Virus record (IMG/VR): IMGVR_UViG_3300029258_005166
Coordinates: 1-64,000 of that record
Source of the DNA: a virus
DNA length: 64,000 nucleotides
Direction: 5' to 3' (one strand)
Part shown: positions 1 through 64,000 of the stretch, in pieces
Numbering within the stretch: the first letter of the stretch is position 1
How the letters are laid out: the number at the start of each line of letters is the position of its first letter
Translations under genes and position numbers: made by a program
The notes under the pieces: model-generated
The model's database searches: none
The model's input: the letters and a program-made list of their open reading frames with translations, nothing else
Told to the model about the DNA's origin: nothing

Positions 1-19
1 TAAGATGTAATTTCCATTT

Positions 20-139
20 AGGCGGCTTACATCCCGCTACCCTAAAGAGGTTTGGTCGCAGACTCGTTCGCTTCGCTCACTCGCTTTGCGACCAAACTTT
101 TCTATTCTATAGAAAAGTAGGGGTTTTACGCCGCCGATC
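20..139 (-). mobile_element. Probable IS200/IS605-family left end, with a nested palindromic insertion at ~51-118; element continues beyond window start
   Basis: Minus strand reads TTTAT|GATCGGCGGCGTAAAACCCCTAC...CTCTTTAGGGTAGCGGGATGTAAGCCGCC, resembling IS605-type subterminal hairpin ends; it interrupts the upstream membrane-protein ORF. Confidence 0.5.
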
Positions 140-615
140 ATAAAGGTCTCATCTTTAAGTCGTTCTTTAAGACAGGACCGGAAATCTCGATGATTCGGAT
201 CAACTTTAAATTTCTCTAGGGCTTCTCCCATCTCTTCGATAAAATGGTCTCGTTGTTCGATGTATTTTTCCTTGATATTGGTAACGAACAGCCACCATTT
301 CACGCATCCATAGATGGTTCCGGCCACGAAGTAAGTTACGATGGCCAGTATGAGTTTCCCCGGATTATCCAATACCCATCCCAGAAAACCCAAATTACCC
401 AGTCCAATAATCGCGGCCACGGTAAGCACGAAAGTGACCGTAGCTGCCCACGCTTTTTCGTTCTCCAGGAACGCAACAATAGCTACGGAGCTACCGATGA
501 GCAGTAGCCAGAACCACAGGGTTCCTATTGCGAAAAGGGCCAAAACCGTCTCAAGAAAGACTTGTTCATTGGTTTGTACCGCAAATACAGTTTCTAACAT
601 TGTCTTGTCCTCCAA
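37..615 (-). CDS. Phage membrane protein (3-4 TM), C-terminus probably disrupted by the IS end at ~139
   Basis: Hydrophobic segments in the N-terminal half; GGAGG RBS before a likely start near 600; last ~35 aa run through palindromic DNA. Confidence 0.6.
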   Translation of the reverse strand: MEDKTMLETVFAVQTNEQVFLETVLALFAIGTLWFWLLLIGSSVAIVAFLENEKAWAATVTFVLTVAAIIGLGNLGFLGWVLDNPGKLILAIVTYFVAGTIYGCVKWWLFVTNIKEKYIEQRDHFIEEMGEALEKFKVDPNHRDFRSCLKERLKDETFMIGGVKPLLFYRIEKFGRKASERSERVCDQTSLG

Positions 616-706
616 ATTGGAATAGTTGGTCTATTATATGGGCTCCAAATTTCGCCTAATATAACAGAATGGGCTTAAAAAATCTACATAGATTAGGAGG
701 TTCAAA

Positions 707-997
707 ATGGATTATGGCTGTGTCAAAGTGGACGAAAACGGATTTACGGTACAAGAGACTAGATTTTATACGGCCTACAGAATGAGTACCGACACCTTTC
801 TCGCCAGAAGTTTGCCCGAGGATACTGGCCAGACCATCCATAGAAACACAATCACACAGCGGTTAGGGAGCAACTGGCCAGAGTATATTTCCGGGATAAC
901 GGACGAATCATCAATGGTCAAAAAGCGAAAATTGGCTTTGGAGCAATTACAAGGTGATGTTTCTGATCGATGTTTTAGATTTAACCTAAATACTTAG
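707..997 (+). CDS. Hypothetical protein
   Basis: AGGAGG RBS; CTACATA motif at 684-690. Confidence 0.65.
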   Translation: MDYGCVKVDENGFTVQETRFYTAYRMSTDTFLARSLPEDTGQTIHRNTITQRLGSNWPEYISGITDESSMVKKRKLALEQLQGDVSDRCFRFNLNT

Positions 998-1004
998 GAG
1001 ACCG

Positions 1005-1259
1005 ATGAATTTCAAAGACTGGTTAGAAGCATACGTGCCCCCAAACCCTCTCGACACAGCAAAGGCTACGGCTGGAAGATCATGGGCTCCTGCCCATGAT
1101 TGGAAGATCTATTACCGAGAAAAGCCCGAAGAGATTCCCGAAGCAAGAAAATATATTCGTCTTAAACTATCTCAGGCCAGAAATTTGGGCCAAAAAACGC
1201 AAATTCAGCAGGCAGATAGAGCGTTGCGAGACATAGAACTAGAACAGGGCTTGATCTAA
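1005..1259 (+). CDS. Small protein with CTS-like N-terminus (MNFKDWLE)
   Basis: AGGAG RBS; CTAAATA at 986-992; shared N-terminal motif. Confidence 0.7.
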   Translation: MNFKDWLEAYVPPNPLDTAKATAGRSWAPAHDWKIYYREKPEEIPEARKYIRLKLSQARNLGQKTQIQQADRALRDIELEQGLI

Positions 1260-1307
1260 GATAATAATCCTTGCTACAATACTCTCCTAGAAAATAGGAG
1301 AGCCACC

Positions 1308-1589
1308 ATGTTGTATATTGCAATTGCGATTGTTTCGGTTTCTGCATTGACCATTATTTTATACGATATTTTTAAACAGGACAGATCGGTGCCTCGGGCC
1401 TATCTTTTGTGCTTAATATGTATGGGTTTAGCGGTCATGACAGCTTCTCATGGAGGATGGGCTCCCTATGTCTGGCTGTTTACTGCATTGATCTGGCTAT
1501 TCAATGTTTGGTTAAGAAGATTTGTGGCTCGTCAAGAGGCTTATTTAAAAGAACTTAAAAAAGGACTTAAAAAGAGGCACAATGAATAA
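1308..1589 (+). CDS. Small 3-TM membrane protein
   Basis: Three hydrophobic helices, basic C-tail, AGGAG RBS. Confidence 0.7.
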   Translation: MLYIAIAIVSVSALTIILYDIFKQDRSVPRAYLLCLICMGLAVMTASHGGWAPYVWLFTALIWLFNVWLRRFVARQEAYLKELKKGLKKRHNE

Positions 1590-2211
1590 GAAGACTATCT
1601 TTATCGGTGTGGCCACTTGTATTGTGGTTATGATTGTTTTGCTTGTATTTTTCTCCCCGAGACAGACAATTGAAGTTTACCGGGATTACTCATTCATGGT
1701 AGATCGAGCATTTCCTGATGTTCGCAGAGCTTTTTATCGACAGGATTTTGTGAGAGAGGTGCTGGAAGTCCACGACGCAGAATTAGTCGAGAAAAAATGG
1801 TTAAGGCACGATCTAGACATACGTCGGCCAATTTTTAAGGAATCTGAATACACAGGGGTAATGCTCATTATTGCTAGGTCCAAAGAGGGCTATGGAACAA
1901 TACACATAGAACAAACAGTTACCTTGAAGCGTGATAGGATTTTGGCTTTGGCAAAGTTAGACAGACCGATGTCGGCGGGAGTAACCGATTGGAATCAGGA
2001 TATTTCAATCATCCCCGAGGGCGAAAAAACCAAGATTTCGATCAAACTCTATGCCAGATTATCGAGGCCGATTCCAAGAATATTTTGGAAATATGCGGAA
2101 GAACAAATGAATGTCGCTGCCGATAAGGCAACCTATGGAATGGAGCCGCTTCTAACGGAAATGGCCACGAAGGATGTGGGGCTTCTCGATTTTACGGTTC
2201 CGATGCCCTAG
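1582..2211 (+). CDS. Membrane-anchored protein, possibly SRPBCC/START-like fold
   Basis: N-terminal TM anchor, beta-rich body, C-terminal helix; fold is inference. Confidence 0.5.
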   Translation: MNKKTIFIGVATCIVVMIVLLVFFSPRQTIEVYRDYSFMVDRAFPDVRRAFYRQDFVREVLEVHDAELVEKKWLRHDLDIRRPIFKESEYTGVMLIIARSKEGYGTIHIEQTVTLKRDRILALAKLDRPMSAGVTDWNQDISIIPEGEKTKISIKLYARLSRPIPRIFWKYAEEQMNVAADKATYGMEPLLTEMATKDVGLLDFTVPMP

Positions 2212-3001
2212 ACCGAACTGCTTCAGCAACACCTTCAGCTACCGGACAATTGCCGGTAATTCCTCGTTTTTTGCAGAAGGGCAAATTGTAGGTCACATAC
2301 GGGTAGAATCCGTCATGTTCATTGTATCTACCCAACTCTGATCTCCATCCATCGTGAAGCTTGAGTTGTTCGTAACCAATCAAAGCACAAGGTTCGGGCA
2401 TACGAAAATTGAAACCAAGTTCCGCAAACTCTCTCTTGTTGGCGGTAGGATTGGCGATTTCACGGATTCTTTGGGCATCAAGTTTGGAATATTCATCGAT
2501 GGCTATCATTCCGCCTTCAAAGGTAGAGAGGTTTTTGGTTTTATAGAAGCTAAAGCATCCGGCATCCCCCATTGTCCCAGCATATGGTCCATTTTGACCA
2601 AATTTTGCTCCCAAAGCCTGGGCGGCATCTTCTATCACCACCAAATTAAACCTATCAGCGATTTCCAAGATTGTCCACATATCACAGATGCGACCAAAGA
2701 GATGTACTGGCAAAATTGCTTTTGTGTGTTCGGTGATCGCTGCTTCGATAAGATTAGAATTGATAAGATGCGTGACAGGATCAATATCCACAAAAACGGT
2801 TTTTCCACCCGCGATCAAGATCGCTTCCGTAGTTGCCGCGAAAGTGAACGGGGTTGTAATGATCTCATCCTCTGGTTTTAAATCTAGAGACCAGAGTGTC
2901 GCTATCAAAGCCGAGGTGCAGCTATTGACGGCAATAGCGTGTTCGACCTCGAACTTCTTCTTAAATTCTTGTTCAAACAGGTCTCTAATTATCTGTGGCA
3001 T
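2192..3001 (-). CDS. DegT/DnrJ/EryC1/StrS sugar aminotransferase (WbpE-like, short)
   Basis: AVNSCTSAL, ILPVHLFG, IEDAAQA, FSFYKTKNL PLP-lysine motif. Confidence 0.9.
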   Translation of the reverse strand: MPQIIRDLFEQEFKKKFEVEHAIAVNSCTSALIATLWSLDLKPEDEIITTPFTFAATTEAILIAGGKTVFVDIDPVTHLINSNLIEAAITEHTKAILPVHLFGRICDMWTILEIADRFNLVVIEDAAQALGAKFGQNGPYAGTMGDAGCFSFYKTKNLSTFEGGMIAIDEYSKLDAQRIREIANPTANKREFAELGFNFRMPEPCALIGYEQLKLHDGWRSELGRYNEHDGFYPYVTYNLPFCKKRGITGNCPVAEGVAEAVRSRASEP

Positions 3002-3007
3002 CGATCA

Positions 3008-3475
3008 TCACTCCTGTAGTTTTATCCATCCGTGCTGTTTTGCTGGCACTCCATAGACGACAGCATAATCAAGAACCGATTTGGTGACAACCGATCCCGC
3101 TCCAACAAAAGCATATCTGCCTACGATATTGCCACAAATAATGGTAGCGTTCGCACCTATCGTTGCTCCGTTCATTACCAACGTTTTTTCGAATTTGCCT
3201 TTCTGAAAAGCTCGCGGCATTAGAACATTTGTGAAAACGGCAGACGGCCCCACGAAAACGTCATCTCCAAGCTCTACTCCTGTGAAAATACTGACGTTGT
3301 TTTGAATTTTGACACCATTCCCTATTCGCACTCCTTTTCCAACGTAGACATTCTGACCTAGAGTGCAATTTTTCCCGATTTTAGCATCGGCATCTATATG
3401 GCAGAAGTGCCAAATTTTGGTGCCTTCGCCAATACTGACTGTATTATCAATTATCGAGCTTATATCTATGAACAT
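3008..3475 (-). CDS. wbpD: Hexapeptide-repeat N-acetyltransferase (WbpD-like)
   Basis: [35 protein letters not shown]; start chosen at GAGG RBS. Confidence 0.85.
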
Positions 3476-3526
3476 TTCTAACCTCACTTCTCTAATAGTA
3501 TAGTTCAAAAAAAGAAAGGCTACAAT

Positions 3527-4372
3527 ATGAAATTCGCATTGATCGGGGCTGCGGGTTACGTGGCTCCCCGCCATATGAAGGCAATCAAGGAAACTGGGAA
3601 TGAACTGATTGCCGCTGCCGATATCAGTGATTCGGTAGGAATCCTAGACCGCTATTTCCCTAATTGCCAATTTTTTACTTCGGTAAATTACTTTTGGGAG
3701 TACCTTTCGCACAACAAAGCAGATTATCTCACAGTCTGCACACCGAATTGTTTTCATTTCATTCACAGCCTTAATGGAATGATGGCTGGGACTGATATTA
3801 TTTGCGAAAAACCGCTTGTAACATCTGTCAGAGGGCTTGAGGATTTGGAAAGGGCAGAGCAAGATACCGGAAGAAAGGTTAATGTCATCCTACAACTTCG
3901 TGTTTCTCCGACAATGCTGAAAATAAAAAAGAACCTTAAACCCGGCAAACATAAGGTCCAAATGACCTATGTAACCCCGCGTGGACCGTGGTATCAGGAA
4001 TCTTGGAAGGGTGATGACAATAGATCGGGCGGTATTCTTTTTAACATAGGCATCCATCTTTTCGATATTTTGCTTTGGCTTTTCGGAAAAGTGGAAGATT
4101 ATTCCATCAAAACCAAGAGCAAAGAACGGGCAAAAGGTACAATTTCCCTAGAAAATGCGGATGTTGATTGGTTTCTTTCCATTGATCGCAATGATCTCCC
4201 CAACGGACCAGGAGCATACCGCCTACTTACCGTAGATGGCCAAGAATGCCGTTTTGACAAGGTTTTTGCGGATCTACACACAGATGTCTACCAAAAAATC
4301 TTGCAAGGACAAGGTTTCGGATGTAGCGATTGCTATGATTCGATAAGTTTGGTTGAGAAACTTTCGAAATAG
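3527..4372 (+). CDS. wbpB: Gfo/Idh/MocA oxidoreductase (WbpB/WlbA-like UDP-GlcNAcA 3-dehydrogenase)
   Basis: [36 protein letters not shown]. Confidence 0.9.
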
Positions 4373-4438
4373 TTATTGACTTATCCTTCGTTTCTTGATA
4401 TTGGTCGGAGAAGTACAAATATACCGGGGGAGTCTATC

Positions 4439-4699
4439 ATGAAAAATCGAAAACCGAAGAAGGAAAGGAATCACTCTCTTGCCCTCGCCTCTAGCACTAT
4501 TGATCTTATCGAAGAGGCATTCGGCGGGAAAATATGTGAGAAATGTGGCAAAGAACCCGCGACCAGATTCCAAAATCAAACACTCTTGTGCCTCAAATGT
4601 GCCCAACCAAGCAACGAAAAACAGACCAGCGATTTTGTCAAGCCGGTGGTTCCTAGAATTTGGGTTAGAGGGGCAAGATGGGACCCTGGCGACCGGTAA
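4439..4699 (+). CDS. Small zinc-finger protein
   Basis: CEKC...CLKC; GGAG RBS. Confidence 0.6.
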   Translation: MKNRKPKKERNHSLALASSTIDLIEEAFGGKICEKCGKEPATRFQNQTLLCLKCAQPSNEKQTSDFVKPVVPRIWVRGARWDPGDR

Positions 4700-4706
4700 A
4701 TCGGGC

Positions 4707-4734
4707 TTTACAAGCTGGATTACTATACTATAAT
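4707..4734 (+). promoter_or_regulatory. Sigma70-type promoter upstream of map
   Basis: TTTACA-N16-TATAAT. Confidence 0.6.
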
Positions 4735-4765
4735 CGGGAGGATAAATGCATGGATGCGATAGATC

Positions 4766-5527
4766 ATGATAACCATTAAGAGCAAAAAACAAATAAGTGG
4801 GATTCGCAAAAGTTGTCAATTGGCGGCTTCAACTCTTGATATGATTGAGCCATTCGTTGTGGAAGGAATTACCACAGAGGAATTAAACAATCGTATTGCC
4901 GAGTTTATTACAAAGAATGATGCGATAGCTGCTCCGCTTAATTACTTGGGATATCCCAAAGAATGTTGTATCTCGCTCAATGAAGTGATTTGTCATGGCA
5001 TTCCTGATGAAACGAAACTCAAAGAAGGAGATATACTTAACATAGATGTAACAACCATTCTCGATGGCTACTACGGTGATACAAGTCGGATGTTTACGGT
5101 AGGACAGATTTCCGACGAAGCAGCATCTTTACTTAAGATTACAAAAGAGAGCCTTGAAGTTGGTATCCGACAAGTCAAGCCGGGAAACAAAACTGGCCGG
5201 ATTGGACACGCAATTTCGAAATTTGCCGAAGATCGAGGATATGGGGTTGTACATCAATTTTGTGGACACGGAGTTGGATTGCAATTCCACGAACCACCAC
5301 AGATACCGCACAAGGCCAACCCCAACACGGGAGTCGTAATGAGGCCGGGCATGATTTTTACAATCGAGCCCATGATTAACATTGGTCGGCCTGAAGCTAT
5401 TGTATCTGAAGAAGACAGGTGGACAGCAACAACTATCGATGGCGAATTATCTGCTCAATACGAACATACGGTTCTTGTGACCAAAAGCGGTGTAGAAGTA
5501 ATGACGAGAAGAGGAAAATATGAATGA
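4766..5527 (+). CDS. map: Type I methionine aminopeptidase
   Basis: CISLNEVICHGIP, NIDVT, GYYGDTSRM, GHGVG, FTIEPM, SAQYEHT. Confidence 0.97.
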   Translation: MITIKSKKQISGIRKSCQLAASTLDMIEPFVVEGITTEELNNRIAEFITKNDAIAAPLNYLGYPKECCISLNEVICHGIPDETKLKEGDILNIDVTTILDGYYGDTSRMFTVGQISDEAASLLKITKESLEVGIRQVKPGNKTGRIGHAISKFAEDRGYGVVHQFCGHGVGLQFHEPPQIPHKANPNTGVVMRPGMIFTIEPMINIGRPEAIVSEEDRWTATTIDGELSAQYEHTVLVTKSGVEVMTRRGKYE

Positions 5528-5819
5528 AAAAGTGCTTTTGTTGTGTCAAATTGTAGAACGAACAAAAAATGGATTCAAACTGAAGAGCCAACTACAGGAC
5601 GATACCGAATTTGACGTTGTTGTGCCGCGACATTTTGTGACTCCTATCGAGAACACAGATCCGCAACGTGCTTGGCTTGAAGTTGAATGCTCGGGGGAAT
5701 CAAACAGGGTGGCTTCGATTACATTGCCGAAGCCAATTTTGGAAATTGGACACAAAATCACTGTCCAGACTAAAAACATCAAGAGGATACCCCAACATGA
5801 AAAGAAGGAAGACAAATAA
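5520..5819 (+). CDS. Hypothetical protein
   Basis: Coupled to map; GAGG RBS. Confidence 0.65.
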   Translation: MNEKVLLLCQIVERTKNGFKLKSQLQDDTEFDVVVPRHFVTPIENTDPQRAWLEVECSGESNRVASITLPKPILEIGHKITVQTKNIKRIPQHEKKEDK

Positions 5820-6009
5820 ACAAATTGCCATAGGTTATCTCAAACTTATGGAAATTGATATGCCTAATGATCTTCTGCCTATGTTTGAACGCTCCATTAT
5901 GGCAGCCAGAAATCAAGATCCTACCATAGAAACTGCCACCGATTTCCAGGTGTGGGTTAGAAGTCTCACTTTTGAAAACGAGTCCGATGCTCTCCCATTG
6001 GAAGTATGA
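5797..6009 (+). CDS. Hypothetical protein
   Basis: GAGG RBS, overlapping start. Confidence 0.5.
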   Translation: MKRRKTNKQIAIGYLKLMEIDMPNDLLPMFERSIMAARNQDPTIETATDFQVWVRSLTFENESDALPLEV

Positions 6010-6052
6010 ATCGGAACGGGCATCTAAACTTATGAATAGTTAGGAGAAGCAA

Positions 6053-6277
6053 ATGTATGCATGGATTGGAATGCCGGGACCGATGGAAATGATAATCATC
6101 GGTATTGTTGCTGTCCTTCTTTTCGGCAAAAGACTTCCGGGAGTCGCAAAGTCCATCGGCCAAAGTATCACCGAATTTAAGAAGGGAATCAAGGCCATCG
6201 AAGAACCTCTTGAGGAAACAAAAAAAGAACTCAAGGAAGCAACAAGAGATGTCGAGAACGCAGTAAATAAGCCGTAA
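6053..6277 (+). CDS. tatA: Twin-arginine translocase subunit TatA/E
   Basis: GPMEMIIIGIVAVLLFGKRLP..AKSIGQSITEFKKG. Confidence 0.92.
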   Translation: MYAWIGMPGPMEMIIIGIVAVLLFGKRLPGVAKSIGQSITEFKKGIKAIEEPLEETKKELKEATRDVENAVNKP

Positions 6278-6294
6278 ATATTTAACCAGTGACC

Positions 6295-6325
6295 AGCCCA
6301 CTCTCGCCGTAGGCGAGAGTGGGCT
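6295..6325. repeat. Perfect 14-bp hairpin with TCGCC-GTA-GGCGA core between convergent genes
   Basis: AGCCCACTCTCGCC GTA GGCGAGAGTGGGCT. Confidence 0.85.
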
Positions 6326-6986
6326 ATTTCTTTTTCTTGTTGGGATTTCTTCCTCGTTTTCCAAAGAGATTTCTATGTTTGGCCAACACTTCATTAACGT
6401 ATTTCACTCGATTTCCTCCGATGGCACTGACGACCCTTGAGGCAAAGTAGCCATCGCCCCCAACTCGACCAATGTCTTTCCAGCCAATCGCTTTGGCCAC
6501 GGCATTTCGGACGATTATGTTTAGGCTGTCCACCCCCATAACTCTTAAAGCTTTGGGATTTCCCCATCTATGCTTGGGAAAGGGCTTCATGCCCATATAC
6601 GAGTGCAGGATTTTAATGATGATTAAGTCGTGTTGCACGTCAAATTCGTCATTTAAGCGTTCCAAAAAGTTATCATAAATGATATTGTCGTCATCTAAGA
6701 AATGCAACCACTCTCCTCTTGCCTGCCGGATCATATAGTTCCTCTGCTTGTTGCCTGATCGCCCTGTTTGGGTCGTAAAGCAGTATTTAATTCTATGATC
6801 TTTATAGTGGGCCACCAGCAACTTCGTTTTCCTGCACTCATTCTGGGTGCATATCAAATGCTCCCAATTCTCGTATTTTTGGGCCAAAACAGACCCTATG
6901 CATTCCCGGAGAGCATCACACCTAAGATCGAATTTATAGGTCGGAGTGATGAAGGTAATGTCTGGTTTGCGTTCAAATCTTAGCAT
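6324..6986 (-). CDS. Family 2 glycosyltransferase
   Basis: ITFITPTY, SVLAQ.YENWE, WLHFLDDDN. Confidence 0.85.
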   Translation of the reverse strand: MLRFERKPDITFITPTYKFDLRCDALRECIGSVLAQKYENWEHLICTQNECRKTKLLVAHYKDHRIKYCFTTQTGRSGNKQRNYMIRQARGEWLHFLDDDNIIYDNFLERLNDEFDVQHDLIIIKILHSYMGMKPFPKHRWGNPKALRVMGVDSLNIIVRNAVAKAIGWKDIGRVGGDGYFASRVVSAIGGNRVKYVNEVLAKHRNLFGKRGRNPNKKKK

Positions 6987-7030
6987 ACAAAAAAATGGGT
7001 CCGATACTTCTTTATTTAGGAGGATTTCTT

Positions 7031-8071
7031 ATGAATATAGGCATCATTGGTACGGGTTTTGTGGGAACAGCGGTTTTTGAAGGCATGAAACATGCTGTAG
7101 AAGTTCTGGCTTGGGACAAGGCCAAGGGGTGGCAAAGCTCTAAAAGCAATGAACCGCCCGTTGTTCATGACGAATATGGAGGTTACCGGCCCGACCTGTA
7201 TATTTGCACCCCAGTTGACCAAATCAAGATGGAGAAAGATAAGGAACATCCGTACTCCGATCCAGGACACAGCGACATCTATTATTTGATGAAGCATACT
7301 TGGGGGCCGGTTTTCATTTGTGTTCCTACTCCAATGAGAAGCGATGGTACTTGTGATTTAAGCATCGTCGAGTCTGTAGTAATGGAGGCGGATCAAGCCG
7401 CAGCAGATGTGGAAGCATGGCATAGAAGCCAAGAATCTTATGATGGCACACCATTTGCCCGCCGAGTTCTCGTTATTAAATCGACAATTCCGCCTGGAAC
7501 CACGAAGCGACTCAATGATAAGTGCAAGCACACAATTGTCTGCTTCAATCCTGAATTTTTAACGGAAAGAACATATATTGATGACTTCAAAAATCAGGAT
7601 CGCATCATTCTTGGTGGTCCTCACGAAGGTACAGCGGTTTTGAAGCAACTATATCAGAAGACATATCCCAATGTTCCCACAACCAAAACAAGTTCCACAA
7701 TTGCGGAAATGATTAAATACGTGACCAATTGTTTCTTGGCTACGAAAGTTTCGTTCGCGAACGAGATCGCTCAAATCTGCGACAAACTGGATATTGATTA
7801 TGACAAGGTTGTGGAATACGCAACAAAAGACAAGAGATTAGGCACATCGCACTGGGCGGTTCCAGGGCATGATGGTCATTTGGGATTTGGAGGTAGTTGT
7901 TTTTGTAAAGACATAAATGCGTTAATGTCTTTGGCCAAAGAGTTGGGAGTTAAAACGACTGTTATGGATGCCGCTTGGGAAAAGAATCTGGAAGTAAGAC
8001 CAGAAAGAGATTGGGAAAAACTAAAAGGAAGAGCAGTATCGGAGGAACAATGCCTGAACACAAACACTTGA
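7031..8071 (+). CDS. ugd: UDP-glucose/GDP-mannose dehydrogenase family, short phage type lacking the C-terminal domain
   Basis: IGTGFVG, FICVPTP, VIKSTIPPGTT, NPEFL, GFGGSCFCKD. Confidence 0.88.
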   Translation: MNIGIIGTGFVGTAVFEGMKHAVEVLAWDKAKGWQSSKSNEPPVVHDEYGGYRPDLYICTPVDQIKMEKDKEHPYSDPGHSDIYYLMKHTWGPVFICVPTPMRSDGTCDLSIVESVVMEADQAAADVEAWHRSQESYDGTPFARRVLVIKSTIPPGTTKRLNDKCKHTIVCFNPEFLTERTYIDDFKNQDRIILGGPHEGTAVLKQLYQKTYPNVPTTKTSSTIAEMIKYVTNCFLATKVSFANEIAQICDKLDIDYDKVVEYATKDKRLGTSHWAVPGHDGHLGFGGSCFCKDINALMSLAKELGVKTTVMDAAWEKNLEVRPERDWEKLKGRAVSEEQCLNTNT

Positions 8072-8442
8072 TAGTTCGTGCGGTGGTCACGAAGCCCATT
8101 GTAGATGTCGATGTCGCCAAAGATTGGATGAAGCGACTCATCGATCAAATAGGAATGAAGATTACAGAGCATGGCGGCCCCCATTGTGATTACGTTAAAA
8201 AACCAGGGAACGAAGGTATCGCGATTGTCGCAATAATTGAAACAAGCCATTGTGCGATGCACATCTGGGATAAAGAAGACCCTCCCATCGCCCAACTAGA
8301 CGTATATTCTTGTGCTGAATTTAAAACTTGGGATGTCATCGAGTTTATCTACGAAATGGAGCCTTCCAAGATCGAATTTAAGGTTTTCGACCGATCAAAA
8401 CACATAGATGAAATTCGCCCGAGCCACTGGCAAAAAAGGTAA
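8050..8442 (+). CDS. speD: S-adenosylmethionine decarboxylase proenzyme
   Basis: HKHLIV, AIIETSHCAMH self-cleavage region, LDVYSC; GGAGG RBS. Confidence 0.85.
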   Translation: MPEHKHLIVRAVVTKPIVDVDVAKDWMKRLIDQIGMKITEHGGPHCDYVKKPGNEGIAIVAIIETSHCAMHIWDKEDPPIAQLDVYSCAEFKTWDVIEFIYEMEPSKIEFKVFDRSKHIDEIRPSHWQKR

Positions 8443-8446
8443 TAAA

Positions 8447-8767
8447 ATGGAACTAATCAAACTGCAAATGACACCAGGATTTCTAGGACAACTGATGGAT
8501 CTGCCACCTACAGCGAGAATTGTAGAATGTCGAACAAATGATTTCGATACGATTATACTTAGTATAGCCATTGAAGGAGAGTTCCCAATGGATCGAAAGC
8601 TCATAAATTTTTCAAAGCTTTATGAGATTGGAGCATTTGTCCGAAATCCAATGAATCCAAAATATGACCCGCCATCCTTGAGTTACGGTTTGGGTGATGT
8701 TCGGGGACTGACCACGGCTGAAAAACTGCCAGAAGAAACAGAAGAACAAGAATTAGGAGAATTATGA
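8447..8767 (+). CDS. Hypothetical protein
   Basis: AAGG RBS, operon context. Confidence 0.6.
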   Translation: MELIKLQMTPGFLGQLMDLPPTARIVECRTNDFDTIILSIAIEGEFPMDRKLINFSKLYEIGAFVRNPMNPKYDPPSLSYGLGDVRGLTTAEKLPEETEEQELGEL

Positions 8768-8886
8768 GGCTTTTAATTTGGCTTGTATTGGGATTGTTAT
8801 TCGGACTTTATGTTTCGGGCGGATGCGATAATTGTAAAAATGGGACATGCCCCATACCTACGTCGGAAAAAACAGATGACTCCTAA
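8764..8886 (+). CDS. 40-aa putative lipoprotein (not in ORF track)
   Basis: MRLLIWLVLGLLFGLYVSGG-CDNCKNGTCPIPTSEKTDDS; AGGAG RBS, ATGA overlap. Confidence 0.65.
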   Translation: MRLLIWLVLGLLFGLYVSGGCDNCKNGTCPIPTSEKTDDS

Positions 8887-9094
8887 AGAAATCTACGATG
8901 AGGTCAACAGTATATGGTACAGCACATGCTGGCCGAAACTGGCTATGCTAGGACCCTGCGGTCCTTCTGGCCCAAAGGGCGGCGAAGACGATGGCTGGAC
9001 CCAAGACATCGGTTATCTGGAAGGGGCGGCCTATTTGCTCAAAGAAATAGCCGATTACAAACGGGGCAAATTTGATGACTGGAAAGAAGATTAA
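8876..9094 (+). CDS. Hypothetical protein
   Basis: Overlapping start, followed by terminator. Confidence 0.55.
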   Translation: MTPKEIYDEVNSIWYSTCWPKLAMLGPCGPSGPKGGEDDGWTQDIGYLEGAAYLLKEIADYKRGKFDDWKED

Positions 9095-9131
9095 AAAAGA
9101 GCCGCTCGCCTATGGGCGAGCGGCTCTTTTT
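9094..9131. terminator. Bidirectional intrinsic terminator; variant of the TCGCC-core hairpins
   Basis: AAAAAGAGCCGCTCGCC TATG GGCGAGCGGCTCTTTTT between convergent genes. Confidence 0.85.
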
Positions 9132-9158
9132 GCTATTTTCTAGCACGTCGTTTTTCCT

Positions 9159-9923
9159 TTATTTTTTTTCGGTATCACCAACAGTTGTGCCACGCTTCTC
9201 CGCATATTTCTTGGCTGTCGCTCGCAACATACAGTTGCGGGTAATCATATCGGTAGAACAGGTAACTACCCCTCTGGCAAGTTTGTCATCCAATCGGTCC
9301 TCATAGAGAGCGAAATCACCCGAAGCAGCATAGGCGGCACCCATCAGAGTTTCGCTAGCCTCTTCAAACCGCTCCAAGTTCAACAGTGGCATATCAAACT
9401 TCTCGGCCAAAGCAGGCCAAAACCAAGATCCATACAGACATTGAAGCGGAAGAACCTGAACATCCATCGCAGCCAGTTTTTCGGCTTCTTCTTCCCAATT
9501 CAAATCCTGAACATTCTCGGAATAGGTCGGCGGATGAGGTTCAGCATCTCCGATCATGACCAGAATCTTGCCAGGAGCATTGCCCCATCCCAACTGCTGG
9601 GCGATATGTAGAGCTAACTCATAGCACTCAGGAGCATCGCCGCCGCATGTATTGGGGGTCTCACGAATGAACTTAAAAATCTTTTCCTGGTCATCGGTCA
9701 GCGGCAGGAAGTTAATGACATTGTCGCCATCACAGTAATCGCCATGGGCGATCATTCCTACTTTCAGACCTTCGATGTCCTGAAACAGTTGTTCACAGGT
9801 AGACTCGATTTGATTGCGTACCTGTGCTATACAGGGGCTCATGCTTCCAGTAGTATCGAAGCAAAAGGCTACTTCCGTAGCGTCCCCAATCTTCTCTTTA
9901 ATGTCTAGTTTTTTTTCACTCAC
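9159..9923 (-). CDS. vWA domain protein
   Basis: MIDAS FDTTGSM, GGDAPE, VMIGDAEPH. Confidence 0.88.
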   Translation of the reverse strand: MSEKKLDIKEKIGDATEVAFCFDTTGSMSPCIAQVRNQIESTCEQLFQDIEGLKVGMIAHGDYCDGDNVINFLPLTDDQEKIFKFIRETPNTCGGDAPECYELALHIAQQLGWGNAPGKILVMIGDAEPHPPTYSENVQDLNWEEEAEKLAAMDVQVLPLQCLYGSWFWPALAEKFDMPLLNLERFEEASETLMGAAYAASGDFALYEDRLDDKLARGVVTCSTDMITRNCMLRATAKKYAEKRGTTVGDTEKK

Positions 9924-9933
9924 ATCATTCTCC

Positions 9934-10761
9934 TTAGCTGGTTTTACTGGCGGGCCTGTTGTAAGTCACGCCTTCTCCGATCACACGATTGGACGTAGAA
10001 AAGACGGAAGAACAAAGTTCGCCTTCAGGCTTGTAGATGCTGTTGTCGAGATCGGGATTAGCCGCAGTCAAGTCGGCAAGACCACAAGGACCACAAGCAC
10101 CCTGCGTCCCTTCCGCTCCCCTTACGGGCATCCAGTAATCCTCGTTCATGGGACAGAAATTATTGGGATCAACACAACGGGCAGCCATATATCGGGCAAC
10201 TGCTTTCTTGCTTCCTGCCATGCCCCGTTTCGCGGCCTTCTTGCTCTTATTGTCCCATTTGGCAACGTTGCCTGCCTTGAGTTGCATTCCCGTATTGAGG
10301 AGGTGGGCTTGATCGCAACCCATAAAGGTGAAGGTCCAACGCCCGCTCTTCTCACATCCTTCAAACAATTCGGAAATCATTTCAGGACTATATTGACGCG
10401 AAGCGTTTTCTCCACCATCGGAAATGATGATAACCAAATGAGCATAGTCGAGATCATCCTCTTCCGACAAATGCTTGTCAATGACATAGCCGATGGCATC
10501 CCGAAGGGCCGTCAAACCACCCGGCTGGTAAGATTCAACAGTCGCTTCGTTTAACTCTTTGGCAGGCACATTCCAGTGATGCTCAAAGACATTACCATTG
10601 AAGGTCGTCAAGGACACTTCAAGGTCTTGATTCTCGGCATCTTGCCGGAATTGCTGAACATGTTCGTTGTAACCGATCACGGTTTCGTCCCGACCGCTCC
10701 ACATGGACCCGCTCCGGTCGAGAATAAGATCTACACGGGTTTTTGCTTTCTTTTTTGTCAT
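9934..10761 (-). CDS. vWA domain protein
   Basis: ILDRSGSM, TALRDAIG, IISDGGENAS. Confidence 0.88.
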   Translation of the reverse strand: MTKKKAKTRVDLILDRSGSMWSGRDETVIGYNEHVQQFRQDAENQDLEVSLTTFNGNVFEHHWNVPAKELNEATVESYQPGGLTALRDAIGYVIDKHLSEEDDLDYAHLVIIISDGGENASRQYSPEMISELFEGCEKSGRWTFTFMGCDQAHLLNTGMQLKAGNVAKWDNKSKKAAKRGMAGSKKAVARYMAARCVDPNNFCPMNEDYWMPVRGAEGTQGACGPCGLADLTAANPDLDNSIYKPEGELCSSVFSTSNRVIGEGVTYNRPASKTS

Positions 10762-10781
10762 AATATTCTCCATTTGAAAGG

Positions 10782-10808
10782 GCTCTCGCCCGCTTTGCGG
10801 GCGAGAGC
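10782..10808. repeat. Perfect 12-bp hairpin, CCCGC-AAA-GCGGG core on minus strand
   Basis: GCTCTCGCCCGC TTT GCGGGCGAGAGC. Confidence 0.8.
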
Positions 10809-11000
10809 TTTTGGATTACTTTTTCTTTCTGGTGCAACATTGTGGCGAGCCAAAAACCTCACCACATTCAGGACAAAGCACCAACGGTTGGACCCGTGCT
10901 TTATAGGCATTCACATGCCAAGACATAGTGCCACCGGACATTCCTGAATTTCCAATCGACGCAATTCCACTTTTCTGCGGCACAGCGGGCATTTCCCACA

Positions 11001-11927
11001 CTACCTGCCGCCCACCCGAAAAGGGCCAGCACCGACCTCCTGGGCGGCGATGGGTTGTCCCAGAGGGATCTGAAGGATGGGTAGTTTGCCGAGTTTCTTG
11101 GCTTCTTCAAACTCAACCGCGATCTCAGGGTATCGCCTTTTAAGTATGCTGAGAGCATTGGAAGCCAGGGCCATGTCCATTGCTGCATGGGCACGATCAC
11201 GGCCACCCTTTCCAATAATGTCGATACCATTTTGGTATTCGGTGGCGAAGGCGATGAATTGCCGAACCTCATGCGGCACACCTTCCCAAGAACGATCTAG
11301 TTGGTCACAAGTGCCATCAGGTCGGAGAGGCCGTCCACGATAGAGCGGATTCTCGTCGGCATAGTTTTCGGGAAGATCGCCAACAGGATAAACTCGCTTG
11401 CCTTCATAGACAGACCTTCCTTCGTGCCCTATCTTGACCTCTTGCAGCAACTTGATCGTTGCGTCATGGTCAATCATCCGTCCAGAACTATAGATGATGA
11501 ACGGTTCGCCCCGAGATATTTCCAGAAGTCGCTTACCAACCGCAGAAGTCGGTTCTTCAGGATCTAGGGCATGGACAAGCTCTTCAAGAGACATCCTCTT
11601 TGCGGATTTCTTACCAGTGAACTTGGACTTTTCAGGTTCTCCGCTTTCAAGCCTTTGTTCTTTTGCAACCTTTTTAAAAGCCTTGTTGATTGCTTTGGCA
11701 AGAGGCCAAGGTTTTACGGTCCCGTATGGACCAGGATAGTTTGGCAAGCAATTAGCAATGTTCTCGTTTGAGAAGTCTGCCAGAGCGGCGGGACTTGAGC
11801 CACCAATTGCTTTGATACAATCAATGAACTGGTCGATTTGAACGAAGCCAGGATTACCTTCACCGATGGCCTCGTTGTGCTGCTCCAAGACAGAACGGGC
11901 AGCATCAAAGAATTGTTGAACACTCAT
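11001..11927 (-). CDS. Hypothetical protein, first gene of a putative early operon
   Basis: 308-aa ORF, AGGAGG RBS, sigma70 promoter upstream. Confidence 0.8.
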   Translation of the reverse strand: MSVQQFFDAARSVLEQHNEAIGEGNPGFVQIDQFIDCIKAIGGSSPAALADFSNENIANCLPNYPGPYGTVKPWPLAKAINKAFKKVAKEQRLESGEPEKSKFTGKKSAKRMSLEELVHALDPEEPTSAVGKRLLEISRGEPFIIYSSGRMIDHDATIKLLQEVKIGHEGRSVYEGKRVYPVGDLPENYADENPLYRGRPLRPDGTCDQLDRSWEGVPHEVRQFIAFATEYQNGIDIIGKGGRDRAHAAMDMALASNALSILKRRYPEIAVEFEEAKKLGKLPILQIPLGQPIAAQEVGAGPFRVGGR

Positions 11928-12041
11928 GGTGTCCTCCTATTTGTTGTGATAAGCCTGTGGCTTACCGGCCAGTCGCCAGTGGCGATAGAATCACGGCAGA
12001 TTTTGCCAACTTTGACACCGCTCTGCCACGGCGGTTACTGT

Positions 12042-12070
12042 AATATAGTAGCTGGGAATAATTTTGTCAA
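12042..12070 (-). promoter_or_regulatory. Sigma70-type promoter
   Basis: TTGACA-N17-TATATT. Confidence 0.7.
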
Positions 12071-12092
12071 GCTGATTTTTTTCTGATATAAT
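12064..12092 (+). promoter_or_regulatory. Sigma70-type promoter for the recombination operon
   Basis: TTGTCA-N17-TATAAT with TGn extended -10. Confidence 0.65.
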
Positions 12093-12137
12093 GAAATTTC
12101 TCTTCTTTGAAGAGTGGGTTGAAATGATATATACGGT

Positions 12138-12560
12138 ATGCGTACTTTTCAACAATTTGTAGAGCAAGACATGGGAGCCCCTCCTCCTGGCGGATCTCCT
12201 GGTGGTGTCCCGCCTATGGGAGGAGGAGCAATGCCGCCTCCCGGAGGCATGCCGCCTCCCGGTGGACCGATGGGTGGACCGCCGATGGGAGGACCGGGTG
12301 CAGTCCCGGCAGGTCCAGCCCCAACAATAGAACTAAAACCCGCTGATGTTTGGGATGTGCTAGAAAGAATTTTAACTGGCAAGCCGATAGAAAAACCCTC
12401 TGGACAAAAGGGTGCAGATAGTGTAGAATCACCGCAACCTTCAGCACCTTCTCCAGAACTTTCAGCACCTCCTCCAACCGGTATGCCAGCCGTACCTCCA
12501 CCGGGTCCTGGCGTAGCTGGTTTTGCACCCCAGCCGTTACTAGGTGGACCACCGATGTAA
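12138..12560 (+). CDS. Pro/Gly/Met-rich protein with CTS-like N-terminus (MRTFQQFVE)
   Basis: Low-complexity PPPGGM repeats; ATATATA 4 nt before ATG. Confidence 0.75.
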   Translation: MRTFQQFVEQDMGAPPPGGSPGGVPPMGGGAMPPPGGMPPPGGPMGGPPMGGPGAVPAGPAPTIELKPADVWDVLERILTGKPIEKPSGQKGADSVESPQPSAPSPELSAPPPTGMPAVPPPGPGVAGFAPQPLLGGPPM

Positions 12561-12575
12561 TTTGGCTAGGGGTTA

Positions 12576-13706
12576 TTGATGAAAATTCTATTCTTTGCGG
12601 ACTTGCATGTCCATCCACACAAACGATCTCAAGAGCGTCTTGAAGATTGTATTAAAGCTCTTCGCTGGGTTTTTTTGTTGGCCTCTAAAAGACATATACA
12701 AGATATTGTCTTTTTGGGCGATCTTTTTCACGACCGGCAAAAGATCGATGTTCTAACTTACCAGAAGACTTTTGAAGTTTTCGAAGAGCATCAGGCAAAT
12801 CCTTATAATGCAGAGTCTCCTGCATTTCGGATTTTTCTTCTATTGGGAAATCACGATATGTGGCATTTGGAAAAATGGGATATTAGCAGTGTCAATCCTT
12901 TGCGTTCAATGCCGGGAGTCACAGTAATTGATAAACCTTGTGCCATCGATCTCGGAAATTGTCCCATCTGTTTCCTTCCCTATACCGCCAATCCCATTGA
13001 GGACATGGAAATCGTAGAAAAAGCTTACGACAAATGGGTTGATGAAAAGGGATGCAAGCCTCTCCGCAAAATTCTGTGTGGTCACGTTGCTGTCGATGGT
13101 GCCTTATGGAATACAATGCATCAGACTTTTTCCGAAGTTACCATCGAACACGATGGCGAAATGCAAGTTGTTAATCCCAGCATTTTTAAAGATTGGGATC
13201 GTGTCTTCCTCGGTCATTATCATGCCGCCCAGGAACTCTCCTATAACGTCGAGTATATTGGTTCGCCACTTCAGCTTAGTTTTGGTGAGGCTTTTCAAGA
13301 AAAACATGTCTTGATCTATGATACACAAACTGGCGAAAGAGAATATGTCAAAAATACCTTTAGTCCGCAGCATTTTATAATCCCCGAGAAAGATCTCAAT
13401 AAATATGAACTTGAAGGCAACTTCATTCGTGTAATGGTGGACGACATCGCCTGCGGCGATGTCGTCCAACTTAGAAAAACTCTTGTAGAAGAAAAAGTTG
13501 GCAGTTTAGAAATTAAGCCAATTCCCCGAAAAGACGATGATACGGTCAAGGATGCTGCGGAAATTTTGCTTAGAGAAGATGAAATGTTGAAAAGCTACAT
13601 CGAGCAACAAGAAAAAGTCGGAAATTTGGAAGGTTTGGACAAAGACAAATTGCTAAAAATCGGAAAGCAGATTTGTGAAGCTGTTACTAGTGAGGATGAC
13701 GAGTGA
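12576..13706 (+). CDS. Mre11/SbcD-like recombination nuclease (T4 gp47-like)
   Basis: ADLH, LGDLFH, LGNHD, LGHYH, YIGSP metallophosphoesterase motifs. Confidence 0.92.
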   Translation: MMKILFFADLHVHPHKRSQERLEDCIKALRWVFLLASKRHIQDIVFLGDLFHDRQKIDVLTYQKTFEVFEEHQANPYNAESPAFRIFLLLGNHDMWHLEKWDISSVNPLRSMPGVTVIDKPCAIDLGNCPICFLPYTANPIEDMEIVEKAYDKWVDEKGCKPLRKILCGHVAVDGALWNTMHQTFSEVTIEHDGEMQVVNPSIFKDWDRVFLGHYHAAQELSYNVEYIGSPLQLSFGEAFQEKHVLIYDTQTGEREYVKNTFSPQHFIIPEKDLNKYELEGNFIRVMVDDIACGDVVQLRKTLVEEKVGSLEIKPIPRKDDDTVKDAAEILLREDEMLKSYIEQQEKVGNLEGLDKDKLLKIGKQICEAVTSEDDE

Positions 13707-15739
13707 AAAAGCACAATTTCACATATATGGCAGCCCAGAATTTCTTGTGCTTTGGGCCTGACGGAATCGAGATCAATTTTATTGAATACGGCAATATCGT
13801 TGTCGTTTTGGGAGTAAATCTGGATAATTTGGTCTTAGAAGGCAGCAAGCTAACTTCTTCCAACGGCAGCGGAAAAAGCAGTTTGGCCGAAATTCTTGTT
13901 TACACTTTGTATGGGCGAACAATTCGACAACCCAAAAAGCTCACCCACAATAATCTTATCAACAACAAGGTGGGGAAAAAGCTCCGTACCGAGGTTCGTT
14001 GGGGCGACTACCGAGTCGTTCGCACCAGAGAGCCGACCACTCTGAAAGTATGGAAGAGTTCGGGCGGCGATTGGTCCAAATTGGGTGACAAGAAGTGGGA
14101 AAAGAAGCATGAGATCTCTAGAGGTAAAGGAAAGATCCCGACCCAAAAAATGTTGGAAAACATCTTGGGATTAACCTATCGAGCCTTTGTCAACGTCGCC
14201 ATTTTCACCGACAACAAGTTGGGATGTTTTCTTGAATGCGATGCCGCCGAAAAGAGAGAGATCGTGGAGAATCTTTTTTCGGTTGACAAATACAAATTGT
14301 ATGCAAAGCAAGCCAATGACAGAAGGAATGATTGTAAAAGGCTTATCAAGGATCTGACAAATCAATACGATGGTTTACTTGACCAATTGGCGAATTGTAA
14401 GAAGCGAGAGAAACAAATTGAGGGAGAAGAATCCGACTGGATAGCCGAAAAAAAATCCGAAATAGTCTCACTATTAAAGGAACTTAAGGCTGCTAAGGAA
14501 AAATTAGAATCATCCAACGAAGGAGAACTTATTTCCCGTTATCAAGAAGCTCAACAACGAATCAGGACTTTGGCAGAGGAAATTCCCGATCTGGAGGGGA
14601 AAAAGGCGAACCTTCAAGAAGTTTCTACGATGGCTCAGAAGAAATTGGATGAGAGTCGTAATAGCCGACACCAAACGTCTATCGACCTACAAAACAATGA
14701 AAACAACCGCAGCGAATGCCAAACAGAGATCAAGAAAAGAACTCTTAAAATTGAAAATATTGAGTCGGGGAAGGGAACGCGGTGCAATAATTGTTTTGCA
14801 ATTGTTGCCGAAGAAAATTACGGCCAGTTCGTGCAGGCATTAAAGAACGAAATTACTCACTATCAATCCAAATCTGTTGGTTTGGAAAAGGATACCCACA
14901 ACATTACGAAGAAACTGAAATCCTTTGATGCGGGAATTGAGAAATTGGAAGCGGCCTTAACAATAGCTCGCCAGAAGATGTCCGAGGTATCCAATAAGAT
15001 AACCTCACGTCACGAAGAATTGGCAAGGTTGAAACGCATCGAAAAGCCCGAGATTGATTTACATCATGCCGTACTCCAAGAACAAATTGACAATCTTCAA
15101 GAACGCATTCGGGCCAAAGACAAAGAACTAGAAGGCGATACTCCTTATATCAAGATTAAAGAAACAGCCAAACAAGAAACCATACTAAAACAAAATGACT
15201 GCGATAATAAGAAGATCGAATTGGAATTGGCTGAAAAGGATCTTCCCTATTACGAATTTTATGTGACTGCATTTGGAGAAAGGGGTATTAGAAGATTCGT
15301 TATCAATGGAATTATTCCTGCCCTGAATAGCAAAATCGCTCATTGGATGGAGGTTTTGATTGATGGAAAAGTCAAACTAACTTTCGACGACGAATTGGAC
15401 GAAACCATTGAAAGAAACCCAGCGGATGGTGAACCATATGTCTACCCTCAAATGTCGGGAGGAGAGAAACAACAACTCAATCTGGCTCTCTCTCAAGGCT
15501 TTGCACACGTCATGGTCCTAAGTAGTGGTTCTTGTCCCTCACTTATTTTTCTTGATGAGGTAGCAACCAATATCGATCAACGAGGAGTGGTTGCAATCTA
15601 TAATATGATTCTTGAATTGGCAAAGGATCGACAAGTTTTTGTAACTACTCATGATCGAGATCTTCTCGAAATGTTGAATGGTTGTGAGAAAATTTTGCTT
15701 GAAAAGAAAGATGGTTTCACAACCATTGTTGATCGTTGA
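13703..15739 (+). CDS. Rad50/SbcC-like ATPase (T4 gp46-like)
   Basis: NGSGKSS Walker A, CNNC hook, MSGGEKQ signature, FLDE Walker B, TTH. Confidence 0.93.
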   Translation: MKKHNFTYMAAQNFLCFGPDGIEINFIEYGNIVVVLGVNLDNLVLEGSKLTSSNGSGKSSLAEILVYTLYGRTIRQPKKLTHNNLINNKVGKKLRTEVRWGDYRVVRTREPTTLKVWKSSGGDWSKLGDKKWEKKHEISRGKGKIPTQKMLENILGLTYRAFVNVAIFTDNKLGCFLECDAAEKREIVENLFSVDKYKLYAKQANDRRNDCKRLIKDLTNQYDGLLDQLANCKKREKQIEGEESDWIAEKKSEIVSLLKELKAAKEKLESSNEGELISRYQEAQQRIRTLAEEIPDLEGKKANLQEVSTMAQKKLDESRNSRHQTSIDLQNNENNRSECQTEIKKRTLKIENIESGKGTRCNNCFAIVAEENYGQFVQALKNEITHYQSKSVGLEKDTHNITKKLKSFDAGIEKLEAALTIARQKMSEVSNKITSRHEELARLKRIEKPEIDLHHAVLQEQIDNLQERIRAKDKELEGDTPYIKIKETAKQETILKQNDCDNKKIELELAEKDLPYYEFYVTAFGERGIRRFVINGIIPALNSKIAHWMEVLIDGKVKLTFDDELDETIERNPADGEPYVYPQMSGGEKQQLNLALSQGFAHVMVLSSGSCPSLIFLDEVATNIDQRGVVAIYNMILELAKDRQVFVTTHDRDLLEMLNGCEKILLEKKDGFTTIVDR

Positions 15740-15844
15740 GAATTATTATCTAGATAATAGAAAAAACGCTCTCAAAATTGGAAATGTTACACTTAAATAC
15801 GCTTCAGTTAATGAGCAAATTGGATACTGTTAGGAAGGAAAGAG

Positions 15845-18082
15845 ATGTCTATAAAAGCATTGCAAGAATACACCTATTGTTCGAAATACGCACGTTACAA
15901 TAAAGAGGCAGGACGGAGAGAAACGTGGAATGAAGCAGTTGACCGAGTGAAAGAAATGCATCTTCGGCGGTATCCCGATATAACCGAAGACATTGAATGG
16001 GCTTTCGATTTAGTCAAACAGAAACGAGTTCTCGGATCGCAGAGAGCCCTTCAATTTGGTGGCGAGCCTATCGAGAAGAAACATGCTAGGCTTTATAATT
16101 GCGTTAGTTCGTATTGCGACCGCATGAGATTTTTTCAAGAGTGTTTTTGGCTTTTGTTGTGTGGTTGTGGAACGGGGTTTAGTGTTCAGAAACATCACAT
16201 CGCCAAATTGCCTCGTTTTTTCAAAGCGAGAGAAGCAAAGCAAAAAGTTTTTGTCATCCCCGATACTATCGAGGGATGGGCAGATAGCTTGGGTATTCTC
16301 TTAGCCACCTATCTGCCACATCCTGAATTTAAGGATTGGAAAGACTACGATGTCATTTTCGATTATTCTCAAATACGACCCGCTGGGTCGTTTTTGTCGT
16401 CTGGGGCGGGAAAAGCTCCTGGACACGAACCTCTTCAAACGGCTCTGGAACAAATCCGAGGACTATTGAATCGTTGCTATGAGGATGGTCAGGCTAGATT
16501 GCGTCCCATAGATGCTTACGATATCGTTATGCATACCAGCGATGCGGTTCTGTCGGGTGGTGTCCGACGTAGTGCCACAATCTGTATTTTTTCTCCTGAT
16601 GATAAAGAAATGAGAACCGCTAAGATTGGCAATTGGCGAGATGTCAATCCCCAGCGAGGCAGGTCAAATAACTCGGTGCTTCTTCTCAGAAATGAAACTA
16701 CCAAAGAGGAATTTCTTGATCTGCTTGAATGTGTCAAGGAATATGGAGAGCCGGGCTTTCTTTGGAGTGATAATAATGAAGCCCTTTTTAATCCTTGCGG
16801 AGAAATTTCATTTATTGCCTACGACAAGAATGGCAATTCAGGCTGGTGTTTTTGTAATCTCTGTGAGATCAATGGTAAAAAAATAAAGTGCAAAGAGGAT
16901 TTTGCTTTGGCGGCTAGAGCCGCCGCGATTATAGGCACCATCCAGGCAGGTTATACCGATTTCGATTATCTCGGCCCCATAACCAAAGAAATCGTTGAAA
17001 GAGAAGCCCTTTTGGGCGTGAGTATTACAGGAATGATGGACAATCCCGACGTTCTTTTCCATGCCAAAACTCAAAAAGAGATGGCTAAGTTGGTTTTAAA
17101 AGTCAATGATTGGATGGCGAAGAAAATCGGGATCAATCCCTGTGCCCGTGCGACGTGTGTTAAGCCTGCGGGAACCTCTAGTTGTGTTCTCGGCAGTGCT
17201 AGCGGCATTCATCCGCACCATGCAAAAAGATACTTTCGCCGCGTTCAGGCCAACACTCTGGAACCTGTTTTTCAATTTTTCAAGAAACACAATCCTCTAG
17301 CTAGTGAAAAGTGTGTTTGGAGTGCAAACCAAACGGACGAGGTTATTACATTCCCTATCGAGGTGCCCGCAGGAGCTAAAACAAAAAACGATTTGTCGGC
17401 GGTTGAGTTCCTTAATCATGTGAAGACAACACAAAATAACTGGGTTGCTGCTGGACGGCGAGAGGATCTTTGCGTAGAGCCATGGTTACGACATAATGTT
17501 TCAAATACAATCCAGGTAAATCCCGACGAATGGAAAAAAGTGGGTGATTATATTTTCAAGAACCGACAGTATTTTGCTGGCATAACCCTATTGCCCGCCT
17601 CGGGAGATTTGGATTATCCTCAAGCACCAATGGTAAATATTCTGACTCCGCGTGAAATCCTGCAAAGATATGGCGACGGATCTCTTTTGGCCAGCGGTTT
17701 GGTGGTTGATGGCATTCATGCTTTTGACGATTTGTGGGTTGGTTGTGATGTTGTTTTGGGCAATAGTGCCATCTCGGAAGAACCGAAGCGACCGAATGGA
17801 CATTCTACAATGGAAGATCATCGTCAATGGGAAGAGGATTATCGCAAATGGGAGATGCAAACCGATTGGGTTCGTCGAGTCAAGCAGTTTGCCCAAAGGT
17901 ATTGCAATGATGTAAGGCAATGTACCTATCTTATGAAGCATGTTCACTGTTGGAAGTTATGGTTGGATTTATCAAGGGAATATGTTGATATCGACTACAC
18001 TGAGTTCAAGGAAGAAGAGGATGTTACAAAACCTTTGGAATTGGTCGCCTGTGCAGGTGGTCAATGTGAATTGGCTCTTTAA
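15845..18082 (+). CDS. nrdJ: Class II (adenosylcobalamin) ribonucleotide reductase, RTPR-type
   Basis: GGVRRSA, NPCGEI, CNLCEIN, TCVKPAGT, C-terminal CAGGQC. Confidence 0.88.
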   Translation: MSIKALQEYTYCSKYARYNKEAGRRETWNEAVDRVKEMHLRRYPDITEDIEWAFDLVKQKRVLGSQRALQFGGEPIEKKHARLYNCVSSYCDRMRFFQECFWLLLCGCGTGFSVQKHHIAKLPRFFKAREAKQKVFVIPDTIEGWADSLGILLATYLPHPEFKDWKDYDVIFDYSQIRPAGSFLSSGAGKAPGHEPLQTALEQIRGLLNRCYEDGQARLRPIDAYDIVMHTSDAVLSGGVRRSATICIFSPDDKEMRTAKIGNWRDVNPQRGRSNNSVLLLRNETTKEEFLDLLECVKEYGEPGFLWSDNNEALFNPCGEISFIAYDKNGNSGWCFCNLCEINGKKIKCKEDFALAARAAAIIGTIQAGYTDFDYLGPITKEIVEREALLGVSITGMMDNPDVLFHAKTQKEMAKLVLKVNDWMAKKIGINPCARATCVKPAGTSSCVLGSASGIHPHHAKRYFRRVQANTLEPVFQFFKKHNPLASEKCVWSANQTDEVITFPIEVPAGAKTKNDLSAVEFLNHVKTTQNNWVAAGRREDLCVEPWLRHNVSNTIQVNPDEWKKVGDYIFKNRQYFAGITLLPASGDLDYPQAPMVNILTPREILQRYGDGSLLASGLVVDGIHAFDDLWVGCDVVLGNSAISEEPKRPNGHSTMEDHRQWEEDYRKWEMQTDWVRRVKQFAQRYCNDVRQCTYLMKHVHCWKLWLDLSREYVDIDYTEFKEEEDVTKPLELVACAGGQCELAL

Positions 18083-18456
18083 TGGCTAAACATAAAAAAT
18101 CCGATTTATGTCCCCTCTGTGGTCAATATATGGATGTGTATTGTACTGGCCACAAAAGGGTGCCTTTTGTTGATGGCCAATGTTATGACAAAATGTGTTT
18201 TGTCTGTTATAATGTGCCTAAAACAGAAAAACAGGTCTATGATGAAAATGGTTTGATCGAAGAAGTAATCGATTTGCCTTTCTGTCATAAACATTTACAC
18301 ACGGCAAAAGAATTGTATGACTTCGGTACAGCAGATACAAAGAGTCAAGCTATGAAATCAGTTAGTGGAGTGCGAGCAGCAATTCGAAAAGCGAAATTGC
18401 CAAGAAAGCCGAAGCCCCTTAAGAAACCAAAAGATCCTGGAATCGAATTGTTGTAA
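18082..18456 (+). CDS. Cys-rich putative zinc-binding protein
   Basis: CPLC, CFVC; TAATG coupling to RNR. Confidence 0.65.
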   Translation: MAKHKKSDLCPLCGQYMDVYCTGHKRVPFVDGQCYDKMCFVCYNVPKTEKQVYDENGLIEEVIDLPFCHKHLHTAKELYDFGTADTKSQAMKSVSGVRAAIRKAKLPRKPKPLKKPKDPGIELL

Positions 18457-18479
18457 ATACGAAGTATCCACAATGGCAT
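18450..18479. repeat. Dispersed 30-nt repeat, copy 1
   Basis: GTTGTAAATACGAAGTATCCACAATGGCAT; 27/30 identical to 46742-46771. Confidence 0.8.
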
Positions 18480-18487
18480 GTTTAAGG

Positions 18488-18522
18488 AAAAAATCCCTCC
18501 CGCAAAGCGGGAGGGATTTTTT
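18488..18522. terminator. Bidirectional intrinsic terminator, CCCGC-AAA-GCGGG core
   Basis: AAAAAATCCCTCCCGC AAA GCGGGAGGGATTTTTT. Confidence 0.85.
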
Positions 18523-18564
18523 TATTCTACTCTACATAAAATAGGCAACTAGCATAGGACAATT

Positions 18565-19146
18565 ATGAAATTTGAATTTAAGGACTTTCTGCTAAACGAA
18601 GATAAGGCATACCTCGGACAGAGGGTGGGCAACATCCTGAGTGCCATTCAGGATCTAGTTCAAAACAGCAAAGGCATGGGAACACGACAACTGGTCCGCA
18701 ATTCCGAGACTATTGTAAATCAGATACGACGCATTTTACATACACACTGGCCTCAAGAGCATGAGGAGACCCTAAAAGGGCTCCAAAAGGCCGCTGTGGC
18801 AATTTCTAAGGCCATAGAAGACAAGGACGATCTAGAAGGTATCCTTCAGAGTAGTGCCCAAGAGGTTCAAGGCTTAATGGGAGACATGGATGTGCCGATC
18901 AACCAACTCGGAGGGGCCCCAGATCAAGAGCAACCCCAAGAACCTGCCGAACCCACTGCGGAGCCTCAAGGAGAGATGCCACCAACAGCCCCAGGGGCCG
19001 CTCCAGCGGCTCCAGCGGCCCCGATGGCCCCTGGAATGGCTCCTGCACCTCCAATGGCACCAGCGGCCCCTGGCGGGCCTGTAGGGCCTCCTGGGATACC
19101 TCCTACGATGCCTGGAATGCCTGGAATAATGCCTGGAATGATGTAA
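18565..19146 (+). CDS. Helical protein with CTS-like N-terminus (MKFEFKDFLLNE) and Pro/Ala/Met tail
   Basis: CTACATA at 18532-18538; MPG repeats at C-terminus. Confidence 0.8.
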   Translation: MKFEFKDFLLNEDKAYLGQRVGNILSAIQDLVQNSKGMGTRQLVRNSETIVNQIRRILHTHWPQEHEETLKGLQKAAVAISKAIEDKDDLEGILQSSAQEVQGLMGDMDVPINQLGGAPDQEQPQEPAEPTAEPQGEMPPTAPGAAPAAPAAPMAPGMAPAPPMAPAAPGGPVGPPGIPPTMPGMPGIMPGMM

Positions 19147-19165
19147 CTCGTACTATCTTAATAAT

Positions 19166-19726
19166 ATGGAAGTAGATGACATTCTAGGAAACGCTGAGAA
19201 AAAGAAAAAGAAAATCAACTCTGGTCGCAAGGGCAAGAGGGTAGAGCTAGAATTGGCGAAGATCCTCAATAAGCGATTTTGCAAGGTGCTTTCTGAACAT
19301 ACTGATTGGGGTAAATTTTCAAGGACCGTAGGCTCTGGAAACAGGTGGGGACAGAACGTCCAACTCTCAAAAAAGGCCAAGGAGATCTACAGCGGAGACA
19401 TGGTCTGTCCCGAGAATTTCAGATTCACCATAGAATCCAAAGGGGGCTATGAAGACATTGATCTATGTTCTGCTATAGATGGTGGCAATGCCGAATTGAA
19501 TAGCTTTCTCAAAAAAGCTACAGATGATGCCAAACGATGCGGGAAAAAACCGATGTTGATTTGGAAAAAAGACCGAAAACCACGGATTGTTTTCGTGAAA
19601 ACGAAAGAACTATCCTCAAGGAAAATCGGCAAAAAACCAGAGTACAGTATCGTCTACCGAGACTGGACTGGTGTCACGTTCGAATTTATTTCTTCTTTGG
19701 AAGACGATTTTTTCTTTGAATCCTGA
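19166..19726 (+). CDS. Phage Holliday junction resolvase (Hjc-like PD-(D/E)XK)
   Basis: NSGRKGKRVELELAK, GD, IESK, PMLIWKKDR. Confidence 0.8.
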   Translation: MEVDDILGNAEKKKKKINSGRKGKRVELELAKILNKRFCKVLSEHTDWGKFSRTVGSGNRWGQNVQLSKKAKEIYSGDMVCPENFRFTIESKGGYEDIDLCSAIDGGNAELNSFLKKATDDAKRCGKKPMLIWKKDRKPRIVFVKTKELSSRKIGKKPEYSIVYRDWTGVTFEFISSLEDDFFFES

Positions 19727-20190
19727 TATGTCCAGTCATCGTCCCATTCGAATACGTCTACGGTAGCATTGGTTGCTCGGATCTCTTTTAGCTTTCGATA
19801 CTCACAATATGCTCGACAGGCATTCAGGGTCTTCTGATACGTTAGTATTCGGTTTTGTTTAATTCTATTCTTACTGTAGAACCACCGACAGTATAGAAAT
19901 ACCGGATCATCGCGACCATTGAAATATGAATCGCGAAAATTTACCAAGAACTCGATGGCTCGGGCAAGGTCGTATTTGAGACCACACTTGCAGATAACCG
20001 CCCCAACGGTAGGAAGGCCGCGAGGGACGTGCGGAATAACCGCCTCAATTAAATCGCGATACCTTTCAACAAAGTCCTCAATGTCTTGCGGGGAAGCTGT
20101 CTTAAATCGTTTGGGATTCAAACCCTTCATCATCTCTTTGGCGATAGCCACTACCGCTCGCTTTTCCCAAGTAGTCTTTTCGCTGCTCAT
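19654..20190 (-). CDS. Paralogue of the C-terminal half of the ParB-like protein at 21819-22901
   Basis: Shared IA..MM.GL, F.GRDDP, DVF.W motifs. Confidence 0.7.
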   Translation of the reverse strand: MSSEKTTWEKRAVVAIAKEMMKGLNPKRFKTASPQDIEDFVERYRDLIEAVIPHVPRGLPTVGAVICKCGLKYDLARAIEFLVNFRDSYFNGRDDPVFLYCRWFYSKNRIKQNRILTYQKTLNACRAYCEYRKLKEIRATNATVDVFEWDDDWTYQDSKKKSSSKEEINSNVTPVQSR

Positions 20191-21797
20191 TTTAACAACT
20201 CTTCAATCTGCCTTTTCAGGCTCTCGATTTCTTCGTCACCTTTCTTTTCTTCCTCGGTCCAAGTTTCGATCTCACCATCCAAGGTTTCGATTTTATCTTC
20301 GTGATCGGCCAACCTCTCTTGCAATTCGATCACTTGAACCCTTAAAGGCTCCAGTTGGGCTTCGATGCCCGTAATTGCTTCCTGGTGTGTCTGTTGCTGG
20401 TCACGAATTTCAGAGATTTCTTCCTGGTAGTGTGTCTTGGCCTTCTGAAGGCTGGTCAATTTTTCCGCGAGGGGAAGGATTTCTGTCTGCTTTTCCTCGG
20501 CCCGCTGAGAGACTTCCTCGGCTACGAAATCTTCCACCTGACCGGACACGTCATCTTCCAATACGTTTTCCGGCAAAAGATTGTTCTGTCTTAGGACGCC
20601 AAGCCGTTTCCATCCCTTTTCGGTAATGCTGTATCCAGATACAGTTGGTTTCTTTTGATTCCTGTTCTCAGGATAAATCCTGGTAAAGTACCCATGAAAT
20701 ACTAATCCATTCATTACCTCTCGGCAGGCCCCCACCAAGTTGGAATAGTTGTTTTCCTGGTCAATAACGAACTCTGCGAGGTTGAGTTGGTCCGTGACAC
20801 TTTCGGTGGCATCCTTTCGCCGGGCATGACCCTCCTCGTCCATGACCATGGCCACTGCCACCAAAGCGTGGTCTATAACCAACAATTCGTCCCGAAGGGA
20901 CGAAACCTTATAACCGCTGATATCTAAAGAGAAATTCATCTCCCGCAGTCCAAAATATTCCTCCAGATCTGCATCGGCAAGGAAAGGAAAAGGTTGCGGG
21001 CTCGGTTCTTTTGACTCCGCTTTTTTCTGCTGTTTTACCTCTTCTTCTGCCTTTGTTTTTTCTTTTTCCGCCTGTTTCTTGCGAGTTTCCCGTCGTTGTT
21101 TTTGTCGTTCTCGTTCCTGTCGTTCTTGCTCTTTTTCCAATCGATCCAGACTCTTCTTTGCGGCATCTTTGATGGACATGGCCTCTGAATGCATCTTTAA
21201 CCATTCGCTGTCCAACATATGTTTCGTACAGACCGAAAATGTGCCAGCAGGAGTGTGGAGCATTTCAACAGCGGGTTGCTGACATGTTTTGCCGTCTTTA
21301 TTGGGATGACCGCATAATATTTCTCCCATAAGATGTGCTGGAACTTTCTCAACCCGTATGACCGTGTCAACAATATCCTTGGCTTCTCGGGTCGTAATGG
21401 GCCTGTCGTTCCTGGGTGCCGGGATCGCCAGCTTGACAGGATGCACCTCCTTCAACTTTGTCACAACATCCTGGGTTAAATATTGCTTCGGAGGAGTTAA
21501 AATACATTCCCAACAAGTGTCGTTTCCCTTGGGTTTGGTGCGAATCTTGATCCCTCGGCCTTCTTGCCTGACAATCTTCAACCGGTTTCGACTTTTTTGT
21601 TTGATCCGACTGTGAAATCGAAGGCCCCAGTTTCCCGTATAGCCAATGTCGATCAAGAGGTCTTCAAGCATAAGCCGTGTGCTGTTTACGGTGGTTGGAC
21701 CAATCCGATTGGGTAGTTTTTCTGTTGTAATTTTGAGAGGCACTAGCGTACTCCATTCATGAAGGCACCACTCCCGGCAATGCCGGGAGTGGTGCAT
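20187..21797 (-). CDS. Multidomain coiled-coil protein with possible winged helix (true start probably near 21743)
   Basis: C..C..C.H knuckle, charged linker, YSITEKG wHTH-like end, C-terminal coiled coil. Confidence 0.7.
   Translation of the reverse strand: MHHSRHCREWCLHEWSTLVPLKITTEKLPNRIGPTTVNSTRLMLEDLLIDIGYTGNWGLRFHSRIKQKSRNRLKIVRQEGRGIKIRTKPKGNDTCWECILTPPKQYLTQDVVTKLKEVHPVKLAIPAPRNDRPITTREAKDIVDTVIRVEKVPAHLMGEILCGHPNKDGKTCQQPAVEMLHTPAGTFSVCTKHMLDSEWLKMHSEAMSIKDAAKKSLDRLEKEQERQERERQKQRRETRKKQAEKEKTKAEEEVKQQKKAESKEPSPQPFPFLADADLEEYFGLREMNFSLDISGYKVSSLRDELLVIDHALVAVAMVMDEEGHARRKDATESVTDQLNLAEFVIDQENNYSNLVGACREVMNGLVFHGYFTRIYPENRNQKKPTVSGYSITEKGWKRLGVLRQNNLLPENVLEDDVSGQVEDFVAEEVSQRAEEKQTEILPLAEKLTSLQKAKTHYQEEISEIRDQQQTHQEAITGIEAQLEPLRVQVIELQERLADHEDKIETLDGEIETWTEEEKKGDEEIESLKRQIEELLK
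21765..21795. repeat. Perfect 14-bp triloop hairpin
   Basis: GCACCACTCCCGGC AAT GCCGGGAGTGGTGC. Confidence 0.8.
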
Positions 21798-21818
21798 TTT
21801 GACTATTCCTGGGTTCGG

Positions 21819-22901
21819 CTACTTCTTCGATTTGGACGGAATTTTCCAGCCCGGCTCCCAATCGAAGACATCTTGCTCTCGTTCGCGAAGGTTGGCAACA
21901 GTCCTGCCAGCAAGGAAGTGTTCGAGGGCAGAGAGCGTCAGTTTGTAGACCTTCAGCCCATCCCGGCACTTTTGGATATAGATCCGTTGATACAGCCGTT
22001 TGGCCGGATCGTCCCTGCCGGTAAAAACCAGCCCGTTGAGGCGGTCGGCAAACGGTTGGATTTGCTCGACTCCATACCAAAGAGCGGCCTTGGCGACCGC
22101 AGCCTGGATGTCGCGGCGATTGCAATGTCGCAGTGACTTAGCAGCCCACTCGATGATGTTGCCGTACATCGCTGTGAACTCAATGATTTCCAGGTGGGTG
22201 AAGGAGTCTTTTGTGTTGGTCAAACCCCTCATCATGCCGCGAGCAATCGAACCGGTCTTATTCCCGGCCTTGTTTTCAAGGACCTGATTGATCTTGTCGG
22301 TGACATCCCGCTTGGCATTCTGGTCAACAGCATAACGAGCCTCGACACAGCAGCGAAAGGTGACCCACAAGACGCACGGGATGCCCGTTCGAACAACAGC
22401 CGTCAACCGATGTTGGCCATTATACAGGAAGTCATTCTCATCGATCTCCACAGACTCCCCAGTGTCGATCCACTTACCGGATTTCAGATCTCGGCAATAG
22501 GCCTGGACGACATTTTCCCGGAGACGACGGTTATCGGGATTATACTCATCCAGTAACAGTTGGGCCATAGCGGGCGTGATGAGAACGAACTCACTGTATT
22601 GATCCTGGCTCTTGACATGGATATGCCAAGCTTTGCCACTGGCTTTAGCTTTGTCCAGGTAATATTTCTGATTTTCCTGGGCCTTTTTCCGGTTCCGTTT
22701 TCTTCGTTGGGAACTCTGTCCGCTAATGCTGGGTTTAGGAGCAGCGAATTTCGGTTTTCCAGTTTCTCCCTTGGCTATCGACGATTGGGGCCGTCGCGAG
22801 CCCGGCACATTGACTCCCATCTGCCGTAACCTGTCCAATAGGACAATTCCGTTGACCTCGGACGTTTGGGTTTTTGGTTTTGATTTCTTCCTCTGGGCCA
22901 T
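21819..22901 (-). CDS. ParB/Srx-like domain protein (DGQHR type)
   Basis: ITPAMA..LL, NRRL...V..Y..DL..GKW, NGQHRL. Confidence 0.8.
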   Translation of the reverse strand: MAQRKKSKPKTQTSEVNGIVLLDRLRQMGVNVPGSRRPQSSIAKGETGKPKFAAPKPSISGQSSQRRKRNRKKAQENQKYYLDKAKASGKAWHIHVKSQDQYSEFVLITPAMAQLLLDEYNPDNRRLRENVVQAYCRDLKSGKWIDTGESVEIDENDFLYNGQHRLTAVVRTGIPCVLWVTFRCCVEARYAVDQNAKRDVTDKINQVLENKAGNKTGSIARGMMRGLTNTKDSFTHLEIIEFTAMYGNIIEWAAKSLRHCNRRDIQAAVAKAALWYGVEQIQPFADRLNGLVFTGRDDPAKRLYQRIYIQKCRDGLKVYKLTLSALEHFLAGRTVANLREREQDVFDWEPGWKIPSKSKK

Positions 22902-22958
22902 TACTTGACTCCTGTGCGTGTGTGTGAAGAAACGATAGAAAATCCCCGATCCACCCAG

Positions 22959-22986
22959 AGTATACGTCAGAAATCTCCGATGTCAA
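22959..22986 (-). promoter_or_regulatory. Sigma70-type early promoter with T-rich upstream element
   Basis: TTGACA-N16-TATACT. Confidence 0.75.
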
Positions 22987-23112
22987 AAAAAAATTCAGAA
23001 GTCATGTCATAAGTTGTTGTTTACAAAGAGTTTAAGGAGAAAAATTTTTTCTCACTGTCTCTGAGCGAAGAGAGTCGCAAGAAGTACAAGAACCATAGGT
23101 GGTACTACAAAA

Positions 23113-23145
23113 AGGCCGTGCCGGGCAACAAGCACGGCACGGCCT
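23113..23145 (-). terminator. Intrinsic terminator after the tail-chaperone operon
   Basis: 11-bp GC stem followed by a T-run on the minus strand. Confidence 0.65.
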
Positions 23146-23170
23146 AACAAAGGGAGACTGAAGACCTGGG

Positions 23171-23917
23171 TTAATCAAAAATTTGGAGTTGAAGTTTCTC
23201 AGAAAGAAACTTGCTTTCTCCAAAATCCATTTCGAACCAGACGTTGTAGAGACCGCAATCTAATTCAAGAGCCGCCGTGTCGAGAAAGTAGTAGGCTTCG
23301 CCGTTTGTCCTCATCGGAACCGATTCGTTCTCCACTACCAGCCTCAAATCACGTTCTGCGGGTATGCAATCCCCACAAGCCATTTCGATGGTTATTTTTA
23401 AAGGCGTGGCAATAGCCAGAGCCTTATAGTATCGCTCCAAATCAGGGGCGGTGGGAACGTTAGGCCGAACATCTATGGTCAAATATTGTTTGGCCCCCAC
23501 TCGTATCCTGTTTGGTCTAAAACCAAAAGAGAAGTCATATAAAATTGGTTCGGGACCAGCGTACCACAAATCGGGCAACACGCACCATCGATTTTCTATG
23601 TGTGATTCCGGGTGATCCTCTTCAATTTCTAATTCCCAAACGTCGCGATAATCTCCAATCGTATAGACGGTATCATCTAAGGTGACGGTTACAGAGTATT
23701 CTCCTTCATCTTCGTGGGTCACTTGAGATCCCGGAATGGTTTCAATAAGTCGCCGTCCATCGGGATTTGACTCACTCACCAAATCGGGATCGAGGAAATA
23801 AATTTCGACTTGCTTGACCTCATGTACATCCTCTCGGTGATTCGAATTGTAAACATAAAGTCGAAGCTTTACCGTATCTCCTATAACCGGATTTTGTGTT
23901 CGTTCTCTAAAGGCCAT
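23171..23917 (-). CDS. Putative virion protein with two Ig-like beta repeats
   Basis: GEY.V..D...G.Y.DVW and G.AYY..D...G.YNVWF repeats; tail operon context. Confidence 0.6.
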   Translation of the reverse strand: MAFRERTQNPVIGDTVKLRLYVYNSNHREDVHEVKQVEIYFLDPDLVSESNPDGRRLIETIPGSQVTHEDEGEYSVTVTLDDTVYTIGDYRDVWELEIEEDHPESHIENRWCVLPDLWYAGPEPILYDFSFGFRPNRIRVGAKQYLTIDVRPNVPTAPDLERYYKALAIATPLKITIEMACGDCIPAERDLRLVVENESVPMRTNGEAYYFLDTAALELDCGLYNVWFEMDFGESKFLSEKLQLQIFD

Positions 23918-23926
23918 GACTTACTC

Positions 23927-24115
23927 TCAATTCTTAGTTTTTGCTTTTCGTTTCGCTGCTTCGATTGCTTCATTTTCCCGTTCTTTCTGCATAATGAATC
24001 GTTCTACGAGCCACTTGCGTTCGTTAATGGGCAAAGTCAAAGAGCTTTTTCTATCCATGTGAAAGTGATACATAAAAAAGAAGACCTCTTCCATTAGGTT
24101 CTTCCATAAATCCAT
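23927..24115 (-). CDS. T4 gp51-like / gpT-like tail chaperone segment, reachable by -1 frameshift
   Basis: LTLPINERKWLVERF motif; in the -1 frame of the upstream gene. Confidence 0.75.
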   Translation of the reverse strand: MDLWKNLMEEVFFFMYHFHMDRKSSLTLPINERKWLVERFIMQKERENEAIEAAKRKAKTKN

Positions 24116-24126
24116 ACTCGCTTTCT

Positions 24127-25284
24127 CTATTGTGTAGTTCTGTTCCCCTTCCTTGCCCGTGGGAAGAAAAAATTCGCTTCCAACGGCAGTTCGATATCAA
24201 AATCTTGCAAGGTATAAGGACTCTGAATCGTAACGGTTGTATTAACTCCGAAAGGTGGATTGCTCGTTACATCACGCATGTAAGCTACATCGCTGATCGG
24301 AAGTTTGCTCATAAGGGTCTGAATTTCCAGTCTGTTTGTCAGTCCTTCGATTTCTTGGATCAACAGGGACGTTCGATAGAGCAATGTGTCATCGGCCTGC
24401 CCACTCAAATCAAAGTTTTTAGCCCTATGGTCACGGTAGTTTTGAACTTCTTGTTCATCGCTGCCTCGGGCCAACCGATATGAGAACTGATAACCGGTCG
24501 ATGGCAAGACATCGGAAAGACTATCAAGTCCAAACTCAGGCGGACAGTAATCGACATACAGGCTGTTTAGATCTATTGTGGTGGCGAAAGTTTGATCTGT
24601 TTCGGGATCTCGCACCTCTACATCATAATCGGGTGTATAGGAAATGCCACGTAAATAAATTAGCATGTAGGTTCTATCCTGCGTCAAGAATCGCTCGGTA
24701 TCATATTTTTCTTGCAGACACCGATTGAAAATCATGTTGATTGCTTGACCCTTTCTGACAAATCTCGGTGTTGCCAGAATTTGTTCTTCTTCACCGGTCA
24801 TTGGACGAATATGCAACGTGCCATTTTGTGGTCCATCGTCTCCATCATAGAAAACCCCTCGCGAAGGAAGTTCGATGGGTTCATAGATAGCTTGGTCTTC
24901 GATACCCTTGATAAGTTCTTCAAGACGTTCGCTACCAGTAACACGCAAATTTGAGCTTTGTTGATGTAAACTTGATTGTCTCTTGACGGCCATTCTCCTG
25001 GTTTCACCAGGATTGACGGGCGGGACATTTCCCGCTTCTTTTTTGGCACGAACTTTTGCAAGGGCTTCTGCAAACTGGGGCGGTGCTTTTCCTGTCATTT
25101 GAATGTTACCCTCGTTTATCTCTCCTTCGGCTGCAACATTGGCTCTCATTCTAGCCATTTCTTCTAAGGCGGCACGATTTGCCGCTGGGCCGTCTGTTGA
25201 GGACTCGGGAGAACTCTCCGATGCTGCATTGAGTTCGGCTGGATCTATTGGCTTTCTTTCTGGTTTAAAGGTATCTTCCGGCAT
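24127..25284 (-). CDS. T4 gp26-like baseplate hub / tail assembly chaperone
   Basis: ELPSRG.FY, IRPMTGEEEQIL, DR.YMLIYLR.ISY, LPLEANFFFP. Confidence 0.82.
   Translation of the reverse strand: MPEDTFKPERKPIDPAELNAASESSPESSTDGPAANRAALEEMARMRANVAAEGEINEGNIQMTGKAPPQFAEALAKVRAKKEAGNVPPVNPGETRRMAVKRQSSLHQQSSNLRVTGSERLEELIKGIEDQAIYEPIELPSRGVFYDGDDGPQNGTLHIRPMTGEEEQILATPRFVRKGQAINMIFNRCLQEKYDTERFLTQDRTYMLIYLRGISYTPDYDVEVRDPETDQTFATTIDLNSLYVDYCPPEFGLDSLSDVLPSTGYQFSYRLARGSDEQEVQNYRDHRAKNFDLSGQADDTLLYRTSLLIQEIEGLTNRLEIQTLMSKLPISDVAYMRDVTSNPPFGVNTTVTIQSPYTLQDFDIELPLEANFFFPRARKGNRTTQ
24166..24172 (-). other. -1 ribosomal frameshift slippery heptamer T TTT TTC
   Basis: X XXY YYZ in correct phase; -1 frame open into 23927-24115. 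Confidence 0.75.
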
Positions 25285-25323
25285 ATTGCCTCCTTTTGAA
25301 AATTCGAATCACGTTAATCTTAT

Positions 25324-25695
25324 ATGAGTACAGTGGACCTAAATCTAAACAACGTCGAGGAAGTTATCTTTCGGGATAAAAAGTTGCAAAATCTCCTGCC
25401 CGAATTTAAGGATTTATTCAACCAATGGAAGTTCGCCATGACCACCCCCGGATTTGGGGCCTTGGCAAAACGGACCCGGATGGATTTCCTAAACAAGTTG
25501 ACACCGGAGCATCTGAATATCCTTCAAAGGTATTTCGGATCTCAAGTATTGGTAGACAAAATGAATTACCATACAATCCTGAATTACCACTTCAATTTAG
25601 AGGAAGTTGACACTGAACTAAATAGAGTGGAGGGATTTCAGAACTTCAGTGTATTTAGGGATGAAACTCACCTCTATATATCCTTTTGGCGATGA
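25324..25695 (+). CDS. Hypothetical protein, probable paralogue of 26361-26762
   Basis: RD....LPE and LQ.YF motifs shared. Confidence 0.7.
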   Translation: MSTVDLNLNNVEEVIFRDKKLQNLLPEFKDLFNQWKFAMTTPGFGALAKRTRMDFLNKLTPEHLNILQRYFGSQVLVDKMNYHTILNYHFNLEEVDTELNRVEGFQNFSVFRDETHLYISFWR

Positions 25696-25708
25696 TTTTG
25701 GGGGAAAA

Positions 25709-26044
25709 ATGATGACATTATCACTCGGCACTCTGCTGCTTTTTGGTTGTGCGGTGATCGGCTTTACGAACATTGTAGTTGATCCTGCCACGATTTTTGA
25801 GCCTATACGAAAGAAAGTAAAAGCTTGGGCCGAAAATGGATCAAAACTGGCCCAATTTTTCGACCATATGTGGGCCTGCTATCAATGCACTGGGTTTTGG
25901 GTAGGTATAATTTGTGGTTTCATTTTAATTAGTTGGAATCCACTGATCGTCTTTGCTTGCGGAGTCGCTGGCAGTTATATAGCGACCTGGGGTGCCACAC
26001 ATTTAACCTATCTTGAAGCCCAGTCAGTTATTTTGGAGAAATAA
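25709..26044 (+). CDS. DUF1360-like membrane protein
   Basis: IFEPIR...CYQCTGFWVG with TM helices. Confidence 0.65.
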   Translation: MMTLSLGTLLLFGCAVIGFTNIVVDPATIFEPIRKKVKAWAENGSKLAQFFDHMWACYQCTGFWVGIICGFILISWNPLIVFACGVAGSYIATWGATHLTYLEAQSVILEK

Positions 26045-26416
26045 ATGACTCAGTATCACAAACTGCATTGTGAAATTTGCAATTGGACAAAAGTAACTGA
26101 TGAAACCGGATTAAATCTCTATGAAGTCAAAAGATCGCCCGTACCCGCAGGTGTACCTTACTTAAATGAAAAGGGGAAGATAGTTACACCCAAGTCAATA
26201 CCACAACCCAGGAAATTTCGTTGCCCCAAGTGTGGTCGGATTCTGGGTGTGAAAGAGGCAGAAAATCCTCAAGAAAAGGTAGACCGATACCGACAAGAAT
26301 TGGCTGCCGAAGAAGAACGAAAACAATGGGAGACTTTGGAAGAGGAGGCAAGAAAACGATATGACCAAGCAAGGCTTGAGTACGAAAAAGAGCAAAATCA
26401 ACTTGATGGATATTAA
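26045..26416 (+). CDS. Zinc-ribbon plus coiled-coil protein
   Basis: CEIC, CPKC. Confidence 0.7.
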   Translation: MTQYHKLHCEICNWTKVTDETGLNLYEVKRSPVPAGVPYLNEKGKIVTPKSIPQPRKFRCPKCGRILGVKEAENPQEKVDRYRQELAAEEERKQWETLEEEARKRYDQARLEYEKEQNQLDGY

Positions 26417-26762
26417 AAAAGCTCTTCGTGATCCTAGATTTAGAAGTAGTTTGCCCGAAAGTTGCGATAAGGGGCTTTTAGAATACCTGTCGAATCCAGG
26501 CTGTCCCTGCAATATTCCTTTCTATCGAAAAATTCTTAACGAATGTCAGGAACAATTACAGAAATACTTCCCAGATCGGCAGATTACCAATGAAATAGAA
26601 GAAATCCAAAGGCTAGCCGAAAACCATTGGAGCGTTATAAATTGCAACATCAAAGAACTTGAAGCAAAATTGCATGCTCTGGCTCCCGGTCGCAAGCAAA
26701 TAGCTATAGCCAGATTTGAGGATCAGGTTACCGTCATTGTAAACGAGTTGGACTACCTATAA
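26361..26762 (+). CDS. Hypothetical protein
   Basis: NPGCPC motif; paralogue of 25324-25695. Confidence 0.7.
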   Translation: MTKQGLSTKKSKINLMDIKKALRDPRFRSSLPESCDKGLLEYLSNPGCPCNIPFYRKILNECQEQLQKYFPDRQITNEIEEIQRLAENHWSVINCNIKELEAKLHALAPGRKQIAIARFEDQVTVIVNELDYL

Positions 26763-27693
26763 GTGTTCTGCTTCGAAGCAATTCGTTACAACTCTGTATC
26801 ATTTGTTCTGGATATTGGGCATATTTTTCTATTTCAATCGGCCACAGATCACCACCAAATCTTTTGGTGCCTAAAATCTTGCCATTTTCGTATAATTCTT
26901 TGGCTGTTTTGTAGTTGGATTGAGAATAATAAATGTCCCCTAACAAACACCAAAACTCAGCCATCAATGGTTGGTCGGCAATACAAAACAATATGTTTTG
27001 GGCCGACTCCTCGGCTTTCTTGAGAATGTACAACTGAACCCGTGCCAAATGATATCGTAGCATTACGGCAGATTTAGATTTTGAATCGAGAGAAAGATAG
27101 TGCTTTGCTCTAATCTCAAAAGATTCAAATTGTCCTTCTCTTAATAACTCCCAGGCATGGTAGTAATGAGGTTCGATTCGACTGGTGTTTTGTTCCCATC
27201 GCTCAATGAATTTCATCGCATTTGGATACTGCGGATCACCTCCCGACCAAATAATACCATCTTTTGATTTCGTTGCATTATTGTCTGTAAGAGTTTCATA
27301 AATGGGATTCGAGAAGTGTAAATTTCGCCAAAGCCGTATTTCGCGAGAAATAGCCTTTCCACGATAGACATCGAAATAACACGAACCGATTGCCTCACGG
27401 ATCGAGTCATAACCCGATACAAGTTTCTCCCAAGGATGGATGTAGAAATTCCAATCGTCTCCCAACAAACGATTCCTTATAGAGGAATAATCTTCGACCT
27501 TCCAAGGCCCATAAATTTTGGCACCAAAAGCCTCACAAATCTCTATTGATTCATCCTTGCAACCAAGATCTGCAACCCTGATTTCCGCATCCAAAGGCGA
27601 GAGAGAAGCCAAGGCCTCTCGTATGGTGCTTTCATTGTTCTTGACCAACAGTTGAATCGTTAGCACGGAACTTTTCCTCGATAAGATGTTCAA
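26734..27693 (-). CDS. Degenerate GT2 glycosyltransferase with TPR repeats
   Basis: LTIQLLVKNNE...L.SL...DLGCKD; AEFWCLLGDIYY TPR. Confidence 0.75.
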   Translation of the reverse strand: MNILSRKSSVLTIQLLVKNNESTIREALASLSPLDAEIRVADLGCKDESIEICEAFGAKIYGPWKVEDYSSIRNRLLGDDWNFYIHPWEKLVSGYDSIREAIGSCYFDVYRGKAISREIRLWRNLHFSNPIYETLTDNNATKSKDGIIWSGGDPQYPNAMKFIERWEQNTSRIEPHYYHAWELLREGQFESFEIRAKHYLSLDSKSKSAVMLRYHLARVQLYILKKAEESAQNILFCIADQPLMAEFWCLLGDIYYSQSNYKTAKELYENGKILGTKRFGGDLWPIEIEKYAQYPEQMIQSCNELLRSRTLIGSPTRLQ

Positions 27694-27817
27694 ACGCAGC
27701 AGCTTCGTGGTCCTTTCCTAGCTTTTCATACTGAATTTTAGTTGCTTTATAGCCTTTTTCTGACCAAGGGCTCTCTAATATACTCAGCAATGCGTCAATT
27801 AACGGCGATGTTGTCAT
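27632..27817 (-). CDS. Hypothetical protein
   Basis: Compact ORF overlapping the GT start. Confidence 0.5.
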   Translation of the reverse strand: MTTSPLIDALLSILESPWSEKGYKATKIQYEKLGKDHEAAAFEHLIEEKFRANDSTVGQEQ

Positions 27818-27894
27818 AACTTACAAGAGTGAATGAAAGAATTGAACGGCAAGAAATTGTCTAATAAACAGTATATATTTAACTCTTGGTGACC

Positions 27895-28437
27895 ATGGCA
27901 ACAGAATATCTCAATAACAAAGTTTTCGAGAACATTATTTCCAAGTTCCAGAAGACCAAAAAGCAAAAAGCTCGTTTCGAGCTAATAATAGAAGACTTGT
28001 CCGATACCATTCAACGAAAACGTCGTCGGAAAACCGTTACCGAGGCAAATCGTGCCAAATTGAAAGCAAACAAACAACTCTATCAGCAAGTAATCTCGGA
28101 TCACACAGTTACGAAAGATGACTTGGCCCTAGCCTTCCTTACTCTTTCCGAAAATCTCGTTCGATTTGCCAAATTCAATCTAATTGAACCCTCGGACGCA
28201 ATCCAAGAAGGAGTTATGATCTGTTTCGACAAAATAGATCGTTTCGATCCCAGAAAAGGGAAGGCTTTTAACTATATGACAACCTGTATTTTAAACCATT
28301 TCAGGCAATTGTATAGGACAGCCAGGAATTATAATGAACTAAAGAAGCGGTATTTGCGTCATTTACAGATAGCAGAGAAAATCATTATTAAGAATGGTAA
28401 GGAAATGACTAATTGGAACCATGGTTATGGATTTTAA
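27895..28437 (+). CDS. T4 gp55-like late sigma factor (region 2 only)
   Basis: EYLNNK, DAIQEGV..C...DRFDP.K..AFNYMT.CI.N.FRQ; no region 4. Confidence 0.82.
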   Translation: MATEYLNNKVFENIISKFQKTKKQKARFELIIEDLSDTIQRKRRRKTVTEANRAKLKANKQLYQQVISDHTVTKDDLALAFLTLSENLVRFAKFNLIEPSDAIQEGVMICFDKIDRFDPRKGKAFNYMTTCILNHFRQLYRTARNYNELKKRYLRHLQIAEKIIIKNGKEMTNWNHGYGF

Positions 28438-28496
28438 ATGAGTTGATTGAGACTTTTAAGTGTGGTACAATTAGAATACACTAACCTGGAAGGTCA

Positions 28497-28733
28497 ATGG
28501 GTAGTTACAATCTTACAGATTTATTAGAACAACAAGAATTGATACAGAAGTTGGTAGACAGAGGCCACGGAGAGCTAGTAGAGGCCCTCCTAGAGAACGA
28601 GAGCAAAGTCTATACGAAAAAAGGCAGACTCAATAAAAGTGGAGCTTGCCGTGTTCTTAAGTGGAAACCCAAACAATTAGAAGATGCTCTTGGTGAATGC
28701 CGTGAAATCCTAAGAAGCGAGTTTGACGACTAA
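28497..28733 (+). CDS. Small HTH protein resembling a stand-alone sigma region 4
   Basis: NKSGACRVLKWKPKQLEDALGECREIL HTH-like pattern, adjacent to gp55-like gene. Confidence 0.55.
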   Translation: MGSYNLTDLLEQQELIQKLVDRGHGELVEALLENESKVYTKKGRLNKSGACRVLKWKPKQLEDALGECREILRSEFDD

Positions 28734-29233
28734 CTCTCCAAATAGGCTCTGTCGTATCGAAGTTGCAAATCGACGGTACAGTATTCACTGTTACCCATGT
28801 CGAGTTCCCCCCACTCTATGCTCTGGGGCCATGCATTCTCGTATACCCACGTCTCCAAAATGGTCCCACAACCATCGTACATTTCTAGTCGTGCTTCTGG
28901 TTTCTTCCAGGTACTCGGAGGAGGAGCAATCCAATCCCCTGGCCGGGGGTCGTATTGCAATTTCAACCACTCGTAAATAGGATTTTGTTTTGTTTTTAAA
29001 TCATAAAGAGTAAGTGGTACGGGCTTCCATTCTGGTTTTCCAGCAAAGTAAATGGTCTCATTAAGGTGTTGGGCTTCAATTTCCTTGAACGAAATGCTCG
29101 GCCTAGCAGATTTGCTCGGCGGTAATGCATCTATTCCATCCACGGAAATACTCGGAATTTTAAGTTGCCAACGAAATCTCCGCTTAATACAAAACGAAAC
29201 ATCGCCTATTGGGCCTAGACCCATGTCAACCAT
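28730..29233 (-). CDS. Tail tube protein paralogue 3 (gp19-like)
   Basis: KRRFRW, ARPSISF, GKPEWKP, YDGCG..LETW, LRYD. Confidence 0.88.
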   Translation of the reverse strand: MVDMGLGPIGDVSFCIKRRFRWQLKIPSISVDGIDALPPSKSARPSISFKEIEAQHLNETIYFAGKPEWKPVPLTLYDLKTKQNPIYEWLKLQYDPRPGDWIAPPPSTWKKPEARLEMYDGCGTILETWVYENAWPQSIEWGELDMGNSEYCTVDLQLRYDRAYLES

Positions 29234-29245
29234 GAATACCTCGAT

Positions 29246-29863
29246 TTATATGATTACATTAGTTCTGGTGTCAGGAAAGTTTCCAGCCGATGCAGCAGAT
29301 TGTGATTCGCACGGTGTACAACATGCAGCAGGAACAAATTCTGGACATAGTGAACGATAGGACACTTGTGAATAACGTAGTGTTAGTTCAATAGTGCATT
29401 CTTCCGAATTAGCATAGTCGAGATCTCCCCATTGTATTCCGGTCGGCCAGACATCATTCAATATCCATTCTTCGACCGGTTCCCCACATCCATCGTAAAG
29501 CATGAGGATGGCCCGACCCGCGTAATCTCTACGAGAACTACCCATTCTCAAACGAATAGGATCAGTATATTCATAGACTGTTGCAAGCCAAGTATACAGT
29601 GGCAGATTATCTATAACGTTCGCTAGATCATAGTAGGTGACAGTGATCGTTTCCCAAGTGCCTTTTCCTGGAATCCAGGTCTTGCCGTGTAAGAAATTGA
29701 TTTCCGTTTCTTCTATCGAAATGTTAGGACGTGCAGCGAGCTTCACGTAGTCCTTAGGAACCGTGAGCCCTCCGCAAATATCGCTGATCTCTAAGGTATA
29801 GCGGAACTTTCTCTTAAAAACAGCATTGTCAAATCCGAGTTTACCCAAACCCATATTTATCAT
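29246..29863 (-). CDS. Tail tube protein paralogue 2 (gp19-like)
   Basis: AARPNISIEETEIN, PGKGTWETITVTYYD, YDGCG, LTLRY. Confidence 0.9.
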   Translation of the reverse strand: MINMGLGKLGFDNAVFKRKFRYTLEISDICGGLTVPKDYVKLAARPNISIEETEINFLHGKTWIPGKGTWETITVTYYDLANVIDNLPLYTWLATVYEYTDPIRLRMGSSRRDYAGRAILMLYDGCGEPVEEWILNDVWPTGIQWGDLDYANSEECTIELTLRYSQVSYRSLCPEFVPAACCTPCESQSAASAGNFPDTRTNVII

Positions 29864-29892
29864 GATGAGGCACCTCTTGAAAGAAATGAAAG

Positions 29893-29924
29893 GCCTGCTT
29901 TGCCGCAAATGCGGCAAAGCAGGC
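29893..29924. repeat. Perfect 14-bp hairpin between tube genes 1 and 2 (terminator, attenuator or stabiliser)
   Basis: GCCTGCTTTGCCGC AAAT GCGGCAAAGCAGGC. Confidence 0.75.
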
Positions 29925-29933
29925 AATAAGTCT

Positions 29934-30488
29934 CTAAACGCTGCAACCCTCGCAGCAGTTGCGGATTGTGCCACCGCATCGTGGGCTGTATTCGACTTTT
30001 CCGTAACGAAGCGTTAGTTCAACCGTGCATTCTTCAGAGTTTGAATAATCTAGATCTTGCCAGTTGATCGCTTGTGGCCACATATCGCCTAGCAGCCATT
30101 CCTCCAAGATAGTACCACAACCATCATACAGGTTCAAAATTCCTAGTCCTTCATACCCACTTCTAATGGTGGATTGTTTAAGTCCAACGCTGTCTGTGAA
30201 GTCATAAAGGGTGGCGATCCAACCCCATAAGTCTTGATTTGCTGCCCCCGCAACATCGTAGTAGGTAACCGTAATCGTTTCCCAAGTGCCCTTTCCTGGA
30301 ATCCAGGTCTTGCCATTCAGGTAGTTAATTTCAGTTTCTTCGATGCTTAGGTTGGGCCTTGCGGCGAGCTTAACAAAGTTCTTCGGAATACTTAGACCAC
30401 AAGGGCCGTAAATTTCGAACGTCCATCTGAACTTTCTCTTATGGATAATACTTGGGCCGCCTAGTTCTCCCAATCCCATATCTATCAT
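29934..30488 (-). CDS. Major tail tube protein (gp19-like)
   Basis: Directly after the sheath gene; same tube motifs. Confidence 0.9.
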   Translation of the reverse strand: MIDMGLGELGGPSIIHKRKFRWTFEIYGPCGLSIPKNFVKLAARPNLSIEETEINYLNGKTWIPGKGTWETITVTYYDVAGAANQDLWGWIATLYDFTDSVGLKQSTIRSGYEGLGILNLYDGCGTILEEWLLGDMWPQAINWQDLDYSNSEECTVELTLRYGKVEYSPRCGGTIRNCCEGCSV

Positions 30489-30507
30489 GGTTATCTCCTA
30501 TTGTGTA

Positions 30508-32958
30508 CTAAAAGTTTTCAGCGGTTTCGGTGAAACTTCCAGTCCGGTGAATACTAAACTCAATGAATATAAATTCAACCGCTCTTGTAGGTTGCACCCC
30601 AATTCTTGCTCTAAATTCGTTTCTGTCAATCACGTCAGGAGTGTTAAGCTCCTCATCCGCTTGAATGATATAGTCAGTCAGGCCACGCCCGACCTTTACT
30701 TCATCTAGGACACGGGAAGCAAGTTGCACAAAGAGCGTTCGGAAGATTTCATCGTGAGGATCGAAGAGCAGGGCTCTTGAATCAGCACGGATTCTCTTTT
30801 CAATCACGAACATCATTCGACGCACGTTGACCCGATCCAATGCGGTTGGTCTACGTTGTAAAGTTTTTTGACCCCAAACCAGGAAGTCCTGGAAGTCAAC
30901 AAACTGAACAATTGGATTGACAGCATTTCGATTTCCATACATAGTATCTCTCTCCTCCAAAGTCGGTCGAGAGAATACATCCGTGATGTTGGGAACGATA
31001 CCACGATTCACACCTGCTGGAGCGAACCATGGTTCTGCAAATTGATCGTTCCTTGCGTAAACAGCCATGACAGAGCCGGATGGCGGAACCCAAACATCAA
31101 CATTGTTGTGGGTATCCCGGAGTTTCAGCCAAGGCCAGTAAAGTGCGGCAAAATCGCTATCGAAGCGTGTGCTATTCAATGGGTGTACGCCATTTTGCCA
31201 CTGAACAATTTCTTCGACAGTCAGACCAAACGGCGGATCGATGATCGCCATGCAATCTTGTCGATAGTTTTCACAGAGGTCAATCAAAGCCAAAGCCACT
31301 GCTGTAGATGTATGTCCTGGAACAGCGATAATATCGATTTCGATCTGTTCCGGTTCGGACAAAGCATACATGCCGGTGTAACCAAGGGCACTTCCGATAA
31401 TCAAGGCGTCCTGATCGTCTGGATCTGCTGGAATGCCATCAGTTCCCCCACTCAGGCTGTAAGTGCCATCGAGTGGTGGTGCTGGATTGTCCGTGTTGTC
31501 CTCTGCACGAATATAATCAGAAACAAGGGACAGATATGTTTCAACGTAAAATCTACTCGCTTCATCTTTGGTCAATTGGCCCCAAGATTCCACTTGCACA
31601 CTGTCATTGTAAACTTCCATTACGAATGAGCCTTCGCGAATGTCGTTTGTGATAACAACTTGGGTGTTATTTCCATCGACTCCCGCTGTATCAGCGGTCA
31701 GTGTGAAGGTTATGGCCCCGGTTGTGTTTTCGTCACCGATAACCAAACCGAGTGTCTGAATATTTGAAGCACCCGATACACCCTCAGGTGTGTAGCCTTC
31801 GGCTGTTTCGTAATCACCCAAAGCGGAAGCAACGTCAGTTGGATCGCTGTGGGGGGCATCAAATCCAAAGATGGTGAATGTGCTGCTTTCCGACTTCACA
31901 AGCAGTCGGGCAAAACGTCCATTGTGCAGAGTTCTAAGCGAGAGGTTGTTTCCAACGGCGACCGCTTCCCAACCACCGGGCACATCGCCCGCAGCGATTT
32001 GAGAATTGATTTCTGTTACAATGTCAGCCGTAGTGTTTCCAGAGATGCCCTCTAGGTCAGCAAAGTCGATTACCTGGACGACGTTGTCAATATTGACATT
32101 GTCTGTTCCATCGATAACAACCTGAAGGTCTAGATCGGTCAATCCGGTAAAGTCCCACATTCCTGCTGTTTGATATCCATCGTCAGGATATCGGTCTTTG
32201 CTGCCGGTATATTGAGCCTGAGTCATGCCTTGACCAAGACCAACAACGTTATCAAGAATGCTACTTCCAGCCGGGGCAACCAAAGCTCCACCGACGAGCG
32301 AATCTTGAACCGACATAAATTCTAGGGACGCATCAGGACCATACGAAAAAGTCGTTCGCACCCCTAAACGATTGTCGCCAGTGTAGAAAAATTCAATACC
32401 ATCGATGTCAGTCTCAAGCTGGAGGTTTAGATCCTCTGCCAATTGAGCAGCAGAATAACCACTGGCTACAACGACTGGGTCATCGTGATCTGCATCTGCG
32501 AGAACAACAAGGACTTTGGAGGCCAGGACACCATTTAGTCTCCACCTGAAAAATCTTGCTGTCGCAAAGCTGTAATTACCGGCAGTATCAGTCGTGATTA
32601 TGATTTGGCCACCGGCTGATGGAACATCAACTTCGGCGGTTTGGGCACGTTCATGACTTACTGCGTCTTCGTCACCTACGCGAACAACAAACAATTCGTT
32701 GGCGACCAACAAATACTGTTCGGCGGCATAAATGAGGTACGGGTCACCCGTTTCAGGATGCGGATACCCAAAGACGGTGTTAAGCATTCGCTTAGAACTA
32801 ATCATCGTAGGAACATTGATAGGGCCTTTAGATGCAAAGCCCACCAATCCTGCTCGATGAAAGGACTGTTCCGGTGGAATGAAACTTAAGTCTTTCTCAG
32901 TTATACGAACAGATGGTGATATTGTGTTGCTCGGCGGAAATCCTCTTAGAATCGCCAT
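30508..32958 (-). CDS. Contractile tail sheath protein (gp18-like) with inserted domains
   Basis: SPSVRITEKD, YWPW, VPPSG, WFAPAG.NRG, WGQKT, DRVNVRR. Confidence 0.96.
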   Translation of the reverse strand: MAILRGFPPSNTISPSVRITEKDLSFIPPEQSFHRAGLVGFASKGPINVPTMISSKRMLNTVFGYPHPETGDPYLIYAAEQYLLVANELFVVRVGDEDAVSHERAQTAEVDVPSAGGQIIITTDTAGNYSFATARFFRWRLNGVLASKVLVVLADADHDDPVVVASGYSAAQLAEDLNLQLETDIDGIEFFYTGDNRLGVRTTFSYGPDASLEFMSVQDSLVGGALVAPAGSSILDNVVGLGQGMTQAQYTGSKDRYPDDGYQTAGMWDFTGLTDLDLQVVIDGTDNVNIDNVVQVIDFADLEGISGNTTADIVTEINSQIAAGDVPGGWEAVAVGNNLSLRTLHNGRFARLLVKSESSTFTIFGFDAPHSDPTDVASALGDYETAEGYTPEGVSGASNIQTLGLVIGDENTTGAITFTLTADTAGVDGNNTQVVITNDIREGSFVMEVYNDSVQVESWGQLTKDEASRFYVETYLSLVSDYIRAEDNTDNPAPPLDGTYSLSGGTDGIPADPDDQDALIIGSALGYTGMYALSEPEQIEIDIIAVPGHTSTAVALALIDLCENYRQDCMAIIDPPFGLTVEEIVQWQNGVHPLNSTRFDSDFAALYWPWLKLRDTHNNVDVWVPPSGSVMAVYARNDQFAEPWFAPAGVNRGIVPNITDVFSRPTLEERDTMYGNRNAVNPIVQFVDFQDFLVWGQKTLQRRPTALDRVNVRRMMFVIEKRIRADSRALLFDPHDEIFRTLFVQLASRVLDEVKVGRGLTDYIIQADEELNTPDVIDRNEFRARIGVQPTRAVEFIFIEFSIHRTGSFTETAENF

Positions 32959-32962
32959 TTTT

Positions 32963-33184
32963 TTAATCTCCCTTGTTCTTCTTGTTTGGAATGTACCTTG
33001 TCGAAATTAGACCCTTTTGCTCTAAACGATCAATGTACTCTGTAACCTTTTCATCTTCTAGTAAACAGACATTGTTCTTAGCCCCGACTCCGGGAAGGTT
33101 CAAAGTCGTGAAGGCTCTAGGAGCTTTTCGCGACCTTACTATTAACTGGACTGGACTACGACTCTTATTTCGGACTTCAATCAT
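32963..33184 (-). CDS. Small tail-operon protein
   Basis: ATGA coupling between gp15-like and sheath genes. Confidence 0.7.
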   Translation of the reverse strand: MIEVRNKSRSPVQLIVRSRKAPRAFTTLNLPGVGAKNNVCLLEDEKVTEYIDRLEQKGLISTRYIPNKKNKGD

Positions 33185-34194
33185 TGTTCTAATTCCTCAA
33201 CAGCTTGTTCCAGTCTCCCCAATGTTTCTGTTATCTCCTCAGGTTCTACTTCGTTGAAAAAATCAACCCGAGTTTTTAACACTGCTTTCTTTCTTACTAT
33301 TGGCTGTGGTATATATGTTTGAGCCGTCATATTAAACTGATATTTGATAATTCTCAGTTTTTGGTCTCCCGGTTCGAAATTTATGTTATTAGCAATGGAG
33401 TCTAAAGTTACAATAACTTCCCATTGAACACCTCTTACGTTTATGTATGCGACAGGACTGAATTTTGGGATGATTTGTTCCTCTATCTGGTCCATCACGG
33501 ACTGATATAGCGTCCAAACAAGCAAGCTATAACTGACATTCATCGGCAGTCCTCTTGCTACCCCAAAGACTGTATCTCTTTCGTACTTCTCACTCACTGT
33601 AAACCCTGGTTTTCGGTCGGGTCGCATGTCGTTCATGTAATCCACGGCCTGATGATAGATGTATCGGGTTTGATCGAACTGATGTTCAGTGGAGTGAATC
33701 GCCATGATGGGCAATCGAATCCGATCTACCACCAAGCTATTGTCCTTTCGCATATTATCGGCCAGGATGTATTGAACAGCACGCTCCTGAGAAGCCCACA
33801 AAATCGGCACGGGATGCAACTTGCCAGTTTGGTCGTCGCTGACAACAACGTTTTTAAAGAGATCGACCATGGCTTCGTTCGTTCCACGAATCGCTTTGGG
33901 ATAACGATAAACAACATCTCGGTTTGGCTTTTGGGGATCTTCGTAAATTTGTCCCGTCTGCATAGGATCGCAAAGCCCACTTCGCCCTAGACCATACTTT
34001 TTATTTGCAGCCTCACTTAACCAGCCCATATCGGGTCGGCTAGCGACTTGTTGGAGGGATGGAGTCCCCTCAGGAAAATCACACTGTTTTGGCGGGTCGT
34101 CTCTGTTGCGTTCTTCTTGAATCGGGCTAATGTCATTGCACTCATTCAGACCCTTGATTTGATGGGTCCCAGGATTTACTGGTTTCCGACTCAT
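33181..34194 (-). CDS. Tail terminator / sheath stabiliser (gp15-like)
   Basis: VPILWA, RLPIMAI, P.NVSY.L..WT, DQI.EQI.PKF.P. Confidence 0.8.
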   Translation of the reverse strand: MSRKPVNPGTHQIKGLNECNDISPIQEERNRDDPPKQCDFPEGTPSLQQVASRPDMGWLSEAANKKYGLGRSGLCDPMQTGQIYEDPQKPNRDVVYRYPKAIRGTNEAMVDLFKNVVVSDDQTGKLHPVPILWASQERAVQYILADNMRKDNSLVVDRIRLPIMAIHSTEHQFDQTRYIYHQAVDYMNDMRPDRKPGFTVSEKYERDTVFGVARGLPMNVSYSLLVWTLYQSVMDQIEEQIIPKFSPVAYINVRGVQWEVIVTLDSIANNINFEPGDQKLRIIKYQFNMTAQTYIPQPIVRKKAVLKTRVDFFNEVEPEEITETLGRLEQAVEELEQ

Positions 34195-34258
34195 AATATT
34201 TCCTCAACCTAAAGTAGATATTCAAAATTTGTCGTTTCTCACTGAAATAAATATGGAT

Positions 34259-34405
34259 ATGAAACCCTACAAAATAAAGAAGAAGGCAGACTCCATATCT
34301 GTCAAGTACATTCCATTTTCTCCGAAGTTACCTAAGCCCAAGCTACCTAGAAAGCTGTTCACGAAGGTTCATGAGGCCAAAAACGCTGAATGGACGTTTA
34401 ATTGA
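34259..34405 (+). CDS. 48-aa basic protein (not in ORF track)
   Basis: MKPYKIKKK...PKLPKPKLPRKL; ATAAATA 5 nt upstream. Confidence 0.5.
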   Translation: MKPYKIKKKADSISVKYIPFSPKLPKPKLPRKLFTKVHEAKNAEWTFN

Positions 34406-34931
34406 TCTCAAAGTCTGGTTTTTTCTGGGTTACATTACCCTCGCCAGTTACAACGCTTTCTTGGAACCGCTGACAGTAAAGCTCTAATCGAATTTCGCCC
34501 CAAAGCTTATATTCGCCAGTATTTCTTTGGATAATGACCCAATCCTCACGCTTGTGTGGAGTGTGGATGCGTGACCCAATTTTTGGCGGGTGGCCTACCG
34601 CATCCAGAACAGCCCGATAGTTCAATTCCATTTTCAATTCAGTCGGAGCATCAATCCCGAAATGATCTTGCTGATTTTCGGAAGGAACTGGTTCGTAGAG
34701 AGCCCAAAGCTGCACTGGCACTGGAGACCAAAGTTTTCCTGGATCTTCTCTGTAAAGTCGGTCAATCGTGCTTGCCTGTATAAAGACTTCGTAGTAAAAA
34801 ACAGGGGAACCACCCATTTCGATGATCTCTTGATCCCAGAGATTGAACAAACAGTGTTCGGGATTCTCAGGATCGAACTGTTGAATACTTCCAACAGCTT
34901 TATAAGGTTGTCCATTACTATTCAGTAGCAT
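34398..34931 (-). CDS. Neck / head-closure protein (gp14-like)
   Basis: E.IEMGG.PVFY, D.LY.ED, FGID, P.IGS.I. Confidence 0.78.
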   Translation of the reverse strand: MLLNSNGQPYKAVGSIQQFDPENPEHCLFNLWDQEIIEMGGSPVFYYEVFIQASTIDRLYREDPGKLWSPVPVQLWALYEPVPSENQQDHFGIDAPTELKMELNYRAVLDAVGHPPKIGSRIHTPHKREDWVIIQRNTGEYKLWGEIRLELYCQRFQESVVTGEGNVTQKKPDFEIN

Positions 34932-34945
34932 GTAGGTATATAGTT

Positions 34946-35581
34946 TTGATGATAAAAAACAAAGATGGCACTTCTTATACTCTTAGCAAACCAAACAAAC
35001 TTGCAGCGACACAGTTGAGGTGGGATTTGGAAAGAATGATCTTTCACAATTGGCATTGGGAGGAAATCTTTCAAGAAAAGCTTGAGGATATTGCCGAAAT
35101 CATAGAGAGCGAGAGAGAAAAGGAAGATTTCCAAGCAGAGACCATCGCTATCATCGATGAAATGCCGGAACCAAAACCGGAACCCATCATCGCCATCGAC
35201 AAAAAAGAATCAGAACCCGAACCAAAAATTCAAGAAGAGTTACCTGAATTGAAGAACGTTATCCTTTTCCATTGTCTGCCCGCCCGCGTGAAGCAAACGT
35301 ATGATGATCTTTATGGGGAAAACATAGAGAAGGTGGAGTATGGTAAAAAATTTATCTTTCCAGGCATCATTCTCGCAAACGTGGACCTAATGATGCGTTT
35401 TTGGACCAGTGATCCACATTCGCAAATTGGCAAACAATCCATCGTTTTTCCATACAGGTATAAAGATGGCCCCAAACTCAAAGAATTTCGCTGGTGGCGG
35501 ATCACGCAGAAGATCCCCAAAGAAGTGGGATTTATTTTCGAAGGAATACCGTCTAGCTTTCAACCAGATTTCTCAGACTAA
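34946..35581 (+). CDS. Hypothetical protein
   Basis: 211-aa ORF divergent from gp14-like gene. Confidence 0.7.
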   Translation: MMIKNKDGTSYTLSKPNKLAATQLRWDLERMIFHNWHWEEIFQEKLEDIAEIIESEREKEDFQAETIAIIDEMPEPKPEPIIAIDKKESEPEPKIQEELPELKNVILFHCLPARVKQTYDDLYGENIEKVEYGKKFIFPGIILANVDLMMRFWTSDPHSQIGKQSIVFPYRYKDGPKLKEFRWWRITQKIPKEVGFIFEGIPSSFQPDFSD

Positions 35582-35886
35582 TCAAAGATTTTTGGTGATG
35601 GCTTGGGATTTAAAACTTCCGTGGTGATTTCGGCTTTTATACCTAGCTTGCTAAGTTCTTTCTGATAGTTTGCTACCGCCCTAAAGAAACCGGCCTCGTA
35701 CAAATCAGCCACCAAACGACCAAACCTTTCCATATCTTCCTTAGTTTGCAGAGCGGCAGATATCCGTTCTATGATCGGCTCGTTCTCTTTGTATTTGATC
35801 GGGAGGAGATTGGCGACATACTGCTTCAGCACAAGTCCATGTGGATTTGACAAGTATTGCATCCAACCGGACAAGTCTTCACTCAT
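35578..35886 (-). CDS. Hypothetical protein
   Basis: ATGA coupling with upstream ORF. Confidence 0.65.
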   Translation of the reverse strand: MSEDLSGWMQYLSNPHGLVLKQYVANLLPIKYKENEPIIERISAALQTKEDMERFGRLVADLYEAGFFRAVANYQKELSKLGIKAEITTEVLNPKPSPKIFD

Positions 35887-36071
35887 TTCTTCTTCCTCTT
35901 TTTCTTGGTCCAATGTTTAATGGGCCCTTCTTTCGGACTTACAGCCGTTTTGCCGGGAGCCCCCCACCAATTCCAGTCTTCCTTAGGCTTTTGGGAGGGA
36001 TCGTAGACGACTCCAGTGCCAACCATTTCGCCCACCATCTCTAACCAAGTTTTAAATTCTAGTTTTTCCAT
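35883..36071 (-). CDS. Small protein with CTS-like N-terminus (MEKLEFKTWLE)
   Basis: CTAAATA 4 nt before ATG. Confidence 0.7.
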   Translation of the reverse strand: MEKLEFKTWLEMVGEMVGTGVVYDPSQKPKEDWNWWGAPGKTAVSPKEGPIKHWTKKKRKKK

Positions 36072-36087
36072 ACTTTATTTAGCAAAA

Positions 36088-36122
36088 AAGCCCGCTTTTC
36101 GCCTACGGCGAAAAGCGGGCTT
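36088..36122. repeat. Perfect 16-bp hairpin with TCGCC-GTA-GGCGA core between divergent genes
   Basis: AAGCCCGCTTTTCGCC TAC GGCGAAAAGCGGGCTT. Confidence 0.85.
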
Positions 36123-36139
36123 CATTCATAGATACCTAC

Positions 36140-37045
36140 ATGAGTACCACCAGTTGCTACAACAACACCTTGGCAATCAGTAGGCCATCACAGGACGCAA
36201 TGTCAAGTCTTTCTTGCTCAACCACTTCCTGTGAGTCAGATGTCGGCCATGCTGATCCATTGAATAAGTCAGAATTGGGACCTCGTCCTAATCGAGAAAA
36301 GGTACGAGCCCAAATTCGCGAGTATATCCTACACATGCTGGGAGCCCCGGCCCTCAAGCTAGAGTTGGACGAACAAAACATCAATTTTTGTATCGATCAG
36401 GCACTTAAAATATTTGAGGATTATGCTCCTCGCGAATATTTTCAATACTATACGTTCCGTACAGTACCAGGACAGAGTGTCTATGAAATGCCACCTGACG
36501 TAGGACTAGTTCGGAATGTGTTTTACAAGGAACAGGGCACCTTTGCTTTTCAAGCATCGGACTTAGATGGAGCGATCCCAATCGAGTATTTCTATCCCGG
36601 TGGAAGTTACGCCAGCATTCAGGGGGGTTTGATAGACCCCATACAGCCCATTTGGGGCAGGATGGGAGAATGGGTCCTTTATAAACAATACGAACAAATG
36701 TATAGTCGAGTATCCTCTAATTTAGGCGGATGGGAATGGCTTGGTGGATTCAAGCACATCAAGATTTATCCAATTCCGTATACAACGCACCAAGTTATTG
36801 TTCACTACTTGCAAAAATTAAAAGACTGGAACGAAGTCACCCAGGCTATGCAGGAAGGGGCTTTGACCTATGCCAAGGAAATTCTTGCAAGGATACGCGG
36901 TAAATACGCTAACCCGCCCGGTCCCGGTGGCGGCATCCAACTAGATTGGCAGGCTCTACAACAAGAAGCGAAAGACGAAAGAGAGAGATGGTTTTCTGAT
37001 CTTATTGAGAAGTTTGGAGACCTTCCTTACATATCTCTCGATTAG
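36140..37045 (+). CDS. Neck / adaptor protein (gp13-like)
   Basis: YI..MLGAP...LELDE....CIDQAL, A.AKE.L..IRGKY...PGPGG...LD...L. Confidence 0.88.
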   Translation: MSTTSCYNNTLAISRPSQDAMSSLSCSTTSCESDVGHADPLNKSELGPRPNREKVRAQIREYILHMLGAPALKLELDEQNINFCIDQALKIFEDYAPREYFQYYTFRTVPGQSVYEMPPDVGLVRNVFYKEQGTFAFQASDLDGAIPIEYFYPGGSYASIQGGLIDPIQPIWGRMGEWVLYKQYEQMYSRVSSNLGGWEWLGGFKHIKIYPIPYTTHQVIVHYLQKLKDWNEVTQAMQEGALTYAKEILARIRGKYANPPGPGGGIQLDWQALQQEAKDERERWFSDLIEKFGDLPYISLD

Positions 37046-37074
37046 ACGACTTTCCTCAAATTATTTTGGACTAA

Positions 37075-37197
37075 AAAAATAACCTCCTTACTAATCTTCA
37101 GCCAATTACGCAGAAGGAAAACAACAGCAAACACGCTAAATATAGCAAGAGGAAATTCAAGAAATGGCTGAAGACCAAGGGCATCCTGCTGGAATGA
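37075..37197 (+). pseudogene. C-terminal remnant of an HNH homing endonuclease
   Basis: NLQPITQKENNSKHAKYSKRKFKKWLKTKGILLE*, no start, upstream in-frame stop. Confidence 0.55.
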
Positions 37198-37685
37198 ACT
37201 TCAAAGAATTTATCAATATAGACGAAAACACAAGCATTACTGAACTTTTCAGTGAAGCCACAACTGCTACGCGGTATAGTGTGGAAGTCAACTATCGCAG
37301 CAAAGTCAAAGAAGTTTTAGAAGCTTATGCGAAGATCGTTCTTGGATACGTGAGTGCCGCTCTCAAGCAAAACGATTATCATGTCAAGCAAGTTTTCGAT
37401 GAATCTCCCATGAGGATCATTGTTTCCACTAGAAATTTTGACGACGGAGAGTGGACTGGGATCGTTCTCTTCAATCCTCACAAAGAATGTTTCATAGTAG
37501 CAAAGGGATTCTACAACAAAAACAGAAAGACCGTGTCCATCCAAGGCAGCAAGAAATGTGATGGCGACTCCGCTGCGGAGATCACGAAAGAAATCCGCAA
37601 TGTCATGCACAATCTCAAGGGCAAGAAGGATCGCTATCGCGAAAAACTTCGACCGGTTCCGCTCAAAAGAGGCCCGAAAAGATGA
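37194..37685 (+). CDS. Protein with CTS-like N-terminus (MNFKEFINIDE)
   Basis: Start re-assigned to 37194 (ATGA overlap with HNH remnant). Confidence 0.75.
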   Translation: MNFKEFINIDENTSITELFSEATTATRYSVEVNYRSKVKEVLEAYAKIVLGYVSAALKQNDYHVKQVFDESPMRIIVSTRNFDDGEWTGIVLFNPHKECFIVAKGFYNKNRKTVSIQGSKKCDGDSAAEITKEIRNVMHNLKGKKDRYREKLRPVPLKRGPKR

Positions 37686-37906
37686 ATTTTAGGAAATGGT
37701 TAGCCAATGAAGAGAGTGGCTTTCATACGGGCGGCATGATGGCTACAACTAAGCAGGGTTACGATCAAAATCTCCAGGAACCCGAAGGATTGGCATATCG
37801 CAAACCTGTCATTCCAAAGAGGCAAACTTGGCTAGCCAAGAAAATAGCTGCTTTGTTTGGAAAGAAGGAGGAAGCGGGAGCCCCCAATCGGGCTGCACCA
37901 TCTTAA
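37682..37906 (+). CDS. Small protein with CTS-like N-terminus (MNFRKWLANEE)
   Basis: ATGA coupling; shared motif. Confidence 0.72.
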   Translation: MNFRKWLANEESGFHTGGMMATTKQGYDQNLQEPEGLAYRKPVIPKRQTWLAKKIAALFGKKEEAGAPNRAAPS

Positions 37907-38135
37907 TGAGGGAATACATCCCTGCTGAAAAACCTAATACCACACTTATCAAAATGAATAGCGGGGTTGTGCCTAGCCAGCGGTCTAGAAAAATTCCTCC
38001 TATACCCGGCAACGAGAACATACCGCAGATAGAGGTGATTCTAGAAACCCAGGACATGGCCTCGGCCAAATTTGAGGCGTCGGTTTTCTTCAAAGTACGG
38101 CTCCTTCGTATTTCCAATCGTGTCGGATTCGCCAC
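37809..38135 (-). CDS. atpZ: AtpZ/AtpI-family membrane protein
   Basis: G..LDRWLGT.P.F....VLG..AGM..L. Confidence 0.75.
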   Translation of the reverse strand: MANPTRLEIRRSRTLKKTDASNLAEAMSWVSRITSICGMFSLPGIGGIFLDRWLGTTPLFILISVVLGFSAGMYSLIKMVQPDWGLPLPPSFQTKQLFSWLAKFASLE

Positions 38136-39058
38136 CCAGTTTTAGATGGATAGAAGATGATCTGTCGGATTTCGTTCATATTGGGACTATCGGTTATGCA
38201 GTCGTTTAGATTGATATTTTGACCATCCCAATCATAAACCCTGGCTCCGTGCGGAAGCGGCCAAAGGAAAGTCGCTATATCCTCTATGTATTTGAACAAT
38301 TCTCCCGGATTCTCTTTTGTTCCCACCAGATTGACTTGATTTTTTTCCACCCATTCGGTCGCTGCTTTGCATTTCGATTGATCTTTATCTGGAGAGGTTA
38401 CATCTCGAATTGTCAGATGCTTGACATCGTATTGCTTACATGAGGCCTTAAGAGCAACTACTTCATCGATGCAGTCAATACCTCCTTTTACCGAGGTGAC
38501 GTTAATACGGACATCAAAATCAAGATCTCGCAGGAATTGGACCGTATCCCAAATCACGAACAACGGCTCTTTAGAACCATGCCGCATAATTTGGGCATTA
38601 CGAAAACTATCGTAATGTGTGATAGAAAGACAAATCAAATTAAGACCTAATTTTCTCCACTCACGAAGATCGTCCTCCATTTTTTGAAGTCTAATCCCAT
38701 TTGTTTGAAGTTCCACAAAGGAGAATGGGATATCATCCATGATAGGATTCGCCCATAAAAACCGTCCACAGCGTCGGGTAAATCTTCCAATCTGCCACAA
38801 CTGATAAGGCCAGAGTATCCCGTTCAATCGGTCCAGATATTGGAATACCGTATCCGGGTAAAGTGTCGGTTCCCCTTTGCCCGTAAAGAGAATGGTCTGG
38901 GCATTACCCTCTTTCGCCAACAATACGAACTTCTTAAACCTACTCCAGTTCGGGGTGGCGGGCATCTTCTCGATTCCCGTCATCTTGGAAATGCAATAAG
39001 GACAGGAAGCATTGCATTTCGCCCCACCGGTCATAACGGAACAGGAGAAGATTTCCAT
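38090..39058 (-). CDS. Radical SAM protein
   Basis: CNASCPYC, FTGKGEPTL, ELQTNG. Confidence 0.88.
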   Translation of the reverse strand: MEIFSCSVMTGGAKCNASCPYCISKMTGIEKMPATPNWSRFKKFVLLAKEGNAQTILFTGKGEPTLYPDTVFQYLDRLNGILWPYQLWQIGRFTRRCGRFLWANPIMDDIPFSFVELQTNGIRLQKMEDDLREWRKLGLNLICLSITHYDSFRNAQIMRHGSKEPLFVIWDTVQFLRDLDFDVRINVTSVKGGIDCIDEVVALKASCKQYDVKHLTIRDVTSPDKDQSKCKAATEWVEKNQVNLVGTKENPGELFKYIEDIATFLWPLPHGARVYDWDGQNINLNDCITDSPNMNEIRQIIFYPSKTGWRIRHDWKYEGAVL

Positions 39059-39441
39059 CAGAATGGCGGCTCCTTACTTTCGTGAATATGCCCACAATCT
39101 TGGCATTTCCATCGAAATACAGCATTCGGATCTCGCACAAGAAAGGTATTCAAATAGTTGCCAAGATATTTGATAAGGACAATCAATTGTTCGGTTTCAA
39201 GAGTAGAATCCGACTGTAATTCACAAGGTCTATCGCAATATTCGCCCAGACATTCGATTTTTTGCTTCCTGGGAAAAAGATCACCATTAGCGATTTCATC
39301 TTCACATTCGTCACTCCCAGGACATTGAGAGCGGCACCAGTTACAGACAAAGAATCCCTTGAGGTCAACCTTCGGAGGCCCATTCCATGAGTTTTCTTGA
39401 GATGAGGGGCAATGCTTTTCGGAGACCATCTTCATCCTCAA
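39058..39441 (-). CDS. Cys-rich zinc-finger protein
   Basis: CNWC, CQDC. Confidence 0.5.
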   Translation of the reverse strand: MRMKMVSEKHCPSSQENSWNGPPKVDLKGFFVCNWCRSQCPGSDECEDEIANGDLFPRKQKIECLGEYCDRPCELQSDSTLETEQLIVLIKYLGNYLNTFLVRDPNAVFRWKCQDCGHIHESKEPPF

Positions 39442-39646
39442 AAGGTCTTAGTGATAGAATTTGTTTGAGTCTTTTGGGGCCGATACCTTTAATTTTAGCT
39501 AGCTCGTCTTCTTTTGCTTCGTTCAATCTTGCTATCGGTTTTGGTATGCTTGGTGGCTCTGGTTTGTTTGGTTGTTCGGGCTCTGGTTCGACTAATTCGC
39601 CTACGTCTAGATTTCTTTTTTTCCAATCTTTCCAACTTGGCAGCAT
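39365..39646 (-). CDS. Helix-hairpin-helix DNA-binding protein (ComEA-like)
   Basis: LNEA...EL.KIKGIGPK....I...RPF. Confidence 0.8.
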   Translation of the reverse strand: MLPSWKDWKKRNLDVGELVEPEPEQPNKPEPPSIPKPIARLNEAKEDELAKIKGIGPKRLKQILSLRPFEDEDGLRKALPLISRKLMEWASEG

Positions 39647-39917
39647 TTTTCTCCTTTTGCTTTTGTCTTTTCTCGCAGGCTTTTTGGGCGGTTTCTTTCT
39701 TAGTATGTTCGCTGATAATCTCCCAGCATTTATTATTATTTAGTTCCTCAGCGTACCATTTATCAGCCCATTTTTGCTTCTTCGGGGCTTGCTCCCCATA
39801 CCTTATATGAGAAAAAACTACCCGATATTTCCCGCATTTCGTGCCCCAAATCTTGCGATCTGCCACTATCGTTTGGTCCTTTCGACAGCGTTTGTTCCAG
39901 ACCAGGGGTTTAATCAT
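39495..39917 (-). CDS. Basic hypothetical protein
   Basis: ATGA coupling with udg 3' end; GGAGG RBS. Confidence 0.55.
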   Translation of the reverse strand: MIKPLVWNKRCRKDQTIVADRKIWGTKCGKYRVVFSHIRYGEQAPKKQKWADKWYAEELNNNKCWEIISEHTKKETAQKACEKRQKQKEKNAAKLERLEKKKSRRRRISRTRARTTKQTRATKHTKTDSKIERSKRRRAS

Positions 39918-40526
39918 GAAATAGTGCCTCCATTAACTTGATCCCTTAGTTTGAGCAGAAGTTGAATGTCGTCCCATGTGTCCTTTTTCGCTTTGGGATT
40001 GCGAAGCAAGTATGAAGGATGATACCACACCAAAAACCAATAGCGGCTCCCAGTCTCATAAACTTTTCCTCGCAATGGTCCCAACGCTTGTATTTCTCCC
40101 AGAAAATTCTCTGCCGCATATTTTCCAAGACAGACAACAAACCTCGGATTTATTATTTCAAGCTGAAGATCAAAGATCGGCCTGCAATTCTTGATTTCTT
40201 CGGGTTTGGGATTTCGATTGTCAGGTGGCCAACATTTCAAGACGTTCATCTTTCTCAGGGTCCAAACCTCCACTTTCCAAAATGTTGTCGAGCAATTTGC
40301 CTGCCCGACCCACAAAGGCTAATCCCTCTCTATTCTCGTCACGACCTGGAGCTTCTCCCACCAACACAATATCTGCATCGGGATTTCCTGACTTCGCTAA
40401 CTGATTGTCTTCCTCGTAATTTATATTGTCAAAGACAATTTGTGTTCTGTTAGCAACTAATTCTGGACATTTTTGACATTCACAAACTTTTGCTTTTAAC
40501 AATTTAAGCATTTCTAGTTTTGTCAT
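39914..40526 (-). pseudogene. udg: Family 4 uracil-DNA glycosylase with element-supplied 5' end; frameshifted near 40250
   Basis: C..C..L..R, VGEAPG, FVGRAGKLLD in one frame; NVLKC.PP.NRNP...E..C and YHPSYLLRNP in another. Confidence 0.88.
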
Positions 40527-40531
40527 TTTGA

Positions 40532-40774
40532 TTATTCCTGCTTAAACGGTTTACCGTCATCTTCTTTCCAAAATCGTCCATTCAAAAAGACAAATTCAGT
40601 TCCTAATTGAACAAATGCCTCATCACCACGCTCATTGAAATATCGTGTGATAACATTAGGAGAATTAACTGGTCCATTGAGGGAAGGAGTAATTTTTACC
40701 TCTTGTGAAACATATAACTTATCTTTGTTGCCATCTGCATCAATTATGGGTATAATTCTCACTTCGTTTTGCAT
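40532..40774 (-). CDS. Small element-borne hypothetical protein
   Basis: 80-aa ORF in the element operon, GGAG RBS. Confidence 0.6.
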   Translation of the reverse strand: MQNEVRIIPIIDADGNKDKLYVSQEVKITPSLNGPVNSPNVITRYFNERGDEAFVQLGTEFVFLNGRFWKEDDGKPFKQE

Positions 40775-41400
40775 GAATCGTTCTCCATCTTTTTATTTAT
40801 AGCATCTACTAACTTTGTCATAGGACGCAAGGTATCAACAGGCAATACATAATTTAAGTGACCGTTGCCTTTGCGTCCTGGTTCTACGTTGCATTTTTCG
40901 ACATCTTGCTTTAAGGCAAATCCTGTCATAACAACAATTGCGGACTTCTTCTCTCGATTTTCTTGTTCAATATATGCACATACGAAAATGTCTTTATCAA
41001 GAGGAATCTTCTTTCCCCATTCATTTGTGTGATATATCAACACATCCTCACGGTATCGCATCGCACATTTCATATCAGCTTTATATCCGAAAATTAAATT
41101 GTCTTGCCGATCTCCACCACGCTTATATTCCGTATCAACAGGCAATCCAGTTAATTTACCAAAAGCCATTTGTGCTAAAATGCCAGTTCGGGCAGGTTTG
41201 TATTTATCATCTTTTGTTGCTCCTAAACCTGCTCCATAAGCCCCTGGTTTCGAGTTTCCCCAAAAATTACCTCCTTGTGAGGCTCGCTCGCATTCTTCAT
41301 ATTCTTGCCCCTCGACTTCTACTACAATACATTCTTTTTCTCTTCCATTAAATTGCCGTTTCGCAATTTGTGGCTGAAAAATCTTCGTTGGATGATACAT
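40759..41400 (-). CDS. Putative restriction endonuclease (divergent PD-(D/E)XK-like)
   Basis: G.LAQMAF..D....GGD..D......DMK pattern; directly downstream of the MTase. Confidence 0.5.
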   Translation of the reverse strand: MYHPTKIFQPQIAKRQFNGREKECIVVEVEGQEYEECERASQGGNFWGNSKPGAYGAGLGATKDDKYKPARTGILAQMAFGKLTGLPVDTEYKRGGDRQDNLIFGYKADMKCAMRYREDVLIYHTNEWGKKIPLDKDIFVCAYIEQENREKKSAIVVMTGFALKQDVEKCNVEPGRKGNGHLNYVLPVDTLRPMTKLVDAINKKMENDSCKTK

Positions 41401-42343
41401 TAAAAATCCTTTCATTAAGAACATCCTTGATTATACATCCACTAGGATAAATTAGCAATTCCATTTTTGTTCTTGTCAGCCGTTCGCCTGTCTTCTTATC
41501 TTTCAAGGCTGTAATGCTATAATTCACTCCATCAATTTCTTCGATAAATGCCCAATTATATAAATCCCTAATTTCTGGACAATCATCATAAGATAAGACC
41601 CATTGATGTTTCGTATTTTTTAATGAAGTAGCCAAACGATGATGGTCTTCCTCGGTGAAGCCATGTTGATATAAGTCATTGCCTTTCACAAAATACGGTG
41701 GATCGAGATAAATTACAGCATCGTTTTCGGTGTCATCAATAACATCAGCAAAATCCAGGCAAGTGCATCTGTTCTTTCTAATTGAAAGCCCAACCATTTT
41801 TGTATGAAGTTGGTCAATTTTCTTGCAAATATAATCAGGCGACCAACGACAATCAATTGGATACTTAACTTCATCAGTCATACCACGTCCAGCAATATTT
41901 TCTTTTTTTCGCCCACCGAGCGGGCCACCTGACATTGTGCCAAGACCTGAATATGAAATTTGATGGATTGCTAATTTCATAAAACCATATTGAGCGATTT
42001 CTTCGGCAGTTTTGGGTTTTGTTGGATTTTCCGCAGTAAGTTCTGTTTTGAAATCATCAAACTTTTTCACTGATGGCGTGAATTTATTAACCAATTTTTT
42101 CAAAAAGTCAGGATGTTGAATAACGGAAGTCCAAAGGCAGGAAATGCCTAAGTCATTATCATTGATCCATAGTTTCTTAATCAATGTATTATCTTGAAGA
42201 ACTTTCAATCCGATACTGCCACCACCAAAGAAAGGTTCTCGATATTCAAGATTATGTCCGTTTGCAATTGTGTCTAACCGAGCGGCAATTTGATTTCTTA
42301 ATTTACTTTTTCCGCCTGGATACCTAAAAAAGCTCATTGTCAT
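41348..42343 (-). CDS. Dam-like (D12 class) N6-adenine DNA methyltransferase
   Basis: RYPGGKSK, EPFFGGGS, INDND, IYLDPPY. Confidence 0.92.
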   Translation of the reverse strand: MTMSFFRYPGGKSKLRNQIAARLDTIANGHNLEYREPFFGGGSIGLKVLQDNTLIKKLWINDNDLGISCLWTSVIQHPDFLKKLVNKFTPSVKKFDDFKTELTAENPTKPKTAEEIAQYGFMKLAIHQISYSGLGTMSGGPLGGRKKENIAGRGMTDEVKYPIDCRWSPDYICKKIDQLHTKMVGLSIRKNRCTCLDFADVIDDTENDAVIYLDPPYFVKGNDLYQHGFTEEDHHRLATSLKNTKHQWVLSYDDCPEIRDLYNWAFIEEIDGVNYSITALKDKKTGERLTRTKMELLIYPSGCIIKDVLNERIFNVSSNEDFSATNCETAI

Positions 42344-42371
42344 GGTTCTCCTAGTTCTTATTATATTTGTT

Positions 42372-44444
42372 TTATACTTCTGTTGCAACGGCAACTTCTA
42401 ATTCCTTAACTGAAAGAAATTGTCCTTTCTCGTTGCGTTGTATTTTTTGCTTTTTCTTACTTTCTGATATTTTCTTACGAGTTTCTTCATTCATTGGCTT
42501 TCCCAGACGGCAATTCCTACGTCCGTTGTATTTTTCATTGATCGCTTTAAATTCTTTTGAGTCCAAAATTTGTTTCGGAATAAATGGATTGACCGAGATT
42601 ATTTCAACTCGACATATTTTACAGATGTTGTTTTTCTCGCCAGTCGTGTCAAAATGCAATTTGATTTCTTTAAGATGAGGACGTAACAAAATTGCTTTGT
42701 CTTCACCGCTCGCTTGTAATACGTCTTTGCAAAGAGTTTCAATGGTCGAAGCCATTTTCAATAAATGTTCTTTGGCACGACGATATTCTGGCACTAAAGA
42801 AACCAGATTCGCTTCTAGCACTTCAATTTCTAGTTGTTTATCCTTGATGAATTGTTTAACATCGGGGTCGTCTGCTATATCACTGAATTTCAAAATCAAT
42901 TTTTGTTTTTCAGATTTTAGATCAGCGATTTTAGATTTTACCGACTGACTGGCTTCATCAAATATTTCTTGATATGTAAGCTCGAAATAATCAGCATTGG
43001 CATCAGTTGCCGTATATTTCCAAGCACGTTTTTGGAAATTCTTGGTCTTTTCTTCGTCGGTTTCGCCAGGAAGGTTTGTCAAAATAAATCGGTACATCTT
43101 CTGGGCGACTTCGCCGCAAAACTCATTGGCATTGGATGACTTCACTTTCTCACAAAGAGCGGTATAACTTTGTCCAAGCCATTTAAGCCAATTGTCGATT
43201 ATTTCATGGATAACATCGGCTTTGACAGCACCACATTTATTACAGCGATAATTTTTTGACGGCTTCCATTTTGTGCTATTGGAGACATAAAGAATATCTT
43301 GACAATTATCACAGAACAAAAAACACTTCGCCCAAAAATCACCTAAATTAGCTCGTCGTAATCGTTTATAATCAGTTTGATTGTCTTTGAGGTATTTGTT
43401 TATTCTATCCCATTGCTCCACCGAAATAATGCGAATGGACGTTCGTTCTTCTTCGGTTAGAGGGACGACAACTATCTCGGTATTCAACCGAGCAGTTTTG
43501 GCTTTCGAGACTTGATTATCAATTGGATAACCCTTGTAGATTGAATTTGTTAATATGCACTTGATCGTCTTGGCACCCCACTGCGAACTCATACTTTTGA
43601 TGTTTTTCGCATTCAAAATACAAGCAATTTCGTGCGAGGTTTTATAGTTTGGAGCATCAGCCAGATCAAAGATTTCTTTTATAATTTTGGCACGTTCGAC
43701 ATTGATGATTTCTGTTTTTCGGTCGCCTTTTTCCATTGACGGGGCAGACGTAAGCAACACCCAATTATGACCATCTTGAACCCATTGATCGTGATATGCT
43801 TCTCGCTTGCCATCTGGTAATTCTTTCCATCGCATCAATGCGTAATTGGCACGACTTCTGGTATTTTTAGGTGGATCAGTCCAGTGTCGTCCCTCACATT
43901 TTTTGTAGCCATCGTAAATGACCTTATATTTGAAGGTTCCTTCACGATTGAACACAATCCAGTCGTATCCATAAGCACACATTTTGCCAGGGCTAGATTT
44001 TTTCTCAATGGTTTTGCGACGGGCAATTTGAGTTCTATATCCTTTCTTTTCTATTTCGGCAGAAGAAGCCAGTTGATTTTGCACTGTTCTCATTGTTGAC
44101 GCAAGATCGTTCATATCAACAATTTGTTCATCATTGGCAGTGATGATTTTTATATCCAACTGCTTCAAAGAGGTGATGAAAAACCCAATTTCGGCAGGAT
44201 TTTTGAAGCCAATTCTATCGTGATCTCGATAAATGACATATTCTGGTTTGGTGGTTTTTAATTTAGAAATTAAATTTTGTGCTTCATCGAGCATGTCCCA
44301 GCGTGGTACGCCATTTAATGTTATTTCATCAATCATTTTCCAACCCATTTTGCTAATAAACGGATCAATTATCATGTCTTGATTAGACAGTTCCATCGGG
44401 TCAGAAACATTGGATTTTCTTCTTATTTTAACACAAGTAGTCAT
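42372..44444 (-). CDS. Large serine recombinase/integrase with C-terminal NUMOD3-like motif
   Basis: RKS...Q catalytic region, DRIG, AYGY, IKCILTNSIYKG, IIS.EQWD, C..C/YRC zinc ribbon, coiled coil, MNEETRKKISES. Confidence 0.88.
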   Translation of the reverse strand: MTTCVKIRRKSNVSDPMELSNQDMIIDPFISKMGWKMIDEITLNGVPRWDMLDEAQNLISKLKTTKPEYVIYRDHDRIGFKNPAEIGFFITSLKQLDIKIITANDEQIVDMNDLASTMRTVQNQLASSAEIEKKGYRTQIARRKTIEKKSSPGKMCAYGYDWIVFNREGTFKYKVIYDGYKKCEGRHWTDPPKNTRSRANYALMRWKELPDGKREAYHDQWVQDGHNWVLLTSAPSMEKGDRKTEIINVERAKIIKEIFDLADAPNYKTSHEIACILNAKNIKSMSSQWGAKTIKCILTNSIYKGYPIDNQVSKAKTARLNTEIVVVPLTEEERTSIRIISVEQWDRINKYLKDNQTDYKRLRRANLGDFWAKCFLFCDNCQDILYVSNSTKWKPSKNYRCNKCGAVKADVIHEIIDNWLKWLGQSYTALCEKVKSSNANEFCGEVAQKMYRFILTNLPGETDEEKTKNFQKRAWKYTATDANADYFELTYQEIFDEASQSVKSKIADLKSEKQKLILKFSDIADDPDVKQFIKDKQLEIEVLEANLVSLVPEYRRAKEHLLKMASTIETLCKDVLQASGEDKAILLRPHLKEIKLHFDTTGEKNNICKICRVEIISVNPFIPKQILDSKEFKAINEKYNGRRNCRLGKPMNEETRKKISESKKKQKIQRNEKGQFLSVKELEVAVATEV

Positions 44445-44619
44445 CTCCGAATTTTCCTTTTTGATACCTTATATAGAGTATCATTTACAGAAATTTTCAG
44501 AGAAAATCCGAAAATAATTTGACCTATAAAAGAACAGTCGGAGAAGGCAGAAAGTGTCTAAAAATACCTGATGCGGGAGTGGTTTAGACCAGAAGGGTCA
44601 AGATAGCCGAATAAAACGG

Positions 44620-44748
44620 CTAATTAGAGAAGCAAGGATTGCCCCGACCTAGAACAGTCTGAATGCGAAACTCAACAAGTTCCTTACACTTCTTGCACTT
44701 GGCTATCTTCTGCCCCAGTTGTTTTAGTAGATCTTTTTTCGTCGTCAT
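44620..44748 (-). pseudogene. udg: Displaced native 5' end of udg (not in ORF track)
   Basis: MTTKKDLLKQLGQKIAKCKKCKELVEFRIQTVLGRGNP|CFSN*. Confidence 0.88.
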
Positions 44749-45517
44749 ACTTGTAATTTACCTTAAATCCATTTTCTTGGACGAAAAGGAGGGTGTTAAG
44801 CATGGAAGCTGGCATTCCCATGTCGCTCCAAAAACCAGATATGTAGTTTACGCTCATCTTTCCCAATTGGAAATACTCATTGTTGATGTCGGTGATTTCC
44901 AATTCGCCTCTGTCACTGATATTCAAACGATTCGCGATTTCATAGACATGCCGTGTGTAAAGATACAGCCCAGTTACCGCCCAATTCCCCTTAGGCTTTC
45001 TAGGCTTTTCTTCAATGTAATGTCTCTGGCCTGCCACCGTGTATACGCCAAATCGTTCGGGATCGGGAACTTCTTTTACAAAAATCGAGGCAAGCGGCGG
45101 ATCATAGCCACGACGGTGATTGATTTCAAATATATCGAATTGCTTTTTGAAAAGGTCTTCGTAGAAATTGTCGCCCAAAATGACGGCAAAGGGATCGTCT
45201 TGAGTAAAATCTTCTGCCAATTTTAAGGCAGATGCGATGCCTAATTCAACATGTGCAACATCTTGAACCTTGTAGGTAAATCTCGCCCCGAAGTTCCATC
45301 CATCCCCCAGATTTTCGATTATAGATCCGCTGTGTTCCCTACTGGAAATGACAAGAATATCTGTAATACCACTCCGAATCAACGTATTGATCGGATAGAA
45401 AATCATCGGGACGGCTCCATCATTTCCCGAATACAAAGGACACAGATGTTTGTTGGTTGCTAGGGTCGAAGGTCGCATCCTCGTTCCATAGCCACCTGCT
45501 AAAATAACCCCTCTCAT
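44684..45517 (-). CDS. rmlA: Glucose-1-phosphate thymidylyltransferase-like nucleotidyltransferase
   Basis: GVILAGGYGTR, NKHL.P, ILGDN, EEKP, RGELEITD, W.DMG. Confidence 0.9.
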   Translation of the reverse strand: MRGVILAGGYGTRMRPSTLATNKHLCPLYSGNDGAVPMIFYPINTLIRSGITDILVISSREHSGSIIENLGDGWNFGARFTYKVQDVAHVELGIASALKLAEDFTQDDPFAVILGDNFYEDLFKKQFDIFEINHRRGYDPPLASIFVKEVPDPERFGVYTVAGQRHYIEEKPRKPKGNWAVTGLYLYTRHVYEIANRLNISDRGELEITDINNEYFQLGKMSVNYISGFWSDMGMPASMLNTLLFVQENGFKVNYKYDDEKRSTKTTGAEDSQVQEV

Positions 45518-45526
45518 GTTTGCCCC

Positions 45527-46096
45527 CTAATTCAATCTAACGTCAGTTGGAACGTGATTAAGTCCCAATTGTTGCCATTTTTGTCGGCTCAAAGCCATAT
45601 AGCCTTTCTTCCATACGTCAGGTACATACATGCGATCAGGATCGGTGCCAAAGATTATGTCGAACTGGGGAACCTCTTGGGGAAAAACCAACCAACCAAA
45701 ATTGGCAATTTCATTTTCCAATTGTTCTCTGTCCCATTTGGCATAACCTGTTAAAATTCGAAAAGAGTCCTTGGAGATGACAATCTGATTCAATTTGTCG
45801 CTTGTCATGCTCCAATAGAGTCCCGGAAGAACTTCATCTTCGGAAAACTCGGGGCTTTTATGAATCGCATGCATGGGCCCAAATACAGGTCCACCAAAGT
45901 AGATCGAATCTTCCCGTTGACACTTGCAATTGGTATCGAGATCAGACCAGACTTCTTTCAGGGATTGTCCAATTGGCCTATTTAAGATAGCCCCCGTTAC
46001 CAAGTCCTCGTCTTCTCTGAGAATCAGAACTAGGCTACGACGGAACTCGTCGGGCCGCCCAGGAGAGGCAATAAGTAACTGACCAACTCGGCTCAT
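45527..46096 (-). CDS. yqgE: YqgE/AlgH family protein
   Basis: GQLLIASP, F.RSLV, G.ILNRP, GGPV, GYA.W...QLE.EI. Confidence 0.9.
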   Translation of the reverse strand: MSRVGQLLIASPGRPDEFRRSLVLILREDEDLVTGAILNRPIGQSLKEVWSDLDTNCKCQREDSIYFGGPVFGPMHAIHKSPEFSEDEVLPGLYWSMTSDKLNQIVISKDSFRILTGYAKWDREQLENEIANFGWLVFPQEVPQFDIIFGTDPDRMYVPDVWKKGYMALSRQKWQQLGLNHVPTDVRLN

Positions 46097-46115
46097 AGGT
46101 CTTCCTTTCTGACCT

Positions 46116-46144
46116 ATTGTAGCTTAGACTTTGCTTTCTGTAAA
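46116..46144 (-). promoter_or_regulatory. Sigma70-type promoter of the yqgE-rmlA-udg operon
   Basis: TTTACA-N17-TACAAT. Confidence 0.65.
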
Positions 46145-46145
46145 G

Positions 46146-46718
46146 TTAGCCCTCTTTGATAATCTGTACTCCCGACATTGGATCTTCGTTCAAAAGTTTC
46201 TCTGTCCCATCTTTGGGGGATGTTGGAACCTCGTTAAGGGGCTGCGGTTCTGTCGGTGGGACTACGTGTTCTACAGTGCCCTCTGCGGTTACTTGATCCG
46301 GTTGATTCAAAATCAGTTTTTCTTCCATTTCCTCTTCCTTTGCTTCATTAAGCGGTTCTAGTTCGGCCTCAGGTTGGGTTTCAGGTCTCGATTCGGATTC
46401 TTCCGGTGGACGAACGGTCTTAACCAAAATGGCCTCGCGATTCCTTACGCACTGCATAAAATAATCGTCCCCGTCCCATTCTCCGCTTCCTGGCACCGTT
46501 GTGCCATCTGAATTGTATACTACAGGGCCAACAACCGTGACCGATTCTCCGGTCAAAACGGAGATACCCGGCTTGGGAAGTTCTAAAGTGGCTTTATTTC
46601 GATTGCGGAATCGATATAAGCCCTTTCCTTGAAGATGATGGTCCATAAGTGCTTTCCTTTCGGCCATCTTCTCATATTTTGTCTTTTTGCGTCTAGACGT
46701 AACGTGTCTTGTTGTCAT
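46146..46718 (-). CDS. Hypothetical protein with repeated PLNE/LLNE motifs
   Basis: GAGGT RBS; ATAAATA at 46804-46810. Confidence 0.75.
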   Translation of the reverse strand: MTTRHVTSRRKKTKYEKMAERKALMDHHLQGKGLYRFRNRNKATLELPKPGISVLTGESVTVVGPVVYNSDGTTVPGSGEWDGDDYFMQCVRNREAILVKTVRPPEESESRPETQPEAELEPLNEAKEEEMEEKLILNQPDQVTAEGTVEHVVPPTEPQPLNEVPTSPKDGTEKLLNEDPMSGVQIIKEG

Positions 46719-46741
46719 GCTGACCTCATTTCTAGTTGTTA

Positions 46742-46771
46742 GTTGTGAATACGAAGCCTCCACAATGGCAT
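46742..46771. repeat. Dispersed 30-nt repeat, copy 2
   Basis: GTTGTGAATACGAAGCCTCCACAATGGCAT. Confidence 0.8.
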
Positions 46772-46828
46772 TAAAAGAGTGACATTAAGAAAATATCACA
46801 CTCTATTTATTAACCGAGGGTAAAAAAT

Positions 46829-46859
46829 AACCCACTTTCGCCGTAGGCGAAAGTGGGTT
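46829..46859. terminator. Hairpin with TCGCC-GTA-GGCGA core, likely bidirectional terminator
   Basis: AACCCACTTTCGCC GTA GGCGAAAGTGGGTT flanked by A/T runs. Confidence 0.82.
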
Positions 46860-46902
46860 TTTTCGATCCGTTCGGAAAGGAGGTTTAACACCTTACGGTG
46901 CT

Positions 46903-47676
46903 TTATTTTTTCCTGCCCATAATCTGAGCATCAAGATCGGTTGTTGCTTTTCTTGGATTCATCCAAAACTTTGGATATTGGGCACTGAAGTAAGCGGGCG
47001 GATAATTGGCACTCCAACCAGTACGAGCCCGTTGTTCTTCAGTCGCTTCCTCTCCCTTCGGGGAATCTGTTTCTTCACCTTGAGGAACATCTGCGGGTTC
47101 AGCGGCAGGTTCTTCACCGATTCTGGTTTGCGGTGCGAATCCGGGTTCACCCGGTTTTGGACCGATACCATCCCAGAATCTTTCATTTGGGTCAGCATTA
47201 ACCATACGATTTACGCTGGTCCACCAGCCTTTTTCCTCATCTGTTAAAGTGGATTCCTTTTTCATCCCTTTGCCACAATTTTTGCCGGAACACTTCTTCT
47301 TGAACTTGGGCTCAAGATCTTCGTCTTCGTCGCCATTGCCGAGTTTCTTCTTCAGCTTAATCTTGATGTCCTCTTCACCCTCGTCTTCTTCTTCCTCGGG
47401 CTCTTCTTCCTCGGGCTCTTCAACATCAACATCGGGCTTCTCTTCAACATCAATGTCTTCTTCATCTTCTTCTTCGGGCTCGGGTTCGGGCTCTACGTCA
47501 GCAAGCATTTTTTTCTTGCCTTTCTTCTTTTTGGCCTCTTCCAGGGCTTCATCCTCTTCCAGTTCAGGATGGGAACCCATAACACCCAGCGAATTGGGAG
47601 TGCGAAGACCGAGGGGTGTAGGCCCTGCGGCTAGAAAGGATTCGTTGTAAAGTTTGTAATCTTTATAGGATAGCAT
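46903..47676 (-). CDS. Highly acidic protein with CTS-like N-terminus (MLSYKDYKLYNE); prohead core/internal protein candidate
   Basis: Poly-E and poly-K tracts; CTATATA at 47713-47719; GAGGT RBS. Confidence 0.75.
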   Translation of the reverse strand: MLSYKDYKLYNESFLAAGPTPLGLRTPNSLGVMGSHPELEEDEALEEAKKKKGKKKMLADVEPEPEPEEEDEEDIDVEEKPDVDVEEPEEEEPEEEEDEGEEDIKIKLKKKLGNGDEDEDLEPKFKKKCSGKNCGKGMKKESTLTDEEKGWWTSVNRMVNADPNERFWDGIGPKPGEPGFAPQTRIGEEPAAEPADVPQGEETDSPKGEEATEEQRARTGWSANYPPAYFSAQYPKFWMNPRKATTDLDAQIMGRKK

Positions 47677-47728
47677 TGATCTACCTCACTTAAGTTGTCG
47701 CGATAACTAATTTATATAGGAGGTTGCC

Positions 47729-48565
47729 ATGAAAAAATGGACAATTTTACTACTAGCGTTATTGCTCCTGGTCCTCTGGATCAAAAAGACCCGAAATACC
47801 GGACCTCGGTATATATCCGAGGGAGAGATCGTCCAACCGGGCGAAATCAGCCCGATTCCTCCGGGAGTAGTTATCCCGGTTGTAAAGGAAATCAATGAGC
47901 GAAATTGGCAAATTCAGAGTGTTATATTCAGGGAAATCAAGCTTCGTTTCAAAGAAGGTGTGTTTAGTATTGGACTGCATGGCGATATGTTTTACGAGAA
48001 ATCCAGGAATTTTCAAGCTGAACTTAGATCGGTTTTTGGAAAGGAACTGGAACTGGGTTCCAATGACACTTACTTTTGGTTTTGGTCCCGAAGAATGGAG
48101 CCTCCCGCGATCTTCTATTGCCGACATGATGAGATGCACAAATCTAGACTACGGACTCCTTTTAATCCCGTCTGGATTATTGAATCTCTTGGTTTAGGAG
48201 AGATTTCAACACAGGACGCTCAGGTAGAAATGATGGGCAAATATTGTAAGATTGTCCAAATGAGGAGAAGCACACTGGGAAAAATGGTCAAGAAAACGAC
48301 CTTAATCGATTGCCAGAAAAAGGCCATCATTGGTCATTACATTCACGACAACAATCAACTAATTGTGAGTAGTGAAGTTGAAGAGTTTTCCCATCTAGAT
48401 GGATTTATGATTCCGAAGAAAGTTTGTGTTATTTGGCATGAAGAAAAAGTCGTTCTTCACTGGGATTTTCTGGAACCGGCATACATCAAGACAGGAAGTC
48501 CGCGTCTTAACATCGATTGGAAAATGCCTCGCGGAAAATTGATGATCGACATGGCTACTTATTGA
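47729..48565 (+). CDS. Membrane-anchored/exported protein, possibly LolA-like fold
   Basis: Signal anchor; ELGSND.YFWFW motif. Confidence 0.7.
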   Translation: MKKWTILLLALLLLVLWIKKTRNTGPRYISEGEIVQPGEISPIPPGVVIPVVKEINERNWQIQSVIFREIKLRFKEGVFSIGLHGDMFYEKSRNFQAELRSVFGKELELGSNDTYFWFWSRRMEPPAIFYCRHDEMHKSRLRTPFNPVWIIESLGLGEISTQDAQVEMMGKYCKIVQMRRSTLGKMVKKTTLIDCQKKAIIGHYIHDNNQLIVSSEVEEFSHLDGFMIPKKVCVIWHEEKVVLHWDFLEPAYIKTGSPRLNIDWKMPRGKLMIDMATY

Positions 48566-48764
48566 GCTTTCGTCTGGCGATCTGGGCTCTTCGCTTTCGT
48601 TCGATAGTTATCCGACTATCCTGTCTCTCGCTATTGGCCGATTTAAGAGCCTTCAACTGTTGCCGTCTCGATGGCACTCGATTGATTCCCCCTTTCGCAG
48701 GCCGTGGTCCAATTGTGGGTCTACGACCATGTCTGCGACCACTTCCACATCCACATCCTGGCAT
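48555..48764 (-). CDS. Small basic GCGC-motif protein
   Basis: MPGCGCGSGRR..., Arg-rich; GAGGTG RBS. Confidence 0.7.
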   Translation of the reverse strand: MPGCGCGSGRRHGRRPTIGPRPAKGGINRVPSRRQQLKALKSANSERQDSRITIERKRRAQIARRKLNK

Positions 48765-48771
48765 TTGCACC

Positions 48772-48900
48772 TCACAAGATTTTGGTTTCTTTGTGTTTAA
48801 CTAATTTTCGCTGCGTGTTCCGGTTCTTTTTTAGACTACGACGCTTCACAAGACCTGAACGACCGCCCTTTTTTCCGCCGCCTCTACATCCACAACCCAT
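48772..48900 (-). CDS. 42-aa basic GCGC-motif protein (not in ORF track)
   Basis: MGCGCRGGGKKGGRSGLVKRRSLKK...; TAATG coupling with the sigma gene. Confidence 0.65.
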   Translation of the reverse strand: MGCGCRGGGKKGGRSGLVKRRSLKKNRNTQRKLVKHKETKIL

Positions 48901-49556
48901 TATTTTTCTAAGCCTCCCTTTTTCAGCCGTCGAAGTAGGTCTTTCTTTGCTTGGTGAATCGCTCTTTTGACCGTTCCTATAGGAAGATCTTCTTCTTGAG
49001 CAATCTCACTAATTTTCATTCCATCGAAATATTGCTTCATCAAGAATCTAGTTCGTCTTTCACTATATCCTCCCTCTGCAAGCATTGCCTGCAAAGCTCG
49101 ATACATGAGTTCTTTGTGTTCATGTTCTGAAGCCAAAGTGGTTGGATCATCTTTCGAAGAGATGCTCGGAAGACCAAATCCGACTTTACCCATTTTCTTA
49201 GGGCTCATTTTTAAGACGGTTTCCCCCGGATCAGAAACGGTAGATATTTTTTGTCTACGGTAATAGTTGGCCATCGTATTGCGAATGACCGACCAGATCC
49301 AATTTTGAAAATTCTTGGGAGGGGCCTTTTCCATTGCTTGGATTATTCTTTGAATAACCTCTTGTGTAATATCTTCAGCATCTTGTTGGTTCTTGCTTTT
49401 TCGTAGAATAGCTGAAAAGATTTTTCTCTCCCACCTTGCTAGAAGATTCGCAAGTGCAGACCGGTCCCCTTCTTTTGCGGCAGCTACAAGAACTTGGTCC
49501 TCTGTATCTTCCGAAAATAGCGGGTCATCATTTAACCAGTCTCGAAAATCCATCAT
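48900..49556 (-). CDS. ECF-type sigma factor with CTS-like N-terminus (MMDFRDWLNDD)
   Basis: DAEDITQE, F.NWI..VIRN...NYYR, EIA...LPIGTVKRAIH. Confidence 0.92.
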   Translation of the reverse strand: MMDFRDWLNDDPLFSEDTEDQVLVAAAKEGDRSALANLLARWERKIFSAILRKSKNQQDAEDITQEVIQRIIQAMEKAPPKNFQNWIWSVIRNTMANYYRRQKISTVSDPGETVLKMSPKKMGKVGFGLPSISSKDDPTTLASEHEHKELMYRALQAMLAEGGYSERRTRFLMKQYFDGMKISEIAQEEDLPIGTVKRAIHQAKKDLLRRLKKGGLEK

Positions 49557-51685
49557 TGTTCCTGTTCTGGGGATTTGGGGGGAGAGAAAGGCTTGCTAAT
49601 TCTTTCTCGTTGCTCCGGTGATGTTAAAGGGGAAAGTCCTCGTATCATTTGTTCTCTTTCGGCCTTTCTTCTTTTAGCTTCTTCTTCCGGTAGTCCGTAC
49701 AGTAGATGTTTCAATGGAATCATTTCTGATACCTTGGCATATCCATGTGTCACAGGAATCTTAATTGTTTTAAGGGCATTCCTTCCTTTATCGAGCCAAT
49801 TGTTGACCATACCTGTTGTCGCTGGAATAAATGGCAACATCGTATCTGTGAGGCTGTCAATCAAATCTTTTAACTCAAATATGGCAATAGCATTTCCCGA
49901 TTTCCAAGGAGCTTTCTGTAATTGACGCAAGTAATCTCGTATATCATGGATAACGTTGTGTACAGCAACCGTTTGCTGTCTCGTTCTCTTGTCAAGTTCT
50001 TTTCTTCGCTCCACGATAGCGTCAAACATTCTGCTGTGTCCTCTTCCCAAGGAACTTCCTTCGCCGCGTCCCAGCTTCGCAATCTTTTTTACCCCAGCCA
50101 AAGCCTTCTCCAAATGTTCCTGGCTCCTTTGTGCCATTTGTGTTGTGTGCTTTTCTTGGCCTGCTGCCGAGGGCCTTTGCATCGGAACGATCTTTTGTCC
50201 TCGCACTTGGGGAACAGGAGGAAGAGCCCACAAGGGGATTCTAATCATGAGTTGATTCAGCCTGTCTTCTCTCCCCTTCCACAATTTATGTTCTTTGCTC
50301 CCCGGCCTATGTTTGTATCTTTGATTGGTTGCGTTATTCCAATCTTTTTTCATTTGTTGAAGCAGTGTGTCTACGGCTGCCATTTGTTCATCAAGCAATC
50401 GGTCAATCTCCGCTTTGTTTTTAAAGACGTTCTCATTAAGGGTTTTTTGAATATCATTCGGCAATTTGGCTATAACATTCGGTGCCGAACGCATAAAATC
50501 CTCTGATCTCTCTTTCCGTGCCTCATGCTCCAGTTTGTTCCATTCCGCCGCACAATGTCGTTGAGCCCCTCCTTCTTTTAGTCCCACCGATCTCATTCCA
50601 GCACTAATGTGTGGTTCGTATTCGCCCCGTTCATTTTTATTGAAACCATAGTAACAAAGCAATATCATTGCTTGTCGATAACCCTCATCCCCGGTCTGCT
50701 TCAACTGCTCTAATGCTCGAAATAGTAGTTCTTCTCTCTCCGATTGCATTAACTCTCTGTCGGGAATTTTGAATGGTGAGCGGCCAAAAGTCTCTGCCCC
50801 ACCACCGGGTCGTTGGCCACCTTTGCCCGTTACGACGGTTGGGGCGGTTTCTCTGCCCATTACTGGATCTCCCACTCGACCCCGTCTAGCACCTCCAATA
50901 CCAAGACCCGGCTCCCATTCTTCTCCTTCCTCGCCAGCACCGATTTCAGTCGGAACCATGAGGTGACCCCTCTTTTTTTCTCTCGCCTGTATTTGGGCAA
51001 TCTGCTCTGGACTCATTCCCCGATATTTTTCGGCCTCTTTTTCAGCTTTCTCTTCGGGAGTCATTTCTACCGACTGAAAAAAAGGTTTTGCCCTTAGTTT
51101 TTCCTGAGTCCGAAGGATGTCGCTTCCACGCTTTGCTAGGAGAGGCATATATGCTGCTACACCTCGCTGAAAAATATCACTGATCGGCTTGTATTGTCCT
51201 TTTGATTTCTCGGTAATCTGTGTGAGTAATTTTTCAAACATCGGACCAATAATTTCAAGAGCCCTTTCAGGGTTGCCTGTTTTTCGTTCGGCGGCTGTCC
51301 TCGCTACTTCAAACAATTCCCCGATTACGTCCCTGGCTCGTTCTATGTCGTTCGCAAGTGCCACCGCATTTGGATATCGTTGTCGAGCCTCCTCGGGCAT
51401 ACCTCGTTCTAGTTGTTCGGGACTCATGGCATCTAGAATACTAACCGCCTTTCCACGTTGTTGGCTAAGTGTTGCCATCTTCTCCTCTACAGCCGCACGT
51501 TCTTGACGTGACAATTGCTTAGATGCCTCCTCTTTTAGCTGGGCATGCCAACGCATAGTATGGGCAGCATCGATATACTTCTGCTCATCTCCTCCTTGTT
51601 CCAGAAAGAGACAAACGGCTTCAACGACAACCCGCTTAATATCTTGAACGTTTTCTTCTAAGCAGAGCCATTCCCTAAACAACAT
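49553..51685 (-). CDS. 710-aa expanded sigma-like protein with CTS-like N-terminus (MLFREWLCLEE)
   Basis: Three blocks align by eye with the adjacent ECF sigma; GAGGT RBS and CTATATA upstream of 51685. Confidence 0.65.
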   Translation of the reverse strand: MLFREWLCLEENVQDIKRVVVEAVCLFLEQGGDEQKYIDAAHTMRWHAQLKEEASKQLSRQERAAVEEKMATLSQQRGKAVSILDAMSPEQLERGMPEEARQRYPNAVALANDIERARDVIGELFEVARTAAERKTGNPERALEIIGPMFEKLLTQITEKSKGQYKPISDIFQRGVAAYMPLLAKRGSDILRTQEKLRAKPFFQSVEMTPEEKAEKEAEKYRGMSPEQIAQIQAREKKRGHLMVPTEIGAGEEGEEWEPGLGIGGARRGRVGDPVMGRETAPTVVTGKGGQRPGGGAETFGRSPFKIPDRELMQSEREELLFRALEQLKQTGDEGYRQAMILLCYYGFNKNERGEYEPHISAGMRSVGLKEGGAQRHCAAEWNKLEHEARKERSEDFMRSAPNVIAKLPNDIQKTLNENVFKNKAEIDRLLDEQMAAVDTLLQQMKKDWNNATNQRYKHRPGSKEHKLWKGREDRLNQLMIRIPLWALPPVPQVRGQKIVPMQRPSAAGQEKHTTQMAQRSQEHLEKALAGVKKIAKLGRGEGSSLGRGHSRMFDAIVERRKELDKRTRQQTVAVHNVIHDIRDYLRQLQKAPWKSGNAIAIFELKDLIDSLTDTMLPFIPATTGMVNNWLDKGRNALKTIKIPVTHGYAKVSEMIPLKHLLYGLPEEEAKRRKAEREQMIRGLSPLTSPEQRERISKPFSPPKSPEQEQ

Positions 51686-51738
51686 TTGTATTACCTCACT
51701 GGAGTATATAGGATTTTCGTCTCCATTTAGTGAGGTAG

Positions 51739-51769
51739 TCGCCCGCTCCCGCATTGCGGGAGCGGGCGA
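51739..51769. repeat. Perfect 14-bp hairpin, CCCGC-AAT-GCGGG core on minus strand
   Basis: TCGCCCGCTCCCGC ATT GCGGGAGCGGGCGA. Confidence 0.8.
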
Positions 51770-51775
51770 GCTTGT

Positions 51776-52678
51776 TTATTGATTCTTAAGCCATTTATAG
51801 TATTCTCGGATTCCTGCTTTAATATCAAATTTTGGATTCCATTTGAGCTTACTAACAGCTTTTATGACACTGCATTCGGTGTGATTTTGGTAACTTTGTT
51901 CATAAGGATTTGGGATATATTCGGGAGAAATCTCGGTTTCCATAACCTCGTTCCAGGCTTCGACGATATCGTTGAATGAGACGGCTTTACCAAAACCGAC
52001 GTTGAAAATACCGCTACCTGAATACTGGCTTGCCAACAGATTGATTTTAACTACGTCTTCGATGTAGCACCAATCTCGTTTTTGCTCTCCATCTGAGAAC
52101 AATTTGGGGGATTCTCCATTCTTCATCTTTTGGTAGATCTGATATACCATACTGGCTCTTTTTCCTTTATGGCTCTCTCCTGGTCCGTAGACGTTGCAAT
52201 ATCTGAGTCCAATAATGTTTGCTCTAACCTCGTCGGAAAAATTCTTGGCGAAGCTATCGAACAGGGCTTTCGAAATACCATAAGTGTTGAGAGGCCTTAT
52301 ATAGGTCATGTCGTCTTCTCGATACGGGACACAAGCATCTCCGTAAACTGCTGTGGAAGAAGCATAGACAAATTGTCTGCATCCGCCCTCATAGGCCTTT
52401 CTAAATAGCTCTTTTGGGGCTTCAACATTTGCTCGACTCATTTCGCGAGAATCGTTATCTAAAGTATCGTTATTAGCTGCTTGATGGAAAACGATATCTA
52501 AACTTTTCACTTCTTTCCAGTCAATTCCGGTTAGATGGCAATTAAGCAATTTAACTTTGCCGGGCAACTTATTTTCTGTTTGGCATCCCGTAGCAGTTAC
52601 CGAATGCCCCAATTCTACTAGAATTTTTACTAAATTTGAACCAATAAAGCCTGTTCCCCCCGTGACTAACACTCGCAT
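51776..52678 (-). CDS. gmhD: ADP-L-glycero-D-manno-heptose 6-epimerase-like SDR
   Basis: VTGGTGFIGSNL, FHQAA, YASS.AVYG, PLN.YG.SK, LRY.NVYGP.E.HKG..AS. Confidence 0.85.
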   Translation of the reverse strand: MRVLVTGGTGFIGSNLVKILVELGHSVTATGCQTENKLPGKVKLLNCHLTGIDWKEVKSLDIVFHQAANNDTLDNDSREMSRANVEAPKELFRKAYEGGCRQFVYASSTAVYGDACVPYREDDMTYIRPLNTYGISKALFDSFAKNFSDEVRANIIGLRYCNVYGPGESHKGKRASMVYQIYQKMKNGESPKLFSDGEQKRDWCYIEDVVKINLLASQYSGSGIFNVGFGKAVSFNDIVEAWNEVMETEISPEYIPNPYEQSYQNHTECSVIKAVSKLKWNPKFDIKAGIREYYKWLKNQ

Positions 52679-52867
52679 AATTTCTCCCCTTTTTTAGCAT
52701 TTCCCTCTGGCGTAATCTAGTCTGATTTGTTAAAATTGTCAATATGAATGATGTAGAAAAAACCCTTCTAGAAGAGAAACAAAGGTTCCTTTTGAAAATA
52801 ATAGAGTGGGCCCAAAAGCATGGTAAGAAAGTCGAACTACTGACTATGAGTGAAATTTTAAAGGCCG

Positions 52868-52981
52868 CTAGGTGTAAACTCTAGGTTTATGTAGCAAAGG
52901 TTTGCCTTTGCGAACTAATTTTTCTCGCCTTTGCTGGCTCTTAGTACGTTCTTGTTTCTGAAGCCACTCTCGGAAATTCAT
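52868..52981 (-). CDS. 37-aa basic protein with CTS-like N-terminus (MNFREWLQKQE; not in ORF track)
   Basis: CTAAATA 4 nt before ATG; shared motif. Confidence 0.65.
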   Translation of the reverse strand: MNFREWLQKQERTKSQQRREKLVRKGKPLLHKPRVYT

Positions 52982-52985
52982 ACCC

Positions 52986-53010
52986 TATTTAGACATTAGG
53001 CGACTAGATA
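52986..53010. promoter_or_regulatory. Back-to-back putative late promoters (CTAAATA minus, CTAGATA plus)
   Basis: Each lies 4-7 nt before the ATG of a CTS-motif gene. Confidence 0.6.
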
Positions 53011-53017
53011 TGGTTGT

Positions 53018-53329
53018 ATGAAACCCATGAATTTTCGAGAGTTTGTTTATCAAGAAAAACCTCGACAGAATTATGCTGATATCGAGGTTGCGAATCTCTA
53101 TTTTCACAATCAACTTAAAGTCAGGGAGATTTCCGAACTAACCGGCAGATCAATTGGTGAAATTTACAGGGTAATTCGCATACAAGGTGAACCAAATCGA
53201 AAACGGCGAGATCAAGGAAACGTAATCGCCCTGGCCGATTCGGGCCTTGGACTCAGAACAATTTCCGATCTTACGGGCTACACAACTAGGCATATTCGAA
53301 ATATCTTGAAAAATGGTAAGTCCGACTGA
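53018..53329 (+). CDS. Tandem double-HTH DNA-binding protein with CTS-like N-terminus (MKPMNFREFVYQE)
   Basis: VREISELTGRSIGEIYRVI and LRTISDLTGYTTRHIRNIL. Confidence 0.8.
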   Translation: MKPMNFREFVYQEKPRQNYADIEVANLYFHNQLKVREISELTGRSIGEIYRVIRIQGEPNRKRRDQGNVIALADSGLGLRTISDLTGYTTRHIRNILKNGKSD

Positions 53330-54107
53330 CATAACCTTCGTTTATTCTGGTGGCGAGACAAATCGAGAGATAGAGTCTTCCTTAGGTGGTAGTGCGTCAA
53401 TCTATCCTATCGTAGAAGGATTAAACAACCTTTTCCCAAACATAGAAGAATCGAGCATCCAGAATACCGATTTTACCGACTATCGTTGTCTCTATATGTT
53501 CAATGATAGCTTAATAGATCCCTTCTCCAATGTCACAATTGCCATGTCAGAGAATCTTGAAGTCTTTATTGGATTAGATGAATTTCTTGATGACGAGCAA
53601 TCTGTTTTGATTACAGGAACAGCTACCGGAGGATCAGTAACTCTCAAATACGAAGAGACAAACCTTGTTTGGAATTATGATGCAGATGTAGACACATGGG
53701 CGAACAATTTAAAAATAGCCTTAAACAATTTGTCGGTTCTTTCTGAGGTTGTCGTGACTGGAATCAGCATTGTTGGGGGAACTCTTTTTACGGCAACATT
53801 TGCAGGAGCCGATGGAAATCGAAACCACCAACTGCTTGAATTGGTTTCCAATGACTTGACTGGAATCACTGATATTACTATTGAAAAAGAAATTGAAGGT
53901 GGGCCCATCAACAAAACCACCACAACAATAGCAACTCCAACTGTTTCTCCTGCTAATGTTGCCTTTGGGCAACCAATTCTTGAGGTCTGGGAAATTGGAA
54001 ATATGCATCCCGGTGACCGACTGCCAATTTGGGTAAAGAGAAATATTCTTCAAGGAACTACTCCTTTAATTAGCGACGGCGTGTCGTTAACAATTGAGGG
54101 AGACTAA
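53313..54107 (+). CDS. Putative virion structural protein
   Basis: Acidic, Thr/Gly-rich beta protein; SLGG, DYRC.Y, PIWVKR. Confidence 0.6.
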   Translation: MVSPTDITFVYSGGETNREIESSLGGSASIYPIVEGLNNLFPNIEESSIQNTDFTDYRCLYMFNDSLIDPFSNVTIAMSENLEVFIGLDEFLDDEQSVLITGTATGGSVTLKYEETNLVWNYDADVDTWANNLKIALNNLSVLSEVVVTGISIVGGTLFTATFAGADGNRNHQLLELVSNDLTGITDITIEKEIEGGPINKTTTTIATPTVSPANVAFGQPILEVWEIGNMHPGDRLPIWVKRNILQGTTPLISDGVSLTIEGD

Positions 54108-54790
54108 TGGAGTGTCCGCTAACCGGTAAACCTTGCGAAAAACCTAAACCTTATTCGATTACCGAAATAGAAAATGGGCAAGTGTACACTTTTAAACTTT
54201 GTGAAGATTGCATTCTTGCCTATATCGAAAAACAGAAAAGCAATCCAGTTCAAAAGACGGTAAATGTGATACAGAAACTCGTAAAAACTCTTGGCACATT
54301 ATTGGGGATGTTAACCAAGACTAAACCCGAACCCGAACCCGAACCTGAATCCAAACCCGAAAAGATTCTATCATCAATGGATATTCGTTGTCCTGTTTGT
54401 GGTTCAGCATTTACGGACTTGGCATCTAAAATGAAATTTGGTTGTCCCCAATGCTTCGAAACATTCTCAGGGCCAACTATTCATCTTGTTAAAACGCTTC
54501 AAGATGGTTTAAAACATGTAGGGAAGGTTCCCAAAACACATGGAGTAAGTCATAAATCGAAAAAGAAAATCAACCCTGCCAGATATCTTGCCATCAAACA
54601 AGGCCAGATGGAAGATGCGGTTGTTGCAGAAGATTATGAGAAGGCCGCTTTAATTCGCGATCAGATGCAGATTTTTGAAAATCTCATTCATTCGTTCAAA
54701 GAAGCATCAGAGCAAAAAGATCAACAGCGAATTGTTGTCACTTATCGTGAGATTCGCAAATTTGTGGATAACGATCAGGACTACGGCTAA
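54107..54790 (+). CDS. mcsA: McsA-like protein (CxxC motifs plus UVR domain)
   Basis: LCEDC, CPVC, FGCPQCFETF, HVGKVP, AV..EDYEKAA.IRD. Confidence 0.82.
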   Translation: MECPLTGKPCEKPKPYSITEIENGQVYTFKLCEDCILAYIEKQKSNPVQKTVNVIQKLVKTLGTLLGMLTKTKPEPEPEPESKPEKILSSMDIRCPVCGSAFTDLASKMKFGCPQCFETFSGPTIHLVKTLQDGLKHVGKVPKTHGVSHKSKKKINPARYLAIKQGQMEDAVVAEDYEKAALIRDQMQIFENLIHSFKEASEQKDQQRIVVTYREIRKFVDNDQDYG

Positions 54791-56976
54791 CCTTCTATTG
54801 CGTCCATGAGTTTTCTTGGATCTATAATACCATATCCTTCAAAAAACTTTCTTCCCGCGAGCTTTCTATTGCGAATCGGAGTTGTATGGGTTCTGAGTAC
54901 CTTGCGATAATCATCAACTGTTTTCAATGTTAGTTGATCGGTCTTTCTGCTGTAAGCCAACAACAATGCTGCCACTCCACAGGCAAACGGAGCCGCCATA
55001 CTGGTTCCCGAGAGAAAGGCATACCAATTGTCGGGGACCGTGCTGAAAATCCTTCCGCCCGGTGCCATAAAATCTAATTGTTTACCAGTATTTGAAAAAT
55101 CAGATCTATCTAGGTCTTCATCAATAGAGCCAATCGAAATTGTTTCGGGATAAGCCGCTGGGTAGAAAACTTCGTCTGTTCTGCCCGCATTGCCAGCCGC
55201 GACGAAGCACGGGATTCCTCTCTTGGCCGCAAACTGTATGGCCTTACGAACCTGTTGAATGGGTCGTGGGGCTCCCAAAGACAAACACATCATGTCGGCA
55301 CCTTGAGTGACTGCCCAACGAATCCCTCTGGCTACATTTTCTAAGTTTCCATCGCCCTTCTCATTGAGAACCTTTACCGGCAATACCTTAGATTTGGGAG
55401 CCACACCGACCGTGCCGATCTTATTATCCAGGGCACAGATGATACCCGTGACGTGTGTGTTTGATACAAAGTGACCATTTGCAATATAAGTATTTGTTTT
55501 TTGGGTTGTGAAATCGTAAAAATTTCCTTCAAAAACTTCCTGATGGATATTTTTTATTCTTCTTATGGATCTTCTTTGACTGGTTTGATTTGCCAATATC
55601 CTTTGTTTTTTGTGCGGTGAAGCAATCCACTTAGCAATTTCCGCTGGCAATTTGCTGAAAACCACATTAAATATTGGAAATTTAAGGTTATTTTTTCCTC
55701 TGAATTTGTTTTTGTACCTAACAATACCAGCAGATATTCCAATTCCATTTAAGATTGCAGATAGATGTTCTGCAAAATCTTTTGAAACAGTAGTAACTCG
55801 ATTACCCGTGTTAGTTCTTGAAATACACCCATCACCATCAATAACACCACCAAGAAATGCTTGAATGATAGCAAGCGGTGATTTTCCTATAAATTCAGGC
55901 AAAGTCTGGAAATAAGTTTTTCCTTTTGATTTAATTCCTACCGCTTGCAATAGCAAAACAAGTCTTTTTGAATTTATCAACAATCTCGGACAGCGATTCT
56001 TTGGACAATCTATTCTACAATTGAATCCCAATTCTTTAAGAAATCTTTTTGCTTGTTCTAAGATCGCTTCATTTTTATTTGTTATGTCAACTCGATAGTT
56101 GCGATCATGAATGATATGGCCATCGGTCAACACTAAGCCACAAATATATGCCAATTTTTCATTTGCAAATTCGGTAGACATAACCCATTGTTTTTGCCGA
56201 CACTTTTTGCAATTTGATTTCGGGATTTTACATTTTGGGATATGCCCACAATTTTTGCATCTCCAAACTTCATACGTGATTCTGTAGGGCTCGCTTGAAA
56301 GGCTAACTGAACTATTGGATAAAATCAGCCTGTCTTCTTTGTCTAATTCATCTGCTCTTTTCTTGAAAATTTTTGACCTGCGTCCTTTTGTCATTCTCGA
56401 AACGATTACCGGGTGCCACGGTGTTAACTTCAATTCAAGTCCACCTTCCATCTCAATACAGATTAAATTGGTTTTTACTGGCATTTTGTGAACGTGCGTT
56501 ACAGTATCAACCACAGTTTTTTCTGTTTTTAGATCGAAAGAAATGGTTTTGATTCCTAGAGAAGAAACATCACGTAATTTTGATGTATACCCATCTGAAA
56601 ATTTTTGGTTTTGTTCCTGTACGGGCAACCGATTATAGAGTTCTTCTATGGTTTCTGTACCGCAAAAATTAGTTTGGATGATCGATGATGGATGGACACA
56701 TCCATGTTGATTGTCGTCCCAAGGTTTTCGTCGAGGATTGATGAAATTGACTCCGGGAAGAAGGTTTGCTTTGAGATCAGGATGATCTAAATCACAGCCT
56801 GTATCCAGAACAGCGACTTTTACACCCTCACCCTTAGTGATTTTCCATGCATCGGGCAAATCAAAAGTGCTTATACCCCAGCCCAAGTGCTGTCGGATTT
56901 CCTGTATGGATACAATCTCCTCCCTTTTGAAAGGAAATAGACTGCACTCTCCTTTCTTCTTTTTCTTAGCAGCCAT
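54787..56976 (-). CDS. Subtilisin-like S8 peptidase containing an intein
   Basis: VAVLDTG, HG|THVTG, AAGN, SGTSMAAP. Confidence 0.92.
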   Translation of the reverse strand: MAAKKKKKGECSLFPFKREEIVSIQEIRQHLGWGISTFDLPDAWKITKGEGVKVAVLDTGCDLDHPDLKANLLPGVNFINPRRKPWDDNQHGCVHPSSIIQTNFCGTETIEELYNRLPVQEQNQKFSDGYTSKLRDVSSLGIKTISFDLKTEKTVVDTVTHVHKMPVKTNLICIEMEGGLELKLTPWHPVIVSRMTKGRRSKIFKKRADELDKEDRLILSNSSVSLSSEPYRITYEVWRCKNCGHIPKCKIPKSNCKKCRQKQWVMSTEFANEKLAYICGLVLTDGHIIHDRNYRVDITNKNEAILEQAKRFLKELGFNCRIDCPKNRCPRLLINSKRLVLLLQAVGIKSKGKTYFQTLPEFIGKSPLAIIQAFLGGVIDGDGCISRTNTGNRVTTVSKDFAEHLSAILNGIGISAGIVRYKNKFRGKNNLKFPIFNVVFSKLPAEIAKWIASPHKKQRILANQTSQRRSIRRIKNIHQEVFEGNFYDFTTQKTNTYIANGHFVSNTHVTGIICALDNKIGTVGVAPKSKVLPVKVLNEKGDGNLENVARGIRWAVTQGADMMCLSLGAPRPIQQVRKAIQFAAKRGIPCFVAAGNAGRTDEVFYPAAYPETISIGSIDEDLDRSDFSNTGKQLDFMAPGGRIFSTVPDNWYAFLSGTSMAAPFACGVAALLLAYSRKTDQLTLKTVDDYRKVLRTHTTPIRNRKLAGRKFFEGYGIIDPRKLMDAIEG
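55459..56700 (-). mobile_element. 414-aa intein with LAGLIDADG homing endonuclease
   Basis: Starts CVHP, TPWHP block B, YICGLVLTDG and FLGGVIDGDG, ends YDF...NTYIANGHFVSN before Thr. Confidence 0.93.
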
Positions 56977-56988
56977 AGTACCTCCTTG

Positions 56989-57450
56989 CTACTTTTCGGT
57001 TTTAAGCTTATCCCTCCATTCGCCGTTTCGATACTTGCCTACAATCCAATCAATAGAAGTCGAAATCAGGTTATAAATGATGTATTCTTTGATTTTCGCC
57101 GCAAACGGTTTTAGCCAGATAGGAACGGCTTCTTTGACAACATACTCATATAAAGCGTCAATATATTTCAATACAGTCGCCTTCTTGTCGGCCCCATCCT
57201 CTAGAACGTCATCAACCATGTTGATGAACTCATCCAAACTGTCAAGCAGAAACTTGGTCACGCTACCAAGATCAATTTTAGCTCCCCACTTCCAGAACTT
57301 CCAGAAGTCCCACCAACTTTTCTTTTTTTCTTCTTTAGAGGCATCCCATTCATCAGCAAGTGCCAATATCCGTCTGTCCATTTCCGCGATATTGTGTACT
57401 ACACCTGCTGGGTCCCCTTCTACTTTTTCCAAATTAAGTTTTCGAATCAT
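56989..57450 (-). CDS. Hypothetical helical protein
   Basis: 153-aa ORF, GADKK motif. Confidence 0.7.
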   Translation of the reverse strand: MIRKLNLEKVEGDPAGVVHNIAEMDRRILALADEWDASKEEKKKSWWDFWKFWKWGAKIDLGSVTKFLLDSLDEFINMVDDVLEDGADKKATVLKYIDALYEYVVKEAVPIWLKPFAAKIKEYIIYNLISTSIDWIVGKYRNGEWRDKLKTEK

Positions 57451-57452
57451 TT

Positions 57453-57674
57453 TTAACCCCCTATAATGTCAATCGCCTCTTGTAGTGTGCATAACTCCTC
57501 TTCAAGAAAAACGCGATTAAATGTGGTTTCGTACACTTTCACATCGGTTACGGGAAAACCACCGAAAAGGTAGCCATCGTTTAGAAAGCGAGCTTTAATA
57601 GTGACTTTTTCAAGGAAACCCTCTTCGGCACTTTTTAGTATGTAAACCGTTTCCATGATGTCGTATTTAAACAT
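57453..57674 (-). CDS. Hypothetical protein
   Basis: GGAGGTG RBS; CTATATA upstream. Confidence 0.6.
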   Translation of the reverse strand: MFKYDIMETVYILKSAEEGFLEKVTIKARFLNDGYLFGGFPVTDVKVYETTFNRVFLEEELCTLQEAIDIIGG

Positions 57675-57737
57675 CACACCTCCCGCACAATCCTTGTGAT
57701 TTCCTACTCTATATAGGGTAGGGCAAGGGTAGTTTAC

Positions 57738-58688
57738 ATGACAAAAGTCAGACAATCAACCGTGATAAGAAAAAAGAGTGTTTTATTTGTGTTGGGTGGC
57801 GGGATTGGAAACATAATTCAAGCCACACCAGCAATTAGGATCGCTTCCGTTGATTGGAATGTGGATGTTTTGCTACACTGTAACAGTACAAGCGATCTCA
57901 AGATTTTCGATATTCCCGAGATCCATAAACTTTATGTAAACACCGCACCCAGATTAAATTACGAATACCAACTCAATGGCCCATTTACTCCTGGGAAGAA
58001 GCACAAAGCCAATAAGGTGTGTAAATCTCGAATCCACTATGCCCAACACATCCCGGAGGCAAACGTTTACTTGGACTTGGTTGCCCAAATGGGAATGAAA
58101 ATAGATGAAATACCACACACCAAGATCAACATAGGCATCAAAGGACCCTATCCCAAAAACCATGAAACGGTGACCATCTATCCGGGATCTAAATACGAAT
58201 GGTCAATGAAGCGATGGGATAAATACGATGAGTTGGCTAAACATTTTGATAACGTGGTTGTAGTTGGCACACATAATGACATACATTCCAATGGTAAGCT
58301 CCCTTGGTTTACTAAACAATGGCATTGGCCCAAAAATACAGAATTTTTCAGCGGGACTTTGCAGGAAGCGGCCTTCATTATTTCAAAATGCAAAATGTTT
58401 GTTGGGAATGATGGGGGCTTGGCCCATGTTGCAGCCGCGACTAGTGTGCCAACATTCATCTTGTTTGGTCCCTCGTCCACAGTCAAGAACAAGCCACCGG
58501 TGCCCAATGCCAAAGTAATTGCAATGGATATTCCCTGTAGGCCCTGCCAATTCAGGACAGAATTTCCTGGCAGTAAGAAGCAGATATTCGGGGCAAACAA
58601 GAATGATTGCGAGCATCACATGAAGTGTTTGAGAGATCTGTCTGTGAGAAATGTTTTGAAACAAATCAAAAGTTACTCAAGAGGATAA
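57738..58688 (+). CDS. Family 9 glycosyltransferase (heptosyltransferase-like)
   Basis: GGIGN...ATP, PGS....KRW, GNDGGLAHVAAA..VP...LFGP, CRPC. Confidence 0.9.
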   Translation: MTKVRQSTVIRKKSVLFVLGGGIGNIIQATPAIRIASVDWNVDVLLHCNSTSDLKIFDIPEIHKLYVNTAPRLNYEYQLNGPFTPGKKHKANKVCKSRIHYAQHIPEANVYLDLVAQMGMKIDEIPHTKINIGIKGPYPKNHETVTIYPGSKYEWSMKRWDKYDELAKHFDNVVVVGTHNDIHSNGKLPWFTKQWHWPKNTEFFSGTLQEAAFIISKCKMFVGNDGGLAHVAAATSVPTFILFGPSSTVKNKPPVPNAKVIAMDIPCRPCQFRTEFPGSKKQIFGANKNDCEHHMKCLRDLSVRNVLKQIKSYSRG

Positions 58689-59377
58689 CCGAATCTATCC
58701 ATAAGCTCTTTGTTCGTTTTGATGACGGCCTCTCGCAGCTTTGGACTATACTTGCATTTTCCCTTCCACTCATGAGATCTCGATGTCACGTTCGCTTCGG
58801 GATAAGTCAGAATAACCGACTTGTCAAAATCCTCATTGGCTCTTTCCAGCACCGCGATCAAGTCGCGACGAAGGTATTCCGACTTCCCCACGAAATCTAC
58901 CTTCTTATCGCCCTCTTCCCATTTACCGTTTATCTTTTTGTAGCCCAGGCGTCCCAGCATAGCATTGCTGACAAAATCAGGGAAGTATTCCAGGTAGTAC
59001 CTGATAAACTCGCTGAAATCGTAACTGAGACAAACCGCTTCGATTTTTCGACTACCCAATTCCTTTTCTTTGAGCCACCTTTCTATCGCCCCCGTTCTTA
59101 TCGAATAAGACCATTTGCTTTGCAACCAAGTTAGAGGGTTTCTTACAAAGGTAAAAATCAATCTGTGTTTGGGCCTCGGATTGACTTTCGTCCAATTGTC
59201 AACCATCAAATCATCGTAGACTTGCTCGATACCCGAATGTCGTCTTTGTATAACAGTCTTTTCTGCGGGTCCACTCTCTAAGTACGGCATCTTCATGGCC
59301 CGAACCACTTGTCTACAAAACGATCCTCCTGTCTTGGGGATGTGGATCATTGCACTGTTAGGAAGAATTAGGGCCAT
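58673..59377 (-). CDS. Sulfotransferase family 2-like protein
   Basis: IHIPKTGGS, FVRNP..W..S.W, FVGK.E.L..DL. Confidence 0.8.
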   Translation of the reverse strand: MALILPNSAMIHIPKTGGSFCRQVVRAMKMPYLESGPAEKTVIQRRHSGIEQVYDDLMVDNWTKVNPRPKHRLIFTFVRNPLTWLQSKWSYSIRTGAIERWLKEKELGSRKIEAVCLSYDFSEFIRYYLEYFPDFVSNAMLGRLGYKKINGKWEEGDKKVDFVGKSEYLRRDLIAVLERANEDFDKSVILTYPEANVTSRSHEWKGKCKYSPKLREAVIKTNKELMDRFGYPLE

Positions 59378-59393
59378 GTCTTAGATATGCATA

Positions 59394-60011
59394 TTAAAGA
59401 TAATCGTTGCGAAACAGCCAGTTATGGAAGGTGATTCGAATCAAGTCCTGCATGTAAGGAGATAGTGTTTTTTTGTAGGAACCAGGAGTGCCATCCGTGA
59501 TGTGGTTCGAATGCAACAATGTAACCGGATCACGCTGGTTGCCCTTAGGAATAGGCAACGACTCAATTTTTTTATGGATTGCTGCGGGATTGACCTCAAC
59601 CTTCAACAATTTCGCTAAGTCCTGGATGTATAGGTTCTTGTTTCGCACAAGATCCTCATACTTGATCTCTAGATGGCTAAAAGGCTTCCATGGACGATAT
59701 TCCCGCACTATTATCCTGTGCAGATAGTCGATACACTCGCTTTGGTCTATGAGTCCCCTTCGAACCGCCGAGGCGGCAATATCCCGTAGATCTCTTTTGG
59801 TGGTAAAGATTCTGTCTGAATCTAGAAGAAATTTTCTTTTGTTATGGCATTTGACAACGTGGATCGGTGCGGTATTTTCGGCATCATAATCAGTAGCAAA
59901 GCACGAATAGACTTCATCCCCAGTGACTTCCATAATCAGTCGCACAGCGTTAAAAAGCCACGTACTGCCCGATCTGTGACAACCAGCACAAGTAATTTTC
60001 TTTGTTGGCAT
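59394..60011 (-). CDS. Sulfotransferase-like protein
   Basis: AG..RSGSTWLFN, RD.RD..AS, IKYEDL. Confidence 0.8.
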   Translation of the reverse strand: MPTKKITCAGCHRSGSTWLFNAVRLIMEVTGDEVYSCFATDYDAENTAPIHVVKCHNKRKFLLDSDRIFTTKRDLRDIAASAVRRGLIDQSECIDYLHRIIVREYRPWKPFSHLEIKYEDLVRNKNLYIQDLAKLLKVEVNPAAIHKKIESLPIPKGNQRDPVTLLHSNHITDGTPGSYKKTLSPYMQDLIRITFHNWLFRNDYL

Positions 60012-60036
60012 ATCTACTATTATATAGGAAAGAAAA

Positions 60037-60696
60037 ATGATTGTTGTTAAGCTATTTGGTTTGCCTAGAACTTGCACCAATGTAATTGAGGTGGCTCTAA
60101 AGACAAACTTCAAAAATCTGGTAATTTGGACGAATTTTCCCTGTTGGAAGCACGGGGAAAACACGCACGTCGGGAGAACTATTAAGAGAGAAAAGCACCG
60201 ACAACATCCAGCCGTAGACACAGACGATCTTAAGTTTATTGTCTGTACCAAAAACCCATACGACTGGCTCGTTTCCCTTTATAATTTTGAGGTTATAAGC
60301 AAACGACAGAAGAAGAGCTTCGATGACTTCCTAAGAACTCCCACATGGCACTATCGGAACGAAAACGAAAATAACGATGCCATCACCAAATTCAATACTT
60401 TGACATATCATTGGTTGACCATGTTCGATGATTCCTCGGCCTTGCAGCAAGTCAAATCGGAAGACATGAGAAAGAATCAGGTTGCCCTTCTGACTCGGTT
60501 GGAAAAAGCATTCGGTCTCACCAGACAACGTGCTGATCTAGCTCCCGTCATCAAACGAATCGCTCCGGGAGCCAAAATCACCAAGGAGAAGTTCAAGAAA
60601 AAAGAGATGGACTTCTCGAAAAAGCAGATGGAGTTCATCAACTCTCGTTTGGATCGCAAAACCATGAAGATCGCCAAATATACTTTTAAACGGTAG
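60037..60696 (+). CDS. Sulfotransferase-like protein
   Basis: GLPRTCTN, WKHG, KNPY.WL.S. Confidence 0.72.
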   Translation: MIVVKLFGLPRTCTNVIEVALKTNFKNLVIWTNFPCWKHGENTHVGRTIKREKHRQHPAVDTDDLKFIVCTKNPYDWLVSLYNFEVISKRQKKSFDDFLRTPTWHYRNENENNDAITKFNTLTYHWLTMFDDSSALQQVKSEDMRKNQVALLTRLEKAFGLTRQRADLAPVIKRIAPGAKITKEKFKKKEMDFSKKQMEFINSRLDRKTMKIAKYTFKR

Positions 60697-61363
60697 AACA
60701 CATATACATTTTTCTACAATGCCCCGTGTGATTCTCTCTTCGGAACTCGCCGTTATTCAGATAGGTTCTCTCATGAAGCCAGAAGCACCAAGAGCCCGGT
60801 CTTTCGGGAGTAATGTCTACAACCGTCATACCCGTTGATTTAAGTTGCTTTTCAAGCCATGCGTAGCTGAACCTTGATCCCTGCGAATCGGGCAGATGAT
60901 GGTCGTGATTGGTTTTTTTGCCTCTCGAAACAACTTGATCGATTCGATCAGAGTCATCGGAATCGCGAACGATTGTGGAAATAAAGATTGTGCCTCCATC
61001 ACGCAAACAACCCGGCATTCCTTTGACGAGTTTTTCTGGATTCGGGAGATGATAAAGCAGCCCCAAGCAAAGGACATAGTCAAAACAACCCGGCATCGGC
61101 AGCCGATCTTTGCTGAAGTCCATTCGATGCCAATCTCTTTTAGGAAATCTCTTTTTCCCTTCTTCTATGTTGGCCGCCCGACCTTCTACAGAAACCACGG
61201 TGGCCCCCAGTTTTTCGAAATCGCCCCCTGGCAGGCCTATTCCCGCCCCCAACTCTATCATCATTTTGCCTTGAAAGTCATTCCGAGGCACAAAGTCAAA
61301 GATTCTGGCATTCCTGTCCGAGATAGCTGAAGTGTAGTGTCTCTTGTCAAATACAAATTCCAT
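60686..61363 (-). CDS. Class I SAM-dependent methyltransferase
   Basis: IELGAGIG, EGR..N, FD.V.C.GLLYHL..P. Confidence 0.85.
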   Translation of the reverse strand: MEFVFDKRHYTSAISDRNARIFDFVPRNDFQGKMMIELGAGIGLPGGDFEKLGATVVSVEGRAANIEEGKKRFPKRDWHRMDFSKDRLPMPGCFDYVLCLGLLYHLPNPEKLVKGMPGCLRDGGTIFISTIVRDSDDSDRIDQVVSRGKKTNHDHHLPDSQGSRFSYAWLEKQLKSTGMTVVDITPERPGSWCFWLHERTYLNNGEFRRENHTGHCRKMYMCSTV

Positions 61364-61370
61364 AGTGACC

Positions 61371-61934
61371 TCAGTTTTTCCAAGCTACGACTAGCGATTT
61401 GTTGACTTCGGGATATTCGTACTTTTTGAAGACGCTAGCGTAAAGTTTGTCGCGTTCTTTCCAGGTGAATTGCTTTTTATGCCATTTGGTGTCTGGGTGG
61501 TTCAGTGGTATGCTGGTAACAATGACTCCTTTGTCCTTCACCAATTCGTTAAACAGCCTCAAAATCTTTTCTTGTCCACTAGGCAGATGTTCAAGAGTTT
61601 CAAATGATACAATTGCATCAAGAGGCTCGTTGATGTGGCTCTTCAAGTCATTGATGTCACCAAGTTTCCATTGGATGTTGGGATGGTCGTTGAATCGTTT
61701 GCAAAGACGCAACGCTTCTTCTGAGTTGTCCATCGAAGTTACCTTGCAGCCATGAAGTGCAAGCATCTTACTCCCATATCCAGAACCACAGGCCACATCC
61801 AAGACCGAGTTTTTGGATTTGATAAGCGACAAGGCATATTTGTATCGAATCAAGTGGTTGCGTCTGACAGAATCTATTTGATCGATATTCTCTAAGGCCG
61901 CTTCAACATCTCTTATGACTATTCTTTCTCCCAT
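61371..61934 (-). CDS. Class I SAM-dependent methyltransferase (glycan-locus type)
   Basis: H..RY..A, VLDVACGSGYG, SFETLEH. Confidence 0.88.
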   Translation of the reverse strand: MGERIVIRDVEAALENIDQIDSVRRNHLIRYKYALSLIKSKNSVLDVACGSGYGSKMLALHGCKVTSMDNSEEALRLCKRFNDHPNIQWKLGDINDLKSHINEPLDAIVSFETLEHLPSGQEKILRLFNELVKDKGVIVTSIPLNHPDTKWHKKQFTWKERDKLYASVFKKYEYPEVNKSLVVAWKN

Positions 61935-63931
61935 TTCCCTTCCAATGCAAAGTCCAATTTTCCCTCATTCATCAATTTGATAATTCCCTCAGGATGTACT
62001 CCGGGGAATCTATCCCAACCACCACCGCCCATAGGATGGGTACTTTTCACCAGCGAAGGTTGTTGTCTCCATTTTAAAAAGATGTTATCGACATAGGAGT
62101 CATTGTTGTTTCCAGATTGATATTTGTAGTAGTAGAGCTTCTGTCGGATTTTTTGTGTGGGTCGTACCCAAGAGTAGTGATAAAACATCTTCTCGGAACC
62201 CCTCCAGCAGGGAAAGACTTGTTTTACGGTTTTGCCTTGATCTGTACTCACATGCAAATGATTTGTTCCAGTATATTTGAATCCATCTTTCCACCGAACA
62301 ATTCTTTCTTGAGGATAAGTGCCCCATTTGCCTGTGCCAATGACATTCATATAATTCCAGAATAACCAGAACTGTACAATAAGGACATCATATTGCTGCA
62401 TAAGCTCGGTGATTCGCCACAACTTATCCGGTTTGTAAACTTCATCACCATCAAGAAGAAACATCCAATTTCCGTGTCGAAGATATTGGGCATAGGAATT
62501 TCTCATTTCCACCTTGTCTTTCCAAACCCTTCCAGGTGGTTCTATAACTCGCCCACCATATCTCTCGACCAGCTTTTTAGCAATATCCAGTGTATTGTCT
62601 GTTGGATAGCCTTTTTCGTCACACATTCCAGATTTGTAGGCATACTCATTACCCCCAATCACAAAGAACCATTCGTCTACGATGCTGGAAACGCTATCCA
62701 CAGAGGCCTCAAGAAACTCTTCTTCATTGCAGGCAATCACACATCCACAAACTTTTCCGTTTGCATGTTTTTTGATAGATGGGCTAGGAGGACAAGATCT
62801 TGCAGCTTTGACCATAGGGTCTATTCTGCCACTGTGAATCCACCTCTTCTTAAAAAGTTCTCGGTTGTTTTCATAGAAAGGGTGCTTCCCGGCCTTGGAG
62901 TGACCAAGCATGTGATAAATTTGGGATTGTGGTTCATAGAAAATTTTGTAGCCGTTTGTTCTCGCACGAAGGCAAAGATCGGCATCTTCCCAATAACCAA
63001 TGCGATAAGCAACATCAAAACCCTCCAGATCCAAGAAGACATTTCGACGCATGGCAAAACAACATGCTGTGACCATCTCTCTTTCTTCAGGGATATAAAG
63101 GTCGGAAGGAGCGTTATCTACGAAAAACTGATCGTGGTCACGACCTTTGTAGGTATTCCTACCAATGTGAAGGAATGAGTTTGTTTTCCATGACCACTCA
63201 GAACCCGCTGAATCAATCTTTCGATTTCTAACCTGAAGATTGCCAACAATACCAATTTTTTTATCGGATTTAAGTCTATCGATCAATGGCTTGATCCATC
63301 CGGGAGTTACGGTGCAATCGGCATTTAGAAAAATCAAATACTTGCCTGTTGAAAAATGAACTCCAGTATTGCAAGCTGCCCCAAACCCCTGATTGTGTGC
63401 CCTTTTAACGATCTTCCCAATTTGGGTTAGTGGTTCGTTAAGTTCCTGTCTCTTGAACGTCCATCCATCAATGACTTTGATTGAGGAGTGGTCGGGAGAT
63501 GCGTCATCGACATAAATGATTTCCTTAGTCAAGCCATCGTCATTAAGATCCCATGTCCTGATTTGATCTATTATGACTTCCTGGCTTCGAAACATTGGGA
63601 CAATAATGGAAACATCGACATGATTTTTCGACAAAAACCATTCAGGAACCTCTGCTAATTTAACATCTTTTAAATAATCGAAAGGCTTATCGTAAAACTC
63701 TGTGTTGGGTCTCTCTCGTTTTGCGTTTTTAACTATGCGAGTGGGCCTATTTTTTGTGAGACCACCCTTTCTATGATTGAACGTCCTTCGTAGTTTCTTT
63801 TGTTTTTTGGCGAATTTGGACTGTTTTTCAGTTTGAATAGCTTTTTCAAGATCTTGGGTGGTTATCGGGTTTTTTCTTCCCTTAGCGTCTTGGAACTTTT
63901 GCTGCCTAGCTCGAATCAATCGTTCCTGCAT
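61919..63931 (-). CDS. Two-domain family 2 glycosyltransferase
   Basis: VSIIVP, VDDASPD, FLNAD, YWEDADLC; second domain IACNEE, LLDGDE, HYSW. Confidence 0.9.
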   Translation of the reverse strand: MQERLIRARQQKFQDAKGRKNPITTQDLEKAIQTEKQSKFAKKQKKLRRTFNHRKGGLTKNRPTRIVKNAKRERPNTEFYDKPFDYLKDVKLAEVPEWFLSKNHVDVSIIVPMFRSQEVIIDQIRTWDLNDDGLTKEIIYVDDASPDHSSIKVIDGWTFKRQELNEPLTQIGKIVKRAHNQGFGAACNTGVHFSTGKYLIFLNADCTVTPGWIKPLIDRLKSDKKIGIVGNLQVRNRKIDSAGSEWSWKTNSFLHIGRNTYKGRDHDQFFVDNAPSDLYIPEEREMVTACCFAMRRNVFLDLEGFDVAYRIGYWEDADLCLRARTNGYKIFYEPQSQIYHMLGHSKAGKHPFYENNRELFKKRWIHSGRIDPMVKAARSCPPSPSIKKHANGKVCGCVIACNEEEFLEASVDSVSSIVDEWFFVIGGNEYAYKSGMCDEKGYPTDNTLDIAKKLVERYGGRVIEPPGRVWKDKVEMRNSYAQYLRHGNWMFLLDGDEVYKPDKLWRITELMQQYDVLIVQFWLFWNYMNVIGTGKWGTYPQERIVRWKDGFKYTGTNHLHVSTDQGKTVKQVFPCWRGSEKMFYHYSWVRPTQKIRQKLYYYKYQSGNNNDSYVDNIFLKWRQQPSLVKSTHPMGGGGWDRFPGVHPEGIIKLMNEGKLDFALEGKWEKE

Positions 63932-64000
63932 AGAAAGCCGACGATAGTTCGCTGAATTGGGTCCTTCCTTTCTTTCAATGGCCTTTTTCTGTATTTTTTT

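Follow-up and report, generated by a model that had tools for sequence, protein, structure and literature searches.

The 64,000-nt stretch of viral DNA analysed here (the window) is a fragment of a huge-phage genome, in which the udg gene, encoding a family-4 uracil-DNA glycosylase (UDG), holds a 4,255-bp low-GC insert at positions 40384-44640. The insertion point is the Asn codon of the conserved G-N-P motif, and GC is 0.35-0.40 within the insert versus 0.42-0.47 in its surroundings. The insert contains genes for a large serine recombinase (LSR), a D12 methyltransferase, a 221-aa protein and an 80-aa protein, followed by a 49-codon udg 5' end. The features of the locus are as follows.

39914..40379, minus strand: body of the phage udg, family 4, frameshifted (Pfam UDG matches split between two frames)
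40380..40526, minus strand: replacement udg 5' end carried by the element, 49 codons (CxxC retained, 12-residue loop before G-N-P)
40384..40385, minus strand: putative attR core AA (from the dyad analysis)
40386..40410, minus strand: LSR-distal att arm (P arm), whose translation ends the extra loop (matches the P' arm inverted at 12/15 positions)
40532..40774, minus strand: conserved 80-aa protein, p80 (9 homologues)
40759..41424, minus strand: 221-aa cargo protein, p221 (no known family)
41348..42394, minus strand: D12-class N6-adenine DNA methyltransferase, 348 aa (Pfam 3.1e-21)
42372..44444, minus strand: large serine recombinase, 690 aa (Pfam Recombinase 1.9e-10)
44469..44478, minus strand: conserved box CTCTATATAA, ahead of the LSR start codon (block conserved across loci)
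44604..44622, minus strand: hairpin immediately past the point where the displaced ORF stops (RNA fold z -3.8)
44614..44638, minus strand: LSR-proximal att arm (P' arm; 19/25 positions shared with its LR756511 equivalent)
44635..44748, minus strand: displaced native udg 5' end, 38 codons through G-N-P (27/38 identical to residues 1-38 of the relative P0011)
44639..44640, minus strand: putative attL core AA, the first two bases of the G-N-P Asn codon (sole dyad centre, inside the shared AATCC)

The first-pass annotation of this DNA had claimed a 4,255-bp gap in udg, a 5-bp block shared by the two junctions and a 12/15 dyad centred on AA, and all three hold on recomputation. The block common to both junctions is AATCC on the minus strand, and the AA cores, at 44640-44639 and 40385-40384, are spaced by exactly the length of the gap. 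When the element ends were joined by script, 12 of 15 positions matched in a dyad about AA, which is the sole good centre: 12 other centres gave 1-7 matches, and a dyad of at least 12/15 arose in 6 of 200,000 draws of random 15-mers from the window (3e-5). The attP dyad of LR756511, a 595-kb phage genome carrying a second full copy of the element, reaches 10/15 about the identical AA. The attB dyad is weaker than that of attP (5/15 in the window and 6/15 in LR756511), and both junctions are hybrids of the attL/attR type. Judged from this symmetry, which fixes its exact position, the AA core would be the crossover point. The P' arm aligns colinearly across five loci, and the P arm is identical to the LR756511 arm at 19 of 25 positions. 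A 5.9-kb stretch including the element shows no difference in single contigs from three sequencing runs, an agreement that is not independent because these runs may be the source samples.

At the upstream edge, the native udg start is cut at the G-N-P codons, as first annotated: a 42-codon ORF (44748..44620, minus strand) comprises a udg-type N-terminus, G-N-P and then foreign sequence, namely four codons and a stop contributed by the P' arm. The displaced N-terminal ORF of LR756511 terminates in the same way, and the window and loci L002, L003 and L008 all preserve the displaced native 5' end as an uninterrupted ORF, cysteines included. The hairpin that follows it is likely to be an insulator or terminator at this edge of the element; its RNA fold z is -3.8 in the window, -4.8 at L002 and -3.0 at L008, with an accompanying U-tract at L002 and L008, while at L003 it is not significant (z +0.7) and a generic terminator scan did not list the window's hairpin. 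Further downstream, the block of the box CTCTATATAA is kept in four of five aligned loci, L004 retaining its 3' half only. The 10-mer occurs once in the window and the 8-mer CTATATAA five times, always on the minus strand, versus 1.1 expected; the box is a candidate promoter of the element operon.

At the other edge, the udg body (the DADIVLVGEAPG stretch) picks up again downstream of the insert, preceded by the replacement start supplied by the element. The replacement N-terminus begins at 40526, its start codon lying 5 nt past the p80 stop, and it is 79-94% identical to those of five intact chimeric UDGs found elsewhere, and 14/36 identical to P0011. Alignment confirmed that it is fused in frame with the udg body, that it retains the CxxC cysteines of the Fe-S cluster and that it has 12 extra residues, as had been noted at first pass; of 33 aligned UDGs, five have these residues between VF and GNP, and each of the five is a chimera. 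The GEAPG and HP[SA] motifs and four Fe-S cysteines are present in the UDG alignment, and Pfam UDG matches both pieces of the window gene. However, the chimeric frame ends at 40223-40221, and the remainder (from MNVLKC on, 40249-39914) lies in another frame: by comparison with the intact relative P0011, 11 nt are missing near 40250, corresponding to residues V-Y-I and two further bases. A tblastn search with P0011 likewise split its match between two frames, residues 39-82 falling in the first and 86-192 in the second, and V-Y-I was absent. Thus, the rebuilt udg of the window is a pseudogene. The earlier statement that the element rebuilds udg therefore stands for the five full-length chimeras, and fails for the window copy, whose deletion had been overlooked. 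The predicted structure of one chimeric relative, P0009 (pLDDT 92.8), is that of a family-4 UDG, matching 1l9g and 1ui0 with TM 0.81-0.87 (0.87 to 1l9g) at 40% identity, and confidence falls in its extra loop (low pLDDT over residues 31-50, under 50 at 41-44).

The identification of the 690-aa protein as a serine recombinase, a predicted activity, is supported both by sequence and by modelled structure. Residues 250-354 match PF07508 (E 1.9e-10, 41.4 bits versus a cut-off of 21.1), a match confirmed on the genome, while Pfam Resolvase scores below its 23.3-bit cut-off (18.8 bits, 1.8e-3) and the Pfam search returned no zinc-ribbon match. Among 30 relatives, R9, S11, R77, C378, C381 and C401 are nearly invariant. 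In Foldseek, the top matches of the AlphaFold model (pLDDT 83) were full-length serine integrases including PhiC31 and Bxb1, aligned across about 650 columns (E 1e-17 to 1e-13), and the model also aligns at full length with the integrase-DNA complexes 9y66, 9dxd, 9rah and 9iu2. Its N-terminal domain matches the catalytic domains of TP901-1, gamma-delta and Sin (TM by target 0.57-0.70), a beta-rich segment (about residues 160-247) lies ahead of the Pfam Recombinase match, and long helices span 409-577 with strands on either side. Identity to the solved integrases is 12-14%, and a profile of the LSR family found no match among PDB sequences. The family is tiny, with 5 close homologues in 5.8 billion sequences and, at E<1e-30, 16 representatives in 1.84 billion, and a search of 185,579 cellular species genomes did not find it. 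It occurs on records and contigs of 85-595 kb (those from IMG/VR are estimated to be 17-51% complete), each record with one LSR and one udg. From substitution patterns (pN 0.11 and pS 0.76 for the LSR against the LR756511 copy; dN/dS 0.03 for p80 against L002), both proteins are under strong purifying selection.

The remaining genes are those of a cargo and of a small conserved protein. The methyltransferase matches PHROG 56 (2.7e-41) and the PADLOC profiles PD-Lambda-5_B (2.2e-51) and MTase_II (2.1e-39); it differs from the methylase of LR756511, which is of Dam type (6e-63) and 22% identical. Searches of Pfam, PHROGs, PADLOC and PDB sequences returned no match for p221, and the Atlas gave leads only. 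This protein occupies the slot of a MutH/Sau3AI-type restriction enzyme in the LR756511 copy (211 aa; MutH 4.5e-9, PADLOC REase_II 3.3e-11) and is without counterpart at L002; its position makes it a candidate nuclease. The cargo of LR756511, of restriction-modification type, differs from that of the window. No family was found for p80 in Pfam, PHROGs, PADLOC and further searches; it has nine homologues at 81-93% identity, none more distant, and three of the nine sit on contigs equal in size to LSR-match contigs. No directionality factor for the LSR was identified, and p80 is a candidate accessory or directionality factor. Pfam, PHROGs and PADLOC searches found no replication or capsid genes within the element, in agreement with its first description.

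We compared the locus with its relatives. The arrangement recurs in other, very different phages: LR756511 has its copy at the same codon, with a core spacing of 4,371 bp and 75.5% nucleotide identity over the element only, and the flanks of the two copies have no DNA match and no common gene neighbours. The LR756511 chimeric udg is intact (a 216-aa ORF, or 201 aa from the element-type start, P0009). The first-pass annotation had proposed a search for integrase homologues beside udg fragments, and in six of six distinct DNA loci with the LSR family the LSR adjoins a udg piece broken at G-N-P. The element is complete in two of the six, and four of the six are decayed or rearranged. The udg of the window is frameshifted, L004/L005 are pseudogenised, with deletions, L003 has lost the udg body and has an inverted LSR fragment, and at L006 the LSR end abuts the udg body in inverted orientation. 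Among the five intact full-length chimeric UDGs, the element-type N-termini are 73-98% identical and the bodies 46-62%; conservation is higher in the N-terminus than in the body for 10/10 chimeric pairs (means 79% versus 53%) and for 56/370 non-chimeric pairs (37% versus 48%). P0006 and P0007, for instance, share 47/48 N-terminal residues and 92/149 in the body. The closest relative of the window udg, P0011, is uninterrupted, and its native-type N-terminus is contiguous with its body, as initially expected of relatives lacking the element: it is identical to the displaced N-terminus of the window at 27/38 residues and to the body at 42/45 and 74/102. The phage-side half-sites of the window and LR756511 are identical at 14/25 and 13/25 positions; therefore, each recombinase would need to accept a different attB. 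Finally, contigs of all four runs contained neither an excision joint nor a circle junction, although contigs cannot show rare forms.

We conclude, with a probability of about 0.85, that positions 40384-44640 are an integrated small site-specific integrative element of huge-phage genomes that rebuilds udg. In the mechanism that we propose, the LSR would cross over at the AA core between attP, formed by the joined element ends, and attB, located around G-N-P in udg. Integration would orphan the native udg 5' end behind a stop codon and the hairpin, and the chimeric UDG would be expressed from the operon of the element, in the order promoter-like box, LSR, methylase, p221, p80 and udg'. The last ~10 codons of the replacement N-terminus would double as the recombinase-binding P arm, which would explain why all the chimeras have a 12-residue, seemingly disordered loop. 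The middle of the element would be a swappable cargo slot, occupied by the methylase and p221 here and by the Dam-type methylase and the MutH/Sau3AI-type nuclease in LR756511. Since it has no replication or packaging genes, the element would depend for its spread on being carried in the phage genome and on transfer into the udg of a co-infecting phage. Its genes look intact in the window, and it may still be mobile at present, through excision, a circle and attP x attB activity; excision could then swap UDG N-termini.

A different history, which we consider improbable, is a single ancestral entry followed by loss of mobility and vertical inheritance as a partly domesticated block of restriction-modification genes and a variant UDG. 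The window/LR756511 pair provides no evidence of recent transfer, because its synonymous sites are saturated; the lack of an empty-site or circle contig, the decay of four of the six loci and the single LSR and udg per record also fit such a relic. Vertical descent is hard to reconcile, however, with N-termini that are far more alike than the bodies to which they are joined in every chimeric pair, with the uninterrupted state of P0011, and with two full copies whose flanks differ in both DNA and gene neighbours. Nor would a relic be expected to keep its ends while its cargo is exchanged, or to maintain strong purifying selection on the LSR and p80.

It is much less plausible that the phage keeps the insert as a regulatory switch, timed excision restoring the native udg as with elements of the skin/SPbeta type. 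Displaced 5' ends that remain intact with their cysteines at four loci would suit this role, and bacterial LSR elements in coding genes do excise on cue. But the element supplies an N-terminus of its own, and the chimeric UDGs include five of full length, so that udg expression needs no excision; moreover, the cargo is of restriction-modification type, not regulatory, and the udg and element copies decay together. Least credible of all is that no element exists, the LSR being the phage's own lysogeny integrase and the udg 5' duplication an unrelated event or an assembly artefact. There is a single LSR per record and the window is a metagenome assembly, but a free phage genome should have one attP, not two junctions around a 4.3-kb block in a split gene. 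The same junctions occur in other assemblies and in the 595-kb genome, which was deposited separately, contigs from three runs are identical at every base, and the LSR family is missing from the cellular genomes searched.

Beyond the integrated element itself, we put at roughly even odds a broader proposal, in which such elements are serine-recombinase 'homing islands' specialised on huge phages. They would jump between co-infecting genomes into the G-N-P codons of udg, graft on their own N-terminus with the att arm as a tolerated loop, and carry exchangeable restriction-modification cassettes that would serve, when phages compete with one another, as weapons or addiction modules. If so, this family would offer natural integrase and att pairs with an attB in a conserved coding motif.

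Large serine integrases recombine att sites that are imperfect inverted repeats around a 2-bp core, and excision by them needs a directionality factor. The element's LSR resembles those of temperate phages (PhiC31, Bxb1, Listeria A118/LI type, TP901-1) in its order of catalytic domain, recombinase domain and zinc ribbon with long coiled coil, in its conserved serine and zinc-ribbon cysteines, and in att sites that are imperfect inverted repeats with a non-palindromic 2-bp core. It differs in that the recipient replicon is a phage genome, not a bacterial chromosome, and in that one arm of attP is read as protein. Some integrative islands keep their target gene functional by duplicating its end, among them the tRNA/tmRNA-targeting islands and SCCmec, which enters rlmH through the serine recombinases CcrAB. 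Like these, the udg element has no transfer genes of its own, carries its recombinase at one end together with defence-type cargo, targets a conserved gene and supplies the displaced part. Those islands, however, occupy bacterial chromosomes and mostly replace 3' ends, whereas here a huge phage is the host, the 5' end, start codon and expression signals are replaced, and the att arm adds a 12-residue protein loop. Jumbo phages are described as carriers of islands that combine a tyrosine integrase with type II restriction-modification (PMC12595487). The udg element also shares with skin and SPbeta an LSR element inside an ORF, precise excision of which would regenerate the original gene. In 'active lysogeny', skin in sigK and SPbeta in spsM interrupt genes that are restored by excision; they leave the gene broken while integrated, whereas the udg element rebuilds it on integration. 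Like homing introns and inteins in phage genes, it would live as a parasite at a highly conserved site, keep the harm to the gene small and be able to spread in co-infections, but it involves neither splicing nor a homing endonuclease, and limits damage by replacing a gene end rather than by removal from RNA or protein.

Comparison of sequences gives good support to a real family of integrase islands carried by huge phages, which target udg, the gene for family-4 uracil-DNA glycosylase (UDG), and graft their own gene start onto it. The window covers the first 64 kb of its source record, which is 135,444 bp long and rated 25% complete by CheckV, so the window is a fragment of a phage genome of several hundred kb. 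The features that make up the finding are all on the minus strand, among them:

44748..44620, minus strand: native udg 5' end, an open reading frame of 42 codons encoding a UDG-type N-terminus with CxxC up to G-N-P
42372-44444, minus strand: recombinase (LSR) of 690 aa, with a Pfam Recombinase domain (1.9e-10)

The gene is interrupted as the first-pass annotation had described it, with the native start cut at G-N-P and the body resuming 4,255 bp downstream. Past G-N-P, the displaced native frame reads four foreign codons and then a stop. A replacement UDG-type N-terminus, divergent from the native one as had been claimed, starts at 40526, runs for 49 codons to G-N-P and is indeed fused in frame with a canonical udg body bearing the GEAPG motif. 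The shared junction bases noted earlier were found again (AATCC at both junctions, that is, GGATT on the other strand), and the GC content is 0.35-0.40 inside the block versus 0.42-0.47 outside. Joining the element ends by script reproduced the proposed attP, an inverted repeat of 12/15 about a central dinucleotide, here the AA of the Asn codon; 12 neighbouring centres give only 1-7 matches, and random pairs of 15-mers from the window reach 12/15 at a frequency of 3e-5. All that the first-pass annotation said of the sequence was thus confirmed. The upstream nucleotidyl-transferase open reading frame (44684..45517) and the displaced native udg start have 65 nt in common (44684-44748), read in different frames.

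A distant blastn search with 39500-45500 against 50,697 phage records had a single match, to LR756511, an uncultured phage of 595 kb, at 75.5% identity and over the element only. Its layout is that of the window: native N-terminal frame, hairpin, LSR (79% identity), cargo, a homologue of the 80-aa element protein p80 (86%) and replacement N-terminus. The displaced native frame again stops four codons past G-N-P, and the chimeric UDG is intact (216 aa). The flanking phage genes of the two genomes are unlike. Between them, the att arms are identical at 19/25 and 19/25 positions, and the phage-side half-sites at 14/25 and 13/25; the dyad of LR756511 is 10/15, with the same AA centre.

Further evidence comes from proteins. 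We searched the 101-aa chimeric frame of the window among longer proteins, retrieved 10 of the best 120 of 4,965 matches and aligned 33. The five best (P0006-P0010, full length, 197-207 aa) carry the element-type N-terminus with a 12-residue loop; among the other 28 aligned UDGs, 27 have no insertion at the loop site, in keeping with the earlier observation that the replacement N-terminus is 12 residues longer. The N-termini of six chimeras, including that of the window, are 73-98% identical, and the five intact chimera bodies 46-62% identical to one another. The N-terminus is more conserved than the body in 10/10 chimeric pairs (79% versus 53%), versus only 56 of 370 non-chimeric control pairs (37% versus 48%); the 118 non-chimeric pairs with comparable bodies have an N-terminal mean of 36%. 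P0006 and P0007 share 47/48 residues in the N-terminus and 92/149 in the body, which argues that the N-terminus travels independently of the gene that it heads.

Next after the chimeras comes P0011 (193 aa, on 9 contigs), which has no interruption. Over residues 1-38 it is identical to the displaced N-terminus of the window at 27/38 positions and to the element N-terminus at only 14/36; this N-terminus continues directly into a body that shares 42/45 and 74/102 residues with the two body pieces of the window. In P0011, the nearest relative available, the site is thus empty, and so the expectation set out in the first-pass annotation, that element-free relatives should have the 44748-type N-terminus contiguous with the body, is borne out. 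A search with P0011 of viral contigs returned only a 34% relative, and one of genome contigs returned 27 cellular UDGs (30-52% identity), its own contig not being among them. The closest cellular relatives of this type of UDG, among 185,579 species genomes, are from Mariprofundaceae/Zetaproteobacteria MAGs (48-51% identity), which is a weak hint, not evidence, as to the phage host.

The last codons of the extra loop are the P arm, the LSR-distal arm of the att site, and its translation as a protein loop is a well-supported inference. The predicted model of P0009, the chimera of LR756511, has a pLDDT of 92.8, with low confidence only at residues 31-50, and superposes on family-4 UDGs (1l9g, TM 0.87, rmsd 1.7 A, 40% identity). 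The same stretch of DNA would thus be both recombinase binding site and protein loop, a neat case of dual coding in which a DNA-repair enzyme has a conserved insertion because an att arm is translated. One ordinary UDG of the alignment, P0066, also has 12 extra residues just ahead of the G of G-N-P, unrelated to those of the chimeras, which hints that the site tolerates insertions in nature.

The recombinase itself is far from the characterised ones. Its match to Pfam Resolvase is below the cut-off, and its family profile has no match among PDB sequences. Its family is small, with five close homologues (72-87% identity) among 5.8 billion sequences, and 154 relatives at E<1e-3, 16 of them at E<1e-30, among 1.84 billion representatives; an alignment of 30 relatives shows R9, S11, R77 and three zinc-ribbon cysteines to be near-invariant. 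In a fold search, its AlphaFold model (pLDDT 83) matches isolated resolvase-type catalytic domains and also complexes of full-length serine integrases with att DNA (9y66, 9dxd, PhiC31 9rah and Bxb1 9iu2; E 1e-17 to 1e-13, about 650 columns). These matches show it to be, by its architecture, a very divergent large serine recombinase. The model also has some 90 residues rich in beta strands (residues ~160-247), which lie after the long catalytic-domain helix and before the Pfam Recombinase match. Between the window and LR756511, pN is 0.11 over 680 codons, with synonymous sites saturated (pS 0.76), which indicates that LSR function has been kept over a long time.

The LSR family adjoins udg at the G-N-P codons in 6/6 distinct loci, only two of which are complete elements. 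Besides the window and LR756511, they include:

L008, a 1.6-kb contig: native N-terminus, arm, hairpin and LSR start, laid out as in the others
L003, a 254-kb record, 5900-7810: standard native N-terminus, arm and hairpin, with an inverted C-terminal LSR fragment (a third)
L006, a 3.4-kb contig, 1-700: arm-to-start region before an intact LSR, colinear with the other loci

Two IMG/VR records identical over 15.2 kb (L004, L005 and L007) count as one further locus (L004 6700-8330), in which the native N-terminus is frameshifted, the udg body has stop codons and the LSR, after two frameshifts, breaks off at residue 409, precisely where the AA core precedes the udg body. This last feature places the deletion between the interior of the recombinase gene and the att core; it could have been made by the recombinase at a pseudo-site or be a microhomology deletion. 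L004 therefore reads as a decayed, internally deleted copy, and we rejected the idea of a recombinase-only element in view of its frameshifted and truncated LSR. A transferase 41% identical to that of the window likewise precedes its udg N-terminus. L003 is syntenic with LR756511, in a neighbourhood with NUDIX and Thg1-like genes, and its 254-kb record has no udg body anywhere. In L006 the core is TT in the LSR sense; beyond it the udg body is inverted, within a frame that has no CxxC N-terminus and a body 74% identical to the intact chimera P0010. This may reflect insertion in the opposite orientation, an inversion or an assembly chimera. No further loci were found among viral contigs with the p80 profile or with the distant LSR relative P0126, and none with the LSR profile among contigs of the 185,579 species genomes; a 29-nt arm-plus-hairpin string found only two already known contigs among viral contigs.

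The udg body of the window is itself broken, which the first-pass annotation had overlooked. In a tblastn search with P0011, residues 39-82 align down to ~40252 and residues 86-192 from 40249 in another frame, while residues 83-85 (V-Y-I) are missing, equal to an 11-nt deletion; the chimeric frame has 101 codons and ends at 40223-40221. Single contigs of three runs, which are possibly the source samples and so not independent, reproduce 39400-45300 with 0 differences, an agreement that excludes a one-off assembly slip. A programmed frameshift is ruled out, since three conserved residues are gone and not the frame alone. A second udg was sought in the 135-kb record and none was found. The grafted udg of the window has thus since been lost through the frameshift, and decay in several copies, the window included, shows that the repair can fail to preserve the gene.

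The genes of the element, tightly packed or overlapping, are the recombinase, a D12 adenine methyltransferase, a 221-aa protein (p221) and p80. LR756511 carries instead a Dam-type methylase (6e-63) and a MutH/Sau3AI-type nuclease (Pfam MutH 4.5e-9; PADLOC REase_II 3.3e-11), and has no counterpart of p221. By homology, the cargo slot would hold restriction-modification genes, as shown for LR756511 and, in the window, for the methylase only. A search with p80 found nine homologues (81-93% identity) and none that is more remote; three of the nine lie on contigs of 26,717, 277,399 and 595,163 bp, sizes equal to those of contigs with LSR matches. Neither p80 nor p221 has a family in Pfam, PHROGs or PADLOC or a significant match among PDB sequences (one p80 match, E 0.04), and the Atlas offered no more than leads that were unnamed or of low share. 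A predicted complex of p80 with LSR residues 360-645 scored 0.20 (mark 0.32), which speaks neither for nor against an interaction. The chimeric udg starts 5 nt after the p80 stop. A CTCTATATAA box upstream of the element operon is conserved across loci, and the hairpin stands out by its fold z-score in three of four loci (-3.8, -4.8 and -3.0), two of which have a U-tract there. The motif CTATATAA occurs five times in the window (25975, 44469, 47712, 52297 and 60020), always on the minus strand, versus 1.1 expected, a count reached by 1/100 shuffles; the copy at 44469 is the conserved box before the LSR, and the motif may be a phage promoter shared by the element. Generic scans were uninformative for promoters (22 sites versus 16.6 +/- 3.9 in shuffles) and terminators (5 versus 4.6), and Rfam and tRNA scans of 38500-46000 returned nothing.

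Large serine recombinases exchange strands at the central att dinucleotide. By this rule and the symmetry of the site, the LSR would bring attP together with udg around G-N-P and exchange strands at AA. The native 5' end would be orphaned and closed by the arm-encoded stop, with the hairpin next, and the element operon would be expressed from behind the CTCTATATAA box with the chimeric udg as its last gene. Spread would require two phages to co-infect one cell. Contigs of four runs show no joint spanning the element and no circle junction; in three of the four the whole stretch is in one contig with 0 differences, and run X5 has only scattered pieces. As these are contigs, and possibly from the source samples, the check does not count against excision, nor does it confirm the stretch independently.

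Full-text searches of main articles gave no account of an element like this one. The nearest paper found deals with bacterial tyrosine-integrase islands that carry type II restriction-modification and are transduced by jumbo phages (PMC12595487). The recombinases described here are far from characterised ones and have readable attP, attL and attR sites, and are therefore directly testable as new integrases. Such islands would form a further layer of parasites that live on parasites and would also move restriction-modification systems between phages. Bacterial chromosomes are known to carry site-specific islands, and known parasites of phage genes are introns, inteins and transposons; the element would extend such islands to a new kind of host, as an integrase-driven island that has a huge-phage genome for its chromosome and mends the gene it cuts.

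Follow-up and report, generated by a model that had tools for sequence, protein, structure and literature searches.

An ECF sigma factor and a coupled sigma-like protein with T4-like capsid-targeting tags in a huge phage: candidates for delivery with the virion

Introduction

Can a phage deliver a sigma factor into its host together with its DNA? Takeover of transcription at entry is known from N4 and phiKZ-type phages, which inject a whole RNA polymerase, and from T4, whose Alt protein is an injected modifying enzyme. The general view is that phage sigma factors are synthesized after entry, and the T4 capsid-targeting system has so far been known for small anti-restriction proteins. The locus described here raises the question because its two neighbouring genes encode an ECF sigma factor and a 710-aa sigma-like protein that both start with a T4-like capsid-targeting peptide, which suggests packaging of both into the virion and delivery to the host along with the DNA. 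A first-pass annotation had described them as a tagged pair of sigma factors, made late, packaged and injected to redirect host RNA polymerase. Our analysis partly confirmed the observation and lent partial support to its interpretation.

Results

The window, the 64,000-nucleotide stretch of DNA that was analyzed, comes from a huge phage known from a 135-kb fragment and makes up the first 64 kb of that fragment. Both genes lie on the minus strand. The long gene (49553-51685, stop codon counted) encodes the 710-aa sigma-like protein P0001; its stop codon occupies 49553-49555, and translation probably starts from the ATG at 51685, where the public protein P0001 starts as well. The ECF sigma gene (48900-49556) encodes 218 aa, or 217 aa from a second ATG at 49553. 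In the sequence ATGATG, the end of the long gene and the start of the sigma gene overlap by 4 nt or 1 nt. Reading of the ORFs thus agreed with the coordinates given earlier for the pair, and since the long-gene stop overlaps the sigma start codon, the two genes are translationally coupled, as had been claimed. A 42-codon ORF on the same strand (48772-48900), encoding a very basic product that begins MGCGCRGGGKK, may be a third coupled gene, its ATG overlapping the sigma stop codon (TAATG). A paralogue of this ORF is found at 48555-48770. At the other end of the locus, a G+C-rich hairpin (51741-51767, minus strand, 12-bp stem, 3-nt loop) directly follows the epimerase gene (51776-52678); it is likely a terminator that sets this gene apart from the sigma operon.

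The motif CTATATA (51705-51711, minus strand), a -10-like candidate for a T4-type late promoter, is located 19 nt from the long-gene ATG. The window contains 10 copies of CTATATA, compared to 2.9 expected. The wider pattern CTA[AT]ATA was found 45 times in the 135 kb; for 37 of these, an ORF of 35 aa or more begins no further than 70 nt away. The large terminase gene is preceded by this pattern, as are many tagged genes. The T4 consensus TATAAATA was not enriched (1 occurrence, 2.1 expected). CTAAATA is described as a putative late promoter of the T4-like phage Aeh1 (PMC1524935), and the late-type CTATATA that had been pointed out before the operon indeed matches a described variant of T4-type late promoters. 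The genome also encodes a gp55-like late sigma factor (phrog_234, 5e-8). We infer that the operon is transcribed late.

Database models left little doubt about the short protein. Pfam identified Sigma70_r2 (PF04542, 3e-12, 46.6 bits, cut-off 24) and Sigma70_r4_2 (PF08281, 3.4e-8, 33.4 bits, cut-off 25.7), the latter representing the region 4 helix-turn-helix. The sigma70-ECF model TIGR02937 scored 78.5 bits (cut-off 42.9), and residues 33-210 covered positions 2-165 of its 165. This end-to-end match and the length of 217 aa indicate a two-domain architecture lacking regions 1.1 and 3. Among the PHROG families, phrog_1740 was matched (2.6e-22). With all three models above their cut-offs, the earlier description as a normal ECF sigma held, and judged by its sequence the short protein is a genuine ECF (group 4) sigma factor. 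Counts of 5-mer/4-mer pairs upstream of 180 crude gene calls did not reveal an ECF-type bipartite promoter motif, returning A-rich pairs and AAAAG..GCGA only. An enrichment of CGGCGA is partly due to terminator hairpins with a CUACGG loop.

The long protein belongs to a near-orphan family, with only two relatives among 1.84 billion representatives. The relatives of P0001 are P0002 (29% identity, E 2.8e-34), the fragment P0003, and positions 6001-8004 of the related locus L004. Word-indexed homologue searches with P0001 and with an alignment returned only P0001 itself, IMG/VR scans with two alignments yielded no relatives, and blastn and tblastn searches of the phage collection left the protein unmatched. 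The window's 710-aa protein found no match in Pfam, PHROG or NCBIfam, and none to a sigma factor among PDB sequences or in the ESM Atlas. The ESM Atlas gave no usable match for either the whole protein or residues 95-430, and a PDB sequence profile search gave chance helical matches only, the best of them (E 0.021) to a designed protein.

Profile comparison was more informative. When the family was aligned with an 80-sequence ECF profile using hhalign, a single colinear alignment placed residues 109-352 on ECF columns 20-167 (score 38.0, P 1.6e-4, probability 50%, with a family profile of only about 3 effective sequences). After removal of both phage sigmas from the profile, the score was 34.9 (P 4.6e-4). 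The highest score in 86 controls was 23.7: the reversed alignment reached 12.6, the 45 global column shuffles at most 23.7, and the 40 local shuffles at most 21.5. Single family members also aligned with the ECF profile (P 0.001-0.005 each), at colinear positions and with different members matching different parts. The first-pass annotation had aligned three blocks of the two proteins by eye. Block 2 (region 4.1) was recovered by pairwise BLASTP (E 0.037), and block 1 (region 2) by hhalign against the four closest sigmas (P 0.045). Independent programs therefore found these blocks in the same register, and since both lie within one colinear alignment above the controls, we regard them as real. 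For the L004 fragment, the only family reported by Pfam was Sigma70_r2, which at 15 bits (E 0.021) stayed under its cut-off of 24.

The third block fared differently. Residues 621-640, taken earlier for the recognition helix, scored 14.6-14.7 against the sigma-4.2 profile, compared to 18.4 for residues 217-258 and 15.3 for residues 401-442. As this block does not rise above background, the insertion of about 270 aa that had been proposed within region 4 is unproven. The best region 4.2 candidate was at residues 405-414 (P 0.098), and no region-4.2 helix-turn-helix was detectable in the long protein with the sigma-4.2 profile. A working sigma factor requires this helix-turn-helix. The signature residues of sigma-2.2 are poorly preserved in the window's long protein. 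A local duplication is not indicated, since the similarity of the long protein to the sigma next to it does not exceed its similarity to bacterial ECF sigmas.

These alignments and structure prediction delineate four segments, all encoded on the minus strand. The region-2-like segment (residues 109-198, 51092-51361), defined by hhalign, forms an AF2 block with a pLDDT of about 64-83, and its predicted helices correspond in the alignment to ECF regions 2.1 (107-136), 2.2 (139-158) and 2.3/2.4 (176-198). A long disordered linker separates it from the region-4.1-like segment (residues 306-352, 50630-50770) with helices 314-329 and 333-345. It is followed by about 245 aa (residues 373-616, 49838-50569) that are predicted to form a long antiparallel bundle of helices, which has no sigma counterpart, and by a conserved helix and beta-hairpin (residues 621-640, 49766-49825), the former 'recognition helix', in which P621, W630, A637 and L638 are invariant across the family.

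The AF2 model had a pLDDT of 61.7; a single-sequence AF2 model of the 733-aa frame (pLDDT 41.4) was unusable. An AlphaFold check for sigma folds had been suggested at the outset, and its outcome was mixed. The predicted helices coincide with sigma helices 2.1, 2.2, 2.3/2.4 and 4.1. The fold search recovered no sigma fold: Foldseek against the PDB gave no match at E <=0.001, and the VIA-align rows were limited to residues 373-622, i.e. the helical bundle. A predicted complex of the long protein with the sigma scored 0.00, which speaks neither for nor against binding.

Could the long protein be a helical internal head or ejection protein that is not derived from a sigma at all, its likeness an artefact of composition or helix pattern and its coupling incidental? 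Such a protein would explain why no curated model reached threshold, why the hhalign probability was only 50% and the pairwise BLASTP E value only 0.037, and why AF2 was confident only for a helical bundle of a generic kind. Nevertheless, we consider this explanation unlikely. An artefact of this kind is hard to reconcile with a score that far exceeds all 86 shuffled and reversed controls, with the colinearity of two separated sigma regions, and with family members that match different yet colinear parts. It would also leave unexplained that a Sigma70_r2 match, albeit weak, was the sole one in a fragment of the family, and that the pair and its overlap were kept while the long proteins diverged to 29% identity. 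The sequence comparisons thus support a significant colinear sigma-2 and sigma-4.1 likeness of the long protein. Its most likely reading is an N-terminal half that is a strongly diverged ECF-sigma-like module, followed by the helical bundle and the helix-hairpin.

Likeness to sigma-2 and 4.1 without a detectable 4.2 helix-turn-helix would also befit a sigma mimic, either an anti-sigma or chaperone that silences the ECF sigma in the producing cell, or a decoy for core polymerase after entry. The stop/start overlap suggests matched production of the two proteins, and a late-made sigma may need restraint during gp55-type late transcription. Against this, Pfam and NCBIfam revealed no likeness to known anti-sigma domains, and we regard a mimic as quite improbable.

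The tag of the long protein, MLFREWLCLEE (51653-51685, minus strand), carries aromatics at residues 3 and 6 and an L-E-E that ends at residue 11; the tag of the sigma is MDFRDWL. In relatives of the long protein, the N-terminus reads MLFKEWLQDVE or MLFREWLQDVE. For comparison, T4 N-termini read from AF158101 are MKTYQEFIAE for IPIII and IPII, and MKTFKEFT for IPI. In the T4 capsid-targeting sequence (CTS), residues 4 and 7 are described as targeting and residues 8 and 10 as governing processing (PMC9026906).

In the genome studied here, the tag consists of a pair of aromatics spaced three residues apart plus an aliphatic residue, after which [LI]xE often comes. The strict motif F[RK][DE][WFY][LIVMF] occurs 9 times in the six frames of the 135 kb, and in 8 of these 9 cases at residues 3-5 of an ORF. 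A general form of the motif was present at the N-terminus in 18 of 180 crude gene calls, compared to 1.9 expected (P 1.7e-12). The upstream DNA of tagged genes is not conserved, indicating that the tag acts at the peptide level. An [LI]xE ending at residues 10-12 was found in 8 of 20 tagged proteins, whereas 18 of 160 untagged ones had one anywhere in residues 5-16 (P 0.0025). The long protein, with its LEE ending at residue 11, is among the tagged proteins with [LI]xE. In the window's sigma, LND follows the tag and residues 5-16 contain no [LI]xE; the sigma at L004 has LNE. DNA primase, which is not expected in the virion, is on the tagged list by the loose motif, for which about 2 chance matches are expected. 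The close match of MLFREWL and MDFRDWL to the T4 CTS, together with the N-terminal enrichment, bears out the earlier claim of a CTS-like tag on both proteins.

The same genome carries the head genes that such a tag calls for in T4. Peptidase_S77 (PF03420, 9.6e-29), Gp23 (PF07068, 1.8e-85), the portal (phrog_213, 1.7e-62) and the head protease (phrog_207, 6e-50) were all identified, in a T4-like gene order.

At L004, where the long protein shares no more than 29% identity with that of the window, the pair is kept together with its stop/start overlap, its two tags and a promoter/RBS block of 20 nt. The CTATATACTCCAGTGAGGTA block is identical there, the orthologous sigma (46% identity) begins MEFRDWLNEEE, and an ORF related to the small basic one (MGCGCGGGKRK...) lies 3' of the sigma gene. 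The 595-kb relative LR756511.1, whose capsid protein is 79% identical, has tagged genes, but neither protein of the pair was matched in it, and the pair is therefore accessory rather than the general entry mechanism of the clade. In a distant 527-kb phage (G001), no match to the long protein was found; there were four Sigma70_r2 matches, two of them above cut-off, and the one sigma examined (190 aa) lacks both a tag and a long upstream ORF.

The absence of the pair from the close 595-kb relative would fit an ordinary intracellular regulatory pair, for instance one serving a further temporal gene class, in which case the motif would not target the capsid and nothing would be packaged. The loose motif on primase points in the same direction, as does the fact that the phage sigmas known to date work inside the cell that makes them. 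An excerpt of PMC7824862 describes jumbo phages with gp23-type capsids that recruit host polymerase by their own sigmas, and does not mention packaging of these. We nonetheless find purely intracellular action somewhat unlikely. The motif matches the T4 CTS at functionally mapped positions, the tag co-occurs with [LI]xE and late-type promoters, and the genome provides a T4-type protease, a scaffold position, a portal and a capsid protein. In addition, a gp55-like late sigma is already present for the late genes.

Discussion

Delivery with the virion is the reading that we prefer. It appears plausible, if slightly short of probable, that a phage with a T4-type head makes the tagged ECF sigma and its sigma-like partner from a late coupled operon, packs and ejects both, and thereby reprograms host RNA polymerase. 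A gp55-type promoter would drive late production of the two proteins, and the tag would dock them onto the scaffolding core of the prohead. The gp21-type protease would then trim the long protein after LEE11, a cleavage that we infer from its tag. Both proteins would finally be ejected with the DNA, and host RNA polymerase would be reprogrammed at entry. Packaging, ejection and action on RNA polymerase are well motivated by the tags, the head genes and the nature of the proteins, and each of these steps is predicted from the genome. More tentatively, a lineage of huge phages with T4-type heads may carry the ECF sigma and a sigma-derived 710-aa partner in the capsid, with the tag marking about a tenth of the genes, and the first transcripts may be made by host core polymerase under the phage sigma, so that the host primary sigma would not be needed.

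A literature search for a packaged sigma factor found none. If the proposal is true, no sigma factor before this one would have been delivered by a virion, and capsid delivery of a sigma would constitute a third, cheaper route to transcription takeover at entry. The T4 capsid-targeting system would then extend to regulators, and the tag would make it possible to predict from sequence, by a rule, which proteins uncultured huge phages eject. The 710-aa family may show a sigma scaffold rebuilt into something else.

The short protein shares the full sigma-2 and sigma-4 architecture with bacterial ECF (group 4) sigmas, and it is 22-27% identical to phage-annotated sigma factors; crAss-like phages also carry annotated ECF-like sigmas. 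It differs from its bacterial homologues in the tagged N-terminal extension, which they lack, and in its gene neighbourhood, which has no anti-sigma gene downstream and instead an overlapping sigma-like gene upstream. The long protein recalls the split late sigma of T4, gp55/gp33, in that sigma function is spread over diverged or partial modules, and a gp55-like protein is encoded here too. However, it unites sigma-2-like and sigma-4.1-like parts with a large helical bundle, and no homology to gp55 or gp33 was detected.

The closest counterpart of the tag is found in the T4 internal proteins IPI, IPII and IPIII. They share the N-terminal peptide of about 10 residues with aromatics three apart, an aliphatic residue and often [LI]xE, and in both cases the tagged cargo is otherwise mutually unrelated and genes for a protease of the gp21 type and a capsid protein of the gp23 type are present in the genome. 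The tag described here is usually one residue shorter than the T4 CTS (aromatics at 3 and 6), and its function is predicted from sequence. The cargo also differs: about 20 genes are tagged in the 135 kb, and their products include, besides the sigma and its 710-aa sigma-like partner, an HTH protein and one that resembles 2H phosphoesterases.

Finally, the proposed logic, a redirector of transcription that is stored in the head and leaves it along with the DNA, is that of the N4 virion RNA polymerase, of the phiKZ-type RNA polymerase, which is reported to be packaged in the virion (PMC7824862), and of T4 Alt. Those systems deliver polymerases or a modifying enzyme, whereas the phage described here is predicted to deliver a sigma factor.

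Organization and conservation of the gene pair

The two genes lie on the reverse strand, the short open reading frame (48900-49556(-), 218 aa; public entry P0004) downstream of the long one (full frame 49553-51754(-)). The long gene probably starts at ATG 51685, which has GAGGT 8 nt upstream, gives a protein of 710 aa and is exactly the start of the public entry P0001. The stop codon of the long gene, TGA (49555-49553), falls inside ATGATG, so that the sigma gene overlaps the long gene by 4 nt or by 1 nt; P0004 takes the second ATG and begins MDFRDWL. A CTATATA motif (51705-51711) lies ahead of the long gene, and a G+C-rich hairpin (51741-51767) 3' of the upstream epimerase gene. Two small, very basic ORFs (48555-48900(-); starts MGCGC or MPGCGCG) are found 3' of the sigma gene, the first overlapping the sigma stop codon (TAATG), and a related MGCGC-type ORF also follows the sigma gene in the metagenome contig L004.

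L004 carries, in this order, genes for a subtilase, a UVR-domain protein, a tagged HTH protein, a tagged 38-aa peptide, an epimerase, the long protein (6001-8004) and the sigma (8004-8645, its ATG overlapping the long-gene stop). Identity to the window is 29% for the long proteins and 46% for the sigmas. Even so, both N-terminal tags and a 20-nt block ahead of the long gene, CTATATACTCCAGTGAGGTA, are kept. In the 595-kb relative LR756511.1, genes close to the capsid gene are tagged, yet neither the long protein nor the sigma was matched there, and the long protein is absent from G001, a more distant 527-kb phage. As judged from these sequences, this distribution marks the gene pair as an accessory module of a sub-lineage.

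The short protein

The short protein is virtually certain to be an ECF sigma factor, as the first-pass annotation had proposed. Sigma70_r2 (46.6 bits) and Sigma70_r4_2 (33.4 bits) both exceed their Pfam cut-offs, TIGR02937 (sigma70-ECF) matches end to end (78.5 bits, cut-off 42.9), and phrog_1740, annotated as sigma factor, matches at 2.6e-22. The closest bacterial relatives share only 25-33% identity, and relative to them the protein has an N-terminal extension with the tag.

Sigma likeness of the long protein

Searches of Pfam, PHROGs and NCBIfam gave nothing for the long protein; the PDB gave no meaningful match by sequence, and ESM Atlas yielded no neighbour. E 0.001 was passed by just three of 1.84 billion representatives, namely the long protein itself, P0002 (666 aa, 29% identity, 2.8e-34) and P0003, a 303-aa fragment. 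For the L004 fragment, Sigma70_r2 was the sole Pfam family reported, under the cut-off (E 0.021, 15 bits).

Three colinear blocks shared with the short protein had been noted by eye, corresponding to region 2, region 4.1 and the recognition helix. Pairwise signals were marginal: the region-4.1 block came up in BLASTP (E 0.037), and the region-2 block in an hhalign comparison with the four nearest sigmas (P 0.045). Both blocks were upheld in one colinear alignment (score 38.0, P 1.6e-4, probability 50%) between the four-row alignment of the long-protein family and an alignment of 80 ECF sequences (76 ORFs from 80 genome-contig loci, the sigmas of the window and L004, P0005 and P0006). It placed residues 109-352 on ECF columns 20-167, from region 2.1 to the end of region 4.1. 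Among controls of equal composition, the reversed alignment scored 12.6; shuffling columns globally (45 runs) never gave more than 23.7, and shuffling them inside windows of 25 columns (40 runs) never more than 21.5. Single family members gave P 0.0013-0.0054 at colinear positions, and partial matches in an unfiltered hmmsearch agreed. The ECF profile without the two phage sigmas scored 34.9 (P 4.6e-4), and these two alone only 24.6, indicating that the long protein is not specially close to the neighbouring sigma.

An AF2 model built with the family alignment (mean pLDDT 61.7) has helices at 107-136, 139-158, 176-198, 314-329 and 333-345, with residues 241-312 disordered. These predicted helices coincide with the aligned sigma helices; fold searches have no bearing on the N-terminal half. 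We consider it probable that the long protein is sigma-derived.

The third block (residues 621-640) did not hold up. In a sliding-window test of 84 windows it scored 14.6-14.7 against region 4.2, outscored by 217-258 (18.4) and level with 401-442 (15.3), and the best match of a region-4 profile to the C-terminal part was residues 405-414, with P 0.098. For the recognition helix, the match thus does not exceed background, and the proposed insertion inside region 4, about 270 aa long, is topologically possible but unsupported. In the model, a low-confidence loop past residue 352 carries family-invariant residues (C344, G347, F348, E357, P358, S361, M364, C378, A379 and W382 are invariant), followed by a long helical bundle (373-616), a helix (624-640) and a beta-hairpin. 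The long protein may act as a decoy, as a partner of the short protein or as a sigma in its own right.

Putative promoter motif and terminator-like hairpins

The window has 10 copies of CTATATA, earlier called late-type, where 2.9 are expected, a count reached in 1 of 100 shuffles. The most enriched 7-mer upstream of genes is CTAAATA (15 upstream regions; 26 occurrences genome-wide), and CTATATA is among the next. An ORF of at least 35 aa starts within 70 nt of 37 of the 45 CTA[AT]ATA sites in the record; among the ORFs after such sites are the long gene, many tagged genes and the gene for the large terminase (phrog_2, 1.4e-42). No enrichment was seen for the T4 consensus TATAAATA. PMC1524935 gives CTAAATA, from -12, as a putative late promoter of the T4-like phage Aeh1, a motif family to which CTATATA conforms. 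Enrichment, placement and likeness to Aeh1 make late timing of the operon reasonable to infer from sequence.

A gp55-like late sigma (27886-28434(+); phrog_234, 5e-8; Sigma70_r2 26.6 bits in a genome scan) probably reads the CTA[AT]ATA motifs. Jumbo phages with gp23-type capsids are described in PMC7824862 as having no RNA polymerase of their own and relying on that of the host together with phage sigma factors.

Many CTA[AT]ATA motifs end 1-9 nt short of a start codon, for instance at 34943(-) and 52992(-) and at record positions 92516(-) and 81499(-). Transcription from T4-type late promoters starts about 6 nt after the motif; with such spacing, the resulting mRNAs would have little or no leader. 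CTATATA also precedes the genes for a recombinase-domain protein (690 aa, with a D12 adenine methyltransferase in 41348-44444(-)), and a transposase and a LAGLIDADG endonuclease outside the window (record positions 69807-70931 and 73688-74260). The apparent enrichment of CGGCGA upstream of genes comes partly from terminator-like hairpins with a common C-UAC-G loop and GCC/GGC closing (…CGCCTACGGCG…), seen at 6270-6310, 36085-36125, 46805-46845 and elsewhere.

Head module of the record

The record (135,444 bp in IMG/VR; 25% complete by CheckV), whose first 64 kb make up the window, encodes a Gp23 capsid protein (PF07068, 1.8e-85), a Peptidase_S77 prohead protease (PF03420, 9.6e-29; phrog_207, 6e-50) and a portal (phrog_213, 1.7e-62), in the order portal, small ORF, 580-aa ORF, protease, 301-aa acidic ORF, capsid protein. 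By these matches the head module is of T4 type. The capsid protein shares 79% identity with its counterpart in LR756511.1, an uncultured phage.

The portal gene (record positions 101248-105030(-), outside the window) encodes 1260 aa, of which the best portal stretch covers only residues 926-1143, with weak matches to unrelated families elsewhere; it probably holds at least one inserted element, such as inteins. The subtilase gene (54787-56976(-); Peptidase_S8, 1.9e-49) is split by an intein that carries a LAGLIDADG homing endonuclease, and is uninterrupted at the equivalent position in L004.

N-terminal tags

The strict motif F[RK][DE][WFY][LIVMF] occurs nine times in six frames of the 135-kb record, in eight cases beginning at residues 3-5 of an ORF. 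The general motif M-x(1-4)-[FWY]-x-x-[FWY]-[LIVFM] starts 18 of 180 crude gene calls (1.9 expected, P 1.7e-12); with likely start codons taken, it also opens the long protein, the ORF at 37194 and a 37-aa peptide. DNA upstream of tagged genes is unrelated among them, which places selection at the peptide level. We have little doubt that the tag is real. Of 20 tagged proteins, 8 have an [LI]xE that ends at residues 10-12, among them the long protein (LEE, ending at residue 11), against 18 of 160 other proteins with it anywhere in residues 5-16 (P 0.0025). After the tag, the window sigma has LND and the L004 sigma LNE.

About 20 ORFs of the record, roughly a tenth of crude gene calls, are tagged, suggesting a large predicted ejected proteome; examples in the window are at 1005, 12138, 18565, 37194, 47676(-), 52981(-) and 53027. 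Among the tagged proteins, an HTH protein and a tiny basic peptide are each kept in L004 and G001; others are a 2H-phosphoesterase-like protein (record positions 91965-92504; phrog_755), small basic or low-complexity proteins and a 397-aa protein. A DNA primase also carries the loose motif, perhaps as one of about two matches expected by chance. LR756511.1 and G001 have the tag too. A divergent tagged pair (52868-53329, both strands) encodes a 37-aa very basic peptide (MNFREWLQKQE...) and a 100-aa HTH protein (MNFREFVYQE...), with CTAAATA or CTAGATA just 4-20 nt ahead of the ATG; conservation of both extends to L004, and both can be recognised in G001.

Discussion

A sigma made from a late-type promoter is difficult to account for as a regulator of the infection under way, given that a gp55-type late sigma is already present. 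With the T4-like targeting peptide and the T4-type head machine, cargo destined for the next cell is the better explanation: the sigma would be made from the late-type promoter and loaded into the head. The full chain, in which the protein is packaged, ejected and acts on host polymerase, we put forward tentatively, at slightly below an even chance. In the literature searched, which took in portions of the main texts of PMC7162821 and PMC7824862, we found no report of a sigma factor with a capsid-targeting sequence or virion delivery.

Among the closest known systems is that of the T4 internal proteins. According to section 2.6 of PMC9026906, a 10-residue capsid-targeting sequence suffices for packaging; in the same source, residues 4 and 7 serve targeting and residues 8 and 10 processing, and Asp at position 10 stops cleavage, not targeting. 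IPIII and IPII start MKTYQEFIAE and IPI starts MKTFKEFT (AF158101). The description of both proteins of the pair as carrying such a tag is borne out by its N-terminal enrichment and by this resemblance: like the T4 sequence, the tags have the aromatic pair with an aliphatic residue after it.
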